A stretch of 64,000 nt of DNA from a virus. The DNA is taken from IMG/VR virus record IMGVR_UViG_3300045988_176633. The stretch is one strand, 5' to 3'. Under the pieces are notes generated by a model, which had not been told where the DNA came from, did no database searches, and was given only the letters and a program-made list of their open reading frames with translations. Every line of letters starts with the position of its first letter. Positions within the stretch are counted from its first letter, which is position 1. Below are positions 1 through 64,000 of the stretch, piece by piece. A program made the translations under genes and the position numbers.

Positions 1-72
1 TGTTTTCCGACTAGAAAATTGAATAAAATTCTCTAAAAGGTAAGCCTGTAATTCTTCATATAATTCTTTCAT
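1..72 (-). CDS. hypothetical protein, N-terminal fragment (ORF runs off the window start)
   Basis: ATG at 72..70, then open frame MKELYEELQAYLLENFIQFSSRKT down to base 1. Absent from the ORF track because it is truncated. Confidence 0.25.
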   Translation of the reverse strand, partial: MKELYEELQAYLLENFIQFSSRKT

Positions 73-90
73 ACGATTAAAAATTAAAAA

Positions 91-123
91 GGGTCCCAAG
101 TCCATTTTTGGACAACAGGACCC
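91..123 (-). terminator. rho-independent terminator-like hairpin downstream of 153..752
   Basis: Outer stem GGGTCC (91-96) / GGACCC (118-123) with inner stem GTCCA/TGGAC. T-runs on both flanks. Lies 30 nt past the stop codon. Confidence 0.6.
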
Positions 124-152
124 TTTTTCTATTTTATATTAGAATCTTATTT

Positions 153-752
153 TTATTCAGTGACTTCTTTCTGTTCCACATCAAAGTACTTTGAGATAAC
201 CTTGTCAACAACAGAAAAATAAGTACCAACTTTTTTCGCTACTTGATAACAAGACTCATTACTTGTCAACAATTCATCATAAGCCTTGCTAGATTTATCA
301 CCAAGTTTCTCCGGCTTTTCGCCTTTAGGCTTGTAAGTGAAGATTGTTTTTACACGAGGCTGTTTCTCTTTCTTCTGAGCTTTTTTAGCTTCACGTTCAG
401 CCTTTTTCTTAGCCTTTTCTTCTTCTTTTGCTTTCTTAGCGGCTTCTTTTTCAACACGCTTTTCTGCAGCTAACTCTTTTTTAGTCTTCTTCTTTTCACC
501 CGTTGGTTTTAGATCTGCTGCTTCTTCTGCGCTAATCTCTTCGACTTCACCAGCTTCTTCTTTTTCAGCGACAATAGCCTTTTCTTCTTCTTTTGCTTCT
601 TCAGCAGCTACTTCGACAACAGTACTTTCTCCTTCTTTCTTTTCAGATTCCATCTTGTCGATCATTTCCACTAACTCTTGTTTGGAATATTTTCCATAAT
701 CTTGGATTCCTAAACTCTCAGCTTTTCTACGCAATTCTAATAAAGATGCCAT
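153..752 (-). CDS. K/E-rich protein with N-terminal Rho_N/SAP-like HeH motif and C-terminal HTH-like segment
   Basis: LLELRRKAESLGIQDYGKYSKQELVEMI fits the Rho_N/SAP helix-extended-helix pattern. Long Lys/Glu linker. The C-terminal CYQVAKKVGTYFSVVDKVISKYF resembles the C-terminus of 766..1161. Confidence 0.55.
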   Translation of the reverse strand: MASLLELRRKAESLGIQDYGKYSKQELVEMIDKMESEKKEGESTVVEVAAEEAKEEEKAIVAEKEEAGEVEEISAEEAADLKPTGEKKKTKKELAAEKRVEKEAAKKAKEEEKAKKKAEREAKKAQKKEKQPRVKTIFTYKPKGEKPEKLGDKSSKAYDELLTSNESCYQVAKKVGTYFSVVDKVISKYFDVEQKEVTE

Positions 753-765
753 TTTCTTTTAATTT

Positions 766-1161
766 TTAATCGTTTAAAAACTCATTTATTTTACTTTGAA
801 TCTCTTCTTCAGTCTTATTTTCAATATACTTTTTATAAACTCGACGAACATTTGTATAAGAGTAACCTCCTATTTTTGCGATTTTATATAAAGTCCATTT
901 TTTATGGTCTCTATGTTTTAGAATCGTCTTGAAAATCTCCATAGATGCTACACCAGCTTTTGGAGCTGTACGCGCTTCTCTTGATTTTTTCTTTTTCTTG
1001 AAACAAGAAAATTTAACGATTATAACTGGCAAATACAATTTCTTTCTCTCTTCTTCTTCAACCAAGACTAGAAGTTCTTGTTTAGAATACTTCTTATAAT
1101 TCTTGATCTTTAAAGCACTTGCCTTTTTTCTTAGTTCGTCTAATTTAATTATTGCTTCCAT
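766..1161 (-). CDS. Rho_N/SAP-like HeH plus HTH-like protein, paralogue of 153..752
   Basis: LDELRKKASALKIKNYKKYSKQELLVLV carries the same HeH motif. C-terminal segment is TLYKIAKIGGYSYTNVRRVYKKYI. Confidence 0.55.
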   Translation of the reverse strand: MEAIIKLDELRKKASALKIKNYKKYSKQELLVLVEEEERKKLYLPVIIVKFSCFKKKKKSREARTAPKAGVASMEIFKTILKHRDHKKWTLYKIAKIGGYSYTNVRRVYKKYIENKTEEEIQSKINEFLND

Positions 1162-1183
1162 ATTCTTTTAATTTTGCTCTTTT

Positions 1184-1226
1184 ATTATGTCGTAAAGATA
1201 CAATGTTTGTATCTAGCGAGCAACAA
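1184..1226 (-). promoter_or_regulatory. conserved bipartite promoter-like motif, copy A
   Basis: Minus strand reads TTGTTGCTCG-N16-TATCTTTACGACATAAT and ends 22 nt before the ATG at 1161. Copies B (6070..6112) and C (60969..61011) have the same architecture and the same 16-nt spacer. Confidence 0.5.
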
Positions 1227-1259
1227 AATCAAAGAAGAAAACAATAAAAATCTACTAAT

Positions 1260-1841
1260 TTAAGACTTTTTAAGTTTACAATCTTTCATAAGGATTTTCT
1301 TAATGAACTTAACTCTGTCAGTAACAGAGCAATTAGGAATGATTGTGTAATCAACAAGACTGTGATAGAGGATATTTTGTATTTCAAGATCCCAGTGTTT
1401 TCTACGTTCTTCATCAAAGAGCCTTTCTCCATCATCGACAGAATCCCAGTAAATTGGGAAGTAAAATATCTTACCTATTCTATCAATATTTTGAGCCAAT
1501 ATCCTTCTCTCACGATTCAATTCAGTCTTTACATTGATGTTCTGATCAAAAGTTCTTGTCATTGTAAAGACATCTATAATAGATCGATCAGATAAACATT
1601 TTGACATATCTAAGACTTTCACGTATTCGTCGAAAATCAATCCTTGATTTTTAATTGATTGAAAATTTCGATCGACACTTATCTTATCTTCCCGTATCAA
1701 TTTACGTGAAATAGATTCTTGAATACTCCATCCTTCGAAAATAGGGTCTTGTTTGAGTACATCAAACACACTTGTTTTCCCTACACAACAAGACCCTAAA
1801 AGAGTTACTTTATCTATTGTCTCCAGAACCATGGATAACAT
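1260..1841 (-). CDS. P-loop NTPase, AAA_28/NadR-type nucleoside or nucleotide kinase-like
   Basis: Walker-A-like GSCCVGKTS near the N-terminus. C-terminal FYFPIYWDSVDDGERLFDEERR pattern is typical of NadR-type kinases. Start is uncertain: it overlaps the upstream stop by 32 nt, and an alternative ATG lies at 1832. Confidence 0.5.
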   Translation of the reverse strand: MLSMVLETIDKVTLLGSCCVGKTSVFDVLKQDPIFEGWSIQESISRKLIREDKISVDRNFQSIKNQGLIFDEYVKVLDMSKCLSDRSIIDVFTMTRTFDQNINVKTELNRERRILAQNIDRIGKIFYFPIYWDSVDDGERLFDEERRKHWDLEIQNILYHSLVDYTIIPNCSVTDRVKFIKKILMKDCKLKKS

Positions 1842-2346
1842 TTCTTTGTTTACGAGAAGCTAACTTCTCAATGTTTTGTTGACCTTGTTGATTCATCGTT
1901 AAATCAAATACTTGATCGTTTATATCAACCATTATTTGCATAACCTCATTCCATGCACTTTGAATTTTCTCTTTTCTCTCTTCAGAAAGGGAAATCTCTT
2001 GATCTTCTTTCCAATCGTCCCTCAAATATTTTTTAATCTGTTCTGCAATCTTTCCTACTGAAGACGGCAAATCAAAAGGACCAACTTCTTTATCACTAGG
2101 CTTAGGCCAATCAGTAATTTCTTTTAAACTAAATTCAATACGAATAGCAGCTAAATACCACAGAATATCTTGAAACTCAGCTACAGTCGATTGATCATCT
2201 GCTTCTTGTTTTAACTTCTCATAGAATTCACCTAATTCTCCACACAAACCCAATGTAACATAAGGTAAAGCTACCTTATCAGAATAACACTTAGTCGTGA
2301 TAGCAAGTGCTTCATAAGAAGCATAATTAATTACTTTACTTTCCAT
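1810..2346 (-). CDS. MazG-like nucleoside triphosphate pyrophosphohydrolase
   Basis: LGLCGELGEFYEKLKQ and DILWYLAAIRIEF fit the all-helical MazG-type metal-binding signature. 178 aa. Confidence 0.6.
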   Translation of the reverse strand: MESKVINYASYEALAITTKCYSDKVALPYVTLGLCGELGEFYEKLKQEADDQSTVAEFQDILWYLAAIRIEFSLKEITDWPKPSDKEVGPFDLPSSVGKIAEQIKKYLRDDWKEDQEISLSEERKEKIQSAWNEVMQIMVDINDQVFDLTMNQQGQQNIEKLASRKQRNVIHGSGDNR

Positions 2347-2351
2347 ATGTT

Positions 2352-3149
2352 TTAAAACTTATTTTGAATTTGATTCATTTCATTATTTCCCTCACAAGAC
2401 TTGGTTGCAACCAATTTACAAAAATTAATAAATTCTTCTTGTGTCAATGTTGATTTCATAATATTTATACTTTTATGAACCCATTGAACGTTTCCTTCTA
2501 CATATCCTTTAAAAGAGTCGATTCTATCTAACGAAATAGTTGTCTCTAAACGACCTCTCTTGGAACCCAAACCATAATTCGAAACACATAAATCTATTCC
2601 CGATAAAGCACATTTCATATCTTGTTTCTCAAGTAGATCAGCTAAATATTCATCAGAAACAGACCATTCTAAATTTCTGGCTTCTGCTCCTTCTCGAGCT
2701 CTTCTAATAACTGAAGCATTCAAACATCCAATTTTCCGACTTCCTCTTCCTATTCTACAATCTTTACAACAAGTGCTTCGTTTGTTAGTTAAGAAAGTTA
2801 TTCTAACGTAACTCTCTTCTCCACAGTCACACTTAACTCTATAAGACCTTTCTTTATCAGAAGAAAGAAATTTGAAATCATTTACATCAACAATAGTCCA
2901 ATGTCCAAATCTCATACCATTTTCAACTTTTGTCCAATGTTTCGGTTTTTGCTTTCTTTCTGCGACAACAGATCCATACCTACACTTTAGACATTGTTTA
3001 GATGTACCTGTTTTCAGATCATAAAATCGCTTCGTCACAATTTCACCACATTCACACTGGACAACAATTCTACCACCTTTAATTACTTCTATTATGGTCC
3101 ACTTGCCATACTTATCTCCAACTTTAGGATAAATTGTTTCTAATTTCAT
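2352..3149 (-). CDS. HNH homing endonuclease with duplicated N-terminal zinc-ribbon modules
   Basis: C-terminal LSLDRIDSFKGYVEGNVQWVHKSINIMK is an HNH(N) core. There are two G(K/H)WTI(I/V)...C(E/D)CG...C..C modules. The gene is inserted between folE and the MazG-like gene. Confidence 0.7.
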   Translation of the reverse strand: MKLETIYPKVGDKYGKWTIIEVIKGGRIVVQCECGEIVTKRFYDLKTGTSKQCLKCRYGSVVAERKQKPKHWTKVENGMRFGHWTIVDVNDFKFLSSDKERSYRVKCDCGEESYVRITFLTNKRSTCCKDCRIGRGSRKIGCLNASVIRRAREGAEARNLEWSVSDEYLADLLEKQDMKCALSGIDLCVSNYGLGSKRGRLETTISLDRIDSFKGYVEGNVQWVHKSINIMKSTLTQEEFINFCKLVATKSCEGNNEMNQIQNKF

Positions 3150-3766
3150 TTGAGATTAACAATCATGTCAAAAAATTCTTTTCTAGATCCTATTTCATTA
3201 GTCTTAAAATAACCACTACAATAAGACGTCTGCATCGTTGAATCTTGCTCAATCCCACGTAATTTAACACACATATGATCTGCTTTAATAAAGACGATCA
3301 CACCCTGATTGTCGGGAATTATATCGTTAATATAGTCGTGAATTTGTTTCGTTAAGAATTCTTGAGTCTGAGGTCTCTTCGAAAGAAAATCCACAATTCG
3401 ATTCAACTTAGATAAACCAATGATATTCCCATCTTTTTTAGGAATATAAGCAACATGACAAACTCCAACTATACTTGCAAAATGATGTGCACACAAACTG
3501 TGTACCGGAATATTTCCTTGGAACACAATACCGTCATATTGGGATTCATTCGGGAAAACCGTGATCTTTGGTGGTTCTGAGTAAGCACCTGATGTCACTT
3601 CGTTTACATACATCTTTGCCACACGATAAGGAGTCTTCTTCATATTAGGATCATTTTCCCAATCATAACCTAAGGCCCTTAGAAAATTACCGAAGGCAAA
3701 CTCGGCATTTTCTAACATTTGTTTTCTTTGACTTTCAGTCAAAACTTTATTTTCTCCTGCTTTCAT
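3146..3766 (-). CDS. folE: GTP cyclohydrolase I
   Basis: LCAHHFASIVGVCHVAYIPKKDGNIIGLSKLNRIVDFLSKRPQTQE matches the C(E/A)HH...H(I/V)AYIP...GLSK core of FolE. Confidence 0.9.
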   Translation of the reverse strand: MKAGENKVLTESQRKQMLENAEFAFGNFLRALGYDWENDPNMKKTPYRVAKMYVNEVTSGAYSEPPKITVFPNESQYDGIVFQGNIPVHSLCAHHFASIVGVCHVAYIPKKDGNIIGLSKLNRIVDFLSKRPQTQEFLTKQIHDYINDIIPDNQGVIVFIKADHMCVKLRGIEQDSTMQTSYCSGYFKTNEIGSRKEFFDMIVNLK

Positions 3767-3769
3767 ATT

Positions 3770-4573
3770 TTACGCTTCTCTTTTATTACCATATGCTAAT
3801 ATCTGTAGACGATCTGAATAGTTAAAACCACGTTTTAAACATTCTTCCATCAACCAAACTCTTTTCTCAGAAATCTGTTCAGGTGTTACACCTTCTGGCA
3901 TTAGATAGACTTGTGATCGAATAAACATAGCAAGCTTATCTTCGTCTTGATTATATAGTTCATCTCGAATCTTTAAAAGTTGTCCTTCTATCTCCTCTAA
4001 ATCCTTTTCAGATCCAACAACATATTTTAATTGAAAATCTCTAGCATAAATAATCCAATCCACAATATTAGAGATGTTCTCTCTTTCTTTGATATGCTTC
4101 TTTTCAATTTCTTTAGAATATTTCATTCCAAATTTTTCCATTTTCTCTTGAGTTGGAATACTTGATTCTAACTTAGGAGAGATAGAAGCTAAATCAATAG
4201 ATTTCATCACTGAAGGAGGTACTTTAATTGATCCATTTGTCTCAATAGTGATTGAAATAGGATAATCGAAATCATCACTATTACTTGCAAATTCTTCTAC
4301 AAGGTCTAAATGAAGACAAGGCTCACCACCTGTAATCATCATGTGATTTATACCTAAATTATCTTCGCAGAACTCTTGTACATCTTGTAATGTATACTTT
4401 CCTTTTTCAGGATTAAAACTAGAATAAGGTGTGTCACAATAAGAATCTTTGAAAGCACAACGAAGATTACAACCACTTAAACGTACCAAAATATGTGGTA
4501 CACCAGCTAACTTACCTTCTCCTTGTAGACAAGTGTGTAAGTCAATGATCGGAAGAATTTTATTTTTGTCCAT
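3770..4573 (-). CDS. queE: 7-carboxy-7-deazaguanine synthase (radical SAM)
   Basis: Cluster region LSGCNLRCAFKDSYCDTPY and ITGGEPCLH motif. Flanked by queD and folE. Confidence 0.8.
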   Translation of the reverse strand: MDKNKILPIIDLHTCLQGEGKLAGVPHILVRLSGCNLRCAFKDSYCDTPYSSFNPEKGKYTLQDVQEFCEDNLGINHMMITGGEPCLHLDLVEEFASNSDDFDYPISITIETNGSIKVPPSVMKSIDLASISPKLESSIPTQEKMEKFGMKYSKEIEKKHIKERENISNIVDWIIYARDFQLKYVVGSEKDLEEIEGQLLKIRDELYNQDEDKLAMFIRSQVYLMPEGVTPEQISEKRVWLMEECLKRGFNYSDRLQILAYGNKREA

Positions 4574-5177
4574 TTTTAACTTGAAGATTTACTGAAGGAT
4601 TTTTAAAGAAAAAAGAATCTGATTCGTATTTGTTATTGAATATGAATGAATAAAGATCGTTGTCCCAATCAGACCAAACACCTTTTGAAACAGAAAAATT
4701 CAAAAGATTTGCAATCTCAGAGTTATTAACTAAATCTTCTTCAAAACAAGTAGCAGATCCTGTAGTCGTCTCGTGATACTTAACAGAATAAACTTTAATT
4801 CTCGATTCTCCATTTTTAAATTCCGTGTGATCTATAATCTCTTGAATCCAATAGAAGAAAAACATAGATAAACATTCTGCACTAGGATTGACTCCTAACT
4901 CAATCCAACGAGCGTTTTCACTTTTAATAAAATCACGATAATCTTTTTTATCCTTATTCCAAAGAACGTGACAATGATCAAAAGAATCGATGAATTGTTT
5001 AATACTACCTTTCATCAGACCGAAATCCATCAACATACCACCATTATCCAATTTATCGGCTGTAATTGACACTTCGAGTTTGAAACTATGTCCGTGTATC
5101 GAATGACTACATCTAATAGATGTACAATTTCGAACTATGTGAGACATCTCACCTGTGAAAATTTTTGTAACAATCAT
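4560..5177 (-). CDS. queD: 6-carboxy-5,6,7,8-tetrahydropterin synthase
   Basis: CSHSIHGHSFKLEV carries the Cx3HGH motif of QueD/PTPS. 205 aa. Confidence 0.8.
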   Translation of the reverse strand: MIVTKIFTGEMSHIVRNCTSIRCSHSIHGHSFKLEVSITADKLDNGGMLMDFGLMKGSIKQFIDSFDHCHVLWNKDKKDYRDFIKSENARWIELGVNPSAECLSMFFFYWIQEIIDHTEFKNGESRIKVYSVKYHETTTGSATCFEEDLVNNSEIANLLNFSVSKGVWSDWDNDLYSFIFNNKYESDSFFFKNPSVNLQVKNGQK

Positions 5178-5209
5178 AAAGTATCTCTTTTTAAATATGT
5201 CTAAAGATA

Positions 5210-5701
5210 CTACTTATCTACCATTTCTTTAGCGAAGATGGCCACTAGTTTTAAGTTAGTTACGTACACATATGGTAGTGTTATGTCTTCCCCTTTAACA
5301 TTTAAAATGATTGAATCCTCATCTGGTATATTTGTCTTTACTTTGTAAACCTCTTTCTTATAAGAGACCATATTCCCAGCATGAAATAGATAGAATTTAT
5401 CCCAATAAGATATTGAAATATTTTTTTCTTGATTTGTTCCATATTGGAAGTTCGGCATCCCATATTCTTGGGAAAAACATTGTACAAAAAATTGATGGAA
5501 GGCTTTTTTCGAATCAAAGATTGAGATCATATGAAACTTTTTTGCCAAGTTTATGATCTTTTCTTTTTTCTTTTCAGCGATATCTCGATTCATTTTAATG
5601 AATTCAGGACGCTCATAAATTAATTCTCGTGTTTTAAACGAAAAATACTCCAATTGAAGGACTTGTAAAAATTCTGTTATGCTTAAATCTCTACTTTTCA
5701 T
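5210..5701 (-). CDS. hypothetical protein
   Basis: 163-aa ORF co-oriented with its neighbours. No recognisable motif. Confidence 0.6.
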   Translation of the reverse strand: MKSRDLSITEFLQVLQLEYFSFKTRELIYERPEFIKMNRDIAEKKKEKIINLAKKFHMISIFDSKKAFHQFFVQCFSQEYGMPNFQYGTNQEKNISISYWDKFYLFHAGNMVSYKKEVYKVKTNIPDEDSIILNVKGEDITLPYVYVTNLKLVAIFAKEMVDK

Positions 5702-5710
5702 AATAACAAA

Positions 5711-5751
5711 TTTGGAGTTGTAAATCTACAAAATAAAACTACAACTCCAAA
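5711..5751 (-). terminator. rho-independent terminator hairpin (perfect 12-bp stem)
   Basis: TTTGGAGTTGTA (5711-5722) pairs with TACAACTCCAAA (5740-5751) around a 17-nt loop. T-rich on both sides. Lies between the stop of 5763..6053 and the start of 5210..5701. Confidence 0.7.
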
Positions 5752-5762
5752 TTTTTACACTT

Positions 5763-6053
5763 TCAATTTGCAAATTTTCTAAATTCCTTAACAGCTTCTA
5801 AATAATCAACCTTTTCGCTCCAAGTCCAATTTCCATAAATATCATTCATCAATCTCTTTATCATTCTTATTACCGCTGCTTTAGCGTAATTAATCTTCTT
5901 ATTCATCTCTAAGAATTGCTCCAACACTTCGTAATTATAATGACCTTCTTCATCAAATAATTTCTCATCCAATTCATTCCTTATATCTTTTAAAGAAGAA
6001 ACTTCATTCATCTTTTCGAATATTGCTGTTCTTTTATCTTCTCTTGTCTTCAT
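5763..6053 (-). CDS. hypothetical protein
   Basis: 96-aa ORF preceded by promoter-like motif copy B. Confidence 0.6.
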   Translation of the reverse strand: MKTREDKRTAIFEKMNEVSSLKDIRNELDEKLFDEEGHYNYEVLEQFLEMNKKINYAKAAVIRMIKRLMNDIYGNWTWSEKVDYLEAVKEFRKFAN

Positions 6054-6069
6054 TTTATTAGCTCTTTTA

Positions 6070-6112
6070 ATTATGACCTAAAGGTCAGACCTTTATTTCA
6101 ATGGAGCAACAG
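6070..6112 (-). promoter_or_regulatory. conserved bipartite promoter-like motif, copy B
   Basis: Minus strand reads CTGTTGCTCC-N16-GACCTTTAGGTCATAAT and ends 16 nt before the ATG at 6053. About 85 percent identical to copy C over ~49 nt. Confidence 0.5.
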
Positions 6113-6115
6113 ATC

Positions 6116-7123
6116 CTACAAAAATTTTTTCAATACTCTAAAATTAATAGGATCGATCAAATTATCAAGAGCATCTAACAATTCTTCACAAGTTGCATTT
6201 CCTGGGTCTTTGCTAGTATCTTTCAACAATGCTATCTTTGTCTCAAAAGATTTCTGTAAATTTAATGCAGAGCTTTTTATCTGATCAGGTTTATCTGGAT
6301 CGTACATCAATATGACTCGCTCAATCTTCTTCTTTTGTAAAAAAGAAATTTGCTCCTTACTTATACTGTTGCCAAATGTAAATACACACCTGATGCTTTC
6401 GTCTTCTCTAAGATTCAACTTAGAATCAAGACCAATATAATCAAAGAGACCTTCTACTATTATAACAACTTGTGTTTTCTCTGAAATATCATCGTAACCT
6501 CCTAATATCTTGGTAAAATCAGTCTTACTATTCTCATATCTTAATTTTGGTTTTATCCCCTTTTCTTTCGCTTTTTTCAAATTCATCTCATGCCATTCTT
6601 TAGAATGACGACTACGAGCTAACCAAGCGATTGTCTTACCATTCATCTTCATCTTGAAAATGATATAATTCTTTAATTCTCTTTCTAAAGGGGATTCGGT
6701 AAATGATGGTTCAAATTCATCATAATGAAACTGTTTAAAACCTCTAGAATTTAGATATTCATCATCTACTAATCTTTGTAACTTAAATGGTAATGAAACA
6801 GCTTTAAACACTATATCATCCTCTTTTTCATCTTCCTTTTCAGGAACCAATTCGACTAGGGAAGATTTAATACTATTTTCATAGTGATTTCTTATTAAAT
6901 CTAATCTATCAATCTGCTTTAAAAATTCAAAAGCACTTGACTTTTTACCACATTTAAAACAGTGAAATATAAAAGAAGTGTTGTTATCGCTAAATACAAT
7001 TCCCCACTTCTTTTCACCTTTGCAGAAAGGACATGCGTTATTCTTGTCCTGAAAAAATCCTCTAGCTCCAAATGGAGTTAGATTTAATTCAGAGATAATC
7101 TCATTCCTATCGATCCTAATCAT
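6116..7123 (-). CDS. DNA primase (zinc finger plus Toprim, DnaG-like)
   Basis: Zinc finger CPFCKGEKKWG...HCFKCGKK. Toprim-like VVIIVEGLFDYIGL and ILMYDPDKPD. 4-nt overlap with the helicase stop. Confidence 0.7.
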   Translation of the reverse strand: MIRIDRNEIISELNLTPFGARGFFQDKNNACPFCKGEKKWGIVFSDNNTSFIFHCFKCGKKSSAFEFLKQIDRLDLIRNHYENSIKSSLVELVPEKEDEKEDDIVFKAVSLPFKLQRLVDDEYLNSRGFKQFHYDEFEPSFTESPLERELKNYIIFKMKMNGKTIAWLARSRHSKEWHEMNLKKAKEKGIKPKLRYENSKTDFTKILGGYDDISEKTQVVIIVEGLFDYIGLDSKLNLREDESIRCVFTFGNSISKEQISFLQKKKIERVILMYDPDKPDQIKSSALNLQKSFETKIALLKDTSKDPGNATCEELLDALDNLIDPINFRVLKKFL

Positions 7124-8574
7124 ATCACAGTGACTTCTTGAGTTTCTTTCTTCTTACCCTTACGTAGTTTATCCTTTCTCTCAGGTTTATCGGCAGTCGT
7201 TGATATAACTTCGGAACTATCATTGTATAAAGCCATAGTACGCTTACGATTATAGAACCTACCACGACCATAATCAGTAGCGATAGAAAAGATTTCTTGA
7301 CTACTCTTGTAATCACGAAGTTTGTCAACAAAGATCCTACATTTCTCATCTTTCTTCTCTTGCATTGTAATATTTCCAGTAAATACAAATGAATAAGGCT
7401 TCACAAGAGTTCTATCACCTTCAGTATTAGAACGGTCTATATGTTTCATTTCATTATTCCAGACATCCATAGGTACATCACCTGTTTGTGTAGCTGTTAT
7501 ACCAACCATTTTAAATTCGACACAAATATCTTTAAATAATTGTGAACATTTCTGTAATCTAAACTTAGTAAATTCTGGATCATTGTCTATCTTCTTGTTT
7601 ACACCAGTCATTAGAAGATCTAACGAATCGACGATCAATAGTTGTGGAAAATGACCATATACTTTTTGATATTCGATACATAGATTTCGAATATCAACCA
7701 TTGATGCTTGACCGAATTTTTCAAATCCATAGATATCAATATCTTGACCAAAAGATTTCATATCTCTTAAAGTTTTCATGATCTGTTTTTCATCTTCTTG
7801 TTTTAAAAGACCTTTTTTGATGTCTATGTAACTTTGATTTGTCCACATTTGATCGTATTTGTCTGTACAAGCATCAACACCACCTTCTAATTGTATGTGT
7901 AGCACTGAAATGCTTTCAAGTGCTGCTGCATATCCATGCCATTTTAATACGGTTGATTTTCCAACACCAGATCTCATAATCCACAATACCGTATCTCCTG
8001 GATCTGCGCCACCATAACTAATATCATCAAGACGATCAATTCCCAAAGAAACTTTATTTTGGACTTTAGCGAGCTTATTTTCATCATATCTCTTTTTCAT
8101 CCTTTCTTGAAATCCTTCAAATACTCGAATAAATTTTCCACCAGTCTTTCGAAGTGATATTTCTAATATTCTTTTACTTTCTTCTGCATTGACTTTAATC
8201 GCTTCATCTCTTTTACCTTCTTCGTATAAATCATGAACCTTTTTACTAAGAAGTTCAAACTCAGTCTCGCGAATAAAAGATTCTAGTTGATCAATAATTA
8301 ATTCTTTGTCAACTAAACGAGCCTTTTTAATTTCTTTGATTGATTCTTGAACAGAATCATTATCAGCATATTTCTGAGCAATAACTCCCAAAGAAGGTGT
8401 TACTTCTTTCCCAATGAATTGTTCGACAGCTTCTTTCAATAGAAACTTATAACCGACCCACTCTTTAGGAATTAATTGATAAGTCATATGACCCGAAACC
8501 ATTCTCATGATATTCCCATCAATGAACATCAATTTGAATAACTCTGCCATAAAATTTTCATTCAACTTTCTCAT
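7120..8574 (-). CDS. replicative DNA helicase (DnaB/RecA-fold family)
   Basis: Walker A RSGVGKST and Walker B LLIVDSLDLL. 484 aa. Adjacent to the primase. Confidence 0.7.
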   Translation of the reverse strand: MRKLNENFMAELFKLMFIDGNIMRMVSGHMTYQLIPKEWVGYKFLLKEAVEQFIGKEVTPSLGVIAQKYADNDSVQESIKEIKKARLVDKELIIDQLESFIRETEFELLSKKVHDLYEEGKRDEAIKVNAEESKRILEISLRKTGGKFIRVFEGFQERMKKRYDENKLAKVQNKVSLGIDRLDDISYGGADPGDTVLWIMRSGVGKSTVLKWHGYAAALESISVLHIQLEGGVDACTDKYDQMWTNQSYIDIKKGLLKQEDEKQIMKTLRDMKSFGQDIDIYGFEKFGQASMVDIRNLCIEYQKVYGHFPQLLIVDSLDLLMTGVNKKIDNDPEFTKFRLQKCSQLFKDICVEFKMVGITATQTGDVPMDVWNNEMKHIDRSNTEGDRTLVKPYSFVFTGNITMQEKKDEKCRIFVDKLRDYKSSQEIFSIATDYGRGRFYNRKRTMALYNDSSEVISTTADKPERKDKLRKGKKKETQEVTVI

Positions 8575-11366
8575 ATCGTGTTTATTTGAACCGTTATATG
8601 ACTATCTTCACGAAGACTATTAATCGCTATGAATGAGCTCATACAAATATCGTCATGAGCACCAACAGCTTCTAATTTACCTCTGTCACTTCTAAAAGTA
8701 ATAGAAGAGAATTCACCAAAAACAATCTTCACCATATCTCTTGTTGGTCCTACTGCATATGGTATTTTTATTTGACCTCTTTCAAACATTGCCGAAAGAC
8801 TTGGTAAACCAGTATGAAGATCCTTCTTATTGCCTTCTGTTGTTGTAAAGGTCTCAATGTTTTTCAAACCTCTTTCCCTTGCTAGTCCACTTAAAATACT
8901 TTGAAAACCATTAGCTTCACATACAATTTTATTGGGTTTGAATAAAGTATTAAATAATACAATTTTATCAACTTGCTCATTGTGACTCATTCCTTTCTGT
9001 CTATGGATCGCTATCAAATAATAATTATCCATAAAATCGATCCCCCATACTGTGTAAACTGTATAGTCTGCACCGATATTACCAGAAACTGCAAAATCAC
9101 AACCAACAACAACCCTTTGTAATTTAAATGGAAAGTAATCAATGGTATCTGCAAAAGAAATATTTTCCATCCCAACTGTCGATCTCATTAAAAACTCATA
9201 AGGGAAAATGGTACTACTATCTGCAATAGGAACTACTAAGTATTCACGACTAAATACCATTGTACCTAACTCATCTTTTTTCTGAATAATATCATCAAAA
9301 GTATATCTATCTGGAGCAAGAGGACGTCCATCTGGAAATATTATCGGATACTCAAAGACTGCAAAACGTTTATCAGCTTTAATAATATTATAAAGTTCAT
9401 TAGGAGCAGTTGAATATGGTGTACCAGAAATCAAGAAATACCCATAAGGTTCAACAATGGGACTGATTGTCCCTCGAAAAGTTTCTTTTAATTTTTCTCT
9501 CTGTTCATCACTATAAATAGAACTTTCATCTGGCATATCATCAACTATAGCTGCACCAACATGTAAACCACGAATCATAGAATCTTTACCACGAACATGT
9601 AATATTCCTCCGTTTTCAGTTTCAATCATCGTCTCTCCTAATTTCGCTTTTTTATTAGGATTAAGTTTGTTACTTAAAATTGGATTTGTCTCTATTTCTT
9701 CAATGATTTTCCCAACGTGAACCTTAGCAAGAGTTATCATATTAGTAATCAGAGCGGTTTCCTTTCGATTCTTATTATCAATCGTATCACCAGCATAAAA
9801 AATTGGTTTTGTATAACTATATAATCTCCATAATGGGAATGCGTAAGCAAACTCATAACTATTATGAACAACAGTCCCATCTGATAATAAAAATTTATGA
9901 TCTCCATCTAAAGAAAAACCATAATAATCACCTTTGCCAACTGGAGTTATTGATAAACTACTTCTACTAAAATCTTGAATTTTCTCAATCTTTAGACATT
10001 TCTTTCTTTCGATCTTAGTAGGAATCGTGTCGATATCTCCAGAAATATTACATTGATATTGGATATTACCTTTTAAATCATATTTTTTACCATTTGTTTT
10101 TAATGTTGTACTAACAACTCTTTTTCTAACTGAAACACATCTAAATCCTAAAGATAAAGCTAATTGTCTAACATCATTTATTAATCGCTCATTTGAATTC
10201 GCAAAAATAAATGACTTTCCTCCATTTTTCTTAGTCTTCTCTAAAGAACCGTCTGTATCGATAAGACCTGCTAACAATTGAAGTCTCTGTTGTCGAGAAC
10301 TTCTCATATAAATATCTGGAATATGTTTATTTCTAAGAACATTTAACTTTTCGAGATTTTCATTAAGAAAATTTCTTTTTGATCCAGGAATATTTACAAT
10401 ACATGAATATAATTCTTTTTGATGAAAAGAACAAAATCTTCTTTTGTGAATCCCTCCCAATCTATCAGCATACTGATCCAAATAAAGACAAATCTCTGGA
10501 TCAATTGTAGTTATAACTTGATTATGAGAATTTCCATCACCTAACCATAATCCTAAAAAATAAGGTTCTATAGAAAGAGATTTTTCAGGAAGATCCCAAC
10601 CCTTAACTCTATATCCATAGATCTTTTTATATCTATATAACCATCTTTGAGGAATTTTTTCAACTGGAATCTCCTCTTTACAAATTTCTCTTCCTATATA
10701 TTTTTTACCTTTCGAACCATGATCAATATATTTTTCTTTATCCCATTGAATACAAACCAAATGACCCTCATTTACACAATAATCCTTTGCATAAGTCTGA
10801 TGAATTTTATACATAGGTGCTTTACCTCTATGCAATTGAAGAACTTTCCTTGGTGTTGAATCTGGTCCCATAACTAAATCACCGACTTTGACGTCTTGAA
10901 CTTTCTTTAGAGATCCATCATACATAACCACTAACTCATTGAGACTCATACATTTCCCAGAACCGCGACTACAAAGATAACTAGACCAAGGAAATAATTG
11001 AGTTAAATTCCCCCATTCTAAATTTCTCCATCCCATCATAAAATTAGATAAGACAGTCGCACAAAAATAATTGAAAGACAATATTCTCAATCTCTCATCC
11101 ATAGCTGCAGCTAGATTGTCAATGTACGAAAGATTTTCAGTATCTAACGATCTACCGAAATTCATTGCCATATCAGTTTGATTAACAATCTCTGTTAGAA
11201 GTTTATCTATGTCCTCAGAATAACCTTCTAACAATTGATTGATCGAATGTGCAGGCAATCTTTCAATTATATCGTTTGCCGCAGAATATAACCTCCTGTT
11301 TTGTAAGAGTGTAAATTTGCTAGCTGGTTTATCTTGTTCAGTCCAATCTTGTTGTTTGATTATCAT
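8571..11366 (-). CDS. terL: terminase large subunit interrupted by an intein
   Basis: Walker A is reconstituted as SRGSGK|S across the intein. Walker-B-like AAIVDDMPDE. RNaseH-like nuclease start VVGCDFAVSGNIGADYTVYTVWG. The extein totals 567 aa. Confidence 0.85.
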   Translation of the reverse strand: MIIKQQDWTEQDKPASKFTLLQNRRLYSAANDIIERLPAHSINQLLEGYSEDIDKLLTEIVNQTDMAMNFGRSLDTENLSYIDNLAAAMDERLRILSFNYFCATVLSNFMMGWRNLEWGNLTQLFPWSSYLCSRGSGKCMSLNELVVMYDGSLKKVQDVKVGDLVMGPDSTPRKVLQLHRGKAPMYKIHQTYAKDYCVNEGHLVCIQWDKEKYIDHGSKGKKYIGREICKEEIPVEKIPQRWLYRYKKIYGYRVKGWDLPEKSLSIEPYFLGLWLGDGNSHNQVITTIDPEICLYLDQYADRLGGIHKRRFCSFHQKELYSCIVNIPGSKRNFLNENLEKLNVLRNKHIPDIYMRSSRQQRLQLLAGLIDTDGSLEKTKKNGGKSFIFANSNERLINDVRQLALSLGFRCVSVRKRVVSTTLKTNGKKYDLKGNIQYQCNISGDIDTIPTKIERKKCLKIEKIQDFSRSSLSITPVGKGDYYGFSLDGDHKFLLSDGTVVHNSYEFAYAFPLWRLYSYTKPIFYAGDTIDNKNRKETALITNMITLAKVHVGKIIEEIETNPILSNKLNPNKKAKLGETMIETENGGILHVRGKDSMIRGLHVGAAIVDDMPDESSIYSDEQREKLKETFRGTISPIVEPYGYFLISGTPYSTAPNELYNIIKADKRFAVFEYPIIFPDGRPLAPDRYTFDDIIQKKDELGTMVFSREYLVVPIADSSTIFPYEFLMRSTVGMENISFADTIDYFPFKLQRVVVGCDFAVSGNIGADYTVYTVWGIDFMDNYYLIAIHRQKGMSHNEQVDKIVLFNTLFKPNKIVCEANGFQSILSGLARERGLKNIETFTTTEGNKKDLHTGLPSLSAMFERGQIKIPYAVGPTRDMVKIVFGEFSSITFRSDRGKLEAVGAHDDICMSSFIAINSLREDSHITVQINTI
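9861..10952 (-). mobile_element. intein with LAGLIDADG homing endonuclease (TerL residues C139-N502)
   Basis: Starts with Cys (TGT at 10952..10950) directly after GSGK. Hint N-block is CMSLNELVVMYDGSLKKVQDVKVGDLVMG. LAGLIDADG blocks are YFLGLWLGDGN and LLAGLIDTDGS. Ends VVHN (AAT at 9863..9861) with Ser at +1. Confidence 0.85.
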
Positions 11367-12028
11367 AGTTGAAATTTTTCTCTAAATCTAGTGAATCCTG
11401 TTTCTTGCGGAGCATTTGTAATAGATGAGGAAGTATTTGTCCCTCTCAAGGATTTAACATATTCAATTAATAAGTAAGCATTTGCTTTAGTATCATCCAA
11501 AGCTCTATGTGCATTTACAAGATCAATGTTAGACAGTCCACAACAAGTATGTAACTTATAATCTTGTTGTTCTAATGCAGCCATATGAGCTATCTGCATA
11601 GTATCGAGTTGATACTTAACATATTTATCAAGATCGTCACCTAAATATTCGAACATGTTTTTAACAAAAGGAACGTCAAAACCAACGATATTATGCCCGG
11701 CAAGAGTACAGAGTTGTCTGGGATTTTTGTATTTTTTAAACAACTCTAACCATTTCTTATAAACTTCCTTTAATGAGACTCCTTTTGATTCTTGTATTTC
11801 TCTGGTAATACCGTGAACATCTGTGGCTTGTTGTTCATATGTTAAACCTTCCTTGTAATCAGGTTCCAAAATCAGAGAACATTCTTCACATACTTCTAAT
11901 TTCTCCATATCAATAACTACCATAGCGAATTCTACGATTGGTACATCGTAAAATGCTTTCTTGTCTTTAGAACACAACCCTCCGGTTTCGAGGTCAAAAA
12001 CAATAATATATTTACAACTCGTTTTCAT
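11363..12028 (-). CDS. DnaQ-like DEDDh 3'-5' exonuclease
   Basis: ExoI FDLETGGL, ExoII GHNIVGFDVPF, ExoIII HRALDDTKA. Confidence 0.8.
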   Translation of the reverse strand: MKTSCKYIIVFDLETGGLCSKDKKAFYDVPIVEFAMVVIDMEKLEVCEECSLILEPDYKEGLTYEQQATDVHGITREIQESKGVSLKEVYKKWLELFKKYKNPRQLCTLAGHNIVGFDVPFVKNMFEYLGDDLDKYVKYQLDTMQIAHMAALEQQDYKLHTCCGLSNIDLVNAHRALDDTKANAYLLIEYVKSLRGTNTSSSITNAPQETGFTRFREKFQL

Positions 12029-12239
12029 TATTTTGAATGTTATAAAGTTTTACACTACAATTTTGCTGTTCTACTTCAACAATTTTATTACCACCTAAAT
12101 ATTCTGGTAACTTACCTCGATTGATATAGCCTAATACATCTCTAGGATTGAATCTTTCGTTTGAATCTTTCTTTGAGAAATTATCATTTAAAAATTTTGT
12201 TATGCCTGTTAAATTGGCATTTTTTAATAAATACTTCAT
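12012..12239 (-). CDS. hypothetical small protein
   Basis: 75-aa ORF that overlaps both neighbours in operon style. Confidence 0.5.
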   Translation of the reverse strand: MKYLLKNANLTGITKFLNDNFSKKDSNERFNPRDVLGYINRGKLPEYLGGNKIVEVEQQNCSVKLYNIQNNENEL

Positions 12240-12667
12240 ACTTTCATTATCGTCTGAATCTTATCGAAATCTCTATCTCTTGCATCTACGTCATCATAGA
12301 TGATCCTTAAATTTTTAATAGGGTTGTCTTTGAGGTTGACCTCTTCTGGCATCTCATTAATATTAAGGATTGCAGCTCCATTACTATCCCAATCTTTACT
12401 ATAAGTCAATACATAATACTTTGGAAGAGTAATTACTTTATCACCACTTCCAAGTGTGATAAATTTACTTTTTGACTGTTCAAGATTTCTTTTGAAAAGG
12501 AATCTTTTCAAACATTCGTATCGAAATTCTTTAAAACTTTCTTCATCTTCTACTTCAATCAATGTCTTTAATTTAGAAGATATAAGACCTGTCGAAGGAT
12601 TATCTTCGATAATTTTAAGACACAAACTAAGAGCTTTTATCAAAACCAATCTATGTAACATAATCAC
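12236..12667 (-). CDS. hypothetical protein
   Basis: 143-aa ORF with 4-nt overlaps to both neighbours. Confidence 0.55.
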   Translation of the reverse strand: MIMLHRLVLIKALSLCLKIIEDNPSTGLISSKLKTLIEVEDEESFKEFRYECLKRFLFKRNLEQSKSKFITLGSGDKVITLPKYYVLTYSKDWDSNGAAILNINEMPEEVNLKDNPIKNLRIIYDDVDARDRDFDKIQTIMKV

Positions 12668-13002
12668 TCCCTTTCGTTAAAATCTTCGAACTTGTGACAA
12701 GCTGAACAAAGAAGTCTAATATTGTTTTTATCCATCTTCAATTCAGGATGAGCTCCACGAGACTTTATGTGAGAAAAGAAAATAGGCTTTGGATCGTTTC
12801 CAAGGTCTTTTCCACATTTGGTACATTTATGAGGTCTCTCATTCCATATTTCTTGAAATAAAGATTGAAGATCCCCTCTTCGCTCTCGTGTTACTTCTTT
12901 GTCACAATCTTTACACAACCACTTAATCCTATTGTAAATCAAATGATTTGTACCACATTTTACACATGGACGAACTTCTTCTTTAACCTTCTTTTTCCAC
13001 AT
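12664..13002 (-). CDS. small HNH endonuclease
   Basis: FSHIKSRGAHPELKMDKNNIRLLCSACH is an HNH core, flanked by CxxC pairs (CVKCG, CKDC, CTKCG). Confidence 0.7.
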   Translation of the reverse strand: MWKKKVKEEVRPCVKCGTNHLIYNRIKWLCKDCDKEVTRERRGDLQSLFQEIWNERPHKCTKCGKDLGNDPKPIFFSHIKSRGAHPELKMDKNNIRLLCSACHKFEDFNERE

Positions 13003-13156
13003 ATTTATGATATTCTCTCATTGCTGATAATATACCTTGATACACTTCTTCATCAAATAGAACGTTGTCTATCCGATCTTTGTTATAGTTCAATGATTTT
13101 GAAATTTCGTTCCACAAAATCATTTCTTCTTCAGTTTTATACCTTTTCTTTTCCAT
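12983..13156 (-). CDS. hypothetical small protein (57 aa, below the ORF-track threshold)
   Basis: Hand translation gives MEKKRYKTEEEMILWNEISKSLNYNKDRIDNVLFDEEVYQGILSAMREYHKYVEKEG. The ATG lies 3 nt after the upstream stop. It fills an otherwise empty 156-nt gap. Confidence 0.4.
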   Translation of the reverse strand: MEKKRYKTEEEMILWNEISKSLNYNKDRIDNVLFDEEVYQGILSAMREYHKYVEKEG

Positions 13157-13158
13157 AA

Positions 13159-13647
13159 TCATTCTGTTTTACATACATAAAAATATTTACAACTCTTACA
13201 TTTGATCTCATTAAAAAGACTACCAAACGACAAACATCTTATGTAACCTCTAGGAGAAGAAAAATCTTTTCGTCGTTGTTCGTCAAAATATCTTTCGCTT
13301 ATTTTTATCGACTCGTCTTTAATAGGTGATCTCAATTTATAAGATTGAACAAACTTTGAAGTCATGTATTGTTGTTCTATAGTTCGTTCATCCCATCGTT
13401 TCAAAGCGTTCTTACCTATTATATGATTTAATGGTATAACAGGAAACCTTGTTCCTGTAATCACTTTAAAACTGAATTGAAACAACAAATATTCCCATAA
13501 ATCAATACTAAAACTTTCTATCTTATCCAGAAAAGACGAAAGAGTTGGTTCTTGTCTCTTATTGATTTTCAGACGAAAACTTGGGTTATTCAAGACCCTG
13601 CCTTGAATATACTCATATAACTCAATAAACTTTTCTTCTAACGACAT
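13159..13647 (-). CDS. hypothetical protein
   Basis: 162-aa ORF with a Cys-rich C-terminus (CKSCKYFYVC). Confidence 0.55.
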   Translation of the reverse strand: MSLEEKFIELYEYIQGRVLNNPSFRLKINKRQEPTLSSFLDKIESFSIDLWEYLLFQFSFKVITGTRFPVIPLNHIIGKNALKRWDERTIEQQYMTSKFVQSYKLRSPIKDESIKISERYFDEQRRKDFSSPRGYIRCLSFGSLFNEIKCKSCKYFYVCKTE

Positions 13648-13676
13648 ACAATGTTTGTATCTTTAACTTTAAAAGT

Positions 13677-13699
13677 AAAGGATGAACAACTCATCCTTT
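13677..13699 (-). terminator. terminator-like hairpin
   Basis: AAAGGATGA / TCATCCTTT form a 9-bp stem with a 5-nt loop, followed on the minus strand by ACTTTTAAAG. Lies 28 nt after the stop at 13728. Confidence 0.55.
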
Positions 13700-13727
13700 C
13701 ACCTTGTAAATATACAAAAATTAACTA

Positions 13728-14288
13728 CTATTCCCAACTAATTTGAAAAGCAATGGACTCTTCTGTTGCCTTTTCTATAGGTTTGTACCTGTTTTCAGTT
13801 GCAGTATCTTTTTCAGCGACATTATTATAATCTTCTATCACAGTCTTCTTATCGATAGATCGACACAGCCATAAACCTATTTCTTGATCAATCTCCATAT
13901 CCCCAATAGTAGCTTTGTCAAGTTCAGTCGCTTGATGAAATTCAGCGTAAAAAGGTTTACTGAAAATATCTGGGATCATTTCGAAGAAAGATTGTCCTTC
14001 ATTATTCTTATCAGTCTGAACAGCAGCTAATTGAAAAGAACCATAACTACCCTCTGGTGTTTCAAACCAGAGTTGAACATTTTTAACCTCAACTCCCAAT
14101 TCATTTTTCAAAATCAAACCAATATATTGAGTTTTACCTTTTACAAGAGAAAGAAGGCTCAATTCATCAAAAACATTGTTATCCTGATCATTGGGTACAG
14201 GAGTCGAAGATTTGAAACCACCTAGTGAATTGACTAATTTTGATTGTGGATCGTTGTATCCAGAAGATACTGTATAATATAATCTCAT
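13728..14288 (-). CDS. hypothetical protein (fibre-associated by position)
   Basis: The track ORF is 13728..14321. An internal ATG at 14288 forms a TAATG overlap with the upstream stop and is the more likely start. Confidence 0.55.
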   Translation of the reverse strand: MRLYYTVSSGYNDPQSKLVNSLGGFKSSTPVPNDQDNNVFDELSLLSLVKGKTQYIGLILKNELGVEVKNVQLWFETPEGSYGSFQLAAVQTDKNNEGQSFFEMIPDIFSKPFYAEFHQATELDKATIGDMEIDQEIGLWLCRSIDKKTVIEDYNNVAEKDTATENRYKPIEKATEESIAFQISWE

Positions 14289-15118
14289 TATTTTGTTGCT
14301 TTTAAATTTCCTAAAGCCCAATACTCACTCTTGACCGTATTATCAATGGTAAATGTACCGTTTGTATTTTTAATACGAGCAATATAAAATTCATTATTTC
14401 CTTTTTCGGGAGGGGTTTCTACAGAAGTTTCTTGAACTAAAGAAATCTCATAATAATCGTAAATGTAAAGACCTTCTCTCTGAGATTGTGAAAATACACC
14501 ACCAATAGGAAGAGTTCCTAATACAATCGGTCTTAAATTTGATTCTGCGACAAAAGTTGTATTAGAAGTTAATACTAAATTTTGATTATCGATTACATTG
14601 ACGACTTGATAAATACCGTTATTCAATGGTATAGAACCATCGTCTTTTATGAAACGGATACAAGTAGGGGTACTCGTTGATTGACCTCTTACTTTGCCAG
14701 AAAAATCTGCAGTACCAGAAACTACACCTTTAGTGTTAACTGAAACAATACCGAGTTCATAATTTCTAGTTGCGTACGCAATTTTCACCCAATAGAATAA
14801 GCTATCGTTAGGAACTTGGATATTATCTTCTACATTGATCTTTATAAACTGTCCTAAACTATTGATCGCCATTCCTGGCAAAACCTTGATACTATTTGCA
14901 ACAGAACCTTGTTGTACGATAAAAGGATCATTATATTCTACTCCATCAGGAGCAGTTCCACTACCATTGGCTTTAGCTGGATTGTTGGTGATGATACCAA
15001 AACTAAATGTTGCTTGTAACAATGCTTGAAAAAGCATTTCACTTGCAAAGAAAGATTGGAAATTAACCAATTCTTCTTTCTCTAAGAACATGTTTCTATT
15101 AATATTTAATTGACTCAT
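14288..15118 (-). CDS. hypothetical protein (fibre-associated by position)
   Basis: 276-aa ORF immediately downstream of the 1577-aa fibre gene. Confidence 0.55.
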   Translation of the reverse strand: MSQLNINRNMFLEKEELVNFQSFFASEMLFQALLQATFSFGIITNNPAKANGSGTAPDGVEYNDPFIVQQGSVANSIKVLPGMAINSLGQFIKINVEDNIQVPNDSLFYWVKIAYATRNYELGIVSVNTKGVVSGTADFSGKVRGQSTSTPTCIRFIKDDGSIPLNNGIYQVVNVIDNQNLVLTSNTTFVAESNLRPIVLGTLPIGGVFSQSQREGLYIYDYYEISLVQETSVETPPEKGNNEFYIARIKNTNGTFTIDNTVKSEYWALGNLKATK

Positions 15119-15131
15119 ATATATTAAAAAT

Positions 15132-18100
15132 TTATTTCCAACCTGACGGAATCAAATTTGAATAAGATATCTTTGAACATCCTTTGAAAGTTTGATAATG
15201 TGATGCTGACGAAGGAGCTAAATCCCAAAGCCAACCCAGTGTAATTGGTTTAGATTCTGCAATAATAGGCATAGATTGTAATTCACTACAATTCAAGAAA
15301 GCATAATTCCAGTTAGTAACTGTAGAAGCTATATTTTGCGATATAACAATCACTTGTAGCGAGTTATAAGTTGAATCACCAACTCTTATACAACCATTCA
15401 AAAATTCTGACATATTCTGTAAAGAAGTGCAACCGTTAAATGTACCATGAGAAGACTCAGCTCCTCCATCTGGAGCCCATTCTGTTAAATTAGTACAATT
15501 CTTGAAACAAGAAGCTACTGAAACCAATCGAGATTGACCAGCAAAAAATCTTGGTGGAATTCTTTGTACACCAGAACCTTCAAAAGCTCTTGCCCAAGTA
15601 GTCACATTTCCATTCTCAATCTTACATCCAGAAATATCTGTCAATGATTTACAATCAATGAAAGACCAACTGAAACTAGAAGCACTAGTGGGGAAGCAAT
15701 CTGAACCTATACTACTCAGTAATATGCAACTATGAGCTAATACATTGAAATTAGTAGCTCTTGTGCAATTCCTGAAACATCTAGCTGGAATACTTCTCAA
15801 ATTGGTACAAGAAGAAACTAATCCTTCGAAAGTAGTTGCGTATACACAACTATCAAATAAACCAGAAGGAATCGAAGAAATTCCACTGTTTGCAAACGTG
15901 TAATAAAACGATTCTGCATTTCGTGGGAAAATAGAACTTCCAACACTTGAAAGCGAACTACAACCATTGAAAGCTGACTCAAAATCAGTACCATTTCTAA
16001 AAGGACTACCTGATACACTCGAAAGCGATTTACAATCTCTGAATACACTAGCGAACAATGTAAGATTACTTCCGAATAAGTCCAAAGGCACACTTGTTAT
16101 TCCAGAACCTCTAAAACAATTACTAGCATCACTTCCTGATACATTTAATAAAAGTCCAGAAGGAATACTTCTTAGAGCTGTACAATTCCTAAACCAACTC
16201 TCTATTGATCCACTAATATTTGGTGAACCAGACGCTAAACTTGATAAACTTGTACAACCATTAAATACACTTGTTCCATTTATTGGAAAATATCCTGGCC
16301 ATTGTGTAACAGCTAAGACGCTTGTATTATTCTGACAATTAAAATTCAACGTACTAGGGTTGGTCCTAGATCCTCCTACTATCTTCAACTCATTACCAGA
16401 CCATTCGTAATCAACTGAAGATCCAAAGCTCGGGAGTCTTTGACTGCTCATCCGAAGGATCAATGCCTTGTAAAGTGCGACAACAAGACCTGTTGTATTG
16501 ATAGCTATCCGTCTGGTTGTTATTGGTAAGCAACCAGATTCTTCTACCTTCAGAAGGACATACGCCGAATATGGAGCGTTTATAACGTATTTCCCTTGAT
16601 AATCAGAAGATCCATTGCCACTACTAACTACCACGTTAGAATCCGCAGATTCATATACTGTATATGATATATTGACTCCAGATGCGTTTGAACCATCAAT
16701 TAAAGTCGTCACTGTAAATTCTCGTAACGAATAAGTCAATGAAACTTGTTGATTAGCATCATTATTCGAAACTTGAACAGTGCCTTCTTTATCATAGTAA
16801 CCTACAGCTTGTATCGTCCAATTATATAAACCATTTCTCTTATCTGGAAACGTCACTTTTCCACTAGTATCTGTAGTCTTTGTATCACCGTCTAATACTA
16901 TTGTTGCATTAGGGACAGCATTACCATTAGTATTTGTAACTGTAAAATTAATATTATATGTCTTGTTCGTCAATAATACATTGATTGTTTGAGGTGTATC
17001 TGTAATCGACACTTCACCTGAAACAGAAGTATATTCTGGACGCTTAGAAACTTCGTAATCATACGAGTCAATTGGGAGGGTGTATTTTGCCTTACCTTGA
17101 CTATTTGTAATTCTGGTAATATTATTACAAACAACAGTCGCAGCTTCCACTGGTTTCCCTAAATCATCGACAACCATGAAAGTTACTTGACCATTTCGTC
17201 TAACCAAATTTATATCAAACACATAAGGAGCACTGTTCACGACAAATTGTCCTTGTTGTGAAGCATAAATCGTTTTCTTCGCCGTCCAATTATAGGAACC
17301 ATTAGGTAGTTCAGTCGATACTTTTCCTTGGCTATCTGATTCCCCAGAATAAGATCCTAAAGTAACAGTTGCGCCAACTGAAATTTGACCTTCTTCTCTT
17401 ACAGTTGCAGTCACTTGATACATCTTTTGTGACATTGTTATATTGACCGTTTCTGGACCTCCATTTACACCAAATAAATCTGTAATAGTGTGATATTCGT
17501 TTAATGTCGCTGTATAATTAAAAGATCCATCAGGTAAATTGATAGTTGCTTGTCCCTGTGCGTTTGTAGTTATAATAGGATTGTTTTCCACCTGAATAGA
17601 AACACCAGAAAGTTTTTTATTATTATCGTCTTGTACTACAAAAGTAACAACATAAACTTTTTGGTTCATTCTAATTTCAATATCAGAATCCTCATCAACA
17701 GAAATTGTATTTTTATAATCATTGTAACCAGCTTTCGTCGCTGTTAAAGAATACGATCCAGCTTTAACAATGAAACTCACTTGACCACTTGAATCAGATA
17801 TTTTAGTTGAACCGGCAAAAGTTACTGAAACACCTGTCAACAATGAAACTACCCCTTGATAATTAACACCTCTTGTTGTAAATGTCACATTATAAGTAGG
17901 AACTGGATTCATTGTTATATTTTGAGTCACTGGGGCATTAGTTACAGTCACAGATCCTGTAACTGGCAACCAATCAATTTTTTCAATTCGATAATTGAAA
18001 GTACCTACTAAAACATCTTTAAAAACAGCTTGTCCTTGTTCATTGGTATCAATATATGTATTGTTAAAATTAATTCTAGCTCCTTGAATAGGATTTGAAG

Positions 18101-19865
18101 AAGAATCTTTCACAATAAAAGTTACATCAAAAATAGGGATTAATTGCATCGTGACATTCTCAATCATATCGTCACGAACAAGGACTGACTTATCAACCGG
18201 ATAATACTTTTCCTTCTCAACTGTATACAGATATAAATCTGGATAAGCCATGAAGAATGTACTACCATCTTGACCTGTTGATTTAACCTCATTATTGAAT
18301 TTAACAACAGCTCCTAAAATAGCTTTAGCTTGTTCATTCTTGACAACAAAAGTTACCTTACGTTTGTAAAGTTCTCCTTGCATTTGTATATAACAAATCT
18401 GCTCATCTCCTTCGATTTCTTCTTCTACATATAGAACATTATTGACAATAGAAATGAAAAGGTTTTTTTCAACTGAATAAAGATAATCGCCAGGATAAAG
18501 ATCAAGAGTTACTTCACCATTAATATCTGTTTGCAATTCTTGATCTGCTATTGTAATAGTAGCTCCTTTAATATATTCTTTTCTTTCAGAAAAAACCTTG
18601 AAACGTACAGTTGTTTTTGTAAGAGCTTTAATCTCTTCACTAGCAAAAATATTTTTATATGAAACTAAATAAGTTTCTATAAATTGATCTATAGTAGATG
18701 TAGAAGAATAAGAATTATTCCTATAATAGGAGGCGATTATGTTTTTCTCCCCTAGATAACCTTGATAGAAAGGTAAATATATTGGTTTGATCTTTATATC
18801 ATAAATATTTAAATTTGAACTAACTTTAGTTCGATCTTGAACCAAATACAAAGACATGTATTTGATACCTTCTACAAATCTTAATCCTCTTCCATTAGGG
18901 AAATTCAGGGCTACTTCGTCGACAAAACTTCTATTTTTCTTTGAAATTGTTGCTCTTAACTCATAATAAATATCGGCGTTGTTTAACGTAACAGAAGCGT
19001 CATTTTTAACAAATGAATTGCTTTGTACAGTACCAATCGATTCAATACAAGAAACAGGTCTCTTCAATTCATCATAAACTTGGACTCCAAAAGTCAAATT
19101 CATGTTTTGAATATTATCTGTTTTTAAACGTAAAGAAACTTGATAAGCTAAATCTTCATCAACTACTAGAAGTTTATCTAAATCTCCTTCTGAACTGATT
19201 CCTACCAACTCATTTCCTATAAAAGTCATAGTTTGGATAGGTTCATTATCGTTGTCTACATCAGCTTGTAAAATAACACCACTAGGATTGATTAATGGAT
19301 ATTTATCTAAATTTTCAATATTGCTTGAACATTCGTAGGCTTTGGTTATATTCTCAACTGTATCTGTCCTATTCCAAGTAGGAGAGCTATGTCCTAATGT
19401 CCAACCACTATCTTTAGGAGCTAGAAGGGCAAAGATGAATTCATTTAAATCGTTGTATCGAATCAAACGAAGAAGTTCTCCTAATATAGTACCTTCTTTT
19501 GAAACGATATCCATACGACCTCTTTTTCTATACTCTTCTACATAGTTGTTGAAAAGATATTGCATTTGTTCTGTCGTATCAACAGTATCGGTTACCAAAC
19601 CTCTTTCTTTGATAAAGATATCAAATAAGATCTTGTTTACATCAATCTCTTCGTATTGTCGTCCATATAATACAACAATCGCAAAAAGATGTGTCACAGA
19701 TCCCCAAAACGAAACAAAATCTTCATTTTGTTTATTAAAAAAAACAGGAAGAATACCTGGACTACATATTTTATCCAAGACATTCTGTGCCCAAGCCTGA
19801 ATTTTAATATCATTCTTTTCAAAGAATTTTTTAAATATAGTTCTATTATATATTATATCTGCCAT
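15132..19865 (-). CDS. giant tail fibre protein: N-terminal anchor, about 9 CarboxypepD_reg-like beta-sandwich repeats, C-terminal BspA-type leucine-rich repeats
   Basis: 1577-aa ORF. Repeats resemble FIVKDSSSNPIQGARINFNNTYIDTNEQGQAVFKDVLVGTFNYRIEK. The C-terminus carries reiterated F(N/R)(G/N)C(T/S)(S/A)L(S/R)S(I/L/V) units. Confidence 0.75.
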   Translation of the reverse strand: MADIIYNRTIFKKFFEKNDIKIQAWAQNVLDKICSPGILPVFFNKQNEDFVSFWGSVTHLFAIVVLYGRQYEEIDVNKILFDIFIKERGLVTDTVDTTEQMQYLFNNYVEEYRKRGRMDIVSKEGTILGELLRLIRYNDLNEFIFALLAPKDSGWTLGHSSPTWNRTDTVENITKAYECSSNIENLDKYPLINPSGVILQADVDNDNEPIQTMTFIGNELVGISSEGDLDKLLVVDEDLAYQVSLRLKTDNIQNMNLTFGVQVYDELKRPVSCIESIGTVQSNSFVKNDASVTLNNADIYYELRATISKKNRSFVDEVALNFPNGRGLRFVEGIKYMSLYLVQDRTKVSSNLNIYDIKIKPIYLPFYQGYLGEKNIIASYYRNNSYSSTSTIDQFIETYLVSYKNIFASEEIKALTKTTVRFKVFSERKEYIKGATITIADQELQTDINGEVTLDLYPGDYLYSVEKNLFISIVNNVLYVEEEIEGDEQICYIQMQGELYKRKVTFVVKNEQAKAILGAVVKFNNEVKSTGQDGSTFFMAYPDLYLYTVEKEKYYPVDKSVLVRDDMIENVTMQLIPIFDVTFIVKDSSSNPIQGARINFNNTYIDTNEQGQAVFKDVLVGTFNYRIEKIDWLPVTGSVTVTNAPVTQNITMNPVPTYNVTFTTRGVNYQGVVSLLTGVSVTFAGSTKISDSSGQVSFIVKAGSYSLTATKAGYNDYKNTISVDEDSDIEIRMNQKVYVVTFVVQDDNNKKLSGVSIQVENNPIITTNAQGQATINLPDGSFNYTATLNEYHTITDLFGVNGGPETVNITMSQKMYQVTATVREEGQISVGATVTLGSYSGESDSQGKVSTELPNGSYNWTAKKTIYASQQGQFVVNSAPYVFDINLVRRNGQVTFMVVDDLGKPVEAATVVCNNITRITNSQGKAKYTLPIDSYDYEVSKRPEYTSVSGEVSITDTPQTINVLLTNKTYNINFTVTNTNGNAVPNATIVLDGDTKTTDTSGKVTFPDKRNGLYNWTIQAVGYYDKEGTVQVSNNDANQQVSLTYSLREFTVTTLIDGSNASGVNISYTVYESADSNVVVSSGNGSSDYQGKYVINAPYSAYVLLKVEESGCLPITTRRIAINTTGLVVALYKALILRMSSQRLPSFGSSVDYEWSGNELKIVGGSRTNPSTLNFNCQNNTSVLAVTQWPGYFPINGTSVFNGCTSLSSLASGSPNISGSIESWFRNCTALRSIPSGLLLNVSGSDASNCFRGSGITSVPLDLFGSNLTLFASVFRDCKSLSSVSGSPFRNGTDFESAFNGCSSLSSVGSSIFPRNAESFYYTFANSGISSIPSGLFDSCVYATTFEGLVSSCTNLRSIPARCFRNCTRATNFNVLAHSCILLSSIGSDCFPTSASSFSWSFIDCKSLTDISGCKIENGNVTTWARAFEGSGVQRIPPRFFAGQSRLVSVASCFKNCTNLTEWAPDGGAESSHGTFNGCTSLQNMSEFLNGCIRVGDSTYNSLQVIVISQNIASTVTNWNYAFLNCSELQSMPIIAESKPITLGWLWDLAPSSASHYQTFKGCSKISYSNLIPSGWK
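15135..16343 (-). repeat. BspA-like (LRR_5-type) leucine-rich repeat region of the 1577-aa fibre (approximate bounds)
   Basis: Units include FNGCTSLSSL, FRNCTALRSIPSGL, FRDCKSLSSV, FNGCSSLSSV, SSCTNLRSIPARCFRNC, FIDCKSLTDI, FKNCTNLTEW, FNGCTSLQNM and FLNCSELQSM. Confidence 0.65.
16476..18614 (-). repeat. array of about 9 CarboxypepD_reg-like domain repeats (protein level, approximate bounds)
   Basis: Period is about 80-90 aa. Recurring pattern: V(T/F)F.V.D..(G/N).P(I/V).GA.(V/I).....(T/S).(T/S)...G.(A/V)......G.Y.Y.(V/I).K.GY. Confidence 0.7.
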
Positions 19866-19992
19866 AATTAAGTTGTTTCCAACGATTCAAAGTTACTAAA
19901 ATGAAAGCAAACTATAACCAACAACAGTGTCAAAGCAAACTTTTTCAACCGCATAAAGATATCTACTTCCTTCATAACAAACAACATTTATT

Positions 19993-20874
19993 TTGTTTTT
20001 AAACACCTCAATCACTCTCCAGAAGGCAGCTAAACTTGTACAGATCACGACTCCACTGAATACAGAAACTGCAATTAATATTGAAAGTGGATTTTCAAAG
20101 TTAGAGTGGTGTTTAGTACACGCAGGTGCAGGTGGAGGAGGTGGAAATGTAAGATATCCAGGCGGAGGAGGTGGAGGAGGAAGTACTATTCTTGGAGAAT
20201 TATTAACTTTATTAGATGGCGGCACTTATACTGGAGGTTATATTATAAGAAGTGGTGGAGTTGGAGGCGAAGGTAGAACTTCTATAGCTCCAGGAGGTAT
20301 AGGAAAAGAACCAGATATGGCTAATATCTGGTTTAAAAAGAATGGAAGTTATGTTTACAATATTTTACACCAATTTAATGGTAACGGAGGATCAGGAGCT
20401 GGTAGTGGAGGAAGTAACGGAGGTCCTGGTAGTGGTCTTCTTAATACATTTGGTGTAAAACTTGGTATAGGTGGCGGCGGTGGTGGAGGTAGCGAAGGAG
20501 AAACCGATTTTGCTGCAGGTGGTGCAGGTGGTGCAGGTGGTGCAGTTTATTATAACGGTACAACTTATAATGGAGGAAAGGGTTACAGCCCATCTAATAT
20601 TTCAGTTCCAAATGGTGGCGGCGGCGGCAGTGGTGCTAGTAGTACAAATATAGGAAAGAATGCTGTGAATTACATAGGAGCATTAAGTGTTGGTGTACCT
20701 AATGATTTTGAAAAATATGGAATAACTGGAAGCGGTGAAGGTGGAAATGGAGGAAAAATAGGTTCAGGTGGAGAAAGTTCTCTTCCAAACTATGGTTCAG
20801 GTGGAAAAGGTGGAAAAATAAAAGAAAGTGGATTATCTGGACAACAAGGTATTCTTTTTATTTATTATCATTAA
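19993..20874 (+). CDS. silent or alternative Gly-rich C-terminal cassette for the 2097-aa fibre protein (only plus-strand ORF judged real)
   Basis: There is no ATG: the frame opens at 19978 after a TAA, and the track start is a TTG. Codons 4-21 (NTSITLQKAAKLVQITTP) are nucleotide-identical to codons 1756-1773 of 20921..27214 in inverted orientation. The rest is a diverged homologue of that protein's C-terminus. Confidence 0.7.
   Translation: MFLNTSITLQKAAKLVQITTPLNTETAINIESGFSKLEWCLVHAGAGGGGGNVRYPGGGGGGGSTILGELLTLLDGGTYTGGYIIRSGGVGGEGRTSIAPGGIGKEPDMANIWFKKNGSYVYNILHQFNGNGGSGAGSGGSNGGPGSGLLNTFGVKLGIGGGGGGGSEGETDFAAGGAGGAGGAVYYNGTTYNGGKGYSPSNISVPNGGGGGSGASSTNIGKNAVNYIGALSVGVPNDFEKYGITGSGEGGNGGKIGSGGESSLPNYGSGGKGGKIKESGLSGQQGILFIYYH
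20002..20055. repeat. inverted repeat, left arm (IR-L), 54 bp perfect
   Basis: AACACCTCAATCACTCTCCAGAAGGCAGCTAAACTTGTACAGATCACGACTCCA is the exact reverse complement of 21896..21949. Mismatches begin immediately outside. Confidence 0.95.
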
Positions 20875-20887
20875 TTTAAATAAAACA

Positions 20888-20913
20888 AGGGCCTGGAAAT
20901 GAATCCAGGCCCT
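20888..20913. terminator. bidirectional terminator hairpin between the convergent stop codons
   Basis: AGGGCCTGG (20888-20896) pairs with CCAGGCCCT (20905-20913) around an 8-nt loop. A/T-rich flanks. Sits in the 46-nt gap between the stops at 20874 and 20921. Confidence 0.75.
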
Positions 20914-20920
20914 ATTCAAT

Positions 20921-23900
20921 TTATTTATAGTATAATTCAATAATACCTTGTCCTCCATTTCCTCCGTTTCCACCTTTATATGAAGAATTGTAAACTCTTC
21001 CACCTCCTCCTCCACCAGCTCCATACTCTCCTAGACCACCGTTTCCACCATCGCTAGTAGTGCTGCTACCATTTCCACCATTTCCACCTTTACCAAAGGA
21101 TCCACCTCCACCACCTCCTCCTGAAGAATTACTTCCACTTGTTCCACTTCCACCTGTTCCACCATCACCTTTTGAAGGTAAAAGAATATCTGGAATGACT
21201 GTATAAGTACTAGTTCCAAATCCACTTCCACCTGTTCCGTAATTTCCACCATCAATTGTTGATCTATTGGTATAACCAGAACCACCATCTCCTCCTGTAC
21301 CATTTCCTCTATTTAAATTTCCTCCTTCACTAACACCACCTTTACCTCCTCCTGTTGTATGCGCTAGACCTTTACCACCTATCGCTCCTTGAATACTACC
21401 AGCATTTACACGGTTATTTCTAGCACCTCCTCCTCCACCACCTCCCCAATCGGGTGTAGATGATTCTTGATAAGAACCACCACCACCACCTCCTCCTCCA
21501 CAACCCTTATTATTGTTAGAAGGGTTAACACTACCACCATCTCCTCCGTCTCCCCTACTTTCATTGTTTAATTGAGAAGCACCGTATCCCCAACGACCTG
21601 AATATGCTTGATGTACTACATCTTCAATAGTAACAATACTCTCGTAACCATCATTACCAGTATAACCTTGAGTAGTCGTACTACCTCCTGCACCTCCTGC
21701 ACCTGCATTACCAACTACGAGTTTTAAATTTGATATACTTGTTGTATGATCTTTTATATAAACAATTCCACCTCCTCCGCCTCCACCTCCTGCTGCAATA
21801 TTGTTTCCACCTCCTCCGCCTCCACCTCCTGCTGCAATAAGAAAATCAACATTTGTATATCCTGGTTCTATTTGTTGATTAATTTCTGCACCCAATGGAG
21901 TCGTGATCTGTACAAGTTTAGCTGCCTTCTGGAGAGTGATTGAGGTGTTGATTGAATCATTCGACCCAGACATCGTCACAGTTCCAGTCTTAGTCACATA
22001 TCCAGCCGCACTCACTGAATAGCTTAACGTTCCTGCTGCAATTCCAGCTTTTGAAGCTGCTCCACTTGAATTTGTCGTTAAAGTCCCCGTTGCTATTCCA
22101 GTTAACGTTATTTTTGCTCCTGAAATAGGACCGTTAGCGTCAGAAATAGTAAATTGTGCTGTATATAAAGCAGTTAAAGCGATATTGATAGTTGATGTAC
22201 TTGAAATTGTATACGATTGACTAAACGCTTTCCAATATGTACCTGCATCAATTGCTATTGTATGACTTCCGTAAAGTACATTTGACATTGTGATGTTACC
22301 AGAAGAATTTGTCGTACCTTTTGATGTACCATCCAATTTCACTGTGACACCATTTCTATTAACACCCGCTCTTTTAACATTCACAACAAATGTATAATAT
22401 CTCAAAAGAGCATAAGTTGCACTCTGACTATGAGAACTTCGACTTACAGTTACACTACCAGTCGTATCTTTGTAACCAGATTTTGAAATCGTGTAAGTGT
22501 AAGAACCTGGTTTCACATTTGGAATTGTAGCAACTCCACTTGAATCTGTCGTACCTGTAAAAGTACCTAAACTTGAGTTGACAAGTTTAACAGTTGCACT
22601 ACCGACATTTGCACCAGACGTTGTATTTTCTTTAACTGTCGCTGTAAATGTAACCAAATACTGTAAACTTGCATTTACAGTTTGATTACTCAAACCAACT
22701 GTAACATTACCCGACCAAGTTTGATATCCACTTAATTCAACAGTGCAAGCATAAGCTGCTGACTGTGATTGCATTGTTACAGCTAATTGACCACTTGAAT
22801 TTGTCGTACCCTTTGATGTACCAGCAACTTTCACTGTCGCTCCAGAAAGAGCTGTACCAGCGTCATCTTTAGCGATAAATGTAACTGTTACTTGACTGGT
22901 TAAAGTAATTTGTTGATTAACGTTTGTACCATTAACTGTTACACTTCCTGATTTAGCTTGATAAGGTGATTTAGCAGCACTACTCCAATTGTACGTACCA
23001 TCTATTACATTAGAGAAAATCGCCTGACCACTTGCATTTGTAGTTACAGTTTGATTATTCATAGTAACTGAAATACCAGAAAGAGCTGTACCAGCATAAT
23101 TAACAAAAGTCAAAGTAACCGTACTATACTTCTCTAAAGTAACATTGATCGTCTGATTTGCATTGACAATGTTAAATGAACCAGAAGCTGATCTATATCC
23201 ACTTAAAGAAGCAGTCCAAGAAACGGCACCATTTAAAGTTGCATCGTTTTTAGCACTAGCAGCTAAAATCCATTGACCGCTGGAATTTGTCGTTCCATTT
23301 GCAGTAGAAGTTCCACCAATAGTTTTAACATTACTAATACTAACAGAAGCCCCGTTTAAATTCGTTGTCTTGTACTTAACATTAAAAGTAACACCCCAAT
23401 ATTTGTAGTTCTGCATTTGTACTTGAACCGTTTTATCCGCAGAACTTACTGTTGTGCTTCCAGGTTGTTGTTTGTATCCACTAGCATCTGTTGTGTAAGT
23501 ATAATTTCCATTAGGGACATCAACTGAAATATTTCCATTAGAATCTGTCGTACCAGATTTGACTGTCGTACCAGAACTATTCTTGATAACAACAGTAGCT
23601 CCACTTAAATTTGCCACACCATTTTTAACATTTAAAGTTAATAACCCTCCATGAACCATAGTTAAGTTCACATACGAAGTTTCATCCTCTTTAACATTGA
23701 CAGTACCAGTTATCGTTTGATAACTTACAAGACTTACTTTGTAAGTATGATTCCCTGCTGACAGCGAAACGTTGACTTGTCCATCAACACCTGTTTGATA
23801 GTTGGTAACGTTATCGATCAAAATATTAGCACCTTGTAAAGGATCAGTTCCATCTGTAACTGTAAAGACAGCTCTTTTGCCTCGTTTCAATGAAATAGCT

Positions 23901-26900
23901 ACTGTCTTATTTGCATTAGCAATAGTATCGTCTCCTTCACCTGTTGAATAATCTGAGAAAGACGCTCCCCAATGAAACGAACCGTTTATCGCTTGAACCT
24001 GAGGTGTACGTCCTGCGTCATTTGTCGTTAATTCAATCGACGATTGACCAGCAGGAAGAACAATAGCTTCACCACTTACAACAACTTTGGCTCCTGATAA
24101 GATCGTCCCTTGTTCTCCTGTAACTGTAAAATCTAATAAATAAATCCTATCAATTTGAACATTGATCGTATCAATGCCTGTAACAGTTATTTGAGTTGTC
24201 GTACTGATGTAATTCTGTTTTGTGATAGAAACTTCAAAATCACCTTTTGGAAGTTGTAAAACTGCTTCACCACTTGCATTTGTTAAAACTGATTGACCCT
24301 TTGCCGATACAACAGCATCTTGAACTAAAGCAGGTGTTGGAGTTGTTTTATCTCTTACCACAAATGTGATCGGATAAGTAACTGGATCTAAAGAAACTTG
24401 TACACTTGTATCTGAATTACTTACCGTTACAGAACCTGTCTTTGTTTGAAATTCTGTTGCAGATATCTCATATTGATGTATACCATTTACCAAACCAATC
24501 ACCGCAATACCACCAGCATTAGTCTCTACCGTTATTCCTTCAACTGTTATCGAAGCACCTTCAACTGGAACACCTTCACTCGTAACAGAAAAGATAACGT
24601 TCCAAGGTCTCAATACCATTGGTACATCTACAGATACATTGGAATTATTAACAACTAAAGTTCTATCAACATCTACATAACCAATTTTAGTCACTGTATA
24701 GTCATAAGAACCATTGATTAACGTCAACTTCACTAAACCATCTTGACCTGTTGAATATTGTTGACCATTTATATTGATAACTGCTCCTTGAATAGGAGTG
24801 TTTCCGTCTTTGACAGAGAAAGTTATCGACCAGGGATAATCAACCATTTTAGCGACAACGCTAACATCGTTATCTTTCACCAGAACAGATCCTGAAAAGT
24901 CATAATAACCCAATTTTTCAACCTTATAAGGATAGGTCCCATTTTGCAAACCAATTTGCACTTTACCACCTTCATCGGTTACAAGTACTTGATCTGAAAT
25001 AGATACTAAAGCATCTTGAATGGGGTTGTTCTTAGAATCGACAACAGTTATGAAAACATCGTAATGTCTGAAATCTAACTGATAGACGAAATCAGCGTCT
25101 GATGTATCAATGTTAAAATTAATCGTTAAATCGTCATAAATTGGATTTGTGATTGTACCAGTATATTCACCATTTGTCAATCTAAAAACAACTAATCCAT
25201 TGCTATTGGTACGAGCAACTAATCCATTGTTCAACGTTATTAACGCATCTGGAATCACTTTACCAGAAACAAGTTCAATGACCTTAATAGTAACATTATA
25301 CTTGTAAAGATCCATTTCGATAGTTCTTGTTTCATCTTGATTTAAAACCACAATAAGAGCTTGTGTATCTACATATCCTGGTTTACTAAATTTAGCAAGA
25401 TAACTTCCATTGATCAAACTAACTTGAACCTTACCATCGTCATCTGTCACATAACTATCACTACCTATCTCAACTAAAACACCTGAAATAAAATTCTCAG
25501 AATTGAGACCTTTTACGAAAATTGTTTGTACCCATTTATGATAATATAAAGTAACTGGTACATAAACATCTGAATTATCAACAACGACAGAACTTCCTTC
25601 ATTAGAATCAAAACCTAATTTTTCAACTGTATAAGGATAGGTCCCATTTTTCACCAACACTGTTGCTTCACCGTTGACATTAGTTGTTAAAGTTTGATTA
25701 GCAATAGAAATGGTTGCGTCTACAACTGGTACACCAAATTGATCTTCAACCATGAAACTAACCTGAAATGGAGCTAATTCTAATACAATACCAATGTAAA
25801 CCGGCGCATTCAATACAACAAATTGTCCTTGTTGTTGTTTATACTTTTCTTTACTAGCAGTATAAATGTAATTACCATTTACCAAAGAAATAGTCGCTAA
25901 ACCATCTTCATCTATGATAACAGATCCACTACCAACAGAGATTCTCACACCCGACAACGGATTACCATCTTCATCTGTGATAGTAAAATAAACTGGTTGT
26001 CTAAGTGCTAATGCACTATCATTTAAACCTTGAAATAAATCCTCTTGTCCTGCAGGATAAAACATAGGAGAGAGTTCACTTCCAGCATCGTATAAAACAA
26101 TACCTTCAAGATTTCTCATTACGAATCCTTTAATTCTAGGAAGTTGATTAGGTGGAACTTCTTGGTCGTAATATGGAAAGAAATATTCGTCAGGAACATA
26201 TTTGACACCTTCAGCATTCTTCACGATACCAAGTAGATCATCCCATTGAACGATCTTACCTGCTTCCCAGAATCGAAAGTCGAGATATTTTGTCAAAGCT
26301 ACCTGAATATTTTTTCTTACTGTAGCTACATCGTAAGAAGGATCAATTTCTATTCGAAAATCCATCCCACGCTCACTACCAATAAAAAACCATTCAGCAT
26401 TCTTTAATTGAATCCCAACAACGTTTCCTTCGAGGTTTAATTCAAAAAGTCCAAAATAACTTTTAGATTTCTCTAATAAAGTCTCTAATTCATCCTGTGT
26501 GAATAAAATTCCATTTTGACTTACTAGATAAAGATAAAAGATTCCATCTTCTCCCAACCCAACATTTAATACTTTCAAAATACGATCATCGATATTTTGG
26601 AATATTTGAGTATAATATTCCAACGTTCCTTTAGAAAGTGTGTTGAGGTTAGTCATGATCCTAATACGAAAAGTCTCATCATCTTCACTATCTCTACCAC
26701 CTGTAGCCATGTATTCATTAGTGCATTCAATATGACCACTAGGAGCAGGAGTGACGTTGATAATACTATTTGCATCGACATTTGTAACCAATCCTTGGTT
26801 AACACTTCTGACACTTACATATGCATAACCAGATCTACCAACTGTAACAGATTCATTTACAGAGAAACGAATACCGTTTTGATTTACAAAGAAATTAGTT

Positions 26901-27214
26901 TCATTGTAAATAGTTCCCGGGTCTGCATAAACTCTCACATAAGTAGATGAACCAAGAGCACCTTTTCTTGGACTAACCCCAAAAAGTGCCGCTGATTTAT
27001 CGAGATATTCTCCTGTAGCTGTTTCTGGGAATATCTTTGCTTCTGTGATAGCAATATCTTTGATCGCTTTTTGTGCGACTTTTGCAGTACCAAAAGCCAC
27101 AGCATTTAAGACTGAACCATCAGCTACATTCGTAACTTTATTGGTCTTGTCTAAAAACAGCTCGATCCAAAGATTTTTAAGCGTCGAAATTGTATTACTA
27201 ACTTGCGTTATCAT
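20921..27214 (-). CDS. giant baseplate-J-like / tail fibre fusion protein with about 17 CarboxypepD_reg-like repeats and a Gly-rich C-terminal domain
   Basis: 2097-aa ORF. The N-terminal ~400 aa resemble the baseplate J/gp47 family (VADGSVLNAVAFGTAKVAQKA...FPETATGEYLDKSAALFGVSPRKG). A repeat array follows. The C-terminal 324 aa have poly-Gly runs (AAGGGGGGGGNNIAAGGGGGGGG). Confidence 0.8.
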   Translation of the reverse strand: MITQVSNTISTLKNLWIELFLDKTNKVTNVADGSVLNAVAFGTAKVAQKAIKDIAITEAKIFPETATGEYLDKSAALFGVSPRKGALGSSTYVRVYADPGTIYNETNFFVNQNGIRFSVNESVTVGRSGYAYVSVRSVNQGLVTNVDANSIINVTPAPSGHIECTNEYMATGGRDSEDDETFRIRIMTNLNTLSKGTLEYYTQIFQNIDDRILKVLNVGLGEDGIFYLYLVSQNGILFTQDELETLLEKSKSYFGLFELNLEGNVVGIQLKNAEWFFIGSERGMDFRIEIDPSYDVATVRKNIQVALTKYLDFRFWEAGKIVQWDDLLGIVKNAEGVKYVPDEYFFPYYDQEVPPNQLPRIKGFVMRNLEGIVLYDAGSELSPMFYPAGQEDLFQGLNDSALALRQPVYFTITDEDGNPLSGVRISVGSGSVIIDEDGLATISLVNGNYIYTASKEKYKQQQGQFVVLNAPVYIGIVLELAPFQVSFMVEDQFGVPVVDATISIANQTLTTNVNGEATVLVKNGTYPYTVEKLGFDSNEGSSVVVDNSDVYVPVTLYYHKWVQTIFVKGLNSENFISGVLVEIGSDSYVTDDDGKVQVSLINGSYLAKFSKPGYVDTQALIVVLNQDETRTIEMDLYKYNVTIKVIELVSGKVIPDALITLNNGLVARTNSNGLVVFRLTNGEYTGTITNPIYDDLTINFNIDTSDADFVYQLDFRHYDVFITVVDSKNNPIQDALVSISDQVLVTDEGGKVQIGLQNGTYPYKVEKLGYYDFSGSVLVKDNDVSVVAKMVDYPWSITFSVKDGNTPIQGAVININGQQYSTGQDGLVKLTLINGSYDYTVTKIGYVDVDRTLVVNNSNVSVDVPMVLRPWNVIFSVTSEGVPVEGASITVEGITVETNAGGIAVIGLVNGIHQYEISATEFQTKTGSVTVSNSDTSVQVSLDPVTYPITFVVRDKTTPTPALVQDAVVSAKGQSVLTNASGEAVLQLPKGDFEVSITKQNYISTTTQITVTGIDTINVQIDRIYLLDFTVTGEQGTILSGAKVVVSGEAIVLPAGQSSIELTTNDAGRTPQVQAINGSFHWGASFSDYSTGEGDDTIANANKTVAISLKRGKRAVFTVTDGTDPLQGANILIDNVTNYQTGVDGQVNVSLSAGNHTYKVSLVSYQTITGTVNVKEDETSYVNLTMVHGGLLTLNVKNGVANLSGATVVIKNSSGTTVKSGTTDSNGNISVDVPNGNYTYTTDASGYKQQPGSTTVSSADKTVQVQMQNYKYWGVTFNVKYKTTNLNGASVSISNVKTIGGTSTANGTTNSSGQWILAASAKNDATLNGAVSWTASLSGYRSASGSFNIVNANQTINVTLEKYSTVTLTFVNYAGTALSGISVTMNNQTVTTNASGQAIFSNVIDGTYNWSSAAKSPYQAKSGSVTVNGTNVNQQITLTSQVTVTFIAKDDAGTALSGATVKVAGTSKGTTNSSGQLAVTMQSQSAAYACTVELSGYQTWSGNVTVGLSNQTVNASLQYLVTFTATVKENTTSGANVGSATVKLVNSSLGTFTGTTDSSGVATIPNVKPGSYTYTISKSGYKDTTGSVTVSRSSHSQSATYALLRYYTFVVNVKRAGVNRNGVTVKLDGTSKGTTNSSGNITMSNVLYGSHTIAIDAGTYWKAFSQSYTISSTSTINIALTALYTAQFTISDANGPISGAKITLTGIATGTLTTNSSGAASKAGIAAGTLSYSVSAAGYVTKTGTVTMSGSNDSINTSITLQKAAKLVQITTPLGAEINQQIEPGYTNVDFLIAAGGGGGGGGNNIAAGGGGGGGGIVYIKDHTTSISNLKLVVGNAGAGGAGGSTTTQGYTGNDGYESIVTIEDVVHQAYSGRWGYGASQLNNESRGDGGDGGSVNPSNNNKGCGGGGGGGGSYQESSTPDWGGGGGGGARNNRVNAGSIQGAIGGKGLAHTTGGGKGGVSEGGNLNRGNGTGGDGGSGYTNRSTIDGGNYGTGGSGFGTSTYTVIPDILLPSKGDGGTGGSGTSGSNSSGGGGGGGSFGKGGNGGNGSSTTSDGGNGGLGEYGAGGGGGGRVYNSSYKGGNGGNGGQGIIELYYK
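21766..21839 (-). repeat. near-tandem 35-nt direct duplication (39-nt period) inside the Gly-run coding region
   Basis: TTCCACCTCCTCCGCCTCCACCTCCTGCTGCAATA occurs at 21766..21800 and again at 21805..21839. It encodes IAAGGGGGGGG twice. Confidence 0.85.
21896..21949. repeat. inverted repeat, right arm (IR-R), 54 bp perfect
   Basis: Exact reverse complement of 20002..20055. Codon-aligned in the 2097-aa ORF: 27214-21949 = 5265 = 3 x 1755. Confidence 0.95.
21950..25996 (-). repeat. array of about 17 CarboxypepD_reg-like domain repeats (protein level, approximate bounds)
   Basis: Repeats resemble FSVKDGNTPIQGAVININGQQYSTGQDGLVKLTLINGSYDYTVTKIGY. They run from about aa 407 to aa 1755 and end exactly at IR-R. 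Confidence 0.7.
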
Positions 27215-28007
27215 ATATTAAAAATGATTTAATCCCTTCAATTCGCTCAAGCCAATTTTCGGGAAGTTTATCTCGTTTTTCTAAATTATCTTTGGCCCAT
27301 AAAGGTTGTAAATTTCTGAAATTGAAACAAATACGTTGTTGATTAGGATCTGAAAGATCAAAAGAGGCACAAGGAACAATATGATCAACGTGCCATTCAC
27401 CGTAATTATCCCAACTCATTCCTTCAACAAACTGATTCTCAAGGTGTTTCTTGAGATCCTCAAGAGAGCAACCGATATATTTAATTGTGTGGTGTAATTT
27501 ACGATTTTCTTTTAAAACTCTATACAATCTATTTCGTAAATTTAACTTCAAAATAAAATTAATATCTCGTTCTCTTCTTTTTTCTTTTGAATATTGCAAA
27601 ACATATTTACTGATTTTCTCTTTATTCTTTCGCTGATATTCTTTGTGATATTCTTTTAAATACTCTTGATTTTTTAAATTCCAATTCTTTATTCGAATAA
27701 ACTGAGCCTCTCTGTTGTTTTTATAATATTCTTTGTGTTGTTTTCTTAATCTTTCTTTATTGTTTAAATAATAAAGATGCGACCTTTCTCTCTGTTTATC
27801 TTTATTATTTAAACGTCTCTCCTGTGATTTGACTATAATTTTAACTCTATTCTTCTGATAATAAGAATCACTACTTTCTTTATAACAATCCTTACAACGA
27901 AGACTCAAACCATCAGATTTACACTTACATTTATAAAAGTTATCGAGAGGGAGTTCTCGTTTACAACGAGAACAAACTTTTAGACCGGTTTCAAAATTCG
28001 CTTTCAT
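27198..28007 (-). CDS. HNH homing endonuclease (paralogue of 39755..40525)
   Basis: N-terminal MKANFETGLKVCSRCKRELPLDNF zinc ribbon. C-terminal WHVDHIVPC...NLQPLWAKDNLEKRDK is an H-N-N/H core. Inserted between baseplate genes. Confidence 0.7.
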   Translation of the reverse strand: MKANFETGLKVCSRCKRELPLDNFYKCKCKSDGLSLRCKDCYKESSDSYYQKNRVKIIVKSQERRLNNKDKQRERSHLYYLNNKERLRKQHKEYYKNNREAQFIRIKNWNLKNQEYLKEYHKEYQRKNKEKISKYVLQYSKEKRRERDINFILKLNLRNRLYRVLKENRKLHHTIKYIGCSLEDLKKHLENQFVEGMSWDNYGEWHVDHIVPCASFDLSDPNQQRICFNFRNLQPLWAKDNLEKRDKLPENWLERIEGIKSFLIYDNAS

Positions 28008-28010
28008 AAA

Positions 28011-28919
28011 TTAAATAGGAATGTTGATAATATAACTATTTGCACTAATAGTCGTTGCTCTTATAGATAAAAAGACCGAATCTTGATCTCTCTTTAAATC
28101 CAAGAGCTCAACTGTTTTCCATCTACTATCTCTTTGAAACATATTCATAAGTCCCTTGAAAATAGTAGCATATTGAATGGCGTTCACCGTTGTTCCAATA
28201 AATTCATTGGTTATTCCATAATCTTCAAATTCTGGGTAAGAACCTTTTAAAGAACTTTGAATCAATTCTAAGGCTTGTACCATTGCTTGATCATATTCAA
28301 TCACCTTTAAATCATCGTTTTCAAAGGTAAATGATTTATCTAAATCAACACCAAGAATACTTTTCCCATTTAATACATCAACAACATTATCAACGTAATT
28401 TAACCCCACATTCTGAAGATTAACTGAAAATATAGGAGAAGAAGAATTTGTATACAATTCTTCTGTGATGTATTGAGGTACTGTTATATTTACCCAATCG
28501 TCTTGAGGAGTTATTGCATCGAGATTTGCTGATACATCTTCAAAAGTTTCATCAGATTGAAGTATCTTTTCAACTTTGATCGTGTTAGTTCGAACATAAT
28601 CAAACACACTTCTCATCCATTTAGCTGAACTCCTTATCGTCAAAATCTTTGTTTGAATCTCTGTGAAAGTGTCTAATAATTCCCAGGCATCGAGATCATT
28701 TAAAGAATTTTTGTGCAAAGTAAAAAGAGGTTCTATTTTATTAACCTCTTTAGTTAAACGATCTAAAGCATAGAACGATTCTTGTCTTATACTACCACCT
28801 TGATAGTAATCGACAATATAAGGATATTCTGTTGATACAAAATCAACAAAACTCTGAAAAAATGATTTTATATCATATCCAGTTATATTCTCAAATTTTT
28901 CATACATCGTCTCATTCAT
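28011..28919 (-). CDS. hypothetical protein, probable baseplate component (by position)
   Basis: 302-aa ORF between spike-like and baseplate-J-like genes. 4-nt overlap with the upstream gene. Confidence 0.45.
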   Translation of the reverse strand: MNETMYEKFENITGYDIKSFFQSFVDFVSTEYPYIVDYYQGGSIRQESFYALDRLTKEVNKIEPLFTLHKNSLNDLDAWELLDTFTEIQTKILTIRSSAKWMRSVFDYVRTNTIKVEKILQSDETFEDVSANLDAITPQDDWVNITVPQYITEELYTNSSSPIFSVNLQNVGLNYVDNVVDVLNGKSILGVDLDKSFTFENDDLKVIEYDQAMVQALELIQSSLKGSYPEFEDYGITNEFIGTTVNAIQYATIFKGLMNMFQRDSRWKTVELLDLKRDQDSVFLSIRATTISANSYIINIPI

Positions 28920-29677
28920 AATATTCCTGCAACATATGAAGCTAAATCATTTACACTTTTCTGAATGGTAGAACTAGCTAATTTTTTAACCATCGAACTT
29001 GACCCTGGTGAATTCTTTACAGCTTCTAAAGGAGCTATCACAGTCATATTGATATTATATTCCCAGATCATATTCTTTTGAATATTCATCGAAAACTCAG
29101 CCCCAGATGGAGGTATTGTCACTAAATAATTCTCACCAAAAGCCATATTGTAGAAATACAATCGAAATGGTTTCCCATCATTGTCTACTCCATTACTCTT
29201 TGAAATGATAGCTTTCAATATCCTACTAGCACCGAATCCAGTTTTTACTGAAATATCAAAGTCTGGAGTCTTTAGATTAGAAGATTTTTTCGATCCTATT
29301 TGATACAGATCGTACATACCATTCCTTATGCTAAATGCTACTCCAGATACAGATTCGTTTTCAGATAATAAGATCTTAAAATTTTTCCCAAAATTTCCCC
29401 TGATGTTAATTTCACTTGGAGAATAAATAGGAGAAGTTAATGTCGTGATTCCACCTGCAGTATTCCTAACAGTACTTCGTTTTAATTCAGATTTTCTAAT
29501 GCTGTCTGGCATTATAGGAAAAGTGAAGAAATCAATTGTCCTTCCTTGAGAATCTGTTAACTCTAAAGAACATAAATATATCTCAAAATCGTTAGGATAT
29601 AATGTTGCCAAAGCCGCTCTTCCAAGCGTCCCTACCATCTCAATCGCTTTCTTCTGAATAGTACTTACACTGCTCAT
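28916..29677 (-). CDS. hypothetical protein, probable baseplate component (by position)
   Basis: 253-aa ORF in the baseplate block. Confidence 0.45.
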   Translation of the reverse strand: MSSVSTIQKKAIEMVGTLGRAALATLYPNDFEIYLCSLELTDSQGRTIDFFTFPIMPDSIRKSELKRSTVRNTAGGITTLTSPIYSPSEINIRGNFGKNFKILLSENESVSGVAFSIRNGMYDLYQIGSKKSSNLKTPDFDISVKTGFGASRILKAIISKSNGVDNDGKPFRLYFYNMAFGENYLVTIPPSGAEFSMNIQKNMIWEYNINMTVIAPLEAVKNSPGSSSMVKKLASSTIQKSVNDLASYVAGIL

Positions 29678-29714
29678 AAGTTATATATTTGAATGTAAAT
29701 ATAAGATTTATTCT

Positions 29715-30698
29715 TCAATCTAAAAAACCTATTTGACTTTTTATTGGATTGAAGTCAATTTTCACGATTCCAGATAACGAACCATATGCAGTCGTCATCG
29801 CTGTCCTACCGCCATCCATATTAACTGCTGCTGCAGCACCTGTAGCAAATGCTTGGACTATTTGACTGATTTGAGTTTGAAGTTGATCTATACGAAGAAT
29901 CAAATCTTCTGCTTTTACCATAGATTGACCTCCATTATTTATATTAACTTTTTTATCGGTCTTTAACAAGATGTTTTCAAGATCAATCTTGATTTCTTTA
30001 TTACCACCCTCAGTCTTAATATCTACACCATTTTGATCAAGAACAATAGTCGTATCTTCTTTCGTACTTTGACATTTCCTCGTTAATAGAGCCTTTTCTT
30101 TGTCAAAATAAATCTGATAAACATCGTTTTTATTTTCAACGTCTTTTATTTGTACACTCGCTTCTTTGTAACTTGTAGCATTAATAGACTTATCCGCACT
30201 TACATTAACCGATCCTGAAGAAACTATATTTAATTCATTTTCTTCCGAACCAACACATTTCAGAAAAACTTTACCAGCTTTTGAACTAGTCAGATTAATT
30301 ACCAAAGAATTGTCTTTAGGATTGGCTTGTATCAAGACTTCAGAATCTCCCATAACCTTTCTCACTTGATACATATTTTCTTTCAACATAGAAGAACTGT
30401 TGTCACCTTGTAATACACCAACAACAATTGGTTTATTGTTAAAAGTGCAAGAAATAAAACAAACACAACTACCTTTTTCTTCTATGTTGCTTGGAAAACT
30501 AATTCTCTGCAAAGCATCACTCGTTATATAACAATCGTTAAAAACACCACCTAAATCAGTTATCACTGTCACTCTTTCCCTACGAAAACAAGTATCGATA
30601 TAATTATCACGATCAACACCAGAAGGTATAGCTATATAACCATATCCCACTGAATATGGGGAATCACTTTGTCTTTCTCTACTTACACCGTCAATCAT
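29715..30698 (-). CDS. probable baseplate central spike / gpV-like protein
   Basis: 327-aa ORF two genes downstream of the tape measure, directly after the hub-like 720-aa protein. Has a beta-rich N-terminal half (VVGVLQGDNSS). The call rests mainly on gene order. Confidence 0.4.
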   Translation of the reverse strand: MIDGVSRERQSDSPYSVGYGYIAIPSGVDRDNYIDTCFRRERVTVITDLGGVFNDCYITSDALQRISFPSNIEEKGSCVCFISCTFNNKPIVVGVLQGDNSSSMLKENMYQVRKVMGDSEVLIQANPKDNSLVINLTSSKAGKVFLKCVGSEENELNIVSSGSVNVSADKSINATSYKEASVQIKDVENKNDVYQIYFDKEKALLTRKCQSTKEDTTIVLDQNGVDIKTEGGNKEIKIDLENILLKTDKKVNINNGGQSMVKAEDLILRIDQLQTQISQIVQAFATGAAAAVNMDGGRTAMTTAYGSLSGIVKIDFNPIKSQIGFLD

Positions 30699-32857
30699 TT
30701 GTACATTTTTCTTTTTAAGAAATACTCAAACTGTTCTTTATTAAGAGGAGCAACTCCCAATCCAGAAGTTTTTGTTTGTCCACTTTTAGCTGCATTTTGA
30801 GCAGTTAAAATATCCTCTTTGATTCTTTTTATATCAACAATCTTAAAATAAGAAGCCTTTTGAGAACCTGCGTTTAAATTTATTTCTTCATCTTCTCCTA
30901 CTACACCACTTAGAATAGGGAAGAACATTCCTCGTTCAACTTCAAGAATCGTTTCTCGAGAAATAGAATTTTCTGAGAACGATAAAGAATTTGAAACACC
31001 CGTGACATAAAACAATTCATTCGTATAATTATTTTTGACAAATGAACCTACCTTGATCCTCCTATCTCCATTAATTGTTATAGTACCTCTTCGTGTAAAC
31101 GGCAAATACGCAGTCGTTTCTATAACAAATAAAAGATCGTTCAACATTGTCGCTGCCATACTGTTCAAGTTTGAAGAACCACTAGCACCGTCAAGTGCAT
31201 TTGCAGCGATATAAATATCTTGTATTTCTAACTTTTTATTACCAAAATATTTAGTTATCTCATTTAAATAAATAATTGGTACAAAAGCTAAAGAAGTTGT
31301 ATTATCTTTTCCTGTAATTTGGTCTTGTGGGAAAAGTCTATAAGATGAATAAACTCGATCATCATAACTCAATGAACTTGATATGAAATTACTTGAATCT
31401 ATTTCAATATAAGTTTCACTAACAATAACGTCTTTAATAGCGCTTTCGGTAAAAGGTGGTTGTCTAACTACTATATCCAATGTATCAACATAGGTATCAA
31501 ACAAAACCTCTACAAATGGATCTTGACAAGTCTTAAAAATAAAATCCATTAATGATCCGTCAGGATTAGCAAATGAAGGATCTACGAGGGTTCTTTTTTC
31601 AAGATTATCGTCACAAAAAACTTTGACAATTTGCCAAATACCATTGACTTTTTGAGTTTGTTTGTAACTTTGATCACCTGTTTCTATTTCATAAGAAGTA
31701 GTGCGTCTTTCTTTATAAGCTGAAAAAAGATCGTTTGATACAATACCAATATTAGATAAAAGGTTGATAACAAACCAAAGAGTTTCTCTTATTCCTCGAA
31801 AGCCATAATTAAAGAAGAAATCATAGGTACCAGTTACGATATTTCTCTTGTACCACTCATCCGATTGATCGCCTACATAAAACCATAAGTCTTTATTTCC
31901 TTCTACCCATTTTAATGGAATGAAATAACTACCATCTTCTACAAATAACTTAGTAAAATCCCGACCCATTACAGTGACAAGATAATCGTCGTAAGATGTA
32001 TCAATACTGGTTTGAACTATATCAATTAAACCAATCATATCCCACACATTATAATTCTTATCACTGTTTACAAGGTTTGAAGGTGATATTTCTAGACTAT
32101 CTTCTTCACCTTTTAAACTAGCGCTAGCTTCAAGTGCTAGTTTCTCAAAACGAAGAAAAACTATATCATTTTGAGTTAAATATTTTTCTACAAAATCCTT
32201 GACTTGCTTTTTCTTATTATCCGTAATATTGTAAATCTCATAATAACCACTTGAATTCACTCCAAACGCAGAATCTTGACTTCTAGTAGGTACCATATTA
32301 ATGGTAAAATTGCCAGAAGAACTATTCTTGACAGTATTTAAAGAATTGATAAATGGACTGAAATCAATTATCTTATCAAGTGCTTTTACATATATCCAAA
32401 CCTTTAAAGTTTGTGGTATTACTTTTGAATCTACAATCGAATCAGGATCAGTTTCACTATCAGAAGGTTTATAATTTATACTACCAATCAACTTGGAGTA
32501 ATTTTCACTCCAATAAGATTTAAAATCACCTTGTGACATAAACTGTCCTTGTTTAGAAACTCTTTGAAGTTCTAAAACAATCTTTGGAATAGGAAGGAGA
32601 ACTGTCGTTCCTGCTTTTATATATGGTAAATTTCCGCTGTTGTAGTTGTTCTGATATTCCTGTTTTTCTTCGGCATTGTATTGTGCCCAAATTCTTTCAA
32701 GATTAGAACCTTGATATTTAGGATCTTTAAACTCAAAAAACTCAGTGGGAGTGAGTGGTTGATTCTCTCTTGAAAGTCCTTTTTTCCACTCTTCCAAAAA
32801 AGAATCAACTGATTTATCGTTCTCACCAACACTTACTTCAAATGCCTTATTTATCAT
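30695..32857 (-). CDS. probable tail/baseplate hub protein (gpD-like position) with N-terminal LysM-like segment
   Basis: 720-aa ORF immediately after the tape measure. NLPYIKAGTTVLLPIPK resembles a LysM/gpX motif. Confidence 0.4.
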   Translation of the reverse strand: MINKAFEVSVGENDKSVDSFLEEWKKGLSRENQPLTPTEFFEFKDPKYQGSNLERIWAQYNAEEKQEYQNNYNSGNLPYIKAGTTVLLPIPKIVLELQRVSKQGQFMSQGDFKSYWSENYSKLIGSINYKPSDSETDPDSIVDSKVIPQTLKVWIYVKALDKIIDFSPFINSLNTVKNSSSGNFTINMVPTRSQDSAFGVNSSGYYEIYNITDNKKKQVKDFVEKYLTQNDIVFLRFEKLALEASASLKGEEDSLEISPSNLVNSDKNYNVWDMIGLIDIVQTSIDTSYDDYLVTVMGRDFTKLFVEDGSYFIPLKWVEGNKDLWFYVGDQSDEWYKRNIVTGTYDFFFNYGFRGIRETLWFVINLLSNIGIVSNDLFSAYKERRTTSYEIETGDQSYKQTQKVNGIWQIVKVFCDDNLEKRTLVDPSFANPDGSLMDFIFKTCQDPFVEVLFDTYVDTLDIVVRQPPFTESAIKDVIVSETYIEIDSSNFISSSLSYDDRVYSSYRLFPQDQITGKDNTTSLAFVPIIYLNEITKYFGNKKLEIQDIYIAANALDGASGSSNLNSMAATMLNDLLFVIETTAYLPFTRRGTITINGDRRIKVGSFVKNNYTNELFYVTGVSNSLSFSENSISRETILEVERGMFFPILSGVVGEDEEINLNAGSQKASYFKIVDIKRIKEDILTAQNAAKSGQTKTSGLGVAPLNKEQFEYFLKRKMYK

Positions 32858-35262
32858 TTCCTACTAGACTTTAAAAGTTGTTCTATAATCCTATATATTT
32901 GAAAAGCTGAATTGACTGCAGCACCTCCAGGTAAAGCTCCCATCGAAGTCATCGTTCCCATTTTAACAAATTCTTTTTTCGGATCCCCTGAATCACCAAC
33001 AATTTCTTTGACTGGGTTGAGAATAGCATTGAGAATACTTTTTGCAGTCGCATCAACACTCAACAAACCTTCTAATTTAGAACTGATTTCAGTCAATTTC
33101 TCAAGCGCTTCTCCGCCTTCACCTATCCTTTCGTTTCTTCTTGCAGCATTAGCCGCTTCTATAGTACCAACTGTCCTGCTAGCTATACTTGTATCATATT
33201 GAGCTTCTCCTTCGTTGCCTCTACTAACTTCCGGAGCCAATCTTTGACCTCCTTGTGTTAGAAAATCACCTAAACTAGCTTCTGGTGCTACTTCATTTCG
33301 TCTCTTCGTTAAATCAACGACATCACTATAAGATAAATCTGGAAATATTGATTTTAAAACATTTCGAAGTTGTTCTTCGTTACCAACCATTTCTTCTATC
33401 TTATTCAAGAATGCACGTTGCAATTCTGGATCTTCAGACATCTTTTCAATAGAAGACATCAATTCAGTGAATGTACCAGCTTCAGGATTTACTTCTCTAG
33501 CTACTCTCATTAAAAGAGCTTGTGTAACATCATCTTGAGACACTCTTTGTCCAGATACTGCTGATTGAACTCTTTCTAATTGACGACCCTCAAAACCAGT
33601 ACTAGCTCTAATACTAGCTAACATCGTAGCTATTGAACCAGCATCTACACTACCAGTCTTTTCTAAGACACTTGTAACTGTACGATTGAAAGTATCTAAT
33701 GATTCATCCATTGTAGCAGCTATTTCACTAAATGGAAGTTTCAATTCTTTCATCGTATTTTCAAAAAGACGAATGATAGCAGATGGACTATTTGAAGATG
33801 AACCGTATTCTGTTTCACCTTGCCTAGCAAAACGCATAGAACCTTGTAATTGATTGATCGTTTGATCTGACAATCCATAAGCTCTTGTCACAGCCATTAG
33901 AGAGTTCATCTCTCTTGTATCGTCTTCTTGACCTCCTAAAATTTTTCCTCCTGCAGCACGAAGAAGACTTCCTCTTCGTCCCATATATTCACTAACATCC
34001 ATCCCAAGGTCACTAGCTGCAAAAGAACCTTCTCTATATCCTTGGTTTATCGTTTGTCCTATTGATCTGCCTGAGACTTGTGAATATCCTAAAGAATTTC
34101 GTTCAGCACCTTCTAATGCTTGCAACTCCATCATCCACTTGTTTACAACAAGAGATGAAAGACCTGATACCAATCCACCGACAATTCCACCAACTGCACC
34201 ACCAATCGGTCCAAAAGCATTCCCGATAGAACCAATCGTACCTCCAGCTAAATTACCTAACGCACCAACCATTCCTGCTGTACCTTCGTATTCATTACGT
34301 GCCAATGAATATCTACTCATTGCATCTACAGCACCGTGCATTAATATAGAAGTGGTTCCTGTACCAACTTGAAAACGACTTCTTTCATCTTCTTCTGTCG
34401 GCTGGACTCTAGGAGCTGAAGTTGGACGTGAACCGCTTGGAATTGGAGCTGGAATAGGTGGAGTAGGAGCTGGTCCGTATCTATTTTCATCACGTCCAGT
34501 GTCAGTTGTCTCTCTACCTCCTTCACTTAACATCTGACTTATTCCACCAACAAGTTGAACAAGTTGTCTCAATAAAGTTACATCTTGAGACACAGAAGGT
34601 TTTGTATCAGATTTCTTTTCTTTTTCTTCGTATCTTCTTGAATCCTTTAAAAGGTTTGAAAGTTCAATATTAGATGCTTCCAATCTCTTGATTTCATTTT
34701 CAAGAGATGAATCTATACTACGACCTTCTTCAGTTTCAAGATCTAATGTTTTTCTTGTTTTTTTAAGTTCGATTATATCTTCCTTGTTTTCCGCGATTCT
34801 TTGTTTGTAAAAATTACTGTCACGTAAAGGTGTAGAAGGTTTCTCTGAAACTTCTTCTAACCTATCTAAACGTGCTTTCAAAGTATCGTTTTCTTGATTT
34901 AATCGATTAATCTCATCGGTTAGTTGACGATAATCATCAGTGTCGGGAGTGTATTCGTTTCTTACCTGCTCTAATTGTCTTATATCTCCTTCATTCTCAG
35001 AAATTCTTCTAATAATTGGTTCACGTTGTGACTGGGAGGTTGTAGGAGGTTGTAGGAGGTTTCTTCTTTGATTTAAAAGGTTTATTTGTTTTTGAAGTTC
35101 TTCGTTGTCAGCTATTAAACCTTTTTGATCACTTAATTCAACAGAGGAAGCCGCTCGTGATAATTCATTAATATCACTAGTTAAACCAGTCACCTCTTGC
35201 CTCATTTCTCTTACTGGAGAAGAATCAACGATTATCCGTATTCTCTTGTCTTCCTGGGTCAT
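32854..35262 (-). CDS. tail tape measure protein
   Basis: 802 aa. Coiled-coil-rich N-terminus and a Gly/hydrophobic stretch GMVGALGNLAGGTIGSIGNAFGPIGGAVGGIVGGLVSGL. Lies after the tube and chaperone genes. Confidence 0.8.
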   Translation of the reverse strand: MTQEDKRIRIIVDSSPVREMRQEVTGLTSDINELSRAASSVELSDQKGLIADNEELQKQINLLNQRRNLLQPPTTSQSQREPIIRRISENEGDIRQLEQVRNEYTPDTDDYRQLTDEINRLNQENDTLKARLDRLEEVSEKPSTPLRDSNFYKQRIAENKEDIIELKKTRKTLDLETEEGRSIDSSLENEIKRLEASNIELSNLLKDSRRYEEKEKKSDTKPSVSQDVTLLRQLVQLVGGISQMLSEGGRETTDTGRDENRYGPAPTPPIPAPIPSGSRPTSAPRVQPTEEDERSRFQVGTGTTSILMHGAVDAMSRYSLARNEYEGTAGMVGALGNLAGGTIGSIGNAFGPIGGAVGGIVGGLVSGLSSLVVNKWMMELQALEGAERNSLGYSQVSGRSIGQTINQGYREGSFAASDLGMDVSEYMGRRGSLLRAAGGKILGGQEDDTREMNSLMAVTRAYGLSDQTINQLQGSMRFARQGETEYGSSSNSPSAIIRLFENTMKELKLPFSEIAATMDESLDTFNRTVTSVLEKTGSVDAGSIATMLASIRASTGFEGRQLERVQSAVSGQRVSQDDVTQALLMRVAREVNPEAGTFTELMSSIEKMSEDPELQRAFLNKIEEMVGNEEQLRNVLKSIFPDLSYSDVVDLTKRRNEVAPEASLGDFLTQGGQRLAPEVSRGNEGEAQYDTSIASRTVGTIEAANAARRNERIGEGGEALEKLTEISSKLEGLLSVDATAKSILNAILNPVKEIVGDSGDPKKEFVKMGTMTSMGALPGGAAVNSAFQIYRIIEQLLKSSRK

Positions 35263-35587
35263 TTTCTTTGGATTCTATCATCTTGGCTTGTTCTCTAAAC
35301 CATTCCAAATCATTTTCGAGAATCTCACCGTTCGAACTAGTAGTTTCAATCCCTTTAGATTTAAAAATATCACCAATATTAGGAGTGTAAATTTCCTCTT
35401 CGATATTTTCTTTTTTCTTTATATGAAGGAGATCTTCTTGCAATTCCATTAACTGATGTATAAATGAACACTCTTTATGTTCAGGAGAGAGAAAAGCAAC
35501 CTTGTGCTTTTCTCTCCACCAGAAATCAACAGGAAATTTCTTATTCCATTGAATCATGAACTTTTTTACATCGTTGATATCCATCAC
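35225..35587 (-). CDS. tail assembly chaperone-position protein 2
   Basis: The track start at 35587 is GTG. The ATG at 35584 forms a TGATG overlap with the upstream stop. Lies between tube and tape measure. Confidence 0.5.
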   Translation of the reverse strand: MMDINDVKKFMIQWNKKFPVDFWWREKHKVAFLSPEHKECSFIHQLMELQEDLLHIKKKENIEEEIYTPNIGDIFKSKGIETTSSNGEILENDLEWFREQAKMIESKENDPGRQENTDNR

Positions 35588-35919
35588 GATCTCAGTAAAT
35601 CATTAATCTCTTTGAAAAAAGGAGCTACTTCTTTAAAGTAAACATTTTTGATTTCTCTGTAATCCTTGATACCTAGCTTGGAAAAATTCTCCACCTTTAA
35701 ATCTTTGATCAACTCTGGACACAAAACGATCAATGTTGCTTCAACATCAATCATATCTAATGCATTTTGAGCTGATAAAGTATTGGATAAAAGCATGGAA
35801 TTATACATTCCACTACTTATCGCTTGTTTCGTCGATTCAATACGATAATATTGACCAACATTAGGAAAAGGAATTGTATACTCCTTTCCAAAAATCTTGA
35901 TTGTTACTGATTCTTTCAT
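35584..35919 (-). CDS. tail assembly chaperone-position protein 1
   Basis: 111-aa ORF directly after the tube gene. Confidence 0.5.
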   Translation of the reverse strand: MKESVTIKIFGKEYTIPFPNVGQYYRIESTKQAISSGMYNSMLLSNTLSAQNALDMIDVEATLIVLCPELIKDLKVENFSKLGIKDYREIKNVYFKEVAPFFKEINDLLRS

Positions 35920-35929
35920 GATTACAAAA

Positions 35930-36415
35930 TTACAAATTTAATGTACTAATAGGATTTAAATAAATACCTGACACATTGAAACCAGCTACACCTTGTTCTC
36001 CAATAGAGAATTGCTGATTGTTTACAAAACAAGGTCCTAATTGACAAATAGTTTCACCTGTAGGATCAGATTGTGTAACCATTTTTGATGTATCATCTCG
36101 ACTTGTAACGGTCTTAGCGTACATTGTTAATGAGAACCCAAGTTCTCCTAATACCAAAGTATCTACGATTGATTGTACACTTCCAAGACGGTGCATCATA
36201 GCTTCTACTACCGGTTGCTTAAAATCTAGGAAGAATTGATCAACTGTAAATTGACACTGTAAAGAAATAGGAGGAACCTCTTTTATCAAGAGGTTTCCTA
36301 ATCCTTGTACATTGACTCTTTGGATATTCTCGGAGAAAGTCAAGTTACGAACGTAACCTGCGATTTGATTTTCAATTTTCACGAATGCTCGTGGACTAGA
36401 ATATACTGAAGTCAT
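35930..36415 (-). CDS. tail tube protein
   Basis: 161-aa ORF immediately downstream of the sheath gene. Size and order are typical of contractile tails. Confidence 0.65.
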   Translation of the reverse strand: MTSVYSSPRAFVKIENQIAGYVRNLTFSENIQRVNVQGLGNLLIKEVPPISLQCQFTVDQFFLDFKQPVVEAMMHRLGSVQSIVDTLVLGELGFSLTMYAKTVTSRDDTSKMVTQSDPTGETICQLGPCFVNNQQFSIGEQGVAGFNVSGIYLNPISTLNL

Positions 36416-36433
36416 TTTTCTTTAATTTTTGAA

Positions 36434-38080
36434 TTATCGAATTAAGAATCCAGTGAAGAACAATTTATTGATCTCGTTGTTCACACGAATCTTATAAGTT
36501 ACAAACCAAGCATCTTCTTTTTGCGTCACTACAACATCTTGAAAAGCTAGAATTAAATTATCACTATCTTCAGTTGCGACACGACTCTGTAAATAGAATG
36601 TGGTCCAATTTTTAACATCTCCTGCAGATAATGTATTTACATTTACACCATTTTCCTGACTTAGAAGGTCTATTTCTGCATTTACGACTAATTCACGGTT
36701 AATCTGAGCAACGATTCTCATGAACTGAATGGAGAACGATTGTCCCTTCGCATTAAATAGGCTTGTATTGTCTTGTAACGTATTGATACCTTGCAAGACA
36801 ACAAATTTTCTTGTGAAAGCATTTTTTATCGTTACTAAAACACCATATTTTAACGCTTGCTTCTTATCGTCATCCGATAGAATGTGCTTAACACGATCAA
36901 TACCAATCGATTTGTTGGTTACTGGTACATAAGGAGGCTTTCCAGATACACGACCTACAATTGCAGCCAAATTATACATTACTGTCCACCAACGATAGCC
37001 TACACTAGACTGTTCAGTGTTCAATCCAACATTACCATGAACCAAAACAATCTTATCACTGTCAAATCCTTGAGCAAGAGTGATTGAATCATTGAATTGA
37101 GTAGCTTCTCCGTAACCACCTACATACAAGAAATGATCAAATTTCGCCGTGAAATTCAAGTGAGTGATCACTTTCTTTGTAATAGTTGAATTAGCATTAA
37201 CTCCATATTGGTCAGTAAAAACAATATTGTAATCCAAATCTGTGATCTGACTTAAAACAGAATCTACATCCGTTGCATTGTATGTTTCTGTACCACCTGT
37301 TGAAATTTGGTAAGCACCTGTAAGACTAGAAACATCACTTTCAATCACAACACCCTTTGCATCGCCATCGCCACCTACAACAGTATCTGTTTCATTGAAA
37401 GCAAAATATGCGTTAAAATTAGGATCTGATTTAGCCCAATCAATCAATGTTTGAACATTGTTAAATTCAGGAGATTCAACCATAAGTTGAGGAGAAGACT
37501 GAAGAGCTGTTTCCTCACCATAAGGCAATCCATCTTCCGCTAAGCCAGTGAATGTACCTTTCCAAATCTGGAAAATCCACTTGTTAGGATCAATACTACC
37601 AGCTTTAATGCTATATCCATAACCAGAAACGAGATTGTCTCCTTCCAAAGTACCGTTACCCCATAAACCTTCGTCTCTTGTATTGATAGCAAATGTACTA
37701 CCACCTCCAGTGGTAAATTTCATTTCACTAGGAGTAGTGGTGCAAGCACGAACATAATATAACTCAGAAATACCAATTGCTGCAGGATTACTAGGATCTG
37801 GTGTGAAAAGAGCTTCTGAAATCTTCCAGAACATACCACCTTTTACAAAACTTCTGAAATCAGCTAAATTCAGGAATGTATAGATAGCGTCTTGTCCATT
37901 AGCTAGTTCACCATTAATACCAGCACCACCGCCATATTTGGCACCAAAAACACCTGTATCGATGATCAAAACTTTACCATAGTCCAAATTTCTAGCAGGA
38001 TTGTTCTCACCTGAGACAATCGTACTATATGCACCTGGCAAAGAGATCTGTCGATTATTAAAATAAAACGACGTTGACAT
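36434..38080 (-). CDS. contractile tail sheath protein
   Basis: 548 aa. N-terminal ISLPGAYSTIVSG resembles the conserved PGVY start of sheath proteins. Followed by a tube-sized gene. Preceded by a 210-nt leader. Confidence 0.7.
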   Translation of the reverse strand: MSTSFYFNNRQISLPGAYSTIVSGENNPARNLDYGKVLIIDTGVFGAKYGGGAGINGELANGQDAIYTFLNLADFRSFVKGGMFWKISEALFTPDPSNPAAIGISELYYVRACTTTPSEMKFTTGGGSTFAINTRDEGLWGNGTLEGDNLVSGYGYSIKAGSIDPNKWIFQIWKGTFTGLAEDGLPYGEETALQSSPQLMVESPEFNNVQTLIDWAKSDPNFNAYFAFNETDTVVGGDGDAKGVVIESDVSSLTGAYQISTGGTETYNATDVDSVLSQITDLDYNIVFTDQYGVNANSTITKKVITHLNFTAKFDHFLYVGGYGEATQFNDSITLAQGFDSDKIVLVHGNVGLNTEQSSVGYRWWTVMYNLAAIVGRVSGKPPYVPVTNKSIGIDRVKHILSDDDKKQALKYGVLVTIKNAFTRKFVVLQGINTLQDNTSLFNAKGQSFSIQFMRIVAQINRELVVNAEIDLLSQENGVNVNTLSAGDVKNWTTFYLQSRVATEDSDNLILAFQDVVVTQKEDAWFVTYKIRVNNEINKLFFTGFLIR

Positions 38081-38290
38081 AATTTTTATTAATTTTAATA
38101 AATTTTACGAATTCATTATTTACAATAAAAATTGAAGGCACACTTTCGAGTTCTATCCTTGTAAAACTCAGATAAATCTCGAATCTTCCCACACCTTTTG
38201 CGCTTCTTGGTATTCATTTCTCACTTATTGTAAAATTTTACTCTAAATATAGATACAATTTTCTCATCTACAAAATAAAAGGCAGATTTT

Positions 38291-38983
38291 TCACGCCTTT
38301 ATCTCAGATTCAACGCCCGGAATAGTTTTCGTAACTTTTCCATCTGTCATAAAAGTAGCTTCTAAACCAGCTTTTTCAAAGATTACCTTACCTAATAAAT
38401 TAGGATTGATAAGACTTGGTACCATGTTATCCATTGAAACATTTAAACCAATAGACTTGATAAAAATAGGAGTTGGAATTAAGTTTGTCTCAGCCATAAG
38501 CTCTTTCACGGTGAAATCAATAGTGATGAACTTCTGTGCTAACAAATCGTAAGAAGCAAGTAACAATGAATATAAAGTCTCTGACATTATGATTGATTGT
38601 AACATGTTCACTCCCATACATAGAATTTCAAAATTACTTGACCTAGAGTCTCTATATAAATAACCTCCTGTTGAATTAAATCCTGAAATCTTTCCTATTG
38701 AATTATCTGGTCCATTTGATTTCCCTGGTTCTCTAATTACATAACACGGTAAACCAGTCTTATCTTTGGGATATTCCATAACAACTTTTATGTTATTAGG
38801 ATTATCTTGATTTCGAGAATACATAGATAATGCTTGTGTATAAAAATCAAAAGCACCGTCTTTTACTCCAAAAAACATCTTGTATAAGAATCTATCTTCT
38901 TCGTTGACTGTTTCGACTGAATCTTGATAAATATAATTTATAAGATTAACCACTAATTGTTTAATTTCTATTATAGGTATCAT
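38291..38983 (-). CDS. hypothetical protein, neck/tail-completion region (by position)
   Basis: 230-aa ORF between the capsid and sheath modules. Confidence 0.45.
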   Translation of the reverse strand: MIPIIEIKQLVVNLINYIYQDSVETVNEEDRFLYKMFFGVKDGAFDFYTQALSMYSRNQDNPNNIKVVMEYPKDKTGLPCYVIREPGKSNGPDNSIGKISGFNSTGGYLYRDSRSSNFEILCMGVNMLQSIIMSETLYSLLLASYDLLAQKFITIDFTVKELMAETNLIPTPIFIKSIGLNVSMDNMVPSLINPNLLGKVIFEKAGLEATFMTDGKVTKTIPGVESEIKA

Positions 38984-38987
38984 ACGA

Positions 38988-39758
38988 TCATATATTTTCT
39001 AAAAAGTTATCAATAGCTATTTGTGCTACACGACTTATATCAGCTCGTTCCAATGCTTTATCCATCAATTTTTTAGGTGGTATACCTCCGTTCCACCAAC
39101 TAGCTGGACTAGATTTATCACTAACACGTCTAAACGTAAAGTAACCACTCCTAACTTCTTTATCAGTAGACTGTATATTGACTTTTACCAATCCTTGATA
39201 TTTAGGAGATTTATGCATATACTCAGGTACAACTAAACCAGGTACGTTAATTTCTTTTCTGATCCCTGGTAGTTTGTGTTGTTCAGGTAAATCAGTTGTT
39301 TTTAAAGGTCTTGTTGATTGTTTGGCAATATTATAAATTTCTTTAGGCATGATAGAAGAGAAGATACCTGATTCAGCGACTGCTTCTGGTGTCGCATGTC
39401 TAAATGGTATGGTTAAATACCAACCTCCGTCTTTTTTCTCTTTGACTTTATCAGATCTCTGAAATCCTATTTTCTCATCAAAAGGACTGGCACCTTCTTC
39501 AATCATGATAGCAAGAGGACTTTCTCTTGCCATCAAACCAAAAACAACCTCCATACCAGAAGGTCGTTCCATGAACATTGCACGTTTATATTCAGATCGA
39601 GATTTTTTTAACTCTCGATTGACTAGATCCTCCCAACGAGTGGAATATTCTACTATAACTTTATCAATGATAGATGTCCCAAGAATCTCCGTTTGATTTG
39701 CTGTTAAAGAAAATTCTTCAACTAAATCACTTAAATCTATGTTTATAGGTAGGATCAT
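38988..39758 (-). CDS. hypothetical protein, head-tail joining region (by position)
   Basis: 256-aa ORF. Confidence 0.45.
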   Translation of the reverse strand: MILPINIDLSDLVEEFSLTANQTEILGTSIIDKVIVEYSTRWEDLVNRELKKSRSEYKRAMFMERPSGMEVVFGLMARESPLAIMIEEGASPFDEKIGFQRSDKVKEKKDGGWYLTIPFRHATPEAVAESGIFSSIMPKEIYNIAKQSTRPLKTTDLPEQHKLPGIRKEINVPGLVVPEYMHKSPKYQGLVKVNIQSTDKEVRSGYFTFRRVSDKSSPASWWNGGIPPKKLMDKALERADISRVAQIAIDNFLENI

Positions 39759-40525
39759 ATGATTCTTCTTAAAAATTCAACTAATTCTTCTACATTTTCG
39801 GGAACATTATCTCGCTTAATAAATCTATTCTCTTCTTTTAAAAGAGGCTGTAAATTTCTGAAATTGAAACAGATACGTTGATTTTCCTCTTTCGTCAAAT
39901 CAAAATAGGAGCAGGGAATGATGTGATCAACATCCCAAAAGGAACCGTAATTATCCCATGTCATCCCTTCAACGAACTGATTCTCAAGGTGTTTCCTAAG
40001 ATCTTCAAGAGAGCAGCCTAGAAGATCAAGAGTTTTTAATTTTTTTGAACTATTCTTTAATGCATATCGCAATCTTCCTCTAGCTAAAGTTATAATTTTA
40101 TAATTTATATCCTCTTTATATTTACAACGTCGATAATCTTTCAATTTAGAAGATCTCCATTTTTTACAAGATCTTTTTCTAACTTCTCGTCCTTTTTCTG
40201 TTTTTAAATATCTACTATCCCAAATTCTATGATACTCCTTTTCTCTCAAAATCTGAGATTCTGTTTTTATATGAGTTTGACGGTATATCTTTTGTCGTTC
40301 TTTAACTTTCTCTTTGTGATTTTCACAATATTTTTTAGAACTTCTCTTTAAAGCTTCTTTTCCAGCTTCAGTTTGGCGATATTTTTTACTAGTATTAGAA
40401 ACACAGTCTCTACAACGGCAATTTAATTTATCTATTTGTCTGCTATCTCGAGAAAAATTATCGAGAGAGAGTTCTCGTTTGCAACGAGAACAAACTTTCA
40501 GACCGGTTTCAAAATTCGCTTTCAC
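39755..40525 (-). CDS. HNH homing endonuclease (paralogue of 27198..28007)
   Basis: GTG start. The first 67 nt differ from the first 67 nt of 27198..28007 at only 4 positions. C-terminal WDVDHIIPC...NLQPLLKEENRFIKRD is the HNH core. Confidence 0.7.
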   Translation of the reverse strand: MKANFETGLKVCSRCKRELSLDNFSRDSRQIDKLNCRCRDCVSNTSKKYRQTEAGKEALKRSSKKYCENHKEKVKERQKIYRQTHIKTESQILREKEYHRIWDSRYLKTEKGREVRKRSCKKWRSSKLKDYRRCKYKEDINYKIITLARGRLRYALKNSSKKLKTLDLLGCSLEDLRKHLENQFVEGMTWDNYGSFWDVDHIIPCSYFDLTKEENQRICFNFRNLQPLLKEENRFIKRDNVPENVEELVEFLRRII

Positions 40526-41296
40526 TTATACATTCTCATTTTCTATGAATTTCCCTTCAAAACTCAATCGCATATCTATAAATTGGGCTAATCTAGCTAT
40601 TCCTTGTACAGGTAACTGTATTGGTTCTAAAGCTCCTGTCTTTTTATCTTTTTTCCAAGATGCTCTTATGATATGAGGTAAATCTAAGACCCTGTATTCG
40701 AGTTCGTGCATATAATAAACACTGACAATTTTCTCCTCTGTCAAATCCTCGTTAAAAACTAAACAATAACCATTATCTTCTTTTATGTAATAACTAGTTT
40801 CATCTAGTTTTAACAAGGGTTGATTTGATGAAACGAAAACATATACAGCTAATACCTTAACCGGTTTATAAGTGGTAAAAACGAATGAATTTGTTTGGTT
40901 TCTCCTTATATCTAAGTTTTCGCTATAATACGAATATTGGTTCTTAATTGTTACTTTATCAAAGTAACTTAAATTAGCCTTATCTGTGTCTTGTACTGTT
41001 ATAGCTATCGTTCCGAGTAATTCTTCGGACCAACTTTTATATTGATTGTTTTGATTTATACCAGTTATAAGAGCTTGTGTTTTGATAGGATTCACGTAAA
41101 AGTAACCTGTACCAAAACAATTTTGACAGTCTATCAATGGTGCATCAGGTGCATGACAAGGACATCTCAATGCTCTTTCTAATATCACTGTATATCCTTT
41201 TAACCATATTGCAGCATCAAATTCATGTTTAAAGAATTCTGGAGAAGCTACACCAGTTAACGAAGGACTAGATTTAGTAAGAATATTTTTTGTCAT
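40526..41296 (-). CDS. hypothetical protein, head-tail joining region (by position)
   Basis: 256-aa ORF containing RCPCHAPDAPLIDCQNCFGTGY, a Cys cluster. Confidence 0.45.
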   Translation of the reverse strand: MTKNILTKSSPSLTGVASPEFFKHEFDAAIWLKGYTVILERALRCPCHAPDAPLIDCQNCFGTGYFYVNPIKTQALITGINQNNQYKSWSEELLGTIAITVQDTDKANLSYFDKVTIKNQYSYYSENLDIRRNQTNSFVFTTYKPVKVLAVYVFVSSNQPLLKLDETSYYIKEDNGYCLVFNEDLTEEKIVSVYYMHELEYRVLDLPHIIRASWKKDKKTGALEPIQLPVQGIARLAQFIDMRLSFEGKFIENENV

Positions 41297-42096
41297 AATA
41301 CCATAAATTTGAATTCATCGTACACCAATTTAATTCTTGATACAGTCTCTTTGATTTCCTCTCTATACTGTTGAATTCTTGCTCCATAACCAGCATTGGT
41401 TGCTGAAGCTGTTGTCGAAATACTTTGACTAAGACCATCAATACCAAGAGACATACTAGCAATACCAGCAGATCCTAAAATAAGATCACCTGCAATTCCT
41501 AAAGGTCCAAATGAAGCAACTTTTCCAACTAGATCAATTAAATCTATAGGCATCTTATCTAAATCAAATCCAGTGATATATTGCATCGACCAATAATCTG
41601 GAATATTGTCAAATTTTTGAAAACCGATTTGAGTGGTGATTCCTGTTAAGATCACATCTGCATTCGCTTTAGCAGAACTAGCTCCTGTAGGGACGACACT
41701 TATTCGTCGTTTACCGATACCGGCTTTGTCTCGTTCACACATCAACCAACCTTGCGGATAAATGATTTGCTCTGCTTTGTTTAACATACCAGTCAAAGCC
41801 ATCGGTTCTCGAACAGGATATTTTGTCTGCAAAATAGGAAATTGTTGCCAGTAGTCGTCTCGGTAATATGATGTTGTTTCTAGTTCAATTAACTGTTTGA
41901 CGAACTTGAGATTGAAATAATTTTCAATTTCCATCTGAGCCGATCTTATATAGAATAACATAGACTCATTAGAAAAATTACTACCTTCACCTCCTTGTAT
42001 TTTGATACCATATAAATACAAGGACCACATTTCAGATACTGAAAGTATCAAACCTGTGTTCTTTTTATATCTTATCGTCAACGTTAATTGTCCCAT
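41293..42096 (-). CDS. hypothetical protein, head-tail connector region (by position)
   Basis: 267-aa ORF. Confidence 0.45.
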   Translation of the reverse strand: MGQLTLTIRYKKNTGLILSVSEMWSLYLYGIKIQGGEGSNFSNESMLFYIRSAQMEIENYFNLKFVKQLIELETTSYYRDDYWQQFPILQTKYPVREPMALTGMLNKAEQIIYPQGWLMCERDKAGIGKRRISVVPTGASSAKANADVILTGITTQIGFQKFDNIPDYWSMQYITGFDLDKMPIDLIDLVGKVASFGPLGIAGDLILGSAGIASMSLGIDGLSQSISTTASATNAGYGARIQQYREEIKETVSRIKLVYDEFKFMVL

Positions 42097-42100
42097 TGTC

Positions 42101-42664
42101 TTATTCTTCTGTTGATTCGTAGTATGCCATTAACATACTAATGACGGACTCTGCATCTTTAGTTTTTTCAATATCCTTTTCAGGTAACCCTTCTTCAATA
42201 GCCAATTTCTTCAATTCTTCGAACGGCATCTTTTCCAAAGTTGTTCGAATATCATCTGTTTCTACTTTTTCATCAACATTTTCTTCAAGTTTCTTTTCGT
42301 TAGAAGGCGCTTCTTTGACAACAGCAGGAAGTTGCTTTTTCAAATTTTCAACTGCTTTCTTCCATGTTTTAACCTCGTCTTTCAAATCCTTGATTTGTTT
42401 GTCTTTAGTAGTGATGATGTTTTTAAGGCGATCAATCTCAGAGTTGTACTCTTCTTTTAAGACTTCAATCGTCTTATCAGTATCAATTTGATCAGCATTC
42501 TTTTGCTGAGGAGCTTCTCCTTCTTTGAAAATATTTGGAAATTTGGATTCCACTATTTTCTTAAAAAGATCATTGGAAATTTCTGCAACACCATTTTTAA
42601 ATTCGATTACCTCACCGAAAATAGCTAATTTCTGATTTGAATAAATTCTTGATACGACTTTCAT
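42101..42664 (-). CDS. hypothetical coiled-coil acidic protein
   Basis: 187-aa ORF just downstream of the capsid gene and its terminator. Confidence 0.5.
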   Translation of the reverse strand: MKVVSRIYSNQKLAIFGEVIEFKNGVAEISNDLFKKIVESKFPNIFKEGEAPQQKNADQIDTDKTIEVLKEEYNSEIDRLKNIITTKDKQIKDLKDEVKTWKKAVENLKKQLPAVVKEAPSNEKKLEENVDEKVETDDIRTTLEKMPFEELKKLAIEEGLPEKDIEKTKDAESVISMLMAYYESTEE

Positions 42665-42685
42665 ACAAATTCAATTTTAAAAAGA

Positions 42686-42716
42686 AAGGAGAAAGAGATT
42701 AACTCTCTCTCTCCTT
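42686..42716 (-). terminator. terminator-like hairpin after the major capsid gene
   Basis: 12-bp stem with one mismatch (AAGGAGAAAGAG / CTCTCTCTCCTT) and a 7-nt loop. Followed on the minus strand by TCTTTTTAAAA. Confidence 0.55.
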
Positions 42717-42740
42717 CACTTATTTGTTTATATAATCTTT

Positions 42741-44255
42741 TTATAAGCCAATCGTGCCAATGTTAATAACACGACATATTTTAGCCGGCTGATACAATAC
42801 AGGAGTACCGTAATTCAAGATCGCGAATCGACGACTTGGAGCTGTGATAGCGAAATCCATTTTCATCGTATCAGCAAATTGTAAGTACTCATTGATTTGA
42901 TCATCGTTGTAATAAACTAACGCAGACTTCGTACCAGCAATGAAACGGTTACGATCACGTACTTTACCTGCAGCAGCTCCGTCCCAACCATTAGCTAGTT
43001 GATTTACTGGAACCTCAAACAACGGATAGTATTCTGTCGTAGCATTTAATGCTGCATCTTTAACCGTTCTATAGATAACAAAACAAGTCGGTTGATAAGC
43101 GCCTCCAACACCAGCAGTAAACTGCAAATCAACTGACTGAGAAGCTGTAACAGCTAAAGCTACCTTTGAAGTCAAATTCAAAGGAGCTGATTCACCATAA
43201 CGATTCTTAGCTGTCACTAAGTAACCATAAGAACCAGCATGTTTACCAAACATTGTCTTAGTATCGTTGTTTACTGTAGCAGCAGGAGCTGCACCAACAA
43301 CCGGTATTGTAGGAGCCTTTGGAGAAGAAGCAGTTTTTCCAACACGGATCGATTTACGAACGTCGAAGAACTTGTCATTCTTAACAGCTACCTTACCAAA
43401 TTGAGTTGTAATATCGTTAACTGATTGACCCATCGTTGCACCAGTAACAGAATCACGCATACCAACGATAACTCGTTTTGACTCATGGAACAATTTAACG
43501 TAATCGTTAAATACCTTAGGAGAGGAAACAATACGATCAATATAACCGTTATAAACGTTTACAACAGAATCAGCGGCATCTTCAACTAAAGAGTCATTCA
43601 ACACATTTCCATCTGCATTGATAACAGCAGCAGAACCGAAGTAATCGTCCAACAATTGCTCAGATGTCTTACCTTCGTAAGAACCACCGTCAGCTTGATT
43701 CACACCTAACATATGTTGACGGAAAATACCATCAAATTGTTCAGGTACAGCAGCAGAGTCAGCATCAATCAAACGTTGATCCAAAATCGTCTGCAATAGG
43801 ATCGTCTTATTCTGAACCTCCTTGGTATACATATTCATACCGCCAGCCAATTTAGCTAACATAGCAGGATGAGTTACTTGTCCTGTTACACCCATAAATT
43901 TGGTGATTACAGACTTACGGATATATTGAGAATCAGTCTCTTCTGGAGTCTCACCTTCCATGTTAAAGATTCCAACCTCTTCACCATATTTGTACAATTG
44001 ATTGTACTGATGAACAGTGTTGTCGATCTTATGTTTAGGCATCTCATTCAAAACAACCAACTGATTCAAACGGTTACCTAATACCTTCAACACTGAATCT
44101 AATGATTCAACTTTCAAACCACCACCATTGCTGATCTGGTTATCATATTGCATACCAGTCTTTAAACCGGCTTCCATTGCTTTCAGGATCTCTGCAGCGT
44201 CAATGTTTTCCAACATACCGGAAACTGCACCACCTGTATAATCATAAAGTTCCAT
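42741..44255 (-). CDS. major capsid protein
   Basis: 504-aa ORF directly after the protease and an acidic scaffold-like gene, and followed by a terminator. The call is positional. Confidence 0.65.
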   Translation of the reverse strand: MELYDYTGGAVSGMLENIDAAEILKAMEAGLKTGMQYDNQISNGGGLKVESLDSVLKVLGNRLNQLVVLNEMPKHKIDNTVHQYNQLYKYGEEVGIFNMEGETPEETDSQYIRKSVITKFMGVTGQVTHPAMLAKLAGGMNMYTKEVQNKTILLQTILDQRLIDADSAAVPEQFDGIFRQHMLGVNQADGGSYEGKTSEQLLDDYFGSAAVINADGNVLNDSLVEDAADSVVNVYNGYIDRIVSSPKVFNDYVKLFHESKRVIVGMRDSVTGATMGQSVNDITTQFGKVAVKNDKFFDVRKSIRVGKTASSPKAPTIPVVGAAPAATVNNDTKTMFGKHAGSYGYLVTAKNRYGESAPLNLTSKVALAVTASQSVDLQFTAGVGGAYQPTCFVIYRTVKDAALNATTEYYPLFEVPVNQLANGWDGAAAGKVRDRNRFIAGTKSALVYYNDDQINEYLQFADTMKMDFAITAPSRRFAILNYGTPVLYQPAKICRVINIGTIGL

Positions 44256-44286
44256 CCTATATAATTTTAATAGATTTATTCACGAA

Positions 44287-44988
44287 TTAACGCACGAACT
44301 TGACGTTTTTACTGTCATACATATAACGAGCAAGATTCTCACCTACAGTCTCAGCTTCAGGATTGGTTAAATATGCAAAAACATCGTCACCAATTGATTT
44401 CATCAAAACTTCATCGTCTTGAACTGAATCAATAGCTTTTTCAATAAGAGTACGTGCTAAAGGCCGTTGTTTTACAATATTTACAGTAATCTTACCGTTA
44501 TCGTCTTTCATAGTGCCGATAGATTTTTGCAAGAAAGTAGCGTTATCAAGACCTTCACTTCTAAAAGGAGTTGGTTGAGCACCGATCGCTTCAATAGATT
44601 TCCTAAGAGGTTCTATCTCCTCCTTGATAGCCTCTTTAAAAGCCTCTTTCATTTCAAAACCGAAAGATTTCATAAGATCTCTGTTGAAACTTTTTTCAAC
44701 TTTTTCTTTAGATTTCTTCTTCTTCTTACCTTTTTCTTCAATGTCCTCGTCGAGATCTTCGATATCGTCATCATCTTTGTCCTCGTCTTCTTCCAAATCT
44801 TCAATATGCTTTTCGTCGTCTACGACATTCTTTTCTTCATCCTCTTTAGAATGCTCCATTTCTTTTTCAGTTTTAGACTTCTCAAGTATGATATCACCAT
44901 TCTCAATGGCTTTCTCTATATACTCTTCGTCAAAACCTCCATTTAAAAGAGCTTTAACTATGGATGAGTTCTTCCATTCTGCTTTCAT
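44287..44988 (-). CDS. scaffolding protein (acidic, helical)
   Basis: 233 aa with an extreme D/E/K run (EDLEEDEDKDDDDIEDLDEDIEEKGKKKKK). Lies between protease and capsid. Confidence 0.55.
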   Translation of the reverse strand: MKAEWKNSSIVKALLNGGFDEEYIEKAIENGDIILEKSKTEKEMEHSKEDEEKNVVDDEKHIEDLEEDEDKDDDDIEDLDEDIEEKGKKKKKSKEKVEKSFNRDLMKSFGFEMKEAFKEAIKEEIEPLRKSIEAIGAQPTPFRSEGLDNATFLQKSIGTMKDDNGKITVNIVKQRPLARTLIEKAIDSVQDDEVLMKSIGDDVFAYLTNPEAETVGENLARYMYDSKNVKFVR

Positions 44989-45037
44989 AATTTAACTTGA
45001 TTTTATTTTTCGTAAAAATAGTTTTCTATTTTCGAAT

Positions 45038-45814
45038 TTACAAAATTATTCTTCCAGATTTTTTCAAAAAGTCATCTAAAACCTTCTTAGATATGAACCC
45101 CTTTTGAAATCCTTTATAAAGATCCCAAAATTGTTCAACTTGAAAAGATGGACTATCCTTTACAGAAATCTTAAAATCTCTATCGATTTGAATGACTTTA
45201 CCGTTAGAATTATACTCCAATAAAATCGCTTGAGTTTGAAAATCCTTAGGACTATTAAAATCAATATCCCTTGATTTCATACTTTTAGTGATATCAACGT
45301 AAGTTGATGGATTTACCGGAGTAAATGTCAATGCTATGTTGGTAATGAGTGCTTTTGTAACTCTCTTTGGATTCTTAGGATCACGAGCCAATGCTTTGCC
45401 TTCTACAGACATACCAGGTTTTCTTGTTGAACCCGATTCTTTCATTTCTATTGCTTTATCCCAAAAAGCTCTAGCTTCTGGAGAGTTCTCCCAAAGTTTT
45501 CCTTTCACAAAAAATTTTCCATCTCTTACTTTAGCTTCTAAAGGCTCACCAATCCAAAATCGACTTTTGTTGATTGGACTTCGTGTAGGAAGATGATCAA
45601 GGTTAAATAATCCTGATTTTAGAAAACGATCGTAAATAAAACCATTAGGATCAAGAACTTCATCTTCAGCATCTTCTGTCTTATCAGATGCAAGACCAGA
45701 GAACGTCATATTCTTATAACGTTCTTCTTTAGAAAAATCTTTTTGTTTTGAAGACTTTTCAAAATCTATATCTAAATCAAGACCAAACTGAAAACAGTCA
45801 AAACTGTTATACAT
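45038..45814 (-). CDS. prohead maturation protease (HK97/S78-like)
   Basis: GLASDKTEDAEDEVLDPNGFIYDRFLKSGLFNLDHL fits the D..G......H pattern of prohead serine proteases. Lies upstream of the scaffold. Confidence 0.55.
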   Translation of the reverse strand: MYNSFDCFQFGLDLDIDFEKSSKQKDFSKEERYKNMTFSGLASDKTEDAEDEVLDPNGFIYDRFLKSGLFNLDHLPTRSPINKSRFWIGEPLEAKVRDGKFFVKGKLWENSPEARAFWDKAIEMKESGSTRKPGMSVEGKALARDPKNPKRVTKALITNIALTFTPVNPSTYVDITKSMKSRDIDFNSPKDFQTQAILLEYNSNGKVIQIDRDFKISVKDSPSFQVEQFWDLYKGFQKGFISKKVLDDFLKKSGRIIL

Positions 45815-45864
45815 ATATTCTTTTTCATTTCCTAACGAATTTACGAATTAAAATGTTATATACA

Positions 45865-45906
45865 TTTTCGAGGTAAAGATATAGATTAAATTTAAACGAA
45901 CAAACA
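45865..45906 (-). promoter_or_regulatory. weaker copy of the bipartite promoter-like motif
   Basis: Minus strand reads TGTTTGTTCG-N15-TATCTTTACCTCGAAAA, 50 nt upstream of the protease ATG. 12 of 17 core matches. The spacer is one nt shorter. Confidence 0.3.
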
Positions 45907-45926
45907 TTTTCAAGAATAAAACGTCT

Positions 45927-46775
45927 TTAACTTAAAATATTGTCCTTTTGTTGAGAAAAAGTTTTCATCAAATGTTGCTCTAATGACTTTTTCAACGTAT
46001 TTTTACGCTCAGAAAAAGCGATGGAGCTTATAAAGGGATTGTGCCTTGCTGAGTCCATATCATTAGAATCGTCAGGTCCATTAAGTACGATCGAGCTTTT
46101 TCTTATTTTATCTTCCTTAGGCCTGCTATAGTCGAAAGAAGTTAATACCCAGATCTTGTCCCTAAAGTTGTCTTTTTCGTCATAGACCACAGTTCTCATT
46201 AATACAACTCTATATTTATCTTTGTGAATGTTAACTTTAGAGTTGTTTTCGTAAAAATTTCCAATACGACCATGTTTCAAAACATCAGAAATAATATCTG
46301 ATATTTCCTCAAGAGATTCAAAATCATCTTGTTCGATAAAATGTCTCTTCCTAATATGACGAATCCCTTTGATATCATCTCCCCAAACAATATCAATCTT
46401 ACCTAAACCTCTTCTCTCCCAAGCGCCAATAACTTGACCCTTCTTTTCCTTTAAAAGAAAATCAATGGCTTGTTTTGGTTTACCTTCGAAAGAAGAATAA
46501 TTAGTACCAAATTCTTTTAATTCCTTATAAGCATAAACCTTAGTTCTTTTTTGACCTTTAGCTAGTTTCCAACTTCCGTCAGCTTGTTTTTGATATTTAA
46601 TCCCTTTCCACTCTCGAATCTCACCAACCGCAGCTTTAGCTTTAAAGAAATCTTCTTCTAAAGATTTCTTATAAAACTCACTCAAAGATTTATTTATGTC
46701 GTCTGAATAAATAATCGCTTCAATTTCTAAAGAAGAAGCTCCTAACTTTTTCAATTTATCAATCAATCGACTCAT
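45927..46775 (-). CDS. hypothetical protein; possible barnase/EndoU/RelE-fold (PBECR-type) nuclease domain
   Basis: 282 aa. WERRGLGKIDIVWGDDIKGIRHIRKRHFIEQDDF recalls the H..(K/R)H cores seen in phage polyvalent-protein nuclease modules. This is recall only and has not been verified. Confidence 0.3.
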   Translation of the reverse strand: MSRLIDKLKKLGASSLEIEAIIYSDDINKSLSEFYKKSLEEDFFKAKAAVGEIREWKGIKYQKQADGSWKLAKGQKRTKVYAYKELKEFGTNYSSFEGKPKQAIDFLLKEKKGQVIGAWERRGLGKIDIVWGDDIKGIRHIRKRHFIEQDDFESLEEISDIISDVLKHGRIGNFYENNSKVNIHKDKYRVVLMRTVVYDEKDNFRDKIWVLTSFDYSRPKEDKIRKSSIVLNGPDDSNDMDSARHNPFISSIAFSERKNTLKKSLEQHLMKTFSQQKDNILS

Positions 46776-46789
46776 ACTCTTTTCAATAA

Positions 46790-46815
46790 AAAGAGGGAGT
46801 TGATTCTCCCTCTTT
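46790..46815 (-). terminator. rho-independent terminator
   Basis: AAAGAGGGAG / CTCCCTCTTT form a perfect 10-bp stem with a 6-nt loop, followed by TTTATTG on the minus strand. Lies 15 nt after the stop at 46830. Confidence 0.75.
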
Positions 46816-46829
46816 AGAAACTAACAAAA

Positions 46830-48971
46830 TCAGTGCATTTGTAGACGGTATTTACTCTGTTTTAGAGAGGCGAGAAAATCATCTATCCAAGATATTTCAC
46901 CATTATACTCATCTTTACCCTCAAGTTCTTTCCTGAATTCAATAGTACGATCAAATATCATTTGACAAATCTTCACCGGATCATCTTCTTCGACTTTATC
47001 TCCTTGGATCTCTCCATCTTTAAACCTACCAAACCCAGCTTGTCCAGCTTCAGCGATCTTATCTTCAAATTCTCCGACTTCTTCTGAGAGATCATCAAGA
47101 TAGACGTGTTTAGAATTATCTTCTTCTCCCCAATGAATATTTTTCAATCGAGTTTTTGCTCCTTCAATGAAATTCAAGTATTCGTTGAATACTTTCTTTT
47201 CTTGTTTTTCAGCCTTTTCTAATTCATTCTTATCACCTCCACTTATACTTTGGATGTTTATCTTACCTTCATTATTCCAATCTTGTACAACAGATTTAAA
47301 CATTTGAAGATCATCTTGATCATTAAAACGAATGATAAGATCATTTTCCTGAAATTTTGAAAGATTATCAATTTGAGATTTTCTCACATCTTCTACTTTT
47401 GAAATTGCATCCAATCTAAAAACACCTTTCTTATCATTAAACATCCAATTTTGCTCACCAAAATCCTTGGTCTTTAAAACCAATTCAACTTCCCCACCTA
47501 TTTCAAAAATCGTTTTTCGAAATGTAGCTAAAAAATCTGCAAAACGATCAATACCTATTTTTGTCCCAGAAAAATTTGTATTAAAACTTCCCCAAATAGT
47601 CATAAGTTCTGGATCTGGATCTTCTTCTACAACTACCTTAGAAGATTCTGCATTCCATTTTTCTTCTTTCTTTTTTCTTGCACCTTTGAAATCTATTGAT
47701 TTTTCGATCTCACCAACACCACTACCTTGAGGTCCTTTTGTTTTAGGATCGAGACTTTCTTTTGAAAGAACTTGTGAGTCTTCCGTATTCATTGTTTTTT
47801 CCACCTCATCCCAACTTTCAGGTAATTCTTTCTCAAGACCTAATTCCTTTGCTCTCTTACGAATCCATGCTTTAACCTCACTCTCTGGCATATCAGAAGC
47901 ACCTACAAGCCTAATCGCATCTTTTAAATCTTGACTATTACGAATAGGATATTTACCGTTTGGCATTGCTTCTCCTTTCTTAGCAAGATCTTTTCTTTCT
48001 TTATGAGAGAAATAATTCTTGTTACCTGCTTTAGAAATTTCTTCTTTATGCTTCTCACAAAAAGCCTTGAAAATCTTTTCAGAAATCTTACCTTCGACCA
48101 TGCTTTTCGCCAAATCCACGACTTCGGTAAATATAGGAGTTTTGGCTTTAACCTCTACATCTTCTACTGGTAAACCTAGGATCTTTTTAATATTATCTTT
48201 CATATCAAAGATAAACTTATAATCATCGATTTCAGTTGCAGGATCTATCCAAGCACTTCCAATTTCTTCAAATCCATCGACAACAATTAACGAAGGTGAG
48301 AACTCATCTAAATAAGTCATAAAGTAATGGATTTCAACATCACCATTATCATAAACACCTACTTCAGTTAACAAATTATCGTCTGTATCAATACCTGTTT
48401 CTTCAAACAACTCACGTCTTGCTGCAGTGCGAAAATCCTCTCCTGCATCGACATGACCACCAGGAATACACCAATCTTCTGAATAACTTCCACTTTCACC
48501 AGCTCTTTGTAAGATTAACAACTTAGAACCTCTCCAAACAAGTATATCCGCATATCTCACTTTACCACCTTGTTTGGCTTTTAAAAGGTCTATATATATA
48601 GATTTTTTAATCAGACCTTTCATCCAACTTTGTCTCATTGAATCTAAGGTCTTAATATCTTTCAAAACATCAGCGATTTCAAGGTCTTCTTCAAGAGAAG
48701 CTAAAGATTTTTCAATTTTCGTTTTTCTCTTATAAACATTTTGAAGATCTTGAGATTGTTGTTTTAAGAATGCATTAAAACAATTTTGAGCCTTTTCAAA
48801 CAACTCAACATCACCATTAGAAAGATCATTTAACTGAGCTTTTTGAAGTGAAAAGTTCTCTCCTAATTGATCAATCTCTTTATCTAGAAGGTGAAGTTGT
48901 CTTAAATTATCTCTATACTTTTGGATCTTTTCAGCCTTAGACTGAAGTCCGAATAAACTTTTGATATCCAT
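46830..48971 (-). CDS. multidomain protein: coiled coil, NUDIX hydrolase domain, C-terminal Dps/ferritin-like helical region
   Basis: Exact Nudix box GHVDAGEDFRTAARRELFEETGI (Gx5Ex7REUxEExGU). C-terminal IHWGEEDNSKHVYLDDLSEEVGEFEDKIAE resembles the Dps di-iron site pattern HW...H...D...(D/E)..AE. Confidence 0.65.
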   Translation of the reverse strand: MDIKSLFGLQSKAEKIQKYRDNLRQLHLLDKEIDQLGENFSLQKAQLNDLSNGDVELFEKAQNCFNAFLKQQSQDLQNVYKRKTKIEKSLASLEEDLEIADVLKDIKTLDSMRQSWMKGLIKKSIYIDLLKAKQGGKVRYADILVWRGSKLLILQRAGESGSYSEDWCIPGGHVDAGEDFRTAARRELFEETGIDTDDNLLTEVGVYDNGDVEIHYFMTYLDEFSPSLIVVDGFEEIGSAWIDPATEIDDYKFIFDMKDNIKKILGLPVEDVEVKAKTPIFTEVVDLAKSMVEGKISEKIFKAFCEKHKEEISKAGNKNYFSHKERKDLAKKGEAMPNGKYPIRNSQDLKDAIRLVGASDMPESEVKAWIRKRAKELGLEKELPESWDEVEKTMNTEDSQVLSKESLDPKTKGPQGSGVGEIEKSIDFKGARKKKEEKWNAESSKVVVEEDPDPELMTIWGSFNTNFSGTKIGIDRFADFLATFRKTIFEIGGEVELVLKTKDFGEQNWMFNDKKGVFRLDAISKVEDVRKSQIDNLSKFQENDLIIRFNDQDDLQMFKSVVQDWNNEGKINIQSISGGDKNELEKAEKQEKKVFNEYLNFIEGAKTRLKNIHWGEEDNSKHVYLDDLSEEVGEFEDKIAEAGQAGFGRFKDGEIQGDKVEEDDPVKICQMIFDRTIEFRKELEGKDEYNGEISWIDDFLASLKQSKYRLQMH

Positions 48972-49013
48972 GACTAACTTTGTTATAATTTTTGCACTAA
49001 ATATACGAACTTT

Positions 49014-49451
49014 TCAATCGTTTACACAAACATTATCCGCGTAATAACTATGATCACTTTCTATTTCAATAGAATAAGAAAAATCCGGAAAATTTTCCTT
49101 TGGTATTTTTAAAATAGAAGAGACTTTACCTCGTTGATTTTTTCTTAATTGTAGGAGCATATTAGGTTTAATTTTACTTACTTCTAAAGACCTACCATTA
49201 GCTAAAATAATTTTACTACTTTCGTGAATCCTATGAATCCCTTCTTCTTTGATCTTTACATCGTCTTCAAAAACAAAATAAAGATCAAAGATTTCTTGAT
49301 TGAAATCTAAGATCAAAGATTTGTTGATTGATTTTACTTTTTTGTATCTATTTTTATGAGTTAAAACCAAGTCACCAACTTTTATATCTTTTATCCATTT
49401 AGGACCATCAAAGGTCTGTATTTCTGTATAACCACTGTAAAATTGACTCAT
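49014..49451 (-). CDS. free-standing degenerate Hint (intein-like) domain protein
   Basis: YTEIQTFDGPKWIKDIKVGDLVLT aligns with Hint block A, but Phe occupies the nucleophile position. The C-terminus SHSYYADNVCVND resembles blocks F/G with HN replaced by ND. No exteins are present. Confidence 0.55.
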   Translation of the reverse strand: MSQFYSGYTEIQTFDGPKWIKDIKVGDLVLTHKNRYKKVKSINKSLILDFNQEIFDLYFVFEDDVKIKEEGIHRIHESSKIILANGRSLEVSKIKPNMLLQLRKNQRGKVSSILKIPKENFPDFSYSIEIESDHSYYADNVCVND

Positions 49452-50395
49452 ACTAAAAATTTTTTATCCCCAACTATTATTGTTACCTTTGATTTTCTCT
49501 CGACCTTAGATTTATAATCTTTAGGTGGAACGAATGTTTGCAATTTATCATCCCAAACATAATTATCTGGAATATAACGAGTTGAACAACGACAAAACGG
49601 GTGAACTGGTCCGACAACTGGTTTCCAATCCTTGCTCTTTCTACCAATATTATCACCGTTTTGAATAAGTTCTGATAATTTGAAGATTCTAGGTTTTGAA
49701 CCTGCACCTGCTGTAGTATAGAGGTTTAGGCAAAACCGACACGCTCCTGGATAAACTTCTTTGTATACTCTTGTATCTAATCCATGTTGATTGATTATCA
49801 TTTGAGCATTCCCCAATTCATAAATGTTTTGGAACTCAGTTTCGACTATCCGTCCCCAATCTCGATTCCAATCTTTCAACTGATTACCGATATTACTTAC
49901 GATACCTTGGACTGATCTTTTTTCTAAAACACCTAATTCGTGTTCTCTTTTGATTGTTGAAAGCTCTTCTATCCGACGATTTTCGACAAGATTTTTTATC
50001 TCTTGCTCTGAAACAGAATTCGAAAGGGTTTTCTTTACCCTTTCTCCCATTCCTTTGATATAAGAATAACTTCTTGTAGCTGCAGCTTGATATTCGTACA
50101 ATTCTCTTTTAGAAGGTTGTTTGTATTGTTTTCTAGCTGTGTATTGTTTTATATCTGTATAGTTTAAGGTTTGTAATTGTTTTGGCGTTAAAACAGCAGA
50201 TAACCTACCAAATAAATATGCTTGCCAATAAGGAGGGATCAATTTTAGATCTTTCCAATCAAAATGAAATTCATCGAGTACTTTCTTATCATTATCAGTT
50301 AGGAATTCTTTCCCTAAGATATCAGCGATAGTCCTAGCTAGACGATAATCTACAATCGTAAACAATCTCTGTATGTCATCTGGTGTAAAAATCAT
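49448..50395 (-). CDS. head morphogenesis protein, Mu F / SPP1 gp7 family
   Basis: ACRFCLNLY...GPVHPFCRCSTRYIP matches the conserved H-P-x-C-R-C end of the MuF domain. Lies after the portal gene, separated from it by one small ORF (50392..50595). Confidence 0.75.
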   Translation of the reverse strand: MIFTPDDIQRLFTIVDYRLARTIADILGKEFLTDNDKKVLDEFHFDWKDLKLIPPYWQAYLFGRLSAVLTPKQLQTLNYTDIKQYTARKQYKQPSKRELYEYQAAATRSYSYIKGMGERVKKTLSNSVSEQEIKNLVENRRIEELSTIKREHELGVLEKRSVQGIVSNIGNQLKDWNRDWGRIVETEFQNIYELGNAQMIINQHGLDTRVYKEVYPGACRFCLNLYTTAGAGSKPRIFKLSELIQNGDNIGRKSKDWKPVVGPVHPFCRCSTRYIPDNYVWDDKLQTFVPPKDYKSKVERKSKVTIIVGDKKFLV

Positions 50396-50595
50396 AACTT
50401 TGATTTGAGTTTAACCATTTCTTTAGTTAAATCTATTAATAAATTATCCATTTGAGTAGAGAAAATGACTTGTGCCAATCCTTCGTAACCACCTTGAACC
50501 TTAGGATAATCCATAGGATCTTTAACATGATGTTGGATATTACTGACTCCAGACATCTTCTCTACTTTCAAACCTTTTACATATTTGAGATTCAT
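50392..50595 (-). CDS. hypothetical small protein
   Basis: The track ORF starts at 50610. The ATG at 50595 makes an ATGA overlap with the portal stop and is preferred. Confidence 0.45.
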   Translation of the reverse strand: MNLKYVKGLKVEKMSGVSNIQHHVKDPMDYPKVQGGYEGLAQVIFSTQMDNLLIDLTKEMVKLKSKL

Positions 50596-52322
50596 TTTCC
50601 AGCTCCCCAATTTTCTTTGATATACTTCATAGCACTACCAAGGATTGGATTTGAAACCATTGCCTTCTCATAATTTTCATCTTCGAAATCCAAAGGATTT
50701 TCTTCTTCTCCTTCTTCATCTACTGTTTGATTGTCGACCTCTTCATTCATACCTTCACCACCGTACATTGCTTGTTGCTGCTTTGTTTGAGCTGCAGTTT
50801 GATATACTTGATTTAGAATCGTATCGGTTTCAGGATCAAAATCACGACCAGAATATTTTTTAAAAATATCTTCCATTGATACCATACCACCTTCAAGTTT
50901 TTTCTTATCAAGTTCAACTTGCTTTTCTTCATCTTCTATTTCAATACCAGTGAAAGCAAATTCAAAATCAGAATCAATCTCATCAATAAGATAATGGTTG
51001 ATAATATTCTGTAAGAAAATTAACAATGGTTTTAACCCTTTATCTCGACTATGGTTCAATCTTTCCCTTTGACCATCTTGTCCAAAGATTTGAGCTTGGT
51101 CTTTGAATTGAAAACCTAACTCAGTTGGATCAATACGATAAACCGAACATGTAATGATAAGTAGGAATTTCAACCAATCATTGAACTCCATATCCCGGTT
51201 ATTCTTTTGTAGATCAATCCATTCCAGATCAATGCCATTGATAATTGGAACTCTGTGAGAATTTGAAACACCACGCATCGTTTGTGTCCAAGCCTGTCGA
51301 AACTCATTTAAAGTCGTATTATCAATATTATTGTTTTTCACATTGATAAAACCCTTTGGTTGAGATCCTTTTGAAAAGAAATTACCATTATACTGCATAC
51401 CCCATAATATCCAGGTAATAATCTCTACAAGGGTTTCTAATTCAGAGGTACCGTAACCATTCTTATAAATGTTGGTACTCTTATTTCGAATACCATAACC
51501 CAACTCCCAAGGATAAAAAATCACATGTTCTTTAGTTGTTGGATTCTGTAGGATCATATCGTTGAATACCATACAATACCTAGGTAGATAACCTTTAAAA
51601 CGATATTTCTCCCACTCTTCTCTCATTTTAGGATCAGCACTGTCTAATAGTCGTATTAAAGATGCGTCTACAGCTCGAAACTTATTTAAATTCCAGCTTC
51701 TATCTCTAACAATTTCAAAGGCTAATTGATCCAATGTAAGAGTGTCGAAAACAATCTTTCTCCCAAAATCTTGAAATGTGTCAAATTTGTCCCATTTTTC
51801 ATTGATACCACCTTTTTCTAAGAAATCAATGATATACTCGATTTTCCTCTGTTCTTCTTTTGTAGGTTCAGTTGTTTTATCTTCAAAACGACTTTTCTTC
51901 TTTCGTATCGTAAACCCCTCTTTTTGTTCATCAAGACTAAAATGTAGAAAATTTTGGACTTGTTCAACGCGAGTATTAACAACACTTCGAATAATGAAGA
52001 TATCTCCCATCCTTCGAAGTGTTTCAAAGGATAAAGAACCGTAATATCTAGGATCTTTGAAACCTTGGCCAGTTTGATTAGCCTCATTTGGGTCGAAAAA
52101 GACAGCCTTCATCTCACTGTTTTGTCTTGAGTTTGCATCAAGATAAAGGTTTGCTTTCATGATCGCTTCAACATCATTTGAAGATACCATTTGTTGAAGT
52201 TTAGATTGTAACAATGTTGGTACAGTCTTATTCAACGCTTCGATCTCTTCAAATGAGAGAGAGGCCAGACTCTTTATTAAGTCTGGCCTTTGTGATTTGT
52301 TATTGCTTCTTTTTCTACTCAT
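50592..52322 (-). CDS. portal protein
   Basis: 576 aa with an acidic C-terminal tail. Lies upstream of the MuF-family gene and of the protease-scaffold-capsid block. Confidence 0.7.
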   Translation of the reverse strand: MSRKRSNNKSQRPDLIKSLASLSFEEIEALNKTVPTLLQSKLQQMVSSNDVEAIMKANLYLDANSRQNSEMKAVFFDPNEANQTGQGFKDPRYYGSLSFETLRRMGDIFIIRSVVNTRVEQVQNFLHFSLDEQKEGFTIRKKKSRFEDKTTEPTKEEQRKIEYIIDFLEKGGINEKWDKFDTFQDFGRKIVFDTLTLDQLAFEIVRDRSWNLNKFRAVDASLIRLLDSADPKMREEWEKYRFKGYLPRYCMVFNDMILQNPTTKEHVIFYPWELGYGIRNKSTNIYKNGYGTSELETLVEIITWILWGMQYNGNFFSKGSQPKGFINVKNNNIDNTTLNEFRQAWTQTMRGVSNSHRVPIINGIDLEWIDLQKNNRDMEFNDWLKFLLIITCSVYRIDPTELGFQFKDQAQIFGQDGQRERLNHSRDKGLKPLLIFLQNIINHYLIDEIDSDFEFAFTGIEIEDEEKQVELDKKKLEGGMVSMEDIFKKYSGRDFDPETDTILNQVYQTAAQTKQQQAMYGGEGMNEEVDNQTVDEEGEEENPLDFEDENYEKAMVSNPILGSAMKYIKENWGAGK

Positions 52323-52333
52323 AGATAAAATTA

Positions 52334-53821
52334 TTATACCCCTAATTGAGTTAAAGTGACAGTAGCTGTCTTTCCACCTTCATTTGCCGTAACAACAGCT
52401 TGACCTGTTCTTTTAGCACCTGTATTAGCCGCTGCTATTACTGAATATTCAGAAGAACCTTTTGTAAAACCTTCACCACTAACAACAGTTGTATAATCTA
52501 CTGCTATCGGTGATCCAGAATTTTTACCATTTACTTTCTTCTGTTTGTTAGAAGTGACACCAAAAACTTTTGTCTCTCCTGCTGCTATAAAACTTAAAGA
52601 CGTAAGATCTGTTGTTAAAGTGTAATCATAAGTTACTGTTGCTGCAGCTTGTGACAAATTAATCGTATCAACTTCATCACTTTCAGATTGAGTAATCGTA
52701 ACTACACCTGTTCTCTCAGATTCAGTCGTATTTTCTGTTGCTACAACATTATTACCTGTACTCTTTGAAAAACCAGAACCAGCTACTTCAAAAGAAAACG
52801 CTACATCAACTGTAGAACCGCTAACATTACCATTTAGTTTCTTTTGTTTTGTTGAAACCACTGAAAAAGATTTAGTCTCACCAGTGTTAGCAAAAGAAAG
52901 TGATGTAGGAGTGGCTGTCAATGTATAATCATAAGTGATGACAGATGCAGCTTGAGTTAAATTTACACTAACACTTTTACCACCTTCATCAGTTTGATTG
53001 ATCGTCAAAGTACCTGTTCTTTGTGTTTCACCAGGATTTTCTGTAACAGTAATATCATAACCATTATCAGTCTCTTCGTAACTAAAACCAACACCTGCTA
53101 ATTCTACCGTCACAAGGGCTTTAATAGTTTCTCCTGATGGAGTACCATTGATAACCTTCTGTTTAGTTGACGTTACATTTATCGATTTTGTTTCACCAGT
53201 ATTGATAAATGACAAACTAGAAGGATTAGTTGTAAGTATATAGTTATATGTAATGATAGAAGCCTCTTGAGAAAGAACAATATTTGAAGTTTTACCACTT
53301 TCATCTTGAGTAATTGTTAAATTACCGTTTCTAACGGTATCAGAAGGATTTTCGTTTATAGTAACTGTTCCACCTTCACTAACTGTAAAAGGTGCTTCTG
53401 TTTGAAATTTAACACTTAATGCAGTTTGATTCCCTTGTGGCTTACCATTTACATAAAGTTGTTTATAAGAAGTAACAACTGCTTCTATACTATCACCTTC
53501 CTTTGAAAATTCCAATGTTTCTTCTTGTGGAATAAGGAAGTATTTCCATTCTTCTACTACATCTACCAATACTTGAGCTTCGTCGTTTAACCCTTCTGGA
53601 TAAGAAATAAGCTGAAGAGCATTGTTCATAGCCCATTCTTTGAACGATCCAATATTGTAGATTCTACCAGGTTCAATCACTATTCCTAGTGATTCAAAAT
53701 AATCGATATCACCTACAGTATTTTCTGTCACAAAGACATTCAGTTGACTGTCAATACCATCTGTAATAACAGTCAACTGTTTTGGCTCTTCTTCATTTGT
53801 CTTGAATAAAAGTCTTAACAT
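52334..53821 (-). CDS. BACON-like / Ig-like repeat protein (possible capsid decoration or glycan-binding)
   Basis: Four ~100-aa repeats, each ending N(P/T)..(T/S).R(T/N)G.(L/V).(I/V)(T/N)Q...G(K)....(V/I).L(T/S)Q. Confidence 0.6.
   Translation of the reverse strand: MLRLLFKTNEEEPKQLTVITDGIDSQLNVFVTENTVGDIDYFESLGIVIEPGRIYNIGSFKEWAMNNALQLISYPEGLNDEAQVLVDVVEEWKYFLIPQEETLEFSKEGDSIEAVVTSYKQLYVNGKPQGNQTALSVKFQTEAPFTVSEGGTVTINENPSDTVRNGNLTITQDESGKTSNIVLSQEASIITYNYILTTNPSSLSFINTGETKSINVTSTKQKVINGTPSGETIKALVTVELAGVGFSYEETDNGYDITVTENPGETQRTGTLTINQTDEGGKSVSVNLTQAASVITYDYTLTATPTSLSFANTGETKSFSVVSTKQKKLNGNVSGSTVDVAFSFEVAGSGFSKSTGNNVVATENTTESERTGVVTITQSESDEVDTINLSQAAATVTYDYTLTTDLTSLSFIAAGETKVFGVTSNKQKKVNGKNSGSPIAVDYTTVVSGEGFTKGSSEYSVIAAANTGAKRTGQAVVTANEGGKTATVTLTQLGV
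52337..53521 (-). repeat. four tandem ~100-aa domain repeats (protein level)
   Basis: Repeats span aa 101-188, 189-292, 293-393 and 394-495. An example unit is LSF.NTGETKS..V.STKQK..NG..SG. Confidence 0.7.
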
Positions 53822-53823
53822 AA

Positions 53824-54408
53824 TTAAGCCATTTCTGCTGTAACCTCAAATTTCTGAATACCACTTTCAGCAGTAACTACAATATTAAGATCTTCTTTTG
53901 CATCTAAACCAAGATCTTCCAATGAGAATGTTAAAATAGATTCCTTTTTATTTAATGAAGCAGCTAAATCTTTACGATCACCACGAATCACTCCATAACG
54001 ACCAACTGATTCATTCAAATTAACTGAATTAGGGAAGTGAATGTTTACATCCTTAACAGTAGGAAGTGTTGTCGTGATTTTCAAAACACATTCGTCATCA
54101 CCATTCCACTCAGCATTCACTGCAACTAGTTCATTTAAACCTTGAGGATTGATCTCCAAAGTCAAACCATTATTTTCTGCAAAAGCTACCAACTCTTCGT
54201 GCATAACAGCGTGACCTACATGCCAATTAAAACCAAGTGCAAGAAGTGCATCACTACCAGCTTGTTCATCTTCATTAACAGCCAAACCACCTGCAGGTAC
54301 GATACCACGCATTTCTGTGATAAACACTCGTTTTTGATCACAACTACCGTCTGTAACGACAGTTGCATCAATTTTCTTATCTGTATCTATAAATCTATAA
54401 AGTCTCAT
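53824..54408 (-). CDS. hypothetical protein
   Basis: 194-aa ORF, 2 nt downstream of the repeat-protein start. Confidence 0.55.
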   Translation of the reverse strand: MRLYRFIDTDKKIDATVVTDGSCDQKRVFITEMRGIVPAGGLAVNEDEQAGSDALLALGFNWHVGHAVMHEELVAFAENNGLTLEINPQGLNELVAVNAEWNGDDECVLKITTTLPTVKDVNIHFPNSVNLNESVGRYGVIRGDRKDLAASLNKKESILTFSLEDLGLDAKEDLNIVVTAESGIQKFEVTAEMA

Positions 54409-54422
54409 TTTTCAATTATGTT

Positions 54423-54986
54423 TTAATTATTTTCTTTTTGTCGATTTCTCTTGTTATCTCTTCTTGCTATACGATCGCGATATTCACGCAAAAGACTCCA
54501 ATCTTCATCTGTCTTAGGACCTCTTACACGGATCTCAGATACCTTCATTGACAACTCTTCATCAGAAAGTTTTGAATCTTTTTTAGCACGATCTATAGCT
54601 TCTTTAGTTGATTTAGATCCATATTTTTTCTCTTTCTCTTCTAGCGTCTCTTCTTTCTTACCACCATAACGTTGTCCAACGATACCTTTCTTTCGATTAG
54701 CTAGAGTGTCCTTGTAAACACCTGAACGTGCTTTCATTAGGGTGCCATCTTCAGCTTTATCCCATTCAACTTGTTGTTCACGCCAATATACTACTGACTT
54801 CGTCAAGTCATCATTTACTACTGTAACGCGATTCAATGAAATATAATCAATCGCACCATGTTCACGTTCAATAGGATCGACGCTCTTCAATATATCTTGA
54901 GAAAATTGATATACTTGTCTTTGAGTATAGACTTCCCAATTATTTTGTTTTGCGAGTTTATCAAACTCTTGCCTTGTCATTTCCAT
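54423..54986 (-). CDS. hypothetical protein, paralogue (N-terminal ~110 aa) of 55819..56550
   Basis: Shared blocks: F(D)K..(A)K(Q)N(N/G)(W/Y)E, (D)(Y/F)(I/V)SLNR..VV(N/D)(D/N)DL.KSVVY(W/Y)RE.Q(V/I)E, and NR.KGIVG. Confidence 0.55.
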   Translation of the reverse strand: MEMTRQEFDKLAKQNNWEVYTQRQVYQFSQDILKSVDPIEREHGAIDYISLNRVTVVNDDLTKSVVYWREQQVEWDKAEDGTLMKARSGVYKDTLANRKKGIVGQRYGGKKEETLEEKEKKYGSKSTKEAIDRAKKDSKLSDEELSMKVSEIRVRGPKTDEDWSLLREYRDRIARRDNKRNRQKENN

Positions 54987-55009
54987 AGACTTCCCAATTA
55001 TTTTGTTTT
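54927..55009 (-). repeat. 25-nt perfect direct repeat pair flanking the start of 54423..54986
   Basis: ATAGACTTCCCAATTATTTTGTTTT occurs at 54927..54951 and 54985..55009. The second copy spans the ATG of 54423..54986 and two bases (55008..55009) of the holin stop codon. Confidence 0.9.
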
Positions 55010-55535
55010 ACAAATTCTTTTTAATTTCACCCGTCTCGTCGTAATACTTTAAATATTTACGAATCCTCGGTGGTAATACATTAGGATAAACTTTTTGAAT
55101 ATTGTTTAGTATAGATAGAGCTTCTCTTACTATCAAAGCTGTGCAAATTGTAACTCTAAACCACTCAAAACCACCAATAGAAGCTCCAAGTATCTTATAA
55201 CTACTCAAGTTATGAGCAACAATTAAAGCACATCCATAACAAATGACTTTAATTAAGATCTTTTCAAATCCTTCAACGCTGAAATCTTTTTTCTTGATAT
55301 GGTGTAGAAATCCCATTAGAGTGTCAACAATCATCAAGACAACTAAGAATTTTAAAAATTCCCAGTCACCAAACACATACTTCTCAAACCAACCCACAAA
55401 AGGTGTTATCGGAATTGCGACTACTATTGGAATATAGAAGCTCATCACGTAATTTTTCACTCTATTATAAAAGTTATCGTACATATTTTCGAACTTTTGC
55501 TTAGTAACCGAATCATGTTTGAATATACTAAACAA
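55008..55535 (-). CDS. holin (phage_holin_4_1-like)
   Basis: Several TM segments. LMIVDTLMGFLHHIKKKDFSVEGFEKILIKVICYG fits the D.(I/L)(T/M)G....K......S......K motif. The track start is TTG; the first ATG is at 55484. Confidence 0.55.
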   Translation of the reverse strand: MFSIFKHDSVTKQKFENMYDNFYNRVKNYVMSFYIPIVVAIPITPFVGWFEKYVFGDWEFLKFLVVLMIVDTLMGFLHHIKKKDFSVEGFEKILIKVICYGCALIVAHNLSSYKILGASIGGFEWFRVTICTALIVREALSILNNIQKVYPNVLPPRIRKYLKYYDETGEIKKNL

Positions 55536-55574
55536 TCTCTAAAATTATATCCTACGAATTAATTTATGTGTACC

Positions 55575-55844
55575 TTATTTCTTTCCTTCTAATTTTGCAA
55601 TCTCTTTCGCTTTGGGATCACGAGCTGTAGCATAAGCTCTCATTTGAACCTCTGTCATTTGGTGCTCACTAGAATTCTTTGACTTATCACCAAACTGATT
55701 GAAATTCTCACCCAATTTATTTACACGACTAACTAAACTACTTAATCTTTCAAGATCTTTTGATGATGCATCGTCTTGCCAATTATCACCATATTTATTC
55801 ATGAGGTTTAAACGTTCTTTACTGATCTCTCCAATGATCCTCAT
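55575..55844 (-). CDS. hypothetical small protein
   Basis: 89-aa ORF. An alternative ATG lies at 55802. Confidence 0.45.
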   Translation of the reverse strand: MRIIGEISKERLNLMNKYGDNWQDDASSKDLERLSSLVSRVNKLGENFNQFGDKSKNSSEHQMTEVQMRAYATARDPKAKEIAKLEGKK

Positions 55845-56550
55845 CTTTACGATCTTTGTATTGAGCCGCTGTTACCTGACGTAACAAAGGAGCTTCTTTT
55901 TTCGAGCTCTCCATCCAATCAACTTTCAAACCATTCTCCTTCGCATATTTCATTACCTTGCTAATCCTCTTTTGAGTATCGTACATAGAGGCTTGAATTT
56001 TACCATCCTTTATATGAAAGGTTTTTTGATCGATTTTTATACTTGAAGGGATTTTCTCTGAACTTTCTTCTTTATTAGTATTTTTAATACCTTTGGGTTT
56101 TAATCTCCAGCCCTTCTCGGTCTTGATATAGAGTTTTCCACCATAAGTCTTTTCTGTACCAATAGGTTCAGCTTTACGTGCTTTTTCGATAACATCGTTA
56201 TTGACTGGCAATCCAACGATACCTTTAAAACGGTTTAATGCTGTATCAGCAAACACGATTTGTTTCGATTTCATAATTGAACCAAACTCTTCTTTTTCTA
56301 AGGGTTCAATTTGACATTCACGATAATAAACTACTGATTTAACTAAATCATTATCAACAACAATCGCACGATTCAAAGAAACAAAATCAGCGGCAGCGCA
56401 TGATTTTGAAAATTCATCCATTGAATTTTGATTGTTGATGATCTCTTGATTGAATTTCAAGACTTGATCTGCAGTGAAGGTTTCATAACCATTCTTAGCT
56501 ATAAAAGCATCGAATTCCTTTTTGGTAAACTCTTTTATCGTACCATTCAT
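55819..56550 (-). CDS. hypothetical protein, paralogue of 54423..54986
   Basis: 243 aa. See the shared blocks listed for 54423..54986. Confidence 0.55.
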   Translation of the reverse strand: MNGTIKEFTKKEFDAFIAKNGYETFTADQVLKFNQEIINNQNSMDEFSKSCAAADFVSLNRAIVVDNDLVKSVVYYRECQIEPLEKEEFGSIMKSKQIVFADTALNRFKGIVGLPVNNDVIEKARKAEPIGTEKTYGGKLYIKTEKGWRLKPKGIKNTNKEESSEKIPSSIKIDQKTFHIKDGKIQASMYDTQKRISKVMKYAKENGLKVDWMESSKKEAPLLRQVTAAQYKDRKDEDHWRDQ

Positions 56551-56606
56551 GATTCTAATGATTTTTAATTATCAAATTTTACTGTCATAAAGATCGTGGT
56601 CTTTTT

Positions 56607-57179
56607 TCAATCAACAACCAATTCTCCAAGATTATTTAACTCCAAGATACAAGTCAATAATTCGTTGATTGTCTTTGATTCTCCTAATTCTGTGGTTCTT
56701 ACCTTTAATGCTTTAGCCAAGTGAATTATAGAAACTTTCATTTTCTCAAGATCATTGATTTGCTCTTTTGAAGAAGAAAGTTGTTGTTCTAAGGATAAGA
56801 CCTTAAACTCAAGGTCTTTAATCATCTCGTCTTTGTCGATAGTATTTTCTGATTCACCTTCATCTAGGTTTTTCAACGGTTTTAATACTTTGTCACCAAC
56901 AACAAGATAACTATCTTTTTTAGGAAGTTTAGTCTCTATCACTTCTTTACCTAATTCCTCAGCTACTTCTTTTAAGACACTGATTGATCTCTTTCCTCTT
57001 ACTTCGTTTTTGACTAAATAGAGGCCTTTGAGATTTTTGACAATAGTCTTTCCTTCAATCGTGTTGATCACCGCTTTCTTTATTCCTTGTTGTTTTACGA
57101 TCTCAACAACAGTGCCAGCGTTTTTCTCTCCATTCTCATCAATAAACTTTACAACTTTCCCAGCTTTAACAAAGTCCAT
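56607..57179 (-). CDS. hypothetical protein (KOW/SH3-like N-terminus, coiled-coil C-terminus)
   Basis: 190-aa ORF. Confidence 0.5.
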   Translation of the reverse strand: MDFVKAGKVVKFIDENGEKNAGTVVEIVKQQGIKKAVINTIEGKTIVKNLKGLYLVKNEVRGKRSISVLKEVAEELGKEVIETKLPKKDSYLVVGDKVLKPLKNLDEGESENTIDKDEMIKDLEFKVLSLEQQLSSSKEQINDLEKMKVSIIHLAKALKVRTTELGESKTINELLTCILELNNLGELVVD

Positions 57180-57181
57180 AA

Positions 57182-57415
57182 TTATATCGTATTTAAATTT
57201 TTAAAACGTTTTCTTACATGATGTATCTTACTTTTAATAGTACCTAAAGGTACTTCAAAAATCTTAGAAAGCTCTTCGTAAGTATAACCATTAGCATATC
57301 CTAATATGATCTTTCTGTCCCTAGGATTGAATGTATCAAGGATTCGAATGATTGTATCATATTCTTCGTTTACTTCATTTTGTTGATCTGAATACAATTT
57401 ATTCAACTCATTCAT
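57182..57415 (-). CDS. sigma-70 region 4 (HTH) polypeptide: C-terminal half of a split ECF-like sigma factor
   Basis: RDRKIILGYANGYTYEELSKIFEVPLGTIKSKIHHVRKRF matches region 4.2. The ATG shares one base with the upstream TAA (TAATG). Confidence 0.7.
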   Translation of the reverse strand: MNELNKLYSDQQNEVNEEYDTIIRILDTFNPRDRKIILGYANGYTYEELSKIFEVPLGTIKSKIHHVRKRFKNLNTI

Positions 57416-57711
57416 TACACCTTCTTCTTCTTGACTACAAGTATCTCTCTCTTCTTAGAGGAAAGTAGGAGGTTTAAAGTACTATTTTTAGCGATAGTAA
57501 CTAACCAACTCCTTAAACCACCAGATCCTTCGTATACATATTTATCTTCAGACTTCAACGCTTTTACAAAAGTGTTTGAAACAATATCGTCTATATCTTC
57601 ATCACTTAGGTCTTGATAATATCGTTTCTTCAAGTAGTTTATTAAGAAATTCCTGTAATCATTGAAATTCTTTTCAAGATCTTTCTTTATACTAAACCCC
57701 TCCATTTTCAA
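57415..57711 (-). CDS. sigma-70 region 2 polypeptide: N-terminal half of a split ECF-like sigma factor
   Basis: DIDDIVSNTFVKALKSEDKY...LRSWLVTIAKNSTLNLL matches regions 2.1-2.4. Confidence 0.7.
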   Translation of the reverse strand: MKMEGFSIKKDLEKNFNDYRNFLINYLKKRYYQDLSDEDIDDIVSNTFVKALKSEDKYVYEGSGGLRSWLVTIAKNSTLNLLLSSKKREILVVKKKKV

Positions 57712-57738
57712 AATAAGTATGTTTGTTAATGTTATAAG

Positions 57739-58833
57739 CTAGTTAAAACTTATCAACGCTGGAATCAACCTATTCATATCATCACAATGCTTTACAACCA
57801 AATCTAACAATTTATCCATCTTTGATATATCCCGTATGGAATGTAATTTTGTAATGATCCTATTTTCAACCATCTCACAGATTATCCCATCTAACCTCAT
57901 ATTCTCGAGCTCATTTATTATCGTGAGTTTATATGATTCCCAAGATTCTTTCTGGTTTTTCCACTTCTCAACACCTTCTTCCATCTTCTTGATTTGAGAG
58001 TCATTATGATCTTTCATCTTCAAGAAAGTGATAAACCTTGTTTGCAGATATTTAGGAGTGTTATTCTTTAACTCTCTCTTGTGAAGTTTACTATAAGGAG
58101 CCCATTGTTCATAATACACGAATTTAGGTAGATTAAGCACGATATCATCACCACAAATACTTTTCACTTTATCTTCAAAGATCTTTTTCCATTCTCTTCT
58201 AGGAGGCAAATTGATTGTATTAGTCCGTGACCAATGATGTTCTCTCTTCATTCTCTCTATTTCATCTGGTTTATAATAGAAACGATCACCAAAATAAAAT
58301 CTCAATTTATGAAGGATATGTCTTACCATACACAACGATAAACCAGTATTTTTAGCGATACTAGCACATGATGAATATTCTATCTCACTGGCCCATAATG
58401 AACTACCTCTTACACCAGCTTCCTTTTTACATTCTTCAAATAAAGGACAGATTTTATGGCGAAAGTGAAAATCAATATAAAGCATCACTCTATAATCATA
58501 GTAATTAACCCGTAATGATTTGTCTTCTAACTTATGTGTCAATAGAAGATAATCAGGTAATCTCTTGATTGTAAAAGGATTGCAATCTTGCCATTCTTTT
58601 ATCTCAAAGTGTTCATCCTTATATTCAAGGATACCTTCTTCTAAGAATTCTTTAATGAAATCTCTTATTACGTGAACAGTACCTATCTTTGTATAGGCAT
58701 GGATTATATTGACAAGATCTGTTAATGATGAATAATACTTGAAACCTTGTTTCTTTGTACCTGTGAAAGTGAAGAGAATCTCTAGGAGTCTTTCTCTCAT
58801 TTCTTCTTTTCTATTAAAAACTCGTACTTTCAT
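57739..58833 (-). CDS. hypothetical protein
   Basis: 364-aa ORF. It is the first gene after the ORF-free stretch and the strong terminator. Confidence 0.6.
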   Translation of the reverse strand: MKVRVFNRKEEMRERLLEILFTFTGTKKQGFKYYSSLTDLVNIIHAYTKIGTVHVIRDFIKEFLEEGILEYKDEHFEIKEWQDCNPFTIKRLPDYLLLTHKLEDKSLRVNYYDYRVMLYIDFHFRHKICPLFEECKKEAGVRGSSLWASEIEYSSCASIAKNTGLSLCMVRHILHKLRFYFGDRFYYKPDEIERMKREHHWSRTNTINLPPRREWKKIFEDKVKSICGDDIVLNLPKFVYYEQWAPYSKLHKRELKNNTPKYLQTRFITFLKMKDHNDSQIKKMEEGVEKWKNQKESWESYKLTIINELENMRLDGIICEMVENRIITKLHSIRDISKMDKLLDLVVKHCDDMNRLIPALISFN

Positions 58834-58913
58834 TTGTTTTGTTTTTTGCGTAAAAAAACGAAGAATTTTTCAATCTACAAACTCTACATCGATTAACTGA
58901 TACACAAAAAGAA

Positions 58914-58935
58914 AAGGCCTCACTCTTGAGGCCTT
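58914..58935 (-). terminator. strong rho-independent terminator
   Basis: AAGGCCTCA / TGAGGCCTT form a perfect 9-bp stem with a 4-nt loop, followed on the minus strand by TTCTTTTTGTG. Confidence 0.8.
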
Positions 58936-59316
58936 ATTTCCTTAGTTTAACTAAAAACTCTCTAAAATTTAAAACAAAATGAAAATATTTAATAGAAAAG
59001 TTTCTTTTCTTAAAAGAGCTAATTAAAAGAATTAGAAACTCTATCTAACTACTTACATTCCCATGCTTTTGTTAGATGCTGTAAAAGTACAATCTTTTCA
59101 TTTCACTTGCAACGTTTTTACGTTCAATAGGCACTTAACAATATCATTTTCTCTTAACTAATTGATTTCCACGATTTTCGCAATTCTTTCCCTATATCAT
59201 ATTACATATAATCTATATTTACTTTATTCCTATATTAAATAGGAGTGAGAAGAATGATTATTATTTATAATATTCTACTTTAAAACGTTATAAACATGTG
59301 ATTATCAGCAACAAAA

Positions 59317-59346
59317 AAGGAGAAGAATCTCACGATCCCTCTCCTT
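59317..59346 (-). terminator. weak terminator-like hairpin
   Basis: AAGGAGA / TCTCCTT form a 7-bp stem with a 16-nt loop, followed on the minus strand by TTTTTTGTTG. Lies about 95 nt after the stop at 59440. Confidence 0.35.
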
Positions 59347-59439
59347 CAAATTAAAATGTCTATAAAACAATTACCAGACCTTATCCTGATTGCGCCTTTT
59401 AAGCAGTTGTTGACAGTGGAAAGATACTAAATCCTTTTA

Positions 59440-59898
59440 TTAAAACAACCCACAAAACCATAATAACGCTACTATGACCAAAAATATACAAAAAACAATG
59501 GTAGGATCGGTTTCTTGTTTTTCTTGTGTAGTCGTAGGATCGATCCCTTGTTTTGATTCGGTAGACTCTTCTTGTTCTATCCCAAGATATTTCTTTTTCA
59601 ATGTCTCAATCAACTCTTTGTTATGGTGGTTAGCCGTAGAATAACAAAGGTAAATCGATACGATATAAAAGAGAATAGTCGCAAATGGAAGGACAATCAT
59701 GAATTGAACTGGTCCTAAGAGTGCAAGTGATGCAATGATATATCCAAGATAACATACCAACATAATGAAAAAAGTACTTCCACTTGTATATATTAACCCT
59801 AATATACCAAAAAGGATACCTAAAATTACACTGAGAGCTACACTCTTCTTTTTCTCGTTATATTCTGCTTGATATAAAATATATTTATCCATTTCCAT
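59440..59898 (-). CDS. membrane protein (3-4 predicted TM helices)
   Basis: Hydrophobic segments include VALSVILGILFGILGLIY, FFIMLVCYLGYIIASLALLG and IVFCIFLVIVALLWFCGLF. The track start at 59931 overlaps the upstream gene. The ATG at 59898 lies 4 nt after the upstream stop. Confidence 0.55.
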   Translation of the reverse strand: MEMDKYILYQAEYNEKKKSVALSVILGILFGILGLIYTSGSTFFIMLVCYLGYIIASLALLGPVQFMIVLPFATILFYIVSIYLCYSTANHHNKELIETLKKKYLGIEQEESTESKQGIDPTTTQEKQETDPTIVFCIFLVIVALLWFCGLF

Positions 59899-59902
59899 AA
59901 CC

Positions 59903-60157
59903 TTAAAATTTTTGTGTTTCTTTCTTTCCATAATTCTTACAAAGTACTCTCAATTGAGAGTAAAAGACTTTAGTCTTTCTTGTTTGGAACCAATTGATCA
60001 ATTCTACACAAGAAGTAGACCAACGATACGTAGTCGAACTTGTCATCCTCCTGATTTCATTTTCTCTAGCTCTACCAAAATGCCAATACGTCACACTTAC
60101 TTGATAGTAACCCGATTCTTTCTTTAAGATCGAAATATCGAAATTATTGTCACTCAT
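59903..60157 (-). CDS. hypothetical small protein
   Basis: 84-aa ORF. Confidence 0.5.
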   Translation of the reverse strand: MSDNNFDISILKKESGYYQVSVTYWHFGRARENEIRRMTSSTTYRWSTSCVELINWFQTRKTKVFYSQLRVLCKNYGKKETQKF

Positions 60158-60233
60158 TTTTTTTGAATTCTTTTAAATTAATAGTTGCTACACAATTCCT
60201 TAAAGAAGTTCTATTTGTTTTACAAGCTCCAAA

Positions 60234-60416
60234 TTAAATTCTTTCATTTCTCAGCTCCTTTCTTTGTTGCTCACAATAATCATGAGCTTTTTCAAATTCG
60301 ACTATTGGACTATTTTCTGCATAAGGATTCCCTCTTAGAGGTTCGTAACCTGTCTCTTTGCATAGGTTATTATACCATTGCATCCTCTCTAATTGACCTT
60401 TTGTTTTATTTTCCAT
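60234..60416 (-). CDS. hypothetical small protein
   Basis: 60-aa ORF that overlaps the upstream gene by 11 nt. Confidence 0.4.
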   Translation of the reverse strand: MENKTKGQLERMQWYNNLCKETGYEPLRGNPYAENSPIVEFEKAHDYCEQQRKELRNERI

Positions 60417-60735
60417 GATCTGTTTTATTTTTATGATTTTTCAAGAATAAATAACCGTCAATGATACTGTTAGCGACTTCTTCTTCAGAAGGGAATAAAT
60501 CAGGAGATTTACTCAATGCTTCGTTAGCGTATCTCAATGAATCCTCAACTATAGCCATAAGTTCTGGATTCTTAATCATTAAAGAAGTCAACATATCTAT
60601 CTGTGACTTAGGATCTCCAGCTAAATAGGAGGAAGCTCTTTCGTTATCACCAATTAACGCAATCACTTGAAGTGATTTGTTAGTCTCTTGTACTACTTCA
60701 TCAATATTGATGAGCATTTTTTCAATTGCATTCAT
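60406..60735 (-). CDS. hypothetical protein
   Basis: 109-aa ORF. Confidence 0.5.
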   Translation of the reverse strand: MNAIEKMLINIDEVVQETNKSLQVIALIGDNERASSYLAGDPKSQIDMLTSLMIKNPELMAIVEDSLRYANEALSKSPDLFPSEEEVANSIIDGYLFLKNHKNKTDHGK

Positions 60736-60748
60736 ATTCTTATGTTTA

Positions 60749-60952
60749 TTATTTTAAATCCCAACCATTTTCTTTGACCCATTCTTCTAAGATCTTTTGA
60801 TCTTGTTTAGTAAATATGATCAATCCATCGTCATTGTTCTCATTAAATTGGTATATCATTGAATTGATATTAACACCATTTTCATTCTCATAGAATTCTT
60901 TCTCTTCAAAAGAGAAGAAATCATTTATTGCTCTTTTTAAATCTTCATCCAT
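60749..60952 (-). CDS. hypothetical small acidic protein
   Basis: 67-aa ORF preceded by promoter-like motif copy C. Confidence 0.5.
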   Translation of the reverse strand: MDEDLKRAINDFFSFEEKEFYENENGVNINSMIYQFNENNDDGLIIFTKQDQKILEEWVKENGWDLK

Positions 60953-60968
60953 ATTATTATTTCTTTTG

Positions 60969-61011
60969 ATTATGTCATAAAGATCAGACCTTTATTTGAT
61001 CCGAGCAACAG
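60969..61011 (-). promoter_or_regulatory. conserved bipartite promoter-like motif, copy C
   Basis: Minus strand reads CTGTTGCTCG-N16-GATCTTTATGACATAAT and ends 16 nt before the ATG at 60952. Confidence 0.5.
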
Positions 61012-61112
61012 TTTATATGTTTATTTTCGTTTTTAACGTAATTATTTTTCTTCTGATGAGAAGATAAGGATAGTATAGAAGATTGCTGGTTACATTTCTA
61101 AACAAACAAAAA

Positions 61113-61141
61113 CCAGCAAGCGATTCAAAAACACTTGCTGG
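61113..61141 (-). terminator. rho-independent terminator
   Basis: Minus strand reads CCAGCAAG-13 nt-CTTGCTGG followed by TTTTTGTTTGTTT. Lies 12 nt after the stop at 61154. Confidence 0.8.
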
Positions 61142-61153
61142 TAGAATCTATTT

Positions 61154-62347
61154 TTAAGACAGTTGGTTGTTGACGTATTCAAACAACTTATATTGGATCA
61201 TATAATCAATAGGAGAGTTCACATCGCCTTCTTTCTTTGGTTCTGGATAATCCTCAAGTCTAAGCCTAAGATTGATAAGGTCGATATCTTTTATCCTTTC
61301 TTTATCTTGATAAACCATCAAAGGCACTATTTCCCAATGAGAACCATCTTTATTGAATTTTTTAACCACTCTTTCCCAAAACTTCTTATTGTACCAAACA
61401 CCACTTGCCATAGCAAGATTATAATAAGAAGTCTCTTTGACTTTGACCCACTTACCAAACAAAGGATAGTAAACCTTATCAGCTAGGAAGATCAAAGGAT
61501 AATAAATTAATGAATACAAGAAGTTCTTGAATTTAGGAAGTTTGTTACCTGAAATCTTTTCATAGACTTTCCTAAATCCATAAGCAAAATACCAATTATT
61601 AGCACCTCTCTTCACTTTAATAGTGTTCTTGAAATGCTTATTACGGTCTTCTACACGATCCCAAGGTTTCAATTTATCTTCGTTGAAAGTAGGTACATAT
61701 GTCCAAATGTGATGAAGTTGGCTGTAATAAGGATTGTAAATCGTGTGATTGTTCTCGATTATAAAATACAAGACATTTATCAAGAACATCGAATCTTTCA
61801 AGACAGTTTTCTTAGAGAAAACAATAGGAGGTATAAGGTTCCAAACTTGATCTTGACTGATAAAAACACTGAAACAAGGATCTTCGTCTATACCTTCGAT
61901 AGAAGAACTCCATCCACTATGGATCTTCAATGTATTCCAACTATCAATATCACTAGAAGAGATATCGTCTCTTACAAAAAAGCCTGGTTCAAAAATATTC
62001 ACGATATTCCACTTCATCCTACAAGCGATATCTGCATTATGTACGAGCCTATATAGAGCATGTAAACAATTAGAATAGTTAGTTTGGGAATCACTCAATA
62101 GATAGTAAGTCATTAAATACGACAAATTGATCGTACCATCCCCTATTTCAACCCTCTTTGAATTGTTTCTCTCGTCAAAAGTCACTTTTGCTGCTGGTAT
62201 CCATGTACCATTGTGATATGGATCTTTGTCTTTCGATAGGAAGTAATTGTCGAAAATCTCTTTGTGACCATAAAATTTCTCTGATATGTTCATAATTAAA
62301 TGATTTATATTTAACATGTTATAAAGATAAGGAAGAAATTGTTTCAC
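61154..62347 (-). CDS. hypothetical protein
   Basis: 397-aa ORF. A core-only copy of the promoter-like motif (62313..62329) lies inside the first 35 nt, so the ATG at 62293 (MNISEKF...) may be the true start. Confidence 0.6.
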   Translation of the reverse strand: MKQFLPYLYNMLNINHLIMNISEKFYGHKEIFDNYFLSKDKDPYHNGTWIPAAKVTFDERNNSKRVEIGDGTINLSYLMTYYLLSDSQTNYSNCLHALYRLVHNADIACRMKWNIVNIFEPGFFVRDDISSSDIDSWNTLKIHSGWSSSIEGIDEDPCFSVFISQDQVWNLIPPIVFSKKTVLKDSMFLINVLYFIIENNHTIYNPYYSQLHHIWTYVPTFNEDKLKPWDRVEDRNKHFKNTIKVKRGANNWYFAYGFRKVYEKISGNKLPKFKNFLYSLIYYPLIFLADKVYYPLFGKWVKVKETSYYNLAMASGVWYNKKFWERVVKKFNKDGSHWEIVPLMVYQDKERIKDIDLINLRLRLEDYPEPKKEGDVNSPIDYMIQYKLFEYVNNQLS

Positions 62348-62845
62348 AACAACCTCTTCCCAAGAAACAATAATAAAATAAACTTACGTAATCATCGAAC
62401 GTATCATTTACCCTTACTACACAAAACTAAGTACTAATAAACCCTAAACAAAATCTCTTGTTTTCACAAACAAAAGGATTTCTACTCTCGAATATGAATT
62501 TATCACGTTGCAAATATAGCTATTTTATTTTGATCTATGAGTCTTTTTTGTTTTGTTTTCTTTCTTCTCTTTTGAAGAGACTTTTGAAAGTGAAGATCTC
62601 TTGATTTAGATTTCTTGATTTCGAACCAGTCTCTTCTTTCTGTCCTTTGAAAAGGAAGCTCTCTACTAACACTTGAAATCAGGAAACTCCTATCACATAT
62701 ATCACTAGACTCATCGTAATAAAATGATGATTTAGTCCATGTATCTGCTTTTTATGTCTACCATAATAATTATTTTATAAAATGTCTGTAGATACACAAC
62801 ACTATTAACTCGATAACTACTAAGATTATTGCCCAAAGGAAACAT

Positions 62846-63046
62846 TTATCGATCTTTTTCATTTTCTTTCTTTGATTTTGAATCAATTAACTTTTTCTCC
62901 CATATCAAATAAATGATCAATAAACCCATTATAGGTAACCAAGGATCATCTTTACTAAATAGGATCATTATAACAATCACTATAATCGATAGGACCACTT
63001 GTAATGCGATTCCAAAATATTCTACTATTGACTTATTTGTTTTCAT
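62846..63046 (-). CDS. small membrane protein (2 TM)
   Basis: 66 aa with hydrophobic segments ALQVVLSIIVIVIMILF and LPIMGLLIIYLIW. Confidence 0.5.
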   Translation of the reverse strand: MKTNKSIVEYFGIALQVVLSIIVIVIMILFSKDDPWLPIMGLLIIYLIWEKKLIDSKSKKENEKDR

Positions 63047-63065
63047 GTTTATACTTTTATAAAAC

Positions 63066-63102
63066 GATCCATACCAGTGAAATCACTTCTCGGGTATGGA
63101 TC
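63066..63102 (-). terminator. rho-independent terminator
   Basis: GATCCATACC / GGTATGGATC form a perfect 10-bp stem with an inner AGTGA/TCACT stem, followed on the minus strand by GTTTTATAAAAG. Confidence 0.7.
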
Positions 63103-63145
63103 TAAACTTAAAACCAATAACTATAACACTAAATCTAAAACACAT

Positions 63146-63406
63146 CTAAAGATACTTGATTATTTCAACAATTGAAAACCCATAAAAAAGAAATCTCTTA
63201 TTTCTTCCAGGTTTACCTTTAAATTTTGCTTCCCCTGAAATGAGTGTATCAATATCACTATTAGTTACGTCGTGTTTAAAAACACATCCTTCAAAAGAGA
63301 AAGATTGACTCTTGAAACCATCTCTATCGTCTAATTCGACAACCTTATAAGTACAAGATTTACCTAGACGCCTCATTTCAGTGACTGTCATTATCTTCTT
63401 GTTCAT
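63146..63406 (-). CDS. hypothetical small protein
   Basis: 86-aa ORF. Confidence 0.5.
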   Translation of the reverse strand: MNKKIMTVTEMRRLGKSCTYKVVELDDRDGFKSQSFSFEGCVFKHDVTNSDIDTLISGEAKFKGKPGRNKRFLFYGFSIVEIIKYL

Positions 63407-63657
63407 ACCAGATTCTCCTTGATTGATTTTAAATAATTGATTTGTCGTAAAATCAAATTACAACATTCACCTACATAGGCTTTCTTTTCTTTCTTGAAGA
63501 TCTTGAGATATTTTTCGATATCGATAAGTTCCATCTCTCGATCAATGACCTGTTTATATTCTCCTAAACATTCCAAATCTTTCACTTCTTTAAATAAGTC
63601 ATTCCTCTTTTCGACTAAAATCTGGAAGTTTTCAATTAATTGTTGTTTTGTAATCAT
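63403..63657 (-). CDS. hypothetical small protein
   Basis: 84-aa ORF with a 4-nt overlap to the downstream gene. Confidence 0.5.
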   Translation of the reverse strand: MITKQQLIENFQILVEKRNDLFKEVKDLECLGEYKQVIDREMELIDIEKYLKIFKKEKKAYVGECCNLILRQINYLKSIKENLV

Positions 63658-63824
63658 ACTAATATCTCTTTAGGTTTGTTGAACATTGTTTGATACGCTT
63701 TATTTAAGCTAGGGAATACTTTGATGAATTCCTTGTGAGAAACTAGGATTTTGTTAGTTAACTTCGTATAAACGATTTTACACCCGTTTCTTTCAAATCT
63801 TTTGATGATACGCTCTTTCTTCAT
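63654..63824 (-). CDS. hypothetical small protein (56 aa, below the ORF-track threshold)
   Basis: Hand translation gives MKKERIIKRFERNGCKIVYTKLTNKILVSHKEFIKVFPSLNKAYQTMFNKPKEILV. ATGA overlap with the start at 63657. Confidence 0.35.
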   Translation of the reverse strand: MKKERIIKRFERNGCKIVYTKLTNKILVSHKEFIKVFPSLNKAYQTMFNKPKEILV

Positions 63825-63826
63825 GA

Positions 63827-64000
63827 CTAAAATTTGTTTTGTTGTATGATGACAATTGATTCAATATCCTCTGAGACTCGTTTTAATTGTGATTGGACAT
63901 CTTCTTTTATAATTTGATCAATCTTATTCAAAACAACTTGACTCAATAGATCGGTTTCTATTCTTTTCGAAGTATTACTAGTTCTAGTATAACAATATCG
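63827..64000 (-). CDS. hypothetical protein, C-terminal fragment (ORF enters from beyond the window end)
   Basis: The frame is open from base 64000 to the TAG at 63829..63827 (...KRVSEDIESIVIIQQNKF). The stop lies 2 nt before the next ATG. Confidence 0.4.
   Translation of the reverse strand, partial: RYCYTRTSNTSKRIETDLLSQVVLNKIDQIIKEDVQSQLKRVSEDIESIVIIQQNKF

Follow-up and report, generated by a model that had tools for sequence, protein, structure and literature searches.

The minus strand of positions 2352-5177 in the 64-kb stretch of viral DNA analysed here (the window) probably encodes the precursor-making cassette of a DNA modification system of the phiST 7-deazaguanine type, split into two modules, in a phage of ~101-104 kb, judging from the sequences of the window and its close relatives. 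The observation is real but ordinary, in that the phiST-type system is already known (Cui et al. 2023). Assigning enzymatic steps by family membership, FolE would convert GTP to dihydroneopterin triphosphate, QueD would produce 6-carboxy-5,6,7,8-tetrahydropterin (CPH4), and QueE would produce 7-carboxy-7-deazaguanine (CDG). A DpdL-type T-fold protein, a family predicted by Cui et al. 2023 to be CDG decarboxylases (PMC10516641), may then yield 7-deazaguanine by decarboxylation of CDG, a base that the transglycosylase DpdA3 is predicted to swap in for guanine in phage DNA. Virion dG would thus be largely or wholly replaced by 2'-deoxy-7-deazaguanosine (dDG), and host restriction would be resisted.

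The probable precursor cassette

The initial annotation described a partial queD-queE-folE pathway that is interrupted by an HNH gene and followed by MazG-like and kinase-like genes, and all six open reading frames are indeed present, each on the minus strand. The first of them, queD (4560-5177), encodes a CPH4 synthase of a long, 205-aa subtype and overlaps queE by 14 nt. It matches PF01242 (E 4e-21, 75.7 bits against a gathering cut-off of 22.4), TIGR03367 and the QueD-like phrog_2389, and retains both the catalytic cysteine and the zinc-binding HGH. A phmmer comparison aligned it over its full length with a solved CPH4 synthase (PDB 7V0F, E 1.9e-52), with which it has in common the motif NCTS.RC.SIHGHS; the spacing C-SHSI-HGH (C-x4-HGH) differs from the classical C-x3-HGH, and 7V0F reads the same.

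The adjacent queE (3770-4573) probably encodes a radical-SAM CDG synthase, with a match to PF04055 and the cluster-binding cysteines C35-x3-C39-x6-C46 (Cx3Cx6C) evident in the sequence. Its five best NCBIfam matches are all QueE models, albeit at scores far under the equivalog cut-offs (65 bits vs 260), and QueE structures (6NHL, 4NJG, 5TGS) are its only structural matches in the PDB. The third gene, folE (3146-3766), encodes a type IA GTP cyclohydrolase I (PF01227, E 7.7e-50, 169 bits) that scores above the cut-off of the curated model NF006826 (166.1 vs 162 bits) and contains both zinc motifs, SLCAHH and HMCVKLRG.

Between folE and the MazG-like gene, in the wedged position already recognised for it, lies an HNH/EndoVII-superfamily homing-endonuclease-like gene (2352-3149, minus strand). 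It had no match in a Pfam search; its PHROG matches are 'endonuclease' (E 8.5e-23), 'HNH endonuclease' (E 3.5e-16) and endonuclease VII (E 4.7e-16). The gene is present in one close relative (G006) and missing from two others (L004 and L005) that are otherwise 95-96% identical to the window and carry a divergent mazG allele across window positions 3129-1875. Similarity to HNH profiles, together with presence or absence at a fixed site flanked by divergent alleles, indicates that this gene is a homing-endonuclease-type mobile insertion that varies among near-identical relatives.

A second module outside the window

It is important to note that the cassette by itself stops at CDG. The initial annotation found neither QueC nor a TGT/DpdA-like gene in the 64 kb, and tblastn, profile and Pfam searches agree, with DpdL likewise undetected. 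The DpdA3 and DpdL proteins of phiST, used as tblastn queries, found nothing in the window, while hmmsearch of all six of its frames yielded nothing better than E 0.69, compared to 5e-118 for the positive control. Six-frame searches with the Pfam TGT, DUF6610 and QueC models also found nothing in relatives that jointly cover the window.

Genes beyond the window were read in near-identical IMG/VR relatives (94-99% identical), rather than in the window's own assembly. One of these, G001, shares 99% identity with the window over their overlap, and joining G001, the window and G004 gives a composite circle of ~101 kb, against a CheckV-implied size of 103 kb. In G001, on the same strand as the cassette, a 320-aa fusion of DpdL with a P-loop kinase (10321-11283; identified by similarity to phiST proteins) is followed by a 258-aa DpdA3 transglycosylase (11285-12061) recognised by similarity to phiST DpdA3, PHROG (phrog_19058, E 2e-8) and fold. 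In G006, a single contig contains window positions 12597-4562 and 3791-1 at 95-98% identity as well as the DpdL::kinase fusion and DpdA3 (55753-56529) 29.5 kb downstream; across relatives the two modules are ~25-31 kb apart.

The N-terminal domain of the fusion has the motif LEYPHRHMF, which fits the LxxxHRHxF that replaces the CxxxHGH of QueD. DpdA3 gave no candidate match to PF01702 even at E<=10, and at 258 aa it is a minimal TIM barrel with no CxCxxC motif and without the canonical TGT zinc subdomain (CxCxxC...H). Its AF2 model (pLDDT 94.7) had tRNA-guanine transglycosylases as all of its 43 best PDB matches (E down to 6.7e-7). The motifs D51-S-G and T-D205-S-C are invariant among 35 homologs, and we take D51(SG) and D205(SC) to be the counterparts of the TDSGG and FDCV motifs of TGT. 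The DpdA3 of phiST likewise escapes PF01702 and has no CxCxxC motif, and is detected by HHpred only (PMC10516641).

No Pfam match to QueC, TGT or DUF6610 was detected across the composite circle; for QueC specifically, PF06508 returned no candidate in G001, G004 or G006, which jointly cover the ~101 kb, while its control was positive in 14/14 genomes. Without QueC in the composite genome the pathway cannot proceed to preQ0, and 7-deazaguanine, that is, decarboxylated CDG, is the base pointed to, as was measured in phiST. The initial annotation had offered two explanations for the missing genes, a location elsewhere in the genome or an end product derived from CDG, and had proposed a search of the remaining genome for dpdA/tgt, queC and decarboxylase genes. 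In the composite assembled from relatives, that search found DpdA3 and DpdL but no QueC: a transglycosylase does lie off-window in near-identical G001 and G006, linked to the cassette on one contig in the latter, and the presence of a DpdL-type predicted CDG decarboxylase in the absence of QueC supports a CDG-derived product.

Comparison with known systems

The closest known system is the dDG cluster of Cellulophaga phage phiST (NC_020842, CGPG_00071 to 00065; Cui et al. 2023, PMC10516641), ordered QueD-QueE-FolE-MazG-DpdL-P-loop-DpdA3, whose DNA contains 100% dDG (PMC10516641). The same set of genes, also without QueC, and the same QueD-QueE-FolE-MazG order are present here, with identities to phiST of 36% for QueE (full length), 47% for FolE, 33-35% for MazG (CGPG_00068), 45% for the DpdL domain (E 5e-31), 30% for the kinase part of the fusion (CGPG_00066, E 3e-16) and 39% for the DpdA3 of G001 (full length, E 8e-60). 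The phiST genes form one contiguous cluster rather than two modules, however, and encode DpdL and the P-loop protein separately; there is no HNH insertion, and the QueD of phiST has no BLAST similarity to the 7V0F-like, 205-aa QueD found here. The settings also differ, phiST being marine while the host environment here is apparently the human gut, given a sister-clade record from human faeces.

Chryseobacterium phage MA9V-3 (PV245944, 103 kb) also carries 7-deazaguanine genes, although they are not annotated as such. DpdL, P-loop and DpdA3 genes occur in the same order, with a DpdA3 43% identical to that of G001, with queE and folE nearby and a class II RNR upstream. In MA9V-3 these genes instead occupy one contiguous region with thyA2 and recA interleaved. 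DpdL there carries an in-frame fused HNH domain with 33% identity to the HNH protein of the window, while the P-loop protein has its own gene and a dUTPase-like gene occupies the MazG position.

The DpdA3 subfamily has been linked with complete replacement of G (PMC10516641). Other phages with DpdA3, including immuto, differ from the present system in having QueC or QueC*, different bases and no DpdL, with QueF and DpdN in immuto. Enterobacteria phages 9g and CAjan begin with the same FolE, QueD and QueE steps and follow the same anti-restriction logic (PMC6884629, PMC10516641), but have a full preQ0 pathway with QueC or Gat-QueC and a DpdA1 detectable by the Pfam TGT model, where here there is no QueC and no PF01702 match; replacement in those phages is partial (25-32%) and motif-dependent.

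Distribution and genomic context in the phage family

Within this phage family the deazaguanine system, encoded in two separate modules, is an accessory trait that genomes either have in full or lack altogether. In 30 sister genomes (>=92% complete) DpdA3, FolE, FolE2 and QueD (PTPS) were absent together, while positive controls worked, and clean junctions are found where sisters are without the system (G013, G028). In a third clade FolE2 replaces FolE, with QueD-QueE-FolE2 and DpdA3 on one contig ~31 kb apart. The DpdL::kinase fusion occurs in two clades with only 41% identity between them.

Upstream of queD, a conserved 163-aa gene (5210-5701, minus strand), for which Pfam and PHROG searches returned no match, marks the edge of the cassette by its position in the sisters. 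In G013 and G028 its homolog is 38-39% identical and MazG comes directly after it, separated by a gap of 24 bp in G013; window positions 2352-5177 are therefore a lineage-specific block.

The MazG-like and kinase-like genes had been described as following the cassette, and both are present, but they are better described as backbone of the phage family, since the 30 sisters without the deazaguanine system keep the pair. The former (1810-2346, minus strand) encodes an all-alpha NTP pyrophosphohydrolase (phrog_229, E 7e-16) with an E-x-x-E ... E-x-x-D motif, and has homologs 37-40% identical at the same site in G013 and G028, both without deazaguanine genes. The latter (1260-1841, minus strand) encodes a P-loop nucleoside/nucleotide kinase-like protein that matches PF13521 (AAA_28, E 3e-8) and phrog_2107 'thymidylate kinase' (E 2e-15); the best PDB folds for its AF2 model (pLDDT 86.6) are deoxyadenosine kinase, NadR ribosylnicotinamide kinase and thymidylate kinase (TM 0.6-0.7), and homologs at 45% identity occur in sisters without the system. 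These would be older genes beside which the cassette landed, and while they may aid the nucleotide pool, such a role would not be specific to the deazaguanine system.

The fused kinase and alternative explanations

A pure base-exchange mechanism offers no role for the DpdL-fused kinase domain, and this counts against the pathway as we have described it. Cui et al. set the P-loop protein aside because other deazaguanine phages lack homologs of it, and dDG was not reconstituted in their E. coli experiments (PMC10516641). It is tempting to speculate that the fused kinase is an obligatory third dDG enzyme whose substrate is an intermediate at the nucleoside or nucleotide level, though we consider this doubtful. 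If true, it would explain the failure of DpdL and DpdA3 alone to give dDG in E. coli, and the complete replacement of G in DpdA3 systems would proceed at least partly via the nucleotide pool, not by post-replicative exchange alone.

A rival explanation, which we regard as distinctly unlikely, is a pre-replicative route in which 7-deazaguanine is made into a deoxynucleotide, phosphorylated by the DpdL-fused kinase, possibly with help from the AAA_28 kinase, and built into DNA by the phage PolIII alpha, with MazG removing dGTP and DpdA3 acting on nucleotides instead of DNA. The recurrence of the fusion in two such diverged clades is consistent with this, as are the separate but neighbouring P-loop genes of phiST and MA9V-3, the weak profile matches of the P-loop domain to deoxynucleoside and adenylate kinases, the lack of a TGT zinc subdomain in the minimal DpdA3 barrel, and both the complete replacement in phiST and the ADG nucleoside in CP220-infected cells (PMC10516641). 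A class II RNR adjoining the module, present in three lineages out of four, also fits, but it is missing there in the P0030 clade. Against such a route, no phosphoribosyltransferase or nucleoside deoxyribosyltransferase was found in the composite genome, and the characterised TGT and DpdA enzymes all act on polynucleotides. As backbone genes kept in the 30 sisters without the system, MazG and the AAA_28 kinase provide no evidence for it by their nearness to the cassette.

Alternatively, DpdA3 might insert CDG itself, leaving dCDG or another CDG derivative in the DNA, with DpdL acting on DNA or in some other way. The activity of DpdL is a prediction, and the protein has an extra kinase domain here; according to Cui et al. 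the substrate of DpdA3 is not predictable and may be CDG, and natural dCDG occurs in STSV-2 (PMC10516641). We nonetheless judge this very unlikely, as phiST, phi19:2 and phi13:1, with the same set of genes, contain dDG only and no dCDG (PMC10516641). The LxxxHRHxF motif is also conserved, as LEYPHRHMF here and LSLNHRHLF in phiST.

We give almost no credence to an auxiliary metabolic module supplying CDG to host QueC/QueF/Tgt for tRNA queuosine, unrelated to phage DNA: although the window alone ends at CDG, the cassette is physically apart from any transglycosylase gene and likely hosts usually carry QueC, the cassette and DpdL/DpdA3 co-vary (both are in the window lineage and the third clade, neither in the 30 sisters), the closest QueE, FolE and MazG homologs are those of phiST with its all-dDG DNA, and the swap of FolE for FolE2 leaves both pathway and site unchanged.

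Implications

Measurements of the phiST-type system have so far come only from marine Cellulophaga phages, and a two-module system for replacement of dG by dDG, as favoured here, would extend its range to a large phage family with genomes of ~100 kb, apparently of the human gut. Pfam misses DpdA3 and DpdL, and a 'partial' phage que operon is therefore not to be equated with a truncated pathway; conversely, MazG or kinase genes found beside que genes need not be part of the pathway. Sister phages that share a backbone but differ in having the modification provide a natural comparison set for what it protects against.

A queD-queE-folE cassette in a six-gene array

Almost every gene in the window (G+C ~32%) lies on the minus strand, as do the six adjacent genes of the initial annotation, whose coordinates and identities were upheld when the ORFs were read and compared with profiles and PDB entries: queD (4560-5177, 205 aa), queE (3770-4573, 267 aa), folE (3146-3766, 206 aa), an HNH-type gene (2352-3149, 265 aa), a MazG-like gene (1810-2346, 178 aa) and a P-loop kinase-like gene (1260-1841, 193 aa). 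Neighbouring genes overlap or lie no more than 5 nt apart, and the six therefore look co-transcribed; a promoter/terminator scan returned fewer promoter-like sites than in shuffled sequence. FolE matches PF01227 (E 7.7e-50) and exceeds the curated cut-off of NF006826. QueD matches PF01242 (E 4e-21) and aligns over its full length with 7V0F, a solved 200-aa CPH4 synthase (E 1.9e-52), including an unusual NCTS.RC.SIHGHS motif common to both, and is thus a genuine QueD of a long subtype. QueE belongs to the radical-SAM proteins; its top five NCBIfam matches are all QueE models, with scores under the equivalog cut-offs, and its sole PDB relatives are QueE structures. The HNH gene product matches a PHROG endonuclease family (E 8.5e-23) and an HNH profile (E 3.5e-16), with no match in Pfam. 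The MazG-like protein matches phrog_229 and the kinase-like protein AAA_28; PDB sequence searches with either returned nothing. A structural model of the latter (pLDDT 86.6) resembles deoxynucleoside kinases, thymidylate kinases and the NadR ribosylnicotinamide kinase, and the protein is a predicted small-molecule nucleoside/nucleotide kinase.

No GenBank phage matched the que cluster in megablast, and the best annotated relatives of QueE, FolE and MazG are in the group of Cellulophaga phage phiST, whose cluster reads QueD-QueE-FolE-MazG-DpdL-(P-loop protein CGPG_00066)-DpdA3. In phiST DNA every dG is replaced by 2'-deoxy-7-deazaguanosine (dDG); the phage lacks QueC; DpdL, a QueD-like T-fold protein with LxxxHRHxF in place of CxxxHGH, is the predicted decarboxylase of 7-carboxy-7-deazaguanine (CDG), DpdA3, a highly divergent TGT homolog visible to HHpred only, is the predicted inserting enzyme, and CGPG_00066 is described as lacking homologs in other deazaguanine phages (Cui et al. 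2023, PMC10516641). Within the literature searched, DpdA3 in the transglycosylase sense is named only in that study; the other matches listed were unrelated yeast strain names.

The remaining genes lie outside the window in near-identical relatives

The initial annotation reported neither QueC nor a TGT/DpdA-type gene in the window, and this held: tblastn with the phiST proteins returned nothing, and DpdA3 and DpdL profiles run against all six frames gave a best E of 0.69, which is noise (positive control 5e-118). DpdL is likewise absent by both searches. The suggestion that a transglycosylase might lie elsewhere in the genome was supported by a genome search in near-identical IMG/VR relatives (G001, G004 and G006), from which, rather than from the window's own genome, all off-window genes are read. 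The 80.6-kb G001 matches window 5571-64000 at 99% identity, continuing 23 kb past the window's right end; the 58-kb G004 matches window 1-46016 at 90-98% identity, continuing 16 kb past the left end, and shares its own end with the start of G001 at 97% identity. Window, G001 and G004 together thus make a closed circle of ~101 kb (CheckV-implied size 103 kb).

Off-window, G001 encodes a 320-aa protein (10321-11283) with an N-terminal DpdL domain (45% identity to phiST DpdL, motif LEYPHRHMF) and a C-terminal P-loop domain (30% identity to CGPG_00066, E 3e-16), followed by a 258-aa protein (11285-12061) with full-length 39% identity to phiST DpdA3 (E 8e-60). The model of this DpdA3 (pLDDT 94.7) has tRNA-guanine transglycosylases as all of its best 43 PDB matches; it lacks the TGT zinc subdomain. 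Asp51 (D-S-G) and Asp205 (T-D-S-C), invariant across 35 homologs, occupy what we take to be the sites of the two catalytic aspartates of TGT. The gene is detectable only via phrog_19058 and BLAST against phiST: Pfam TGT (PF01702) and DUF6610 (PF20314) matched in no relative, and neither QueC, Pfam TGT nor DUF6610 (DpdA4) occurs anywhere in the ~101 kb composite circle. In the 65-kb G006, a single contig that matches window 12597-4562 and 3791-1 at 95-98% identity, the fusion gene and DpdA3 follow downstream on the same strand after a further 29.5 kb, which establishes physical linkage of both modules in the window lineage.

Two further genes may be mentioned here. A 200-aa ORF upstream of an NAD-dependent ligase gene in G004 (54408-55010; L010:6409-7011; off-window) has a weak match, under the cut-off, to Pfam Nmad5, 'nucleotide modification associated domain 5' (E 1.4e-4), and a 713-aa head-module protein of the window (46830-48971), 54-55% identical in sister genomes, has a clear NUDIX box (GGHVDAGEDFRTAARRELFEETGI).

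Distribution across the phage family

A human-faecal phage fragment, MT835760, encodes a homolog of the AAA_28 kinase (46% identity) in the order terminase-helicase-primase-162 aa-MazG-kinase-PolIII alpha, with no que genes; from the source line of this one sister-clade record, the origin appears to be the human gut. A search with this homolog brought up 59 IMG/VR contigs, among them many complete genomes with terminal repeats and lengths of 100-108 kb. Searches for DpdA3, FolE, FolE2 and PTPS/QueD found none in 30 sister genomes that were at least 92% complete (0/30), and the positive controls G001, G004 and G006 matched in those searches whose query each carries.

Compared by whole proteome with the complete sister genomes G013 and G028, the window lineage is syntenic genome-wide at 35-75% amino-acid identity and differs by two main relevant blocks, as well as in smaller respects such as Rho_N genes. 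The first block, queD-queE-folE-HNH, is placed exactly between a 163-aa gene and MazG, which are only 24 bp apart in G013; the second, (class II RNR)-91 aa-DpdL::kinase-DpdA3, lies just before a DUF4494 gene. At 59417-60090, past its own DUF4494 gene and close to the site that holds DpdL::kinase-DpdA3 in the window lineage, G013 shows similarity to a C5 cytosine methyltransferase in ORFs that look split; these may be a different anti-restriction cargo of that hot spot. The Rho_N (SAP-like) N-terminal domains belong to two adjacent window genes with lysine/glutamate-rich tails (153-752 and 766-1161), between the kinase gene and dnaE; tblastn found no match to them in G013 or G028, and Rho_N genes are present at the same place in a third clade.

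This third clade, more distant within the family (ENA ERZ16268151 scaffold_203, 69.3 kb; kinase and DpdA3 respectively 41% and 55% identical), has QueD-QueE-FolE2 and an unknown 275-aa gene at the same site before MazG (L097:3379-7554), and, on that contig at a distance of ~31 kb, a 317-aa ORF-HU-DpdA3 array in which the 317-aa ORF is likely a DpdL::kinase fusion. Its FolE2 (PF02649, GCYH-IB) is a non-orthologous replacement of FolE, which shows that selection acts on the pathway rather than on any one gene. In a fourth clade (P0030), the DpdL::kinase fusion (41% identical) and DpdA3 again precede DUF4494, with no RNR beside them.

Taken across the sister, third and fourth clades, this comparison leads to the conclusion that both modules work as a single system, acquired or lost as a unit, and that their split architecture is old and stable. 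It also places MazG and the AAA_28 kinase in the family backbone, so that their adjacency is no evidence of serving the cassette; as cassette members they are ruled out, since sister genomes keep both without any que/dpd genes.

Putative homing endonucleases and allele exchange

The HNH gene of the cassette is mobile. Two further close relatives, L004 and L005, have flanks 95-96% identical to the window and lack window 3129-1875 (HNH plus mazG), with a divergent mazG allele instead and a folE 3' half that is also more divergent. G006 carries the window's HNH gene and a second one (201 aa) between queD and queE, in a stretch (24940-26276; L020:6941-8277) that stands in place of window 4562-3791; this second gene is paralogous to window genes 27198-28007 and 39755-40525, and the QueE allele beside it is only 43% identical to window QueE, which looks like homing-endonuclease-driven allele replacement within a biosynthetic operon. 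In Chryseobacterium phage MA9V-3 a 293-aa 'hypothetical protein' (L022:8461-9342) is an in-frame fusion of an HNH domain, 33% identical to that of window 2352-3149, with DpdL. Homing endonucleases, and the exchange of alleles attributed to them, appear to have a hot spot in this cassette. The DpdL, P-loop and DpdA3 genes of the MA9V-3 record (PV245944) carry no deazaguanine-system annotation. Elsewhere in the window, the large terminase gene (8571-11366) contains a LAGLIDADG-type intein (LAGLIDTDGS, about 9860-10946), missing in L004 and L005, where the alignment jumps from window 10953 to 9860.

A proposed route to dDG

The best explanation, and in our judgement a probable one, is a FolE-QueD-QueE-DpdL-DpdA3 route to dDG in phage DNA. 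By family membership, FolE would convert GTP to H2NTP, QueD H2NTP to CPH4, and QueE CPH4 to CDG; following the predictions of Cui et al. and the composition of phiST DNA, DpdL would then convert CDG to 7-deazaguanine, which DpdA3 would exchange for guanine in phage DNA, presumably leaving it dDG-substituted and restriction-resistant.

An unlikely alternative is that 7-deazaguanine enters DNA through the nucleotide pool, with involvement of the kinase domain fused to DpdL. What keeps this route alive is that pure base exchange has no use for a kinase, yet DpdL here is welded to a P-loop kinase domain, which in phiST and MA9V-3 always stands next to DpdL and DpdA3; a PDB search with a profile of this domain gave only weak kinase matches. 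Against it in this family, the MazG and AAA_28 kinase genes belong to the backbone, and neither a phosphoribosyltransferase (PF00156) nor a nucleoside deoxyribosyltransferase (PF05014) was found. A class II (B12-type) ribonucleotide reductase, interrupted by an intein with an HNH domain, does lie directly upstream of DpdL::kinase-DpdA3 in G001 (L006:6392-9703, off-window); it is absent from the sister clade, and an RNR adjoins the module in the third clade and MA9V-3 as well, but not in the P0030 clade. This inconstancy weakens the idea that the reductase is coupled to DpdL/DpdA3 and likewise counts against the nucleotide-pool route.

The system is of a kind already known, the phiST type described in 2023. 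To this are added here the linkage of both modules on one contig, the closure of a circle from which QueC is absent throughout, an all-or-none distribution against 30 sister genomes, the displacement between FolE and FolE2, the assignment of MazG and the kinase to the family backbone, and the mobility of the HNH gene.

Follow-up and report, generated by a model that had tools for sequence, protein, structure and literature searches.

A 1840-bp block at the distal end of a giant phage fibre gene very probably inverts, judging from the positions of its two coding cassettes in related genomes, and its inversion would replace the C-terminal domain of the fibre in frame with a second, silent one. 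We lean towards reading the whole as a two-cassette invertible C-terminal exchange module, driven by sequence homology, in a virulent phage of about 102 kb. The lineage is probably one of virulent gut phages with a host in the Bacteroidota; the repeat sequence, searched in 185,579 reference genomes for host identification, was not found. A sequence-only reading of the DNA had proposed such a swap of the C-terminus, and the comparison of relatives bears it out: the same cassettes are expressed in some near-identical phages and silent in others, and in sister clades the block is inverted.

Anatomy of the locus and its two cassettes

The window, i.e., the whole stretch of 64,000 nucleotides that was analysed, contains the following features.

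15132..19865, minus strand: second fibre-like gene (1577 aa, CarboxypepD_reg repeats by Pfam), given for context and outside the switch
19866..20001, no strand: non-coding left flank, from IR-L to the ATG of the downstream fibre-like gene, without a conserved in-frame start
20002..20055, plus strand: left repeat arm (IR-L), a silent copy of the 18 joint codons and the perfect complement of IR-R
20056..20874, plus strand: silent cassette B (by translation), a 272-aa Gly-rich distal domain and stop, with no start codon of its own
20056..21895, no strand: invertible block of 1840 bp, in frame after an in-silico flip
20888..20913, no strand: shared GC-rich hairpin GGGCCTGGA-loop-TCCAGGCCC between the convergent stops, terminator-like on both strands
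20921..21895, minus strand: resident (expressed) cassette A (by translation and Pfam), a 324-aa Gly-rich distal domain and stop
20921-27214, minus strand: giant fibre/baseplate ORF of 2097 aa (ORF list)
21896..21949, minus strand: right repeat arm (IR-R), codons 1756-1773, encoding NTSITLQKAAKLVQITTP at the joint of shaft and distal domain; a 54-nt perfect complement of IR-L
21950..27214, minus strand: constant part of the fibre, codons 1-1755 (ORF list and Pfam), Baseplate_J followed by a CarboxypepD_reg/PEGA-type beta-sandwich shaft

The 54-bp inverted repeat had been described as perfect, codon-aligned and without similarity beyond its outer edges. Recomputation gave the same picture, with zero outward extension and an inward decay (67 nt at 94%), and the pair is the only strong one in the 64 kb, the next-best inverted repeat being 32 nt at 75%. 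The translations agree that IR-R corresponds to codons 1756-1773 of the 2097-aa ORF and that IR-L is in frame with the 272-aa Gly-rich domain. When positions 20056-21895 were inverted in silico, the silent domain was fused in frame to the shaft, as had been foreseen, and the resulting fibre was 2045 aa long instead of 2097 aa. The block contains the two cassettes and the hairpin only, with no U/U'-type chaperone gene co-inverted, and is 1143-1846 bp long in relatives. The hairpin scores as intrinsic-terminator-like on both strands, in keeping with the suggestion that it could terminate transcription either way. It is kept between every cassette pair in relatives. The loop is asymmetric and, taken against the shaft, stands in reverse complement in contig L004 and apparently in L093 as well, whose loop has diverged; the hairpin is probably a second recombination joint.

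The protein altered by the putative switch is a baseplate-J fusion, as had been recognized from the sequence: Pfam places Baseplate_J at the N-terminus of the 2097-aa protein (E=3e-16) and finds CarboxypepD_reg in 14 stretches. The N-terminus is related to that of MT835500.1 (70% identity) and also matches Chryseobacterium and Bacteroides thetaiotaomicron phages at 38-42% identity; there was no near-identical DNA to the window among GenBank phages, and cassette A had no tblastn match among known phages. Cassette A is 36% glycine, ends in GIIELYYK, and matches Gly_rich_2 (PF21722) with 33.3 bits, above the gathering cut-off of 24.3. Cassette B ends in GILFIYYH and matches the same family weakly (21.5 bits, under the cut-off of 24.3), and its 86% identical relative P0003 has a precomputed PF21722 match. 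A homologue search with the silent cassette returned only three matches because glycine words saturate the candidate list, and an exact look-up of P0001 in that search gave no match. PDB sequence and profile searches for the fold of the tip gave spurious linker matches only, with no sequence match between the Gly-rich cassettes and any solved structure, gp38 included, and an alignment of 4 rows gave an AlphaFold2 model of a cassette that was too poor to use (pLDDT 31.9). It is therefore the distal position and hypervariability of the Gly-rich domain that suggest a receptor-binding tip; its likeness to polyglycine-rich gp38 adhesins we take to be a lead only.

The plus-strand frame of cassette B opens after a TAA at 19975-19977, and its sole start is a TTG at 19993, so the earlier observation that it lacks an ATG holds. 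At 293 aa, ORF 19993-20874 is by far the longest on the plus strand of the window, consistent with its having been called the only credible one there. Eight silent cassettes of the close clade are complete, and the reading frame is open in every one of them; dN/dS between silent copies is 0.17-0.26 (0.24-0.26 for cassette B copies). At these values, cassettes that are silent in both members of a genome pair are under purifying selection.

Cassette positions, orientation and repeats in relatives

The close clade consists of about 18 contigs that are 93-97% identical in their flanks (L-numbers denote related contigs), and at least eight cassette types occur among them, each genome holding only two. 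Cassettes A, B/B', C, and E are each shaft-fused in some contigs and lie beside the left non-coding flank in others; in three contigs (L009, L089, and L095), the shaft-fused cassette is B', a variant of cassette B. Contig L003 matches the complete genome OGCZ01000075.1 at 565/566 nt (99.8%) over the left flank and repeat and then runs on into cassette A in the silent position, whereas OGCZ01000075.1 has cassette A fused to the shaft. The L003 junction is at the contig end, with only 56 nt beyond the repeat, and it is this one junction, together with the cassette positions, that represents the flipped state in the window's own clade. The design recurs in two sister clades, where the repeats differ in sequence. 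Between L162 and L161, the flanks are collinear (97.1% and 99.2%) and the repeat-to-repeat block of 2945 nt aligns reverse-complemented, and the block of L143 is likewise inverted relative to L141 and L160; orientation thus varies among genomes in all three clades.

Orientation is strongly biased: cassette A is the expressed one in 5/5 complete A/B genomes, and one cassette type of clade 2 takes the silent position in 14 genomes and the expressed position in 1. Such a bias could mean that inversion is rare or that selection strongly favours one state. Two high-coverage assemblies (L093, 852x; L091, 290x) read through the block unbroken, which argues against a near 50:50 mixture of orientations. 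Meanwhile, 9/18 close-clade contigs break or become chimeric within the 1.9-kb block. Decay is seen in L123, whose silent cassette is truncated to 37 aa with a repeat at 91%, and in L007/L091, with a 111-aa cassette; mosaicism is seen in L100, a B'/B hybrid, and at the inner repeat edge of L008 (LNTE-INQQ). Most of the 64 more distant relatives are without a second cassette, and a profile-based IMG/VR search for further close-clade members yielded no new contigs.

The repeats of the three clades encode different peptides (NTSITLQKAAKLVQITTP, QSNYQLDTSYKYVSLLIVGRGG, and QSITLYALYVSSSGWFAPVTS), and those of clades 1 and 2 are unrelated in sequence. Their length and position vary (35-68 bp), with edges that differ even within clade 2 and an outer edge that is sharply fixed within clade 1. 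Within a genome, the two arms stay alike. In 7/7 clade-1 genomes holding both arms, the arms share the same variant block (CCAGA, TTGCG, or TTACA) and the same state of the synonymous CTC/CTT variant, and gene conversion is therefore required. The arms of clade 2 are 100% identical within most genomes while the repeat differs between genomes. Such homogenisation within and divergence between genomes is expected of homology-driven flip-flop inversion, and across the three clades no particular repeat sequence is required, as would be the case for a homology-driven exchange.

Candidate agents of the inversion

In the mechanism that we propose, the 1773 constant codons end in the 18-codon joint, an inverse silent copy of which lies 1.84 kb downstream. 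If the two copies recombined, positions 20056-21895 would be inverted and cassette B would replace cassette A in frame, giving the 2045-aa fibre instead of the 2097-aa one, and the central hairpin would end transcription in either orientation. The exchange would be driven by sequence homology and not by a site-specific invertase. The likely agent would be the general recombination machinery that the phage itself encodes (RecA, an SbcCD-like nuclease, a Holliday-junction resolvase, and a ligase), with replication-linked strand switching as a possible alternative.

No recombinase gene had been noticed in the 64 kb, and a Pfam scan of window ORFs of ≥100 aa agreed, with no match to Resolvase (PF00239), Phage_integrase (PF00589), or a transposase family. 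The part of the genome beyond the window was read from a close, 96-98% identical relative, and the search for an invertase was extended to these 37.7 kb, where no recombinase family was found among the 30 larger ORFs scanned. Neither Hin nor a Xer protein, used as tblastn queries on 3.1 Mb of related loci, had a match in phage DNA, and no invertase was found beside about 25 repeat-bearing loci with 10-kb flanks. A degenerate hix/gix-like consensus had 0 matches in the window at ≤3 mismatches, no dyad symmetry was found inside the repeat, and no reverse transcriptase family was found, the RVT_3 match being part of an RNase H protein. The genome of the close relative, though not the window itself, encodes RecA (E=5e-80), an SbcD-like protein, a Holliday-junction resolvase, a UvrD-like helicase, and an NAD ligase, as well as an SbcC-like protein that was read from the translation and is not a database match; many phage ORFs have no family match.

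A Xer-like tyrosine recombinase gene with an adjoining 168-aa ORF lies beside a truncated cassette in contig L094, and was rejected as a chimeric join. The GC content is 25.8% in this stretch and 34.7% in the phage part, the contig has a coverage of 3.8x, the gene is missing from all other loci, and the protein is 100% identical to one on a 556-kb contig, with homologues named XerC of Bacilli.

Because both orientations occur in relatives and no invertase was found, the tip probably changes by ordinary homologous recombination, and we consider it somewhat probable that general recombination is the agent of inversion. At 35-68 bp, the repeats are close to the shortest that RecA-type recombination can use efficiently. 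A recombinase acting in trans on a core site within the repeat, either a host serine or tyrosine invertase (Bacteroidales-type) or an unrecognised phage protein, is an unlikely competitor. In its favour, the layout reproduces the gene-splicing switches of Mu G and P1 C exactly, Bacteroidota hosts encode many trans-acting invertases, several phage ORFs have no family match, and the outer repeat edge in clade 1 is sharply fixed. It is difficult to reconcile, however, with the unrelated repeats of clades 1 and 2 and the shifting edges within clade 2, or with a repeat that has neither dyad symmetry nor a hix/gix-like core, and no such gene adjoins the approximately 25 repeat-bearing loci. Furthermore, for variants to be common to both arms along the full repeat, heteroduplexes must be repaired, a step that is absent from conservative site-specific exchange.

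The locus might also not be an operating switch, the second cassette being a spare part and the inversions and swaps rare accidents of general recombination, visible only over evolutionary time. The expression of cassette A in all five complete A/B genomes, the 14:1 ratio in clade 2, the high-coverage contigs that cross the block unbroken, the decayed cassettes of L123 and L007/L091, and the missing second cassette in most distant relatives are what such a history would leave. We regard this, too, as improbable, given that silent cassettes are under purifying selection, orientation differs between 99.8% identical strains, repeats are perfect within most genomes yet diverging between them, and half of the close-clade contigs break within the block. 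It is very improbable that ORF 19993-20874 stands as a separate gene with translation beginning at its TTG, e.g., for an adhesin docking on the fibre. The TTG 9 nt 5' of IR-L is present in the window and 7 relatives, and gene callers give a 293-295-aa protein, but 5 relatives (L006, L007, L091, L092, and L095) have no in-frame ATG, GTG, or TTG ahead of the repeat, the first 18 codons match the shaft joint at the nucleotide level, and the same domain is shaft-fused in other genomes. A free-standing homologue, looked for in relatives without the repeat, was absent: they have a single fused tip and no additional gene. Least probable of all is that the repeat or its orientations arose by misassembly. 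Some k-mer sizes used in assembly do not exceed the 54-67 bp of the repeats, and L094 is clearly chimeric inside the block; the design nevertheless occurs in at least 25 independent contigs from several projects and assemblers, one of the assemblies having been made at k=119, and the A/B orientation is consistent in five assemblies and so is not random.

Returning to homology-driven inversion, the conserved joint and hairpin would let co-infecting relatives exchange single cassettes, and the lineage would therefore hold a pool of at least eight distal domains, two per genome. More tentatively, and with somewhat less than even confidence, we suggest a lineage of about 100-kb virulent gut phages with recombinase-free phase variation of the receptor tip, in which RecA, SbcCD, and resolvase flip 35-68-bp repeats usefully often and co-infecting phages trade cassettes, each carrying two tips from the pool of at least eight. 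Bacteroides-type hosts evade phages through surface phase variation. A two-tip phage that draws on a common pool would counter this directly and could help explain long-term coexistence; if the suggestion is true, the tips would mirror, on the viral side, the phase-variable capsules and S-layers of the hosts. Should general recombination be what drives the exchange, a short coding joint that has been duplicated is enough for programmed-looking host-range variation to evolve. Screens keyed on recombinase genes or short non-coding repeats would miss such loci. The KLVQIT joint and the conserved hairpin would be natural swap points for host-range engineering.

Comparison with known switching systems

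Fibre switching borne by an invertase is textbook knowledge for temperate enterobacterial phages. The present locus follows the same splicing logic, but in a virulent gut lineage that is uncultured and in which no invertase was found, and it does so in three sister clades with different repeats. As in Mu G/Gin and P1 C/Cin (also e14 Pin and p15B Min), a repeat-bounded block carries two convergent alternative fibre C-terminal exons, the constant N-terminal part and promoter lie outside it, and inversion joins the alternative exon on in frame, with a change of the receptor-binding end, which is a putative one in the present phage. Mu G and P1 C differ in having an adjacent serine invertase, which was found neither at this locus nor in the genome, 26-bp hix/gix-type sites with dyad symmetry, and the co-inverted chaperone U/U'. 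The present phage is virulent, about 102 kb, and has a probable Bacteroidota host and a baseplate-J-fused fibre, and its repeat sequence is not conserved between sister clades. Repeat length, which had been listed as a further difference, does not separate the systems, as the P1 C repeats are about 0.6 kb and those of Mu G are 34 bp.

R64-type shufflons likewise produce alternative C-termini of one adhesin (PilV) by DNA inversion and maintain a population variant pool, but they combine several segments per replicon with 19-bp sfx sites and an adjacent rci gene (Rci tyrosine recombinase). The locus here has exactly two cassettes per genome, long coding repeats, and no recombinase, and its pool is spread across genomes. 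It also differs from a diversity-generating retroelement of the BPP-1 type, its repeats being inverted and identical, not adenine-mutagenised direct copies.

In bacteria, gene-altering programmed inversions recode a gene (NAR 2023, PMC9881135), intragenic invertons have been described (bioRxiv 10.1101/2023.03.11.532203), and prophage tail-fibre genes are an enriched class of such inversions (PMC9881135; bioRxiv 10.1101/2023.03.11.532203). Putative invertons on metagenome-assembled gut viral genomes were reported, with a claim to be the first, only in 2026, the worked example being a Microviridae capsid gene and not a fibre-tip switch (PMC13501310). The bacterial surveys scanned bacterial genomes and had recombinase genes enriched nearby, whereas none was found here.

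Flip-flop inversion driven by homology, without a dedicated recombinase and with arms kept alike within a genome, is known from plastid inverted repeats and herpesvirus isomers. An invertible region of about 30 kb in Anabaena cyanophages is a further homology-driven case (bioRxiv 10.64898/2026.02.14.705889). In all of these, repeats of 0.4 to many kb reorder genes without splicing coding sequence, whereas here coding repeats of 35-68 bp exchange a protein domain. Short conserved coding motifs serve general recombination in other virulent phages: T-even gp37/gp38 mosaicism runs via conserved motifs, the gp38 adhesins also being glycine-rich, and collagen-like repeats flank VR2 in Streptococcus thermophilus phages. 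In these phages, as is proposed here, host-range domains are swapped at such motifs; their exchanges take place between genomes, without a resident silent copy or inversion, whereas the present phage carries its alternative tip with it in an invertible block.

The inverted-repeat block and its phage

A stretch of 54 nt at positions 20002–20055 of the window is perfectly complementary to positions 21896–21949, with zero match past the outer edges of the pair, whereas the similarity declines more gradually inward (67 nt at 94%). No second inverted repeat of comparable strength was found in the rest of the 64-kb window. The feature is real, and its parts are as follows.

Features of the block in the window, with coordinates and strand
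20002–20055: left arm of the repeat (IR-L), in frame with a 272-aa Gly-rich domain whose match to Gly_rich_2 is weak
20888–20913: GC-rich hairpin where both stop codons converge
20921–27214, minus strand: 2097-aa fibre ORF, with the Pfam order Baseplate_J, 14 CarboxypepD_reg-type beta-sandwich stretches, Gly_rich_2
21896–21949, minus strand: right arm of the repeat (IR-R), codons 1756–1773 (NTSITLQKAAKLVQITTP) of the 2097-aa ORF

The fibre carries an expressed Gly-rich tip (cassette A, 324 aa), and the 272-aa domain is a silent tip (cassette B), whose plus-strand frame begins after a TAA and has as its sole start codon a TTG 9 nt 5' of IR-L. Re-analysis confirmed the perfect repeat, its codon alignment, and the start-less frame described in a sequence-only reading, which had interpreted the block as a candidate invertible fibre-tip switch. 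When positions 20056–21895 were inverted in silico, the in-frame fusion claimed in that reading was reproduced as a 2045-aa fibre, and the junction peptides predicted for the two orientations are ITTPLGAEINQQ and ITTPLNTETAIN; the hairpin, proposed to be able to end transcription in both orientations, scored as terminator-like on both strands. Separately, a 21-nt direct repeat, TTTTTCAACYGMATAMAGATA, occurs in copies 81–100% identical at 18213–18233, 18465–18485, and 19941–19961, two within the 5' part of a 1577-aa gene and one in the non-coding flank directly left of IR-L.

The window has a GC content of 33.5%, and its credible genes are all on the minus strand. Walking overlapping IMG/VR contigs at 96–98% identity gave a circular map of ~101.7 kb, about two thirds of which lies in the window. 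The genes found on this map encode a DnaE-type polymerase, primase, ribonucleotide reductase, and NAD ligase, together with 7-deazaguanine-type modification genes, BACON-domain proteins, and several inteins. No integrase was found among the genes of the window and the remainder of a close relative, which fits a virulent lifestyle. The fibre N-terminus was nearest to that of MT835500.1, an uncultured human-faecal phage (70% identity), followed by Chryseobacterium and Bacteroides thetaiotaomicron phages (38–42%), and the host therefore probably belongs to the Bacteroidota.

The large terminase (8571–11366, minus strand; Terminase_6C at the C-terminus) is split by an intein that combines a Hint domain with a LAGLIDADG homing endonuclease, the ribonucleotide reductase of the close relative (L076:2254–5565) has Pfam intein and HNH endonuclease matches, and an SbcC-like gene (end of L072/start of L085) carries, as judged by eye, an intein with a homing endonuclease; there are apparently three inteins in one phage genome. 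A radical-SAM protein (3770–4573) adjoins a PTPS/QueD-like protein (4560–5177), both on the minus strand, and GTP cyclohydrolase I is encoded within the ORF group 153–15118 and 27198–28919, which together suggest 7-deazaguanine-type DNA modification. Four successive ORFs of near-equal size (256, 256, 256, and 267 aa; 38988–42096, minus strand) suggest a small paralogous family, as two stretches of the close relative L008 located elsewhere than in this block also align to it, at 94% and 75%.

Cassette positions and orientation in the close clade

Exact-pattern repeat scans and protein-anchored searches recovered about 18 related contigs with flanks 93–97% identical, and the cassettes were typed by translating each copy onward from its repeat. 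These contigs contain at least eight cassette families (A–H), all beginning after ...KLVQITTP and terminating in a GGQGI-x-x-YY motif.

Cassette arrangements in the close clade, given as expressed/silent (?, not assembled)
A/B: window, 179618, OGCZ01000075.1, L101
A/B': L100
B'/C: L009
B'/H: L095
B'/?: L089
C/H: L002, L094
D/E: L004, plus L006 from the same sample
E/B2: L093
F/G: L007, L091
?/A: L003
?/H: L092
?/B'': L097

Four cassette types (A, B/B', C, and E) thus turn up both expressed and silent. The pairing order is transitive, with A over B/B', B' over C and H, and C over H, and a second chain runs D over E and E over B2. No pair occurs in both orders among the complete close-clade contigs; the order may reflect the dominant host type in the sampled guts or a genuine asymmetry of the switch. 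Orientation is strongly biased, all five complete A/B genomes having A as the expressed cassette.

The left flank and repeat of contig L003 matched the complete genome OGCZ01000075.1 at 565/566 nt, and inside the repeat L003 continues into the start of cassette A (122/123 nt identical), which in OGCZ01000075.1 is fused to the shaft, the constant part of the fibre. This pair is the sharpest case for opposite orientations, with the caveat that the junction is at a contig end and the sequence runs on for just 56 nt after the 67-bp repeat. The hairpin is kept between every cassette pair in the close-clade relatives. In L004 the asymmetric loop of the hairpin is the reverse complement, with respect to the shaft, of that in the other contigs, and the same apparently holds for L093, whose loop has diverged. 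Furthermore, 9/18 contigs end, start, or turn chimeric within the 1.9-kb block, against an estimated few percent by chance. These breaks fit within-sample structural heterogeneity, but a mix of strains that differ in their cassettes is another explanation. High-coverage contigs (L093 at 852x, L091 at 290x) pass unbroken through the block, which argues against a near 50:50 mixture of orientations. It is very probable that the block truly inverts in this lineage, and the interpretation as an invertible fibre-tip block is supported. Because of the orientation bias and the unbroken high-coverage contigs, either inversion would be rare or one state would be dominant through selection. In Mu, the G(+) orientation predominates in lytically grown stocks.

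Each of the eight silent cassettes that are complete in the close clade is an open frame. Between copies silent in both compared genomes, dN/dS was 0.17–0.26 at dS 0.19–0.46, which implies that silent cassettes are translated often enough for selection to act. In five relatives, the stretch from the preceding stop to the repeat has no in-frame ATG, GTG, or TTG. The silent cassette is maintained, yet is not an independent gene. Decay was seen in L123 (17225–18855), which has a silent-cassette remnant of 37 aa and a repeat reduced to 35 nt at 91%, and L007 (11603–12799) and L091 have a silent cassette shortened in frame to 111 aa, with both ends retained.

The same design in sister clades

A final scan with the baseplate-J part yielded 64 contigs of about 100–108 kb each at 66–72% protein identity, about 20 of which have the module, namely a 35–68-bp repeat with arms mostly 100% identical and a convergent start-less cassette. 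In clade 2, the repeat encodes QSNYQLDTSYKYVSLLIVGRGG and sits just 3' of the KLVQIT joint; its outer edge falls into two classes. The clade 3 repeat encodes QSITLYALYVSSSGWFAPVTS and flanks cassettes of about 460–490 aa that look unlike the Gly-rich tips. In L161, L162, and L165 (about 18206–21121), the fibre is about 3200 aa long and the cassettes end in ...YTNTIW or ...SKITWGE; in this clade the switch design thus serves another kind of distal domain.

Orientation varies within clade 2 and within clade 3. The flanks of L162 and L161 are collinear (97.1% and 99.2%), whereas the 2945 nt from one repeat to the other align as a whole in reverse complement, and the cassette expressed in L143 is silent in L141, L160, and L139 (92–97% protein identity), and vice versa. 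Clade 2 is also biased, one cassette type being expressed in a single genome against 14 in which it is silent. Relatives that lack the repeat, such as MT835500.1, have a single fused tip; none has a separate cassette gene, so the switch reading stands against the alternative of a conserved free-standing gene. On these comparisons, the module is a family trait, independent of the repeat sequence.

Proposed agent of inversion and comparison with known systems

No window ORF of at least 100 aa has a Pfam match to Resolvase, Phage_integrase, or transposase families. A scan of the 30 larger ORFs in the other 37.7 kb of the close relative gave no such match either, so the lack of an invertase reported for the window extends to these ORFs. 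PHROGs gave no further recombinase of these kinds, and a tblastn search of 3.1 Mb of related loci with Hin and a Xer protein produced no match in phage DNA. The only Xer-like gene seen, on L094, was rejected as a phage invertase because it lies across a chimeric join to a low-GC Bacilli chromosome. Past cassette C and the hairpin (L094:8800–10977), a convergent H-type cassette ends abruptly after 139 aa and is followed by a 168-aa ORF, putatively acetyltransferase-like, and then by a XerC-like tyrosine recombinase; the foreign stretch has a GC content of 25.8%, contig coverage is 3.8x, and the protein is identical to one on a 556-kb contig. The join is most likely a chimeric assembly via low-complexity Gly codons.

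In 7/7 close genomes, the two arms share a variant block (CCAGA, TTGCG, or TTACA) and a CTT/CTC variant. Because these include synonymous changes, protein-level selection would be insufficient and gene conversion needed. The arms differ at two inner positions in L007 and L091, and at one central position in L093. The inner edge of the repeat shifts, with a perfect stretch of 54 bp in the window, 67 bp in L008 and OGCZ01000075.1, and 44 bp in L007, and cassettes can be mosaic (L008 reads LNTE-INQQ; L100 has a B'/B hybrid). The close relative encodes RecA (E=5e-80), an SbcD-like nuclease, a Holliday-junction resolvase, a UvrD-like helicase, and a ligase, as well as an SbcC-like protein called by reading the translation, with no database match.

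We propose that homology-driven inversion between the repeat arms would flip the cassettes, and that genomes would also trade cassettes with one another through the joint and the hairpin. A site-specific enzyme acting on the repeat is a rival explanation, but the repeat does not look like its site, having no detectable hix/gix-like core or internal dyad, and the repeats of the sister clades are unrelated in sequence. Given the negative searches for a recombinase gene, the non-site-like repeat, gene conversion, mosaicism, and the recombination genes, homology-driven inversion is favoured, and general recombination is, by a modest degree, the likelier agent. The Gly-rich tip is a putative receptor-binding domain, as suggested by its distal position, its hypervariability, and dN/dS values >1 in a few close pairs that, from few substitutions, hint at diversifying selection; PDB searches with it were empty.

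No description of this system was found in the literature. Surveys of gene-altering inversions drew on bacterial genomes (PMC9881135; bioRxiv 10.1101/2023.03.11.532203), and a first report of putative invertons on metagenome-assembled gut viral genomes was claimed only in 2026, with a Microviridae capsid gene as its worked example (PMC13501310). The parallel drawn earlier with Mu G and P1 C holds for the gene-splicing logic of the switch, but their defining features, an adjacent serine invertase, 26-bp crossover sites, and co-inverted chaperone genes, were not found here. The block belongs neither to the shufflons nor to the diversity-generating retroelements. Plastids and herpesviruses undergo recombinase-free flip-flop between long repeats. 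Such flip-flop is also described for 30-kb cyanophage isomers (bioRxiv 10.64898/2026.02.14.705889). The likely mechanism of the present block resembles that of these systems, but it acts on short coding repeats and swaps a protein domain.

Follow-up and report, generated by a model that had tools for sequence, protein, structure and literature searches.

Inteins are usually regarded as pure parasites, and to our knowledge the only textbook case of intein domestication is HO of yeast, in which the nuclease is re-used. In BIL and Hedgehog Hog domains, the Cys, His and Asn residues needed for catalysis are retained, and these domains process their own protein. Head proteins of the MuF/gp7 family reportedly occur as MuF-toxin fusions with variable toxic effector domains, and T4 Alt and the internal proteins are grouped with the head-packaged proteins of myoviruses.

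Polyvalent proteins combine 2-15 effector-type domains in one polypeptide (Iyer et al. 2017). Their autoproteolytic hub is a metallopeptidase, not a Hint domain (PMC5512222). PBECR1, a predicted RNase in the paper that defined it, is one of their signature domains; for solo copies located by virion genes, packaging has been predicted (Iyer 2017, PMC5512222). The same prediction was made for myovirus Nudix proteins that are either encoded among the head genes or fused to head proteins (Iyer 2022, PMC9503650), and both packaging and injection have been predicted for PBECR, ADP-ribosyltransferase (ART) and Nudix proteins among head genes (PMC5512222, PMC9503650). Inteins have been surveyed in the SPP1 gp7 family of actinobacteriophages, where they were described in-gene only (Gosselin, Arsenault, Gogarten 2025, 10.1101/2025.01.02.630785). 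The classic domesticated intein is the HO endonuclease of Saccharomyces cerevisiae, a re-used homing endonuclease (PMC5056185). The stretch of viral DNA analysed here is 64,000 nucleotides long and is referred to as the window (IMG/VR record IMGVR_UViG_3300045988_176633).

Gene order and junctions of the head block

The locus is a conserved head-morphogenesis block of a myovirus lineage of about 100 kb from gut Bacteroidota. The genes are arranged in the order portal, small ORF, MuF, Hint, NUDIX-Dps, variable slot, prohead protease, scaffold and capsid, and the whole block is encoded on the minus strand, to which all coordinates below refer. The four ORFs from MuF to PBECR1 were recovered at the coordinates given in a preliminary description of this DNA and with the domains assigned there, in the case of MuF via orthologues only.

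The portal protein (576 aa; 50592..52322) was identified by Pfam Phage_portal (5.9e-18) and phrog_12 (3.3e-38); the portals of many relatives are about 1000 aa long and contain a LAGLIDADG intein. It is followed by a small ORF of 67 aa starting from the ATG at 50595 (50392..50595), which occupies this position in all related loci with 54-83 aa and matched no family in Pfam or PHROG. MuF, an SPP1-gp7-like minor head protein of 315 aa (49448..50395), is thus one gene removed from the portal, as described before, and this order is kept in all related loci. The window MuF itself gave no Pfam or PHROG match, even at permissive E-values, and reached no curated HMM threshold; its match to TIGR01641 (phageSPP1_gp7) has an E-value of 3.4 and lies at the HPFCRC motif. 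The same family was matched by 12 of 15 MuF orthologues in an NCBIfam scan (best E 2.3e-7), and tblastn detected the 'minor capsid protein' of Bacillus phage Nachito (2e-27). The residues CxxC...HPFCRC are invariant in MuF. At the other end of the block, the prohead maturation protease (258 aa; 45038..45814; phrog_1028, 2.7e-37) and the major capsid protein (504 aa; 42741..44255; phrog_752, 1.5e-50; Pfam SU10_MCP, 6.4e-6) flank an acidic, coiled-coil protein of 233 aa (44287..44988). This protein showed no match in Pfam or PHROG and is a putative scaffold, judging from its composition and its place between the protease and capsid genes.

The synteny comparison comprised about 90 distinct loci. 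MuF, Hint and NUDIX-Dps form a fixed core in which each has a gene to itself, without exception among the more than 80 related loci or contigs; the arrangement is not the product of a recent fission. In distant phages NUDIX directly follows MuF. A cultured close relative with virion proteomics was not found; the nearest isolate is Chryseobacterium phage MA9V-3, the genome of which is unannotated and specifies a MuF 35% identical to that of the window.

Coupling by ATGA overlaps, proposed earlier for the block, applies to the junctions portal/small ORF, small ORF/MuF and MuF/Hint, but Hint and the 713-aa gene for NUDIX-Dps are separated by 42 nt, the latter and PBECR1 by 54 nt, and PBECR1 and the protease gene by 112 nt. 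The overlap of MuF and Hint follows an A/T-rich run, and a fusion of both proteins via a programmed frameshift was considered. It was rejected because the -1 frame contains a TAA five codons ahead of the Hint ATG, and also because the junction differs among relatives: L005 and L008 share the ATGA of the window, L001 has an overlap of 1 nt, and L095 and L097 have a 12-nt gap. The strong terminator thought to end the block was not detected, since the region after PBECR1 showed no significant structure upon folding (z -0.23). The only terminator-like hairpin, with a 10-bp stem, a 6-nt loop and a U-run (46790..46815; -17.4 kcal/mol, z -2.47), is located instead before PBECR1, between this gene and that of the 713-aa protein. 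A promoter/terminator consensus scan of the window performed at chance level and missed this hairpin.

The free-standing Hint gene and the MuF intein site

The Hint ORF specifies a protein of 145 aa (49014..49451). Its Pfam matches are weak (Hint_2, 1.3e-4; PT-HINT, 0.016), but it is 47% identical over 146 aa to a type-A mini-intein inside the MuF of a relative, P0006 (BLASTP, E 3e-43), and a profile search with Hint retrieved the intein-containing MuF P0061 at 1e-16 along with many other intein-bearing proteins. The ends of the ORF coincide with the intein boundaries. The gene has its own ATG and no exteins and is not in-frame inside a host protein. The position of Cys1 is occupied by Q3 in the window and by Thr, Ile or Gly in relatives, the TGNH of the inteins (TxxH, block B) is replaced by HESS, with the block-B His absent from all free Hints, and the position of the terminal Asn is D145, followed by the stop codon. 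As judged from these replacements, every splicing residue has been lost and the protein is predicted to be catalytically dead. The earlier assignment as a free-standing Hint domain therefore stands as far as homology is concerned, without the residues for splicing.

The corresponding intein site is empty in the window MuF and lies between F267 (49595-49597) and C268 (49592-49594), that is, at HPF/CRC. This motif is an intein hotspot, and the window carries the intein-free allele. Exactly at this site, 342 additional codons (CYDD...SGN, with LAGLIDADG) are present in the MuF of L005, which is otherwise 98-99% identical to the window in the regions flanking this type-B intein. In other relatives, the same site contains a type-A mini-intein; mini-inteins here measure 140-173 aa (146 aa for type A). 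Close relatives therefore show three states of MuF: an empty site, a mini-intein, and an intein with endonuclease.

The distribution of the free Hint gene follows these states. It is absent from all three distinct loci with a type-A intein in MuF, present in all five with a type-B intein, and present in all of the approximately 80 in-group loci without a MuF intein. The outgroups L093 and Chryseobacterium phage MA9V-3 have neither a MuF intein nor a free Hint gene; in the latter, a search for the free gene was negative. The spacer upstream of NUDIX (48972..49013) contains a conserved element, TTCGTATATTTA (48998-49009), which in each case follows the stop codon of the gene immediately ahead of NUDIX. 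This gene is Hint in the window, L008 and L015, and MuF with its intein in L009, L011 and L094. The Hint gene is thus inserted at the exact junction of the MuF stop codon with the conserved spacer, and the 47 codons of the MuF C-extein were passed over in the move of the intein to the downstream gene. The element was also considered as a repeated promoter and rejected: only one exact copy exists in the window, and copies with two mismatches are only weakly in excess.

In a tree rooted on type B, type-A inteins and free Hints form a clade with a support of 100/100, in which inteins with the canonical HN branch basally. From sequence comparison, we conclude that the Hint ORF is a domesticated copy of the type-A MuF mini-intein that survives as a separate gene. 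The new element at this locus is a domesticated intein. In the MuF tree, lineages with type-A inteins are interleaved with free-Hint lineages, which fits one origin followed by recombination as well as several origins.

A functionless intein remnant in slow decay, kept only because it resides in a tightly packed operon, could also lack all splicing residues, and Hint does evolve about 1.5-2 times faster than MuF at non-synonymous sites. Yet about 85 distinct loci retain an intact frame of 138-171 aa, even where identity has dropped to 24%. The dN/dS ratio is about 0.07-0.13 at unsaturated dS values of 0.35-1.4 and reaches up to 0.3 in other pairs, compared to 0.05-0.09 for MuF. In a library of 1.8 billion proteins, stand-alone homologues fall into about a dozen clusters at 50% identity, and the gene is missing precisely in loci with the active type-A intein. 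A decaying remnant is accordingly quite improbable; the Hint gene is kept under purifying selection (dN/dS about 0.1).

The homology to the intein also bears on the proposal that the block represents a disassembled MuF-Hint-effector polyvalent protein, with Hint as the relic of an autoproteolytic module that once released effectors. Fusions to head proteins exist elsewhere for each of MuF, PBECR1, Nudix and ART, PBECR1-ART fusions occur in relatives, and phrog_15528 is a family of portal-Nudix fusions. However, the intein with 47% identity to Hint lies inside the catalytic-looking HPF/CRC and not at a domain boundary, MuF is fused to Hint plus effector in no relative, the core genes stand apart from one another in the outgroups as well as in about 90 loci, and Hint is not a hub domain in the polyvalent-protein survey. 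Because Hint is homologous to the intein, and derived from MuF's own, this proposal is largely refuted and now hardly credible, both for the block as a whole and for Hint as an effector-release module.

The domesticated intein differs from the cases described before. Like HO, it is a free-standing intein-derived gene with an inactive splicing domain, kept by selection, but it is a bare Hint without nuclease, right beside the former host gene. With BIL and Hog domains it shares a Hint fold outside the classical intein context, but lacks the catalytic Cys, His and Asn as well as a flanking polypeptide. As in the 2025 survey, genes of the MuF family host inteins, both mini- and LAGLIDADG inteins in relatives of the window; a stand-alone splicing domain beside the host gene is not described there.

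In many relatives, a second Hint-fold ORF of 185-203 aa separates MuF from the first Hint gene. This ORF has ends similar to those of the type-B intein, a low-confidence fold model pointed to inteins, and it never occurs together with a type-B intein in MuF. Strict complementarity of the two was not found, L097 having neither, and no significant similarity to the type-B intein was obtained with BLASTP, hmmsearch or hhalign, the best E being about 0.02 across 20 columns. The conversion of an intein into a free gene may have occurred twice, the second time from type B; if so, successive liberated inteins stack directly behind MuF.

The NUDIX-Dps protein and the variable slot

The 713-aa protein (46830..48971) consists of a coiled coil (aa 12-134), a NUDIX domain (aa 136-265; 48177-48566), a helical region with a conserved AMPNGKYPI motif (aa 272-388), a variable or disordered middle part (aa 390-580), and a Dps/ferritin-like four-helix bundle (aa 581-713; 46833-47231). 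Neither the AMPNGKYPI region nor the middle part matched Pfam. The NUDIX domain is well supported by PF00293 (E 5.4e-17, 62.5 bits versus a cut-off of 21.1), and the Nudix box (GGHVDAGEDFRTAARRELFEETGI / GHVDAGEDFRTAARRELFEETGI; consensus GX5EX7REUXEEXGU) is intact and invariant. The AlphaFold model shows the coiled coil, a Nudix fold (pLDDT about 80-90) and the C-terminal bundle with helices 581-611, 620-647, 665-683 and 687-712 (pLDDT about 80-90). Foldseek yielded 375 PDB matches with E<=0.001, the best 50 of which are all Nudix enzymes; the fold matches range over ADP-ribose pyrophosphatase, MutT, RppH and GDP-mannose hydrolase.

The C-terminal domain is less clear. DUF5856 (PF19174) was matched with an E-value of 1.7e-4 and 23-26 bits, below the cut-off of 34.6, phrog_858 was matched with 2.4e-4, and phmmer against the PDB gave nothing meaningful for this domain. 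The homologue in L094 matches Pfam Ferritin PF00210, and nearly all of 1342 homologues contain NUDIX and DUF5856, with precomputed PF19174 in most. Across 25 homologues, H613, W614, H622, D637 and E641 do not vary, with an H-15-D-4-E spacing that we take to be that of H63, D78 and E82 in Escherichia coli Dps. From sequence and model, the 713-aa protein appears to be an intact Nudix hydrolase joined to a Dps-like bundle with invariant ferroxidase-type ligands. Of the features predicted for it earlier, NUDIX and the coiled coil were confirmed by HMM search or structure model, and the ferritin-like part is supported by the modelled four-helix bundle, with the Dps-like HMM match remaining below its cut-off. 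Like the head-packaged Nudix/ART/Macro proteins of myoviruses (PMC9503650), it is encoded in a late head cluster near MuF, portal and protease, and genes for ART and ADP-ribosylglycohydrolase adjoin in relatives of the window. Unlike in those proteins, its Nudix domain is placed between a coiled coil and the Dps/ferritin-like DUF5856, an architecture not found described in the literature consulted.

The solo PBECR1 protein (282 aa; 45927..46775) contains the PBECR1 domain at aa 118-218 (46122-46424), matching PF18809 over profile positions 1-102 of 104 (E 3e-11, 44.2 bits versus a cut-off of 27.6). H140, H145, T212 and S213 are invariant among six PBECR1 homologues of 35-60% identity. The N-terminus, with the motif GEIREWKGIKYQKQADGSW (46566-46625), did not match Pfam. 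The suspected BECR-fold nuclease is therefore a PBECR1 protein, for which RNase activity is predicted. In relatives, the same position is either empty or taken by PBECR1 alone, by a PBECR1-ART fusion, by ART together with ADP-ribosylglycohydrolase, by a MuF_C protein, or by an unknown 344-aa protein. The fusions join PBECR1 to a Vip2/C3-type ART (777-886 aa); the slot ART matched PDB profiles of Lmo0066 (2.4e-7) and Vip2 (1e-6), and the ADP-ribosylglycohydrolase matched PF03747 (1e-27). PBECR1 thus represents one cargo gene among several that can replace each other in a hypervariable slot, which follows the terminator-like hairpin.

As in polyvalent proteins, PBECR1 retains the conserved His and Thr/Ser, is encoded among virion genes from portal to protease, is fused to ART in relatives of the window, and is predicted from context to be packaged and injected. 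The differences are a single recognised effector domain, the lack of a metallopeptidase, ArdC-N, another hub or a fusion to MuF or portal, and the location in the hypervariable slot. MuF-toxin fusions differ as well, for the window MuF is a plain 315-aa protein and the effectors are separate, two positions downstream. The effector reading of the preliminary description thus retains PBECR1, the PBECR1-ART fusions and the predictions for head Nudix proteins, without a polyvalent origin.

NUDIX-Dps, perhaps together with Hint, could alternatively guard the phage genome against oxidative damage and not be an injected effector at all. A MutT-like Nudix would clear oxidised nucleotides during late replication and packaging, and a ferroxidase domain of the Dps type would shield DNA, either in the cell or within the capsid, which would be useful for a phage of anaerobes passing through oxygen. 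The conservation of Nudix and of the bundle with its invariant H, H, D and E in 1342 homologues is compatible with such a role, stand-alone DpsA homologues are known from crAss-like phages, the best target-normalised TM-scores were obtained with MutT-type proteins (3hhj, 0.75; 3r03, 0.72), and the JGI name for homologues is 8-oxo-dGTP diphosphatase. The JGI source names are automatic annotations, however, and the lowest Foldseek E-values belong to NadM ADP-ribose pyrophosphatase. Moreover, the ART and ADP-ribosylglycohydrolase genes in the neighbouring slot of relatives point to NAD/ADP-ribose biology. Protection of the genome in place of an effector role is considered unlikely.

Possible functions and implications

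We favour, with a probability of about 65%, an explanation that combines a head block, a domesticated MuF intein, a NUDIX-Dps protein and a swappable PBECR1 slot. MuF, Hint and NUDIX-Dps would be made together with the head proteins and incorporated into the procapsid near the portal. Being translationally coupled, MuF and Hint would be made in linked amounts, and Hint could act as a non-catalytic partner, probably of MuF. By analogy with the predictions for PBECR, ART and Nudix proteins, proteins of the head block may be packaged and injected; Nudix and the putative RNase PBECR1 would then target nucleotides or RNA of the host as the DNA enters or shortly afterwards, and the Dps-like domain would bind or protect DNA. 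A more tentative idea is that the excised MuF intein and the free Hint share a role in assembling the head, such as partnering MuF or the portal, with either source, an active intein in MuF or a translationally coupled dead Hint gene, being sufficient. Such a shared role would explain the mutual exclusion of type-A intein and free Hint.

The cluster adds a large lineage of gut phages to the predicted class with head-encoded Nudix, ART and PBECR cargo. The exchange of cargo is localised to a single slot before the protease gene, and this slot provides a natural series for tests of cargo packaging and function, in which it is empty or contains PBECR1, ART with glycohydrolase, or the PBECR1-ART fusion. 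The Hint gene outweighs the cargo in significance, as a bare splicing domain long kept by selection and strictly alternating with an active intein. With Hint beside its former host gene, the alternation, and the three states in relatives, two questions become directly testable: whether an intein, once excised, serves any function itself, and by what route it may leave its host gene without being lost.

Layout of the head block and phage lineage

All genes between 42.7 and 54.4 kb of the window are located on the minus strand. Directly upstream of the portal gene (50592-52322; Phage_portal 6e-18, phrog_12 3e-38), we find a gene whose product contains four BACON-type repeats in tandem (52334-53821; Pfam BACON 9.4e-15, four stretches). 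The portal gene is followed in transcription direction by a 67-aa ORF and the genes for a 315-aa MuF protein (49448-50395), a 145-aa Hint protein (49014-49451), a 713-aa NUDIX-Dps protein (46830-48971), a 282-aa PBECR1 protein (45927-46775), the prohead protease (45038-45814; phrog_1028 3e-37), an acidic scaffold-like protein, and the major capsid protein (42741-44255; phrog_752 1.5e-50). Since tail sheath, baseplate wedge and large terminase are also encoded farther along the window, the phage is a myovirus. Contigs with an identical or 98-99% identical 713-aa protein reach a length of ~100 kb. Most relatives were obtained from human-gut viromes, and Chryseobacterium phage MA9V-3 is the only isolate found among them. 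In relatives, the BACON protein differs in the number of repeats and measures 191-511 aa.

The genes of the block had been described as joined by ATGA-type coupling and closed by a strong terminator. Three ATGA overlaps are indeed present in succession, at the portal/small ORF, small ORF/MuF and MuF/Hint junctions, but gaps are found at the later ones. Only one terminator-like hairpin was found; it separates the 713-aa gene from PBECR1, and no comparable structure was detected 3' of PBECR1. In relatives, IS605-type TnpB genes (OrfB_IS605 and Cas12f1-like TNB) are inserted at differing points, before MuF, at the MuF/Hint junction or at the Hint/NUDIX junction (related loci L001, 5314-6525; L022, 8022-9239; L019, 8428-9615; also L067 and L085).

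The MuF intein site and the free Hint gene

The 315-aa protein itself matched no family, but 12 of 15 orthologues matched TIGR01641 (SPP1 gp7), and the invariant motif CxxC...HPFCRC is present in this protein directly behind the portal region. MuF homologues fall into three size classes. In locus L005, 342 additional codons are located exactly between F267 and C268 of HPF|CRC, with flanks 98-99% identical to the window. This insert, designated type B, starts with CYDDKTEVLT, ends with VSGN|C and contains LAGLIDADG blocks. In other homologues, the same site is occupied by a type-B mini-intein of 140-173 aa or by a type-A intein of ~146 aa, which starts with CFNSPFIEITTFDGPKWIKDIK, contains an internal TGNH and ends with HSYFAENVAVSN|C.

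The lineage is unusually intein-rich, with inteins in TerL, in the portal protein and, of two types, in MuF. TerL of the window (8571-11366, minus strand; 931 aa) is interrupted by a genuine intein whose homing endonuclease is of the LAGLIDADG type (Hom_end_hint 1.3e-16, Hom_end 6e-9, LAGLIDADG_3 1.8e-8). Therefore, an active-looking intein resides in TerL while the MuF site of the same phage is empty. Portal proteins of ~1000-1013 aa with a LAGLIDADG intein, compared to 576 aa in the window, are encoded in L030 (3763-6798) as well as in some 20 further related loci; Intein_splicing was matched at 4.7e-14 by these large portal genes.

The free Hint ORF of the window aligned with the type-A intein over its full length (47% identity, E 3e-43). 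After Met-Ser, Gln3 occupies the position of Cys1, the final Asp145 that of the terminal Asn, and TGNH reads HESS. From this end-to-end alignment it follows that the Hint ORF is a whole intein in which each splicing residue is replaced. Such replacements were likewise found in all 59 distinct free-standing homologues, and an exhaustive profile search placed the stand-alone homologues in about a dozen 50%-identity clusters.

In the three distinct loci with a type-A intein in MuF (L009, L011, L094), the free Hint is absent and NUDIX follows directly after MuF. Free Hint genes are present in all five distinct loci with a type-B intein and in all of about 80 distinct in-group loci with an intein-free MuF, in the latter immediately 5' of NUDIX. 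The two outgroup members, L093 and MA9V-3, possess neither intein nor free Hint. A conserved spacer element, TTCGTATATTTA (48998-49009, minus strand), is found 3' of the stop codon of the gene next to NUDIX on its 5' side, regardless of which gene this is, and consequently the Hint ORF is placed exactly between the MuF stop codon and the spacer. In distant relatives, too, TTCGTATATTTA is positioned immediately 5' of the NUDIX-Dps gene, and it forms no repeated motif in the window; it may constitute a gene-specific regulatory site.

In phylogenetic trees, type-A inteins and free Hints formed one clade separate from type B (support 100/100), in which inteins with the canonical HN ending were basal and the free Hints were nested among type-A inteins. 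The free form may have arisen only once, with support that was not strong (63/71). In the extein tree, lineages with type-A inteins are interleaved with free-Hint lineages, so recombination or repeated conversion took place. The C-extein that the intein DNA must have passed comprises 47 codons. For pairs with unsaturated dS, dN/dS of the free Hint was 0.07-0.13, with somewhat lower values, 0.05-0.07, for MuF; the values of the free Hint nevertheless indicate clear selection. Judged from the sequences, the direction of change is from intein to stand-alone gene, and the free Hint gene is predicted to be functional and incapable of splicing. The anatomy and the evolutionary origin are well supported. 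The preliminary description had interpreted the arrangement as a disassembled polyvalent protein, in which Hint would be the module responsible for release. This interpretation does not fit a Hint gene derived from a MuF intein.

In 41 loci, MuF and Hint are separated by an additional ORF of 185-203 aa, with overlapping stop and start codons (for example L054, 7951-8559; L015, 7948-8520; L040, 7948-8505; L051, 7948-8544). Its ends resemble those of the type-B intein (GYKGDVEVLT versus CYDDKTEVLT; YEGKLYNI..EYALI versus YDGRIYDVE..YHTLI), but sequence statistics for this comparison were not significant. An AlphaFold model from a shallow alignment was of low confidence (pLDDT 61.5, pTM 0.56). 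Its PDB matches were almost exclusively inteins or Hint domains, and TM-scores reached 0.58; the best match was the intein of RadA (E 5.6e-3). The extra ORF and the type-B intein occur together in none of the five type-B loci, and the ORF is also missing in many intein-free genomes. It may represent another intein that was liberated and came to lie behind MuF, which we regard as a lead and not as a result.

The NUDIX-Dps protein and the variable slot

The 713-aa protein had been read as a coiled-coil/NUDIX/ferritin-like protein, which agrees with its intact Nudix box and its structural model. In the model, a long coiled coil is followed by a Nudix fold and by a helical region that bears the strongly conserved motif KGEAMPNGKYPIRN; next come a variable, disordered middle part and, at the C-terminus, a bundle of four helices. 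The best 50 of 375 Foldseek matches in the PDB (E<=0.001) were all Nudix hydrolases, among them NadM ADP-ribose pyrophosphatase, MutT and RppH, a spread compatible with several substrates. The DUF5856/Dps-like bundle scored below the cut-off in the window protein but is recorded for most of 1342 homologues, and the L094 homologue matched Pfam Ferritin. H613-W614, H622, D637 and E641 are invariant among homologues. Residues 320-388 (47800-48010, minus strand) form a highly conserved segment, KERKDLAKKGEAMPNGKYPIRNSQDLKDAIRLVG...WIKKRAKxLGL, which corresponds to no Pfam family and is tandemly duplicated in some relatives. The segment also has matches in head-region proteins from phages of Microbacterium, Gordonia and Streptomyces; one of these proteins is annotated as capsid maturation protease.

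The suspected BECR-fold nuclease was confirmed as a family member, the PBECR1 match of the 282-aa protein exceeding the curated cut-off; nuclease activity is predicted. H140, H145, T212 and S213 are invariant in six homologues, which fits the active site of PBECR domains, composed of His and Thr/Ser (PMC5512222).

The position of this gene, between NUDIX-Dps with its hairpin and the prohead protease, is a slot with variable content. In most loci it is empty. PBECR1 alone is found in the window, L013 and L014; in other relatives PBECR1 carries a fused C-terminal domain (about 550 aa), giving 777-886 aa in total. This domain also occurs alone (555-648 aa), with an ADP-ribosylglycohydrolase gene following in L008, L015 and L048. 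Further occupants are MuF_C-domain proteins and an unknown 344-aa protein. A profile of the C-terminal domain matched Vip2/C3-type ADP-ribosyltransferases in the PDB (2.4e-7 to 6e-6), and the tail of the window PBECR1 protein can be aligned to the linker in the fusion proteins as far as the junction.

A short motif, GE(I/K)(R/T)xWxGxxYxKxxxGxW, precedes each of the otherwise unrelated slot modules (PBECR1, ART). On the minus strand of the window it is encoded at 46566-46625 in the PBECR1 protein and at 56104-56160 in the protein of 55819-56550. It was also detected in slot proteins of L009, L015, L048 and L051-L053. Some relatives of NUDIX-Dps contain it as an insert, and the Nudix protein of MA9V-3 has a degenerate version at its C-terminus. 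No Pfam family covers it; we conjecture a shared targeting, docking or packaging tag.

Relation to known systems

Packaging and injection were predicted for PBECR domains, solo or fused, that are encoded beside virion genes (PMC5512222). The same prediction was made for myovirus proteins of the Nudix, ART and related kinds that are encoded in head clusters or are fused to MuF, portal or protease (PMC9503650). Compared to these systems, the lineage of the window adds a fusion of Nudix with a Dps-like domain as well as a well-defined slot for gene exchange. For its head-block proteins, we infer packaging and injection as well as the biochemical roles.

Actinophages are reported to carry inteins in minor capsid genes of the gp7 family (bioRxiv 10.1101/2025.01.02.630785), and yeast HO is a domesticated intein that retained its nuclease (PMC5056185). 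In contrast to HO, the free Hint of the phage is a splicing domain without nuclease beside its former host gene. No description of a selected, stand-alone, nuclease-free splicing domain in such a position, alternating with an active intein, was found in the literature searched. The main interest of the locus is intein domestication.

Follow-up and report, generated by a model that had tools for sequence, protein, structure and literature searches.

A putative ECF-type sigma factor gene of a phage, probably split by a two-base insertion in the interdomain linker

The locus and its genomic setting

Two short open reading frames (ORFs) lie one after the other on the minus strand of a stretch of 64,000 nucleotides from IMG/VR virus record IMGVR_UViG_3300045988_176633, which we refer to as the window. 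ORF1 carries the sigma2 half of a sigma factor, and ORF2 carries the rest of the linker and the sigma4 half (Table 1); the TAA stop of ORF1 (57417..57415) and the ATG of ORF2 (57415..57413) have one A in common. An earlier sequence-only reading of this locus had described the resulting TAATG overlap and placed the second ORF in the -1 frame, and both points were confirmed from the sequence, on the minus strand. Its count of 13 open codons 5' of the ORF2 ATG is exact, the frame being bounded there by a TAA (57457..57455), and the AAG AAG AAG AAG GTG that it noted ahead of the ORF1 stop is present as described. The start codon used by relatives is the ATG at 57705 (the ORF of one of them, L004, begins with MEEFSIKK and has 173 aa), and this ATG is likely to be the true start of ORF1, giving a product of 96 aa.

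The gene order at the locus is a gene of 364 aa, a gap of 27 nt, the sigma gene, 2 nt, and a gene of 190 aa. As the sole terminator-like hairpins near the locus are found upstream of the 364-aa gene, these three genes are probably co-transcribed. A scan for sigma-70 promoters around the locus gave nothing above shuffled expectation. No anti-sigma factor or other partner was recognised among the neighbours; the 190-aa, 364-aa and 243-aa proteins have no significant match in PHROGs, Pfam or NCBIfam. By eye, the 190-aa protein looks beta-rich at its N-terminus and coiled-coil-like at its C-terminus; a functional link with the sigma factor is possible. We also examined a promoter-like motif, TTGTTGCTC...N16...TTTAyGACATAAT, which we take to be unlike typical ECF -35/-10 elements, and found no link between it and the phage sigma factor. 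An apparent copy of this element, GGTTGTTGATTG...GATCTTTATGACAGTAAAAT, lies between the 190-aa and 243-aa genes and is conserved in the nearest virus record (hereafter G001).

Table 1. Positions of the features of the sigma locus, and of other elements of the window mentioned in the text
Feature	Position	Strand	Remarks
ORF1, sigma2 half	57415..57711	minus	98 aa from TTG; 96 aa from ATG at 57705
ORF2, rest of linker and sigma4	57182..57415	minus	77 aa; starts at an internal Met (M99)
Putative ancestral single ECF-type sigma gene, span	57182..57711	minus	173 aa from ATG 57705 in intact relatives
(AG)4 tract	57445..57452	minus	(AG)3 in relatives; extra AG is a frameshifting insertion in pairwise and multiple alignments
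TAATG stop/start overlap	57413..57417	minus	frameshift product; intact alleles read GGT GTA ATG in frame
TAA in the ORF2 frame	57455..57457	minus	13 codons 5' of the ORF2 ATG; limits the site of any frame-restoring event
190-aa gene	56607..57179	minus	
Apparent copy of promoter-like element	56560..56600	minus	
Gene split into 243-aa and 89-aa ORFs	55575..56550	minus	two genes downstream of sigma
Extra G	55839/55840		private to the window lineage
315-aa ORF	49448..50395	minus	matches ends of a 657-aa ORF of G001 (37731..39704)

The window has a G+C content of about 33%, with nearly all ORFs on one strand, and encodes a portal protein, a holin and very large structural-type ORFs. The nearest cultured relatives of the portal protein are found in Bacteroides phages of the DAC/SJC group and in a Chryseobacterium phage, and the record closest to it comes from an uncultured phage in human faeces; related contigs of about 95-103 kb come from human-gut metagenomes. 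A Shine-Dalgarno-like motif is found upstream of three of the 54 genes, which is a depletion relative to the background of 10%, and the regions upstream of start codons in the window are A/T-rich; we presume that this depletion fits a Bacteroidota host. The window probably belongs to an uncultivated human-gut phage of about 100 kb that infects a Bacteroidota host.

Domain content and family assignment

ORF1 matches Sigma70_r2 (PF04542; E = 1e-9, 38.5 bits, cut-off 24), whereas ORF2 matches Sigma70_r4_2 (PF08281; E = 2e-9, 37.4 bits, cut-off 25.7) and Sigma70_r4 (PF04545; 26.3 bits, cut-off 24.1). As these matches clear the curated Pfam cut-offs they are not due to chance, and the region 2 and region 4.2 that had been read from the 98-aa and 77-aa translations both stand. 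Consecutive parts of phrog_1740, annotated as "RNA polymerase sigma factor", are matched by ORF1 and ORF2.

The corresponding protein of G001, which is intact, matches the NCBIfam model TIGR02937 (sigma70-ECF) at 71.2 bits against a cut-off of 42.9, in one stretch that spans residues 13-170 of the protein and positions 4-162 of the 165 in the model. Solved ECF sigma factors, namely RpoE (1or7/6jbq), SigH and SigL, likewise align with the intact protein in a single stretch. We built an AlphaFold2 model of the intact protein from an alignment of 11 sequences (mean pLDDT 71.7); two helical domains (residues 8-85 and 115-171) are confidently predicted and are separated by a linker of low confidence (residues 86-114, pLDDT <50), and the top fold matches of the model in the PDB are all ECF sigma factors. 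Members of the ECF family are single chains of about 160-200 aa with no regions 1.1 or 3. The orthologues, at 170-175 aa, are chains of this kind, and the window allele, in pieces of 96/98 and 77 aa, is not. On these sequence matches and the predicted fold, the intact locus is a putative single-chain ECF-type (group 4) gene of the sigma-70 family; this assignment is part of an overall explanation of the locus, developed below, that we consider likely as a whole. The intact gene is an uncharacterised member of this well-known family.

Relatives carry one uninterrupted gene

We found that G001, which is 97% identical to the window over 2.3 kb, has one ORF of 175 aa at the same locus. In the alignment of the two (window, AAGAAGAGAGAGAT; G001, AAGAAGAGAGAT), two bases, AG, are the sole frame-changing difference. 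With (AG)3 the frame is continuous and reads LLSSKKR DTCSQEEEGV MNELNKLY; (AG)3 is found in all intact relatives, in contrast to (AG)4 in the window.

Nine close relatives (L001, L002, L004 and L009-L014) were retrieved when IMG/VR and metagenome contigs were scanned for peptide patterns, by a procedure that is independent of whether the gene is broken. All nine have a single ORF of 170-175 aa, with protein identities of 92-98%. In a large protein collection, the intact 173-aa variants listed account for at least 298 contigs, of which one variant alone has 140 and another 86. Distant homologues (28-36% identity) also have region 2 and region 4 in one chain. Cultured phages have homologues at about 28-30% identity, the Bacteroides phages SJC03 and BS162P1 (about 28%) among them. 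The relatives were drawn from IMG/VR, metagenomes and the protein collection; a distant search by blastn of the locus against GenBank phage DNA gave no match.

Because the majority of alleles are intact and the distant homologues are single-chain, the +AG split is, as judged from these comparisons, a derived state and not a conserved design. The earlier reading had likened the pair of ORFs to natural multi-subunit sigma factors of the SigO-RsoA or gp55/gp33 type and had proposed a comparison with orthologues, in which a single uninterrupted ORF would count against the likeness. A single uninterrupted ORF is what the nine orthologues have, and the intact protein is on the at least 298 contigs counted above. 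That reading had also taken two polypeptides to be the simplest interpretation. This part survives insofar as region 2 and region 4 are in separate ORFs with no slippery site between them; the natural multi-subunit sigma factor that it brought in finds no support.

Among the nine relatives, L014 (on an ERZ836760 contig) has an in-frame deletion of 9 nt that removes three residues of the linker (NEV) and leaves a sigma factor of 170 aa that is otherwise intact. The linker thus tolerates a change of length within one chain.

Recurrence of the insertion

The +AG allele is recorded under at least three sample or assembly accessions (ERR414464/SAMEA2338832, SAMN33693409 and ERZ27299950). Among the contigs that carry it are a megahit k127 contig of ERR414464, a separately built LIJU14-1 scaffold of SAMEA2338832, a ZHAN23-2 scaffold of SAMN33693409 and ERZ27299950, some of which are probably re-assemblies of one sample. 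Exact copies of the 96-aa and 77-aa products are recorded from several sources. In SAMN33693409 and ERZ27299950 the insertion is on a second haplotype, which has six substitutions in the sigma2 half and flanks that are 89-98% identical to those of the window. Because it recurs across samples, assemblers and two haplotypes, +AG probably reflects a real mutation rather than an error of sequencing. The sequencing indel that had been put forward as the trivial alternative was thus half right: the cause of the split is an indel, but one that recurs in this way.

An artefact would mean that the phage in truth has (AG)3 and a single ORF, the extra AG being an error of the contig. It is in keeping with this that the indel sits within a short repeat, and that the lineage of the window has a second private insertion, of 1 bp, at a distance of 1.6 kb. 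However, an identical +AG has been assembled by different assemblers, in different studies and on two haplotypes, and nonsense substitutions of the same gene in other samples (see below) cannot be indel errors. Over the approximately 57 kb shared with G001 we found, moreover, only one other simple frameshift split, in a nearby pair of genes of 243 and 89 aa, which indicates that the assembly is not generally error-ridden. We therefore rejected low assembly quality as a cause and regard an artefact as very unlikely.

The gene of this nearby pair is split by an extra G (window, GATGAGGATC; 17 of 17 relatives, GATGAGATC). The same gene is one ORF in the three relatives covered in full, namely G001 (383 aa), L002 (318 aa) and L004 (419 aa), and is shortened in some other relatives (234, 235 and 270 aa). 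Elsewhere in the window, a 315-aa ORF matches a 657-aa ORF of G001 at both ends, so that G001 has an in-frame insertion of about 340 aa, which could be an intein, a Hint-type element or another mobile insertion.

Effect of the insertion on the two products

The insertion lies within a short (AG)n run, just where the linker between sigma2 and sigma4 begins. ORF1 is native up to R88 and then has an out-of-frame tail of 10 aa; residues 89-98 alone are altered, from DTCSQEEEGV to EILVVKKKKV, followed by TAA. The Met99 of "GVMNELN", which is present in every 173-aa orthologue, becomes the start of ORF2. The break is unusually clean, in that both domains are complete and native residues are lost solely within this stretch of 10 linker residues.

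A likely course of events is that replication slippage in the dinucleotide run would have converted (AG)3 to (AG)4, adding 2 bp just after the last helix of sigma2. ORF1 would thereby retain a complete sigma2 domain, while an acidic stretch of ten linker residues would be replaced by a hydrophobic and basic one before the stop, and the pre-existing internal Met would be turned into the start of a 77-aa linker/sigma4 fragment. The TAATG overlap and the neatness of the split are due to where the insertion fell relative to this Met; the overlap is a by-product of the frameshift and not a feature of design. As a sequence arrangement, it would nevertheless permit translational coupling of ORF1 and ORF2. 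We also considered the (AG)n run as a contingency locus and rejected this, given that so short a tract is involved and that the other disruptions mostly fall elsewhere; it is at most a minor hotspot of slippage.

In principle, a full-length sigma factor could be restored by programmed -1 frameshifting of the ribosome, or by slippage during transcription, in the interval from 57457 to 57415; the frames overlap for 13 codons, so that a -1 shift anywhere within them would give a near-native protein. However, there is no X XXY YYZ heptamer between 57457 and 57415, AAG AAG AAG AAG is no slippery site for a -1 shift, and a homopolymer long enough for slippage by RNA polymerase is absent. Moreover, the single-frame relatives have no use for recoding, and hence conserve nothing that would serve it. 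With neither a slippery sequence nor a conserved arrangement, recoding was rejected and is extremely improbable.

Other disruptions of the sigma gene

Other broken alleles came to light when 77-aa C-terminal fragments that had been called as separate proteins, together with the partners encoded upstream of them, were traced to their contigs. Besides +AG, seven disruptions were verified at the DNA level, which brings the total to at least eight independent events (nonsense, +/-1 and +2), in a sample of broken alleles that is biased by the way in which they were retrieved. Two of the seven are nonsense substitutions, CAA to TAA in the linker (Q93; L092) and TGG to TGA inside sigma2 (W68; L087). 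Three are single-base changes: +G in the linker (L088), -A in the linker (L091) and +T in sigma2 (L085). The remaining two affect one A5 run, with +A in L086, L089 and L090 (the last on another haplotype) and -A in L098 and L099; this run, which shows both changes, is likewise at most a minor slippage hotspot. The frameshift alleles within sigma2 are at codons about 72-76. One +AG locus (L097) and one of the -A loci (L098) do not differ from each other by any substitution in the sigma region and are 99.6-100% identical in their downstream flanks, and therefore represent two independent hits on one background. At the protein level, we further found frameshifts within region 4 (P0006-P0008) and deletions that join the N-terminus of the sigma factor to the C-terminus of the downstream 190-aa gene (P0009 and P0014).

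Altogether there are about 21 truncated forms on about 36 contigs. Compared with the at least 298 contigs that have the intact protein, the broken share is roughly a tenth, where the counts include duplicates and cover part of the cluster members. The commonest of the broken alleles is +AG, found on two backgrounds, and this pattern could mean that it is better tolerated than other breaks.

As a control we used the upstream 364-aa gene, which presents twice the mutational target of the sigma gene; intact copies are present at 25 of 26 loci, and the clusters of this gene in the same database are all full-length. The downstream 190-aa gene is broken in five of about 24 loci (L014, L085, L087, L091 and L099), and the gene that follows is very variable in length. 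The pattern is one of gene-specific decay of an accessory block, not noise. Given so many independent disruptions in natural populations, the sigma gene appears from these alleles to be dispensable, or sometimes disadvantageous.

These observations also bear on whether loss of the sigma factor is favoured in some hosts, where it may be toxic or be sensed by a host defence, so that knock-outs spread repeatedly. The number of independent disruptions, including +AG and -A on backgrounds free of substitutions in the sigma region, would agree with selection of this kind, as would the breaks in the 190-aa neighbour alongside a longer upstream gene that is spared, and the deletion alleles that take out sigma and the 190-aa gene together. 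Relaxed constraint on a dispensable gene predicts the same pattern, however, and the two are inseparable here. We give selected inactivation a low probability and treat it as a refinement of the preferred explanation (a broken, dispensable gene) rather than as a true alternative to it.

Functional consequence of the split

We consider it likely that the locus is one ECF-type sigma gene broken by +AG, and that the result is most probably a loss-of-function or crippled allele of a dispensable gene. Two published findings bear on its activity. Pinto et al. 2020 (PMC7090010) split three orthogonal ECF sigma factors at the linker, which led to loss of function; activity came back only via intein-mediated ligation and disappeared once more when the inteins were catalytically dead. 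Lin et al. (bioRxiv 10.1101/381020) found that the sigma2 and sigma4 domains of an ECF sigma factor are on opposite faces of RNA polymerase and that the connector between them threads the enzyme along the path of a primary sigma factor. Because published split ECFs are inactive, the linker has a role inside RNA polymerase, and alleles that destroy a domain co-occur with +AG, we infer that sigma activity is most likely abolished or severely reduced in the +AG allele.

[quoted passage not shown] Both domains are complete with only 10 linker residues changed, the TAATG overlap favours termination-reinitiation, no other broken allele is as frequent as +AG (on two haplotypes and under at least three sample or assembly accessions), and natural split sigma factors do exist (PMC7826278; bioRxiv 10.64898/2026.10.01.756105). 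However, relatives are single-chain in the great majority of cases, so the split is not conserved, and other alleles ruin sigma2 (the W68 stop and the frameshifts at codons about 72-76) or sigma4, which indicates that the sigma gene can be lost outright. Within the split allele itself, an acidic segment of the linker has been swapped for a hydrophobic and basic one, and there is no sequence variation inside either split haplotype, hence no sign of long persistence. Together with the inactivity of the three engineered linker-split ECFs when not ligated (PMC7090010), these points make a functional two-subunit factor unlikely. A more specific form of this idea, in which +AG is a functional two-piece sigma factor at its birth and its recurrence reflects tolerance or advantage rather than a mutational hotspot alone, is quite unlikely.

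For annotation, it follows from the preferred reading of a broken single gene that the two ORFs are best entered together as one ECF-type sigma gene in a frameshifted allele, and not as a two-subunit system. More broadly, human-gut samples of this phage group show repeated knock-outs of the sigma gene and of the accessory genes that directly follow it. The recurrence of sigma knock-outs suggests that the sigma factor is not essential for the lytic programme, and the group may offer a natural series of knock-outs for the role of a phage-borne ECF sigma factor in Bacteroidota-type hosts. Activity of the split allele, were it found, would offer a rare case from nature of the way in which split sigma factors of the SigO-RsoA or Sig7-8 kind come about; a single slip of 2 bp, together with a pre-existing Met, would then suffice to turn a one-chain ECF into coupled sigma2 and sigma4 subunits.

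Comparison with known sigma factors

The intact orthologue resembles the single-chain ECF sigma factors RpoE/sigmaE of E. coli and SigH and SigL of M. tuberculosis, in that it has sigma2, a disordered linker and sigma4 in about 173 aa. Those chains are uninterrupted; that of the window differs from them by a recent frameshift in the linker. Phage-borne sigma factors of ECF type have previously been annotated, in Agrobacterium phage Atu_ph04 and in Sinorhizobium phage phiM9.

The engineered split ECFs (PMC7090010) are like the phage allele in being cut within the disordered sigma2-sigma4 linker, which leaves two complete domains. They are inactive unless inteins re-ligate the halves, whereas the phage allele comes without a ligation device.

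Among natural systems, SigO-RsoA of B. subtilis is a two-subunit sigma factor (PMC7826278), and Sig7-Sig8 of Tn916, gp55/gp33 of T4 and gp33/gp34 of SPO1 are listed as split sigma factors (bioRxiv 10.64898/2026.10.01.756105). As in the window, these have the functions of region 2 and region 4 on adjacent, separate polypeptides. In all four, however, the genes are separate throughout the family and both are required, whereas here they are fused in the nine unselected relatives, as on the at least 298 contigs with the intact protein. In contrast to systems of the SigO-RsoA type, the split in the window is derived and confined to a minority of the alleles of a gene that is fused elsewhere, and it occurs alongside outright knock-outs of that gene.
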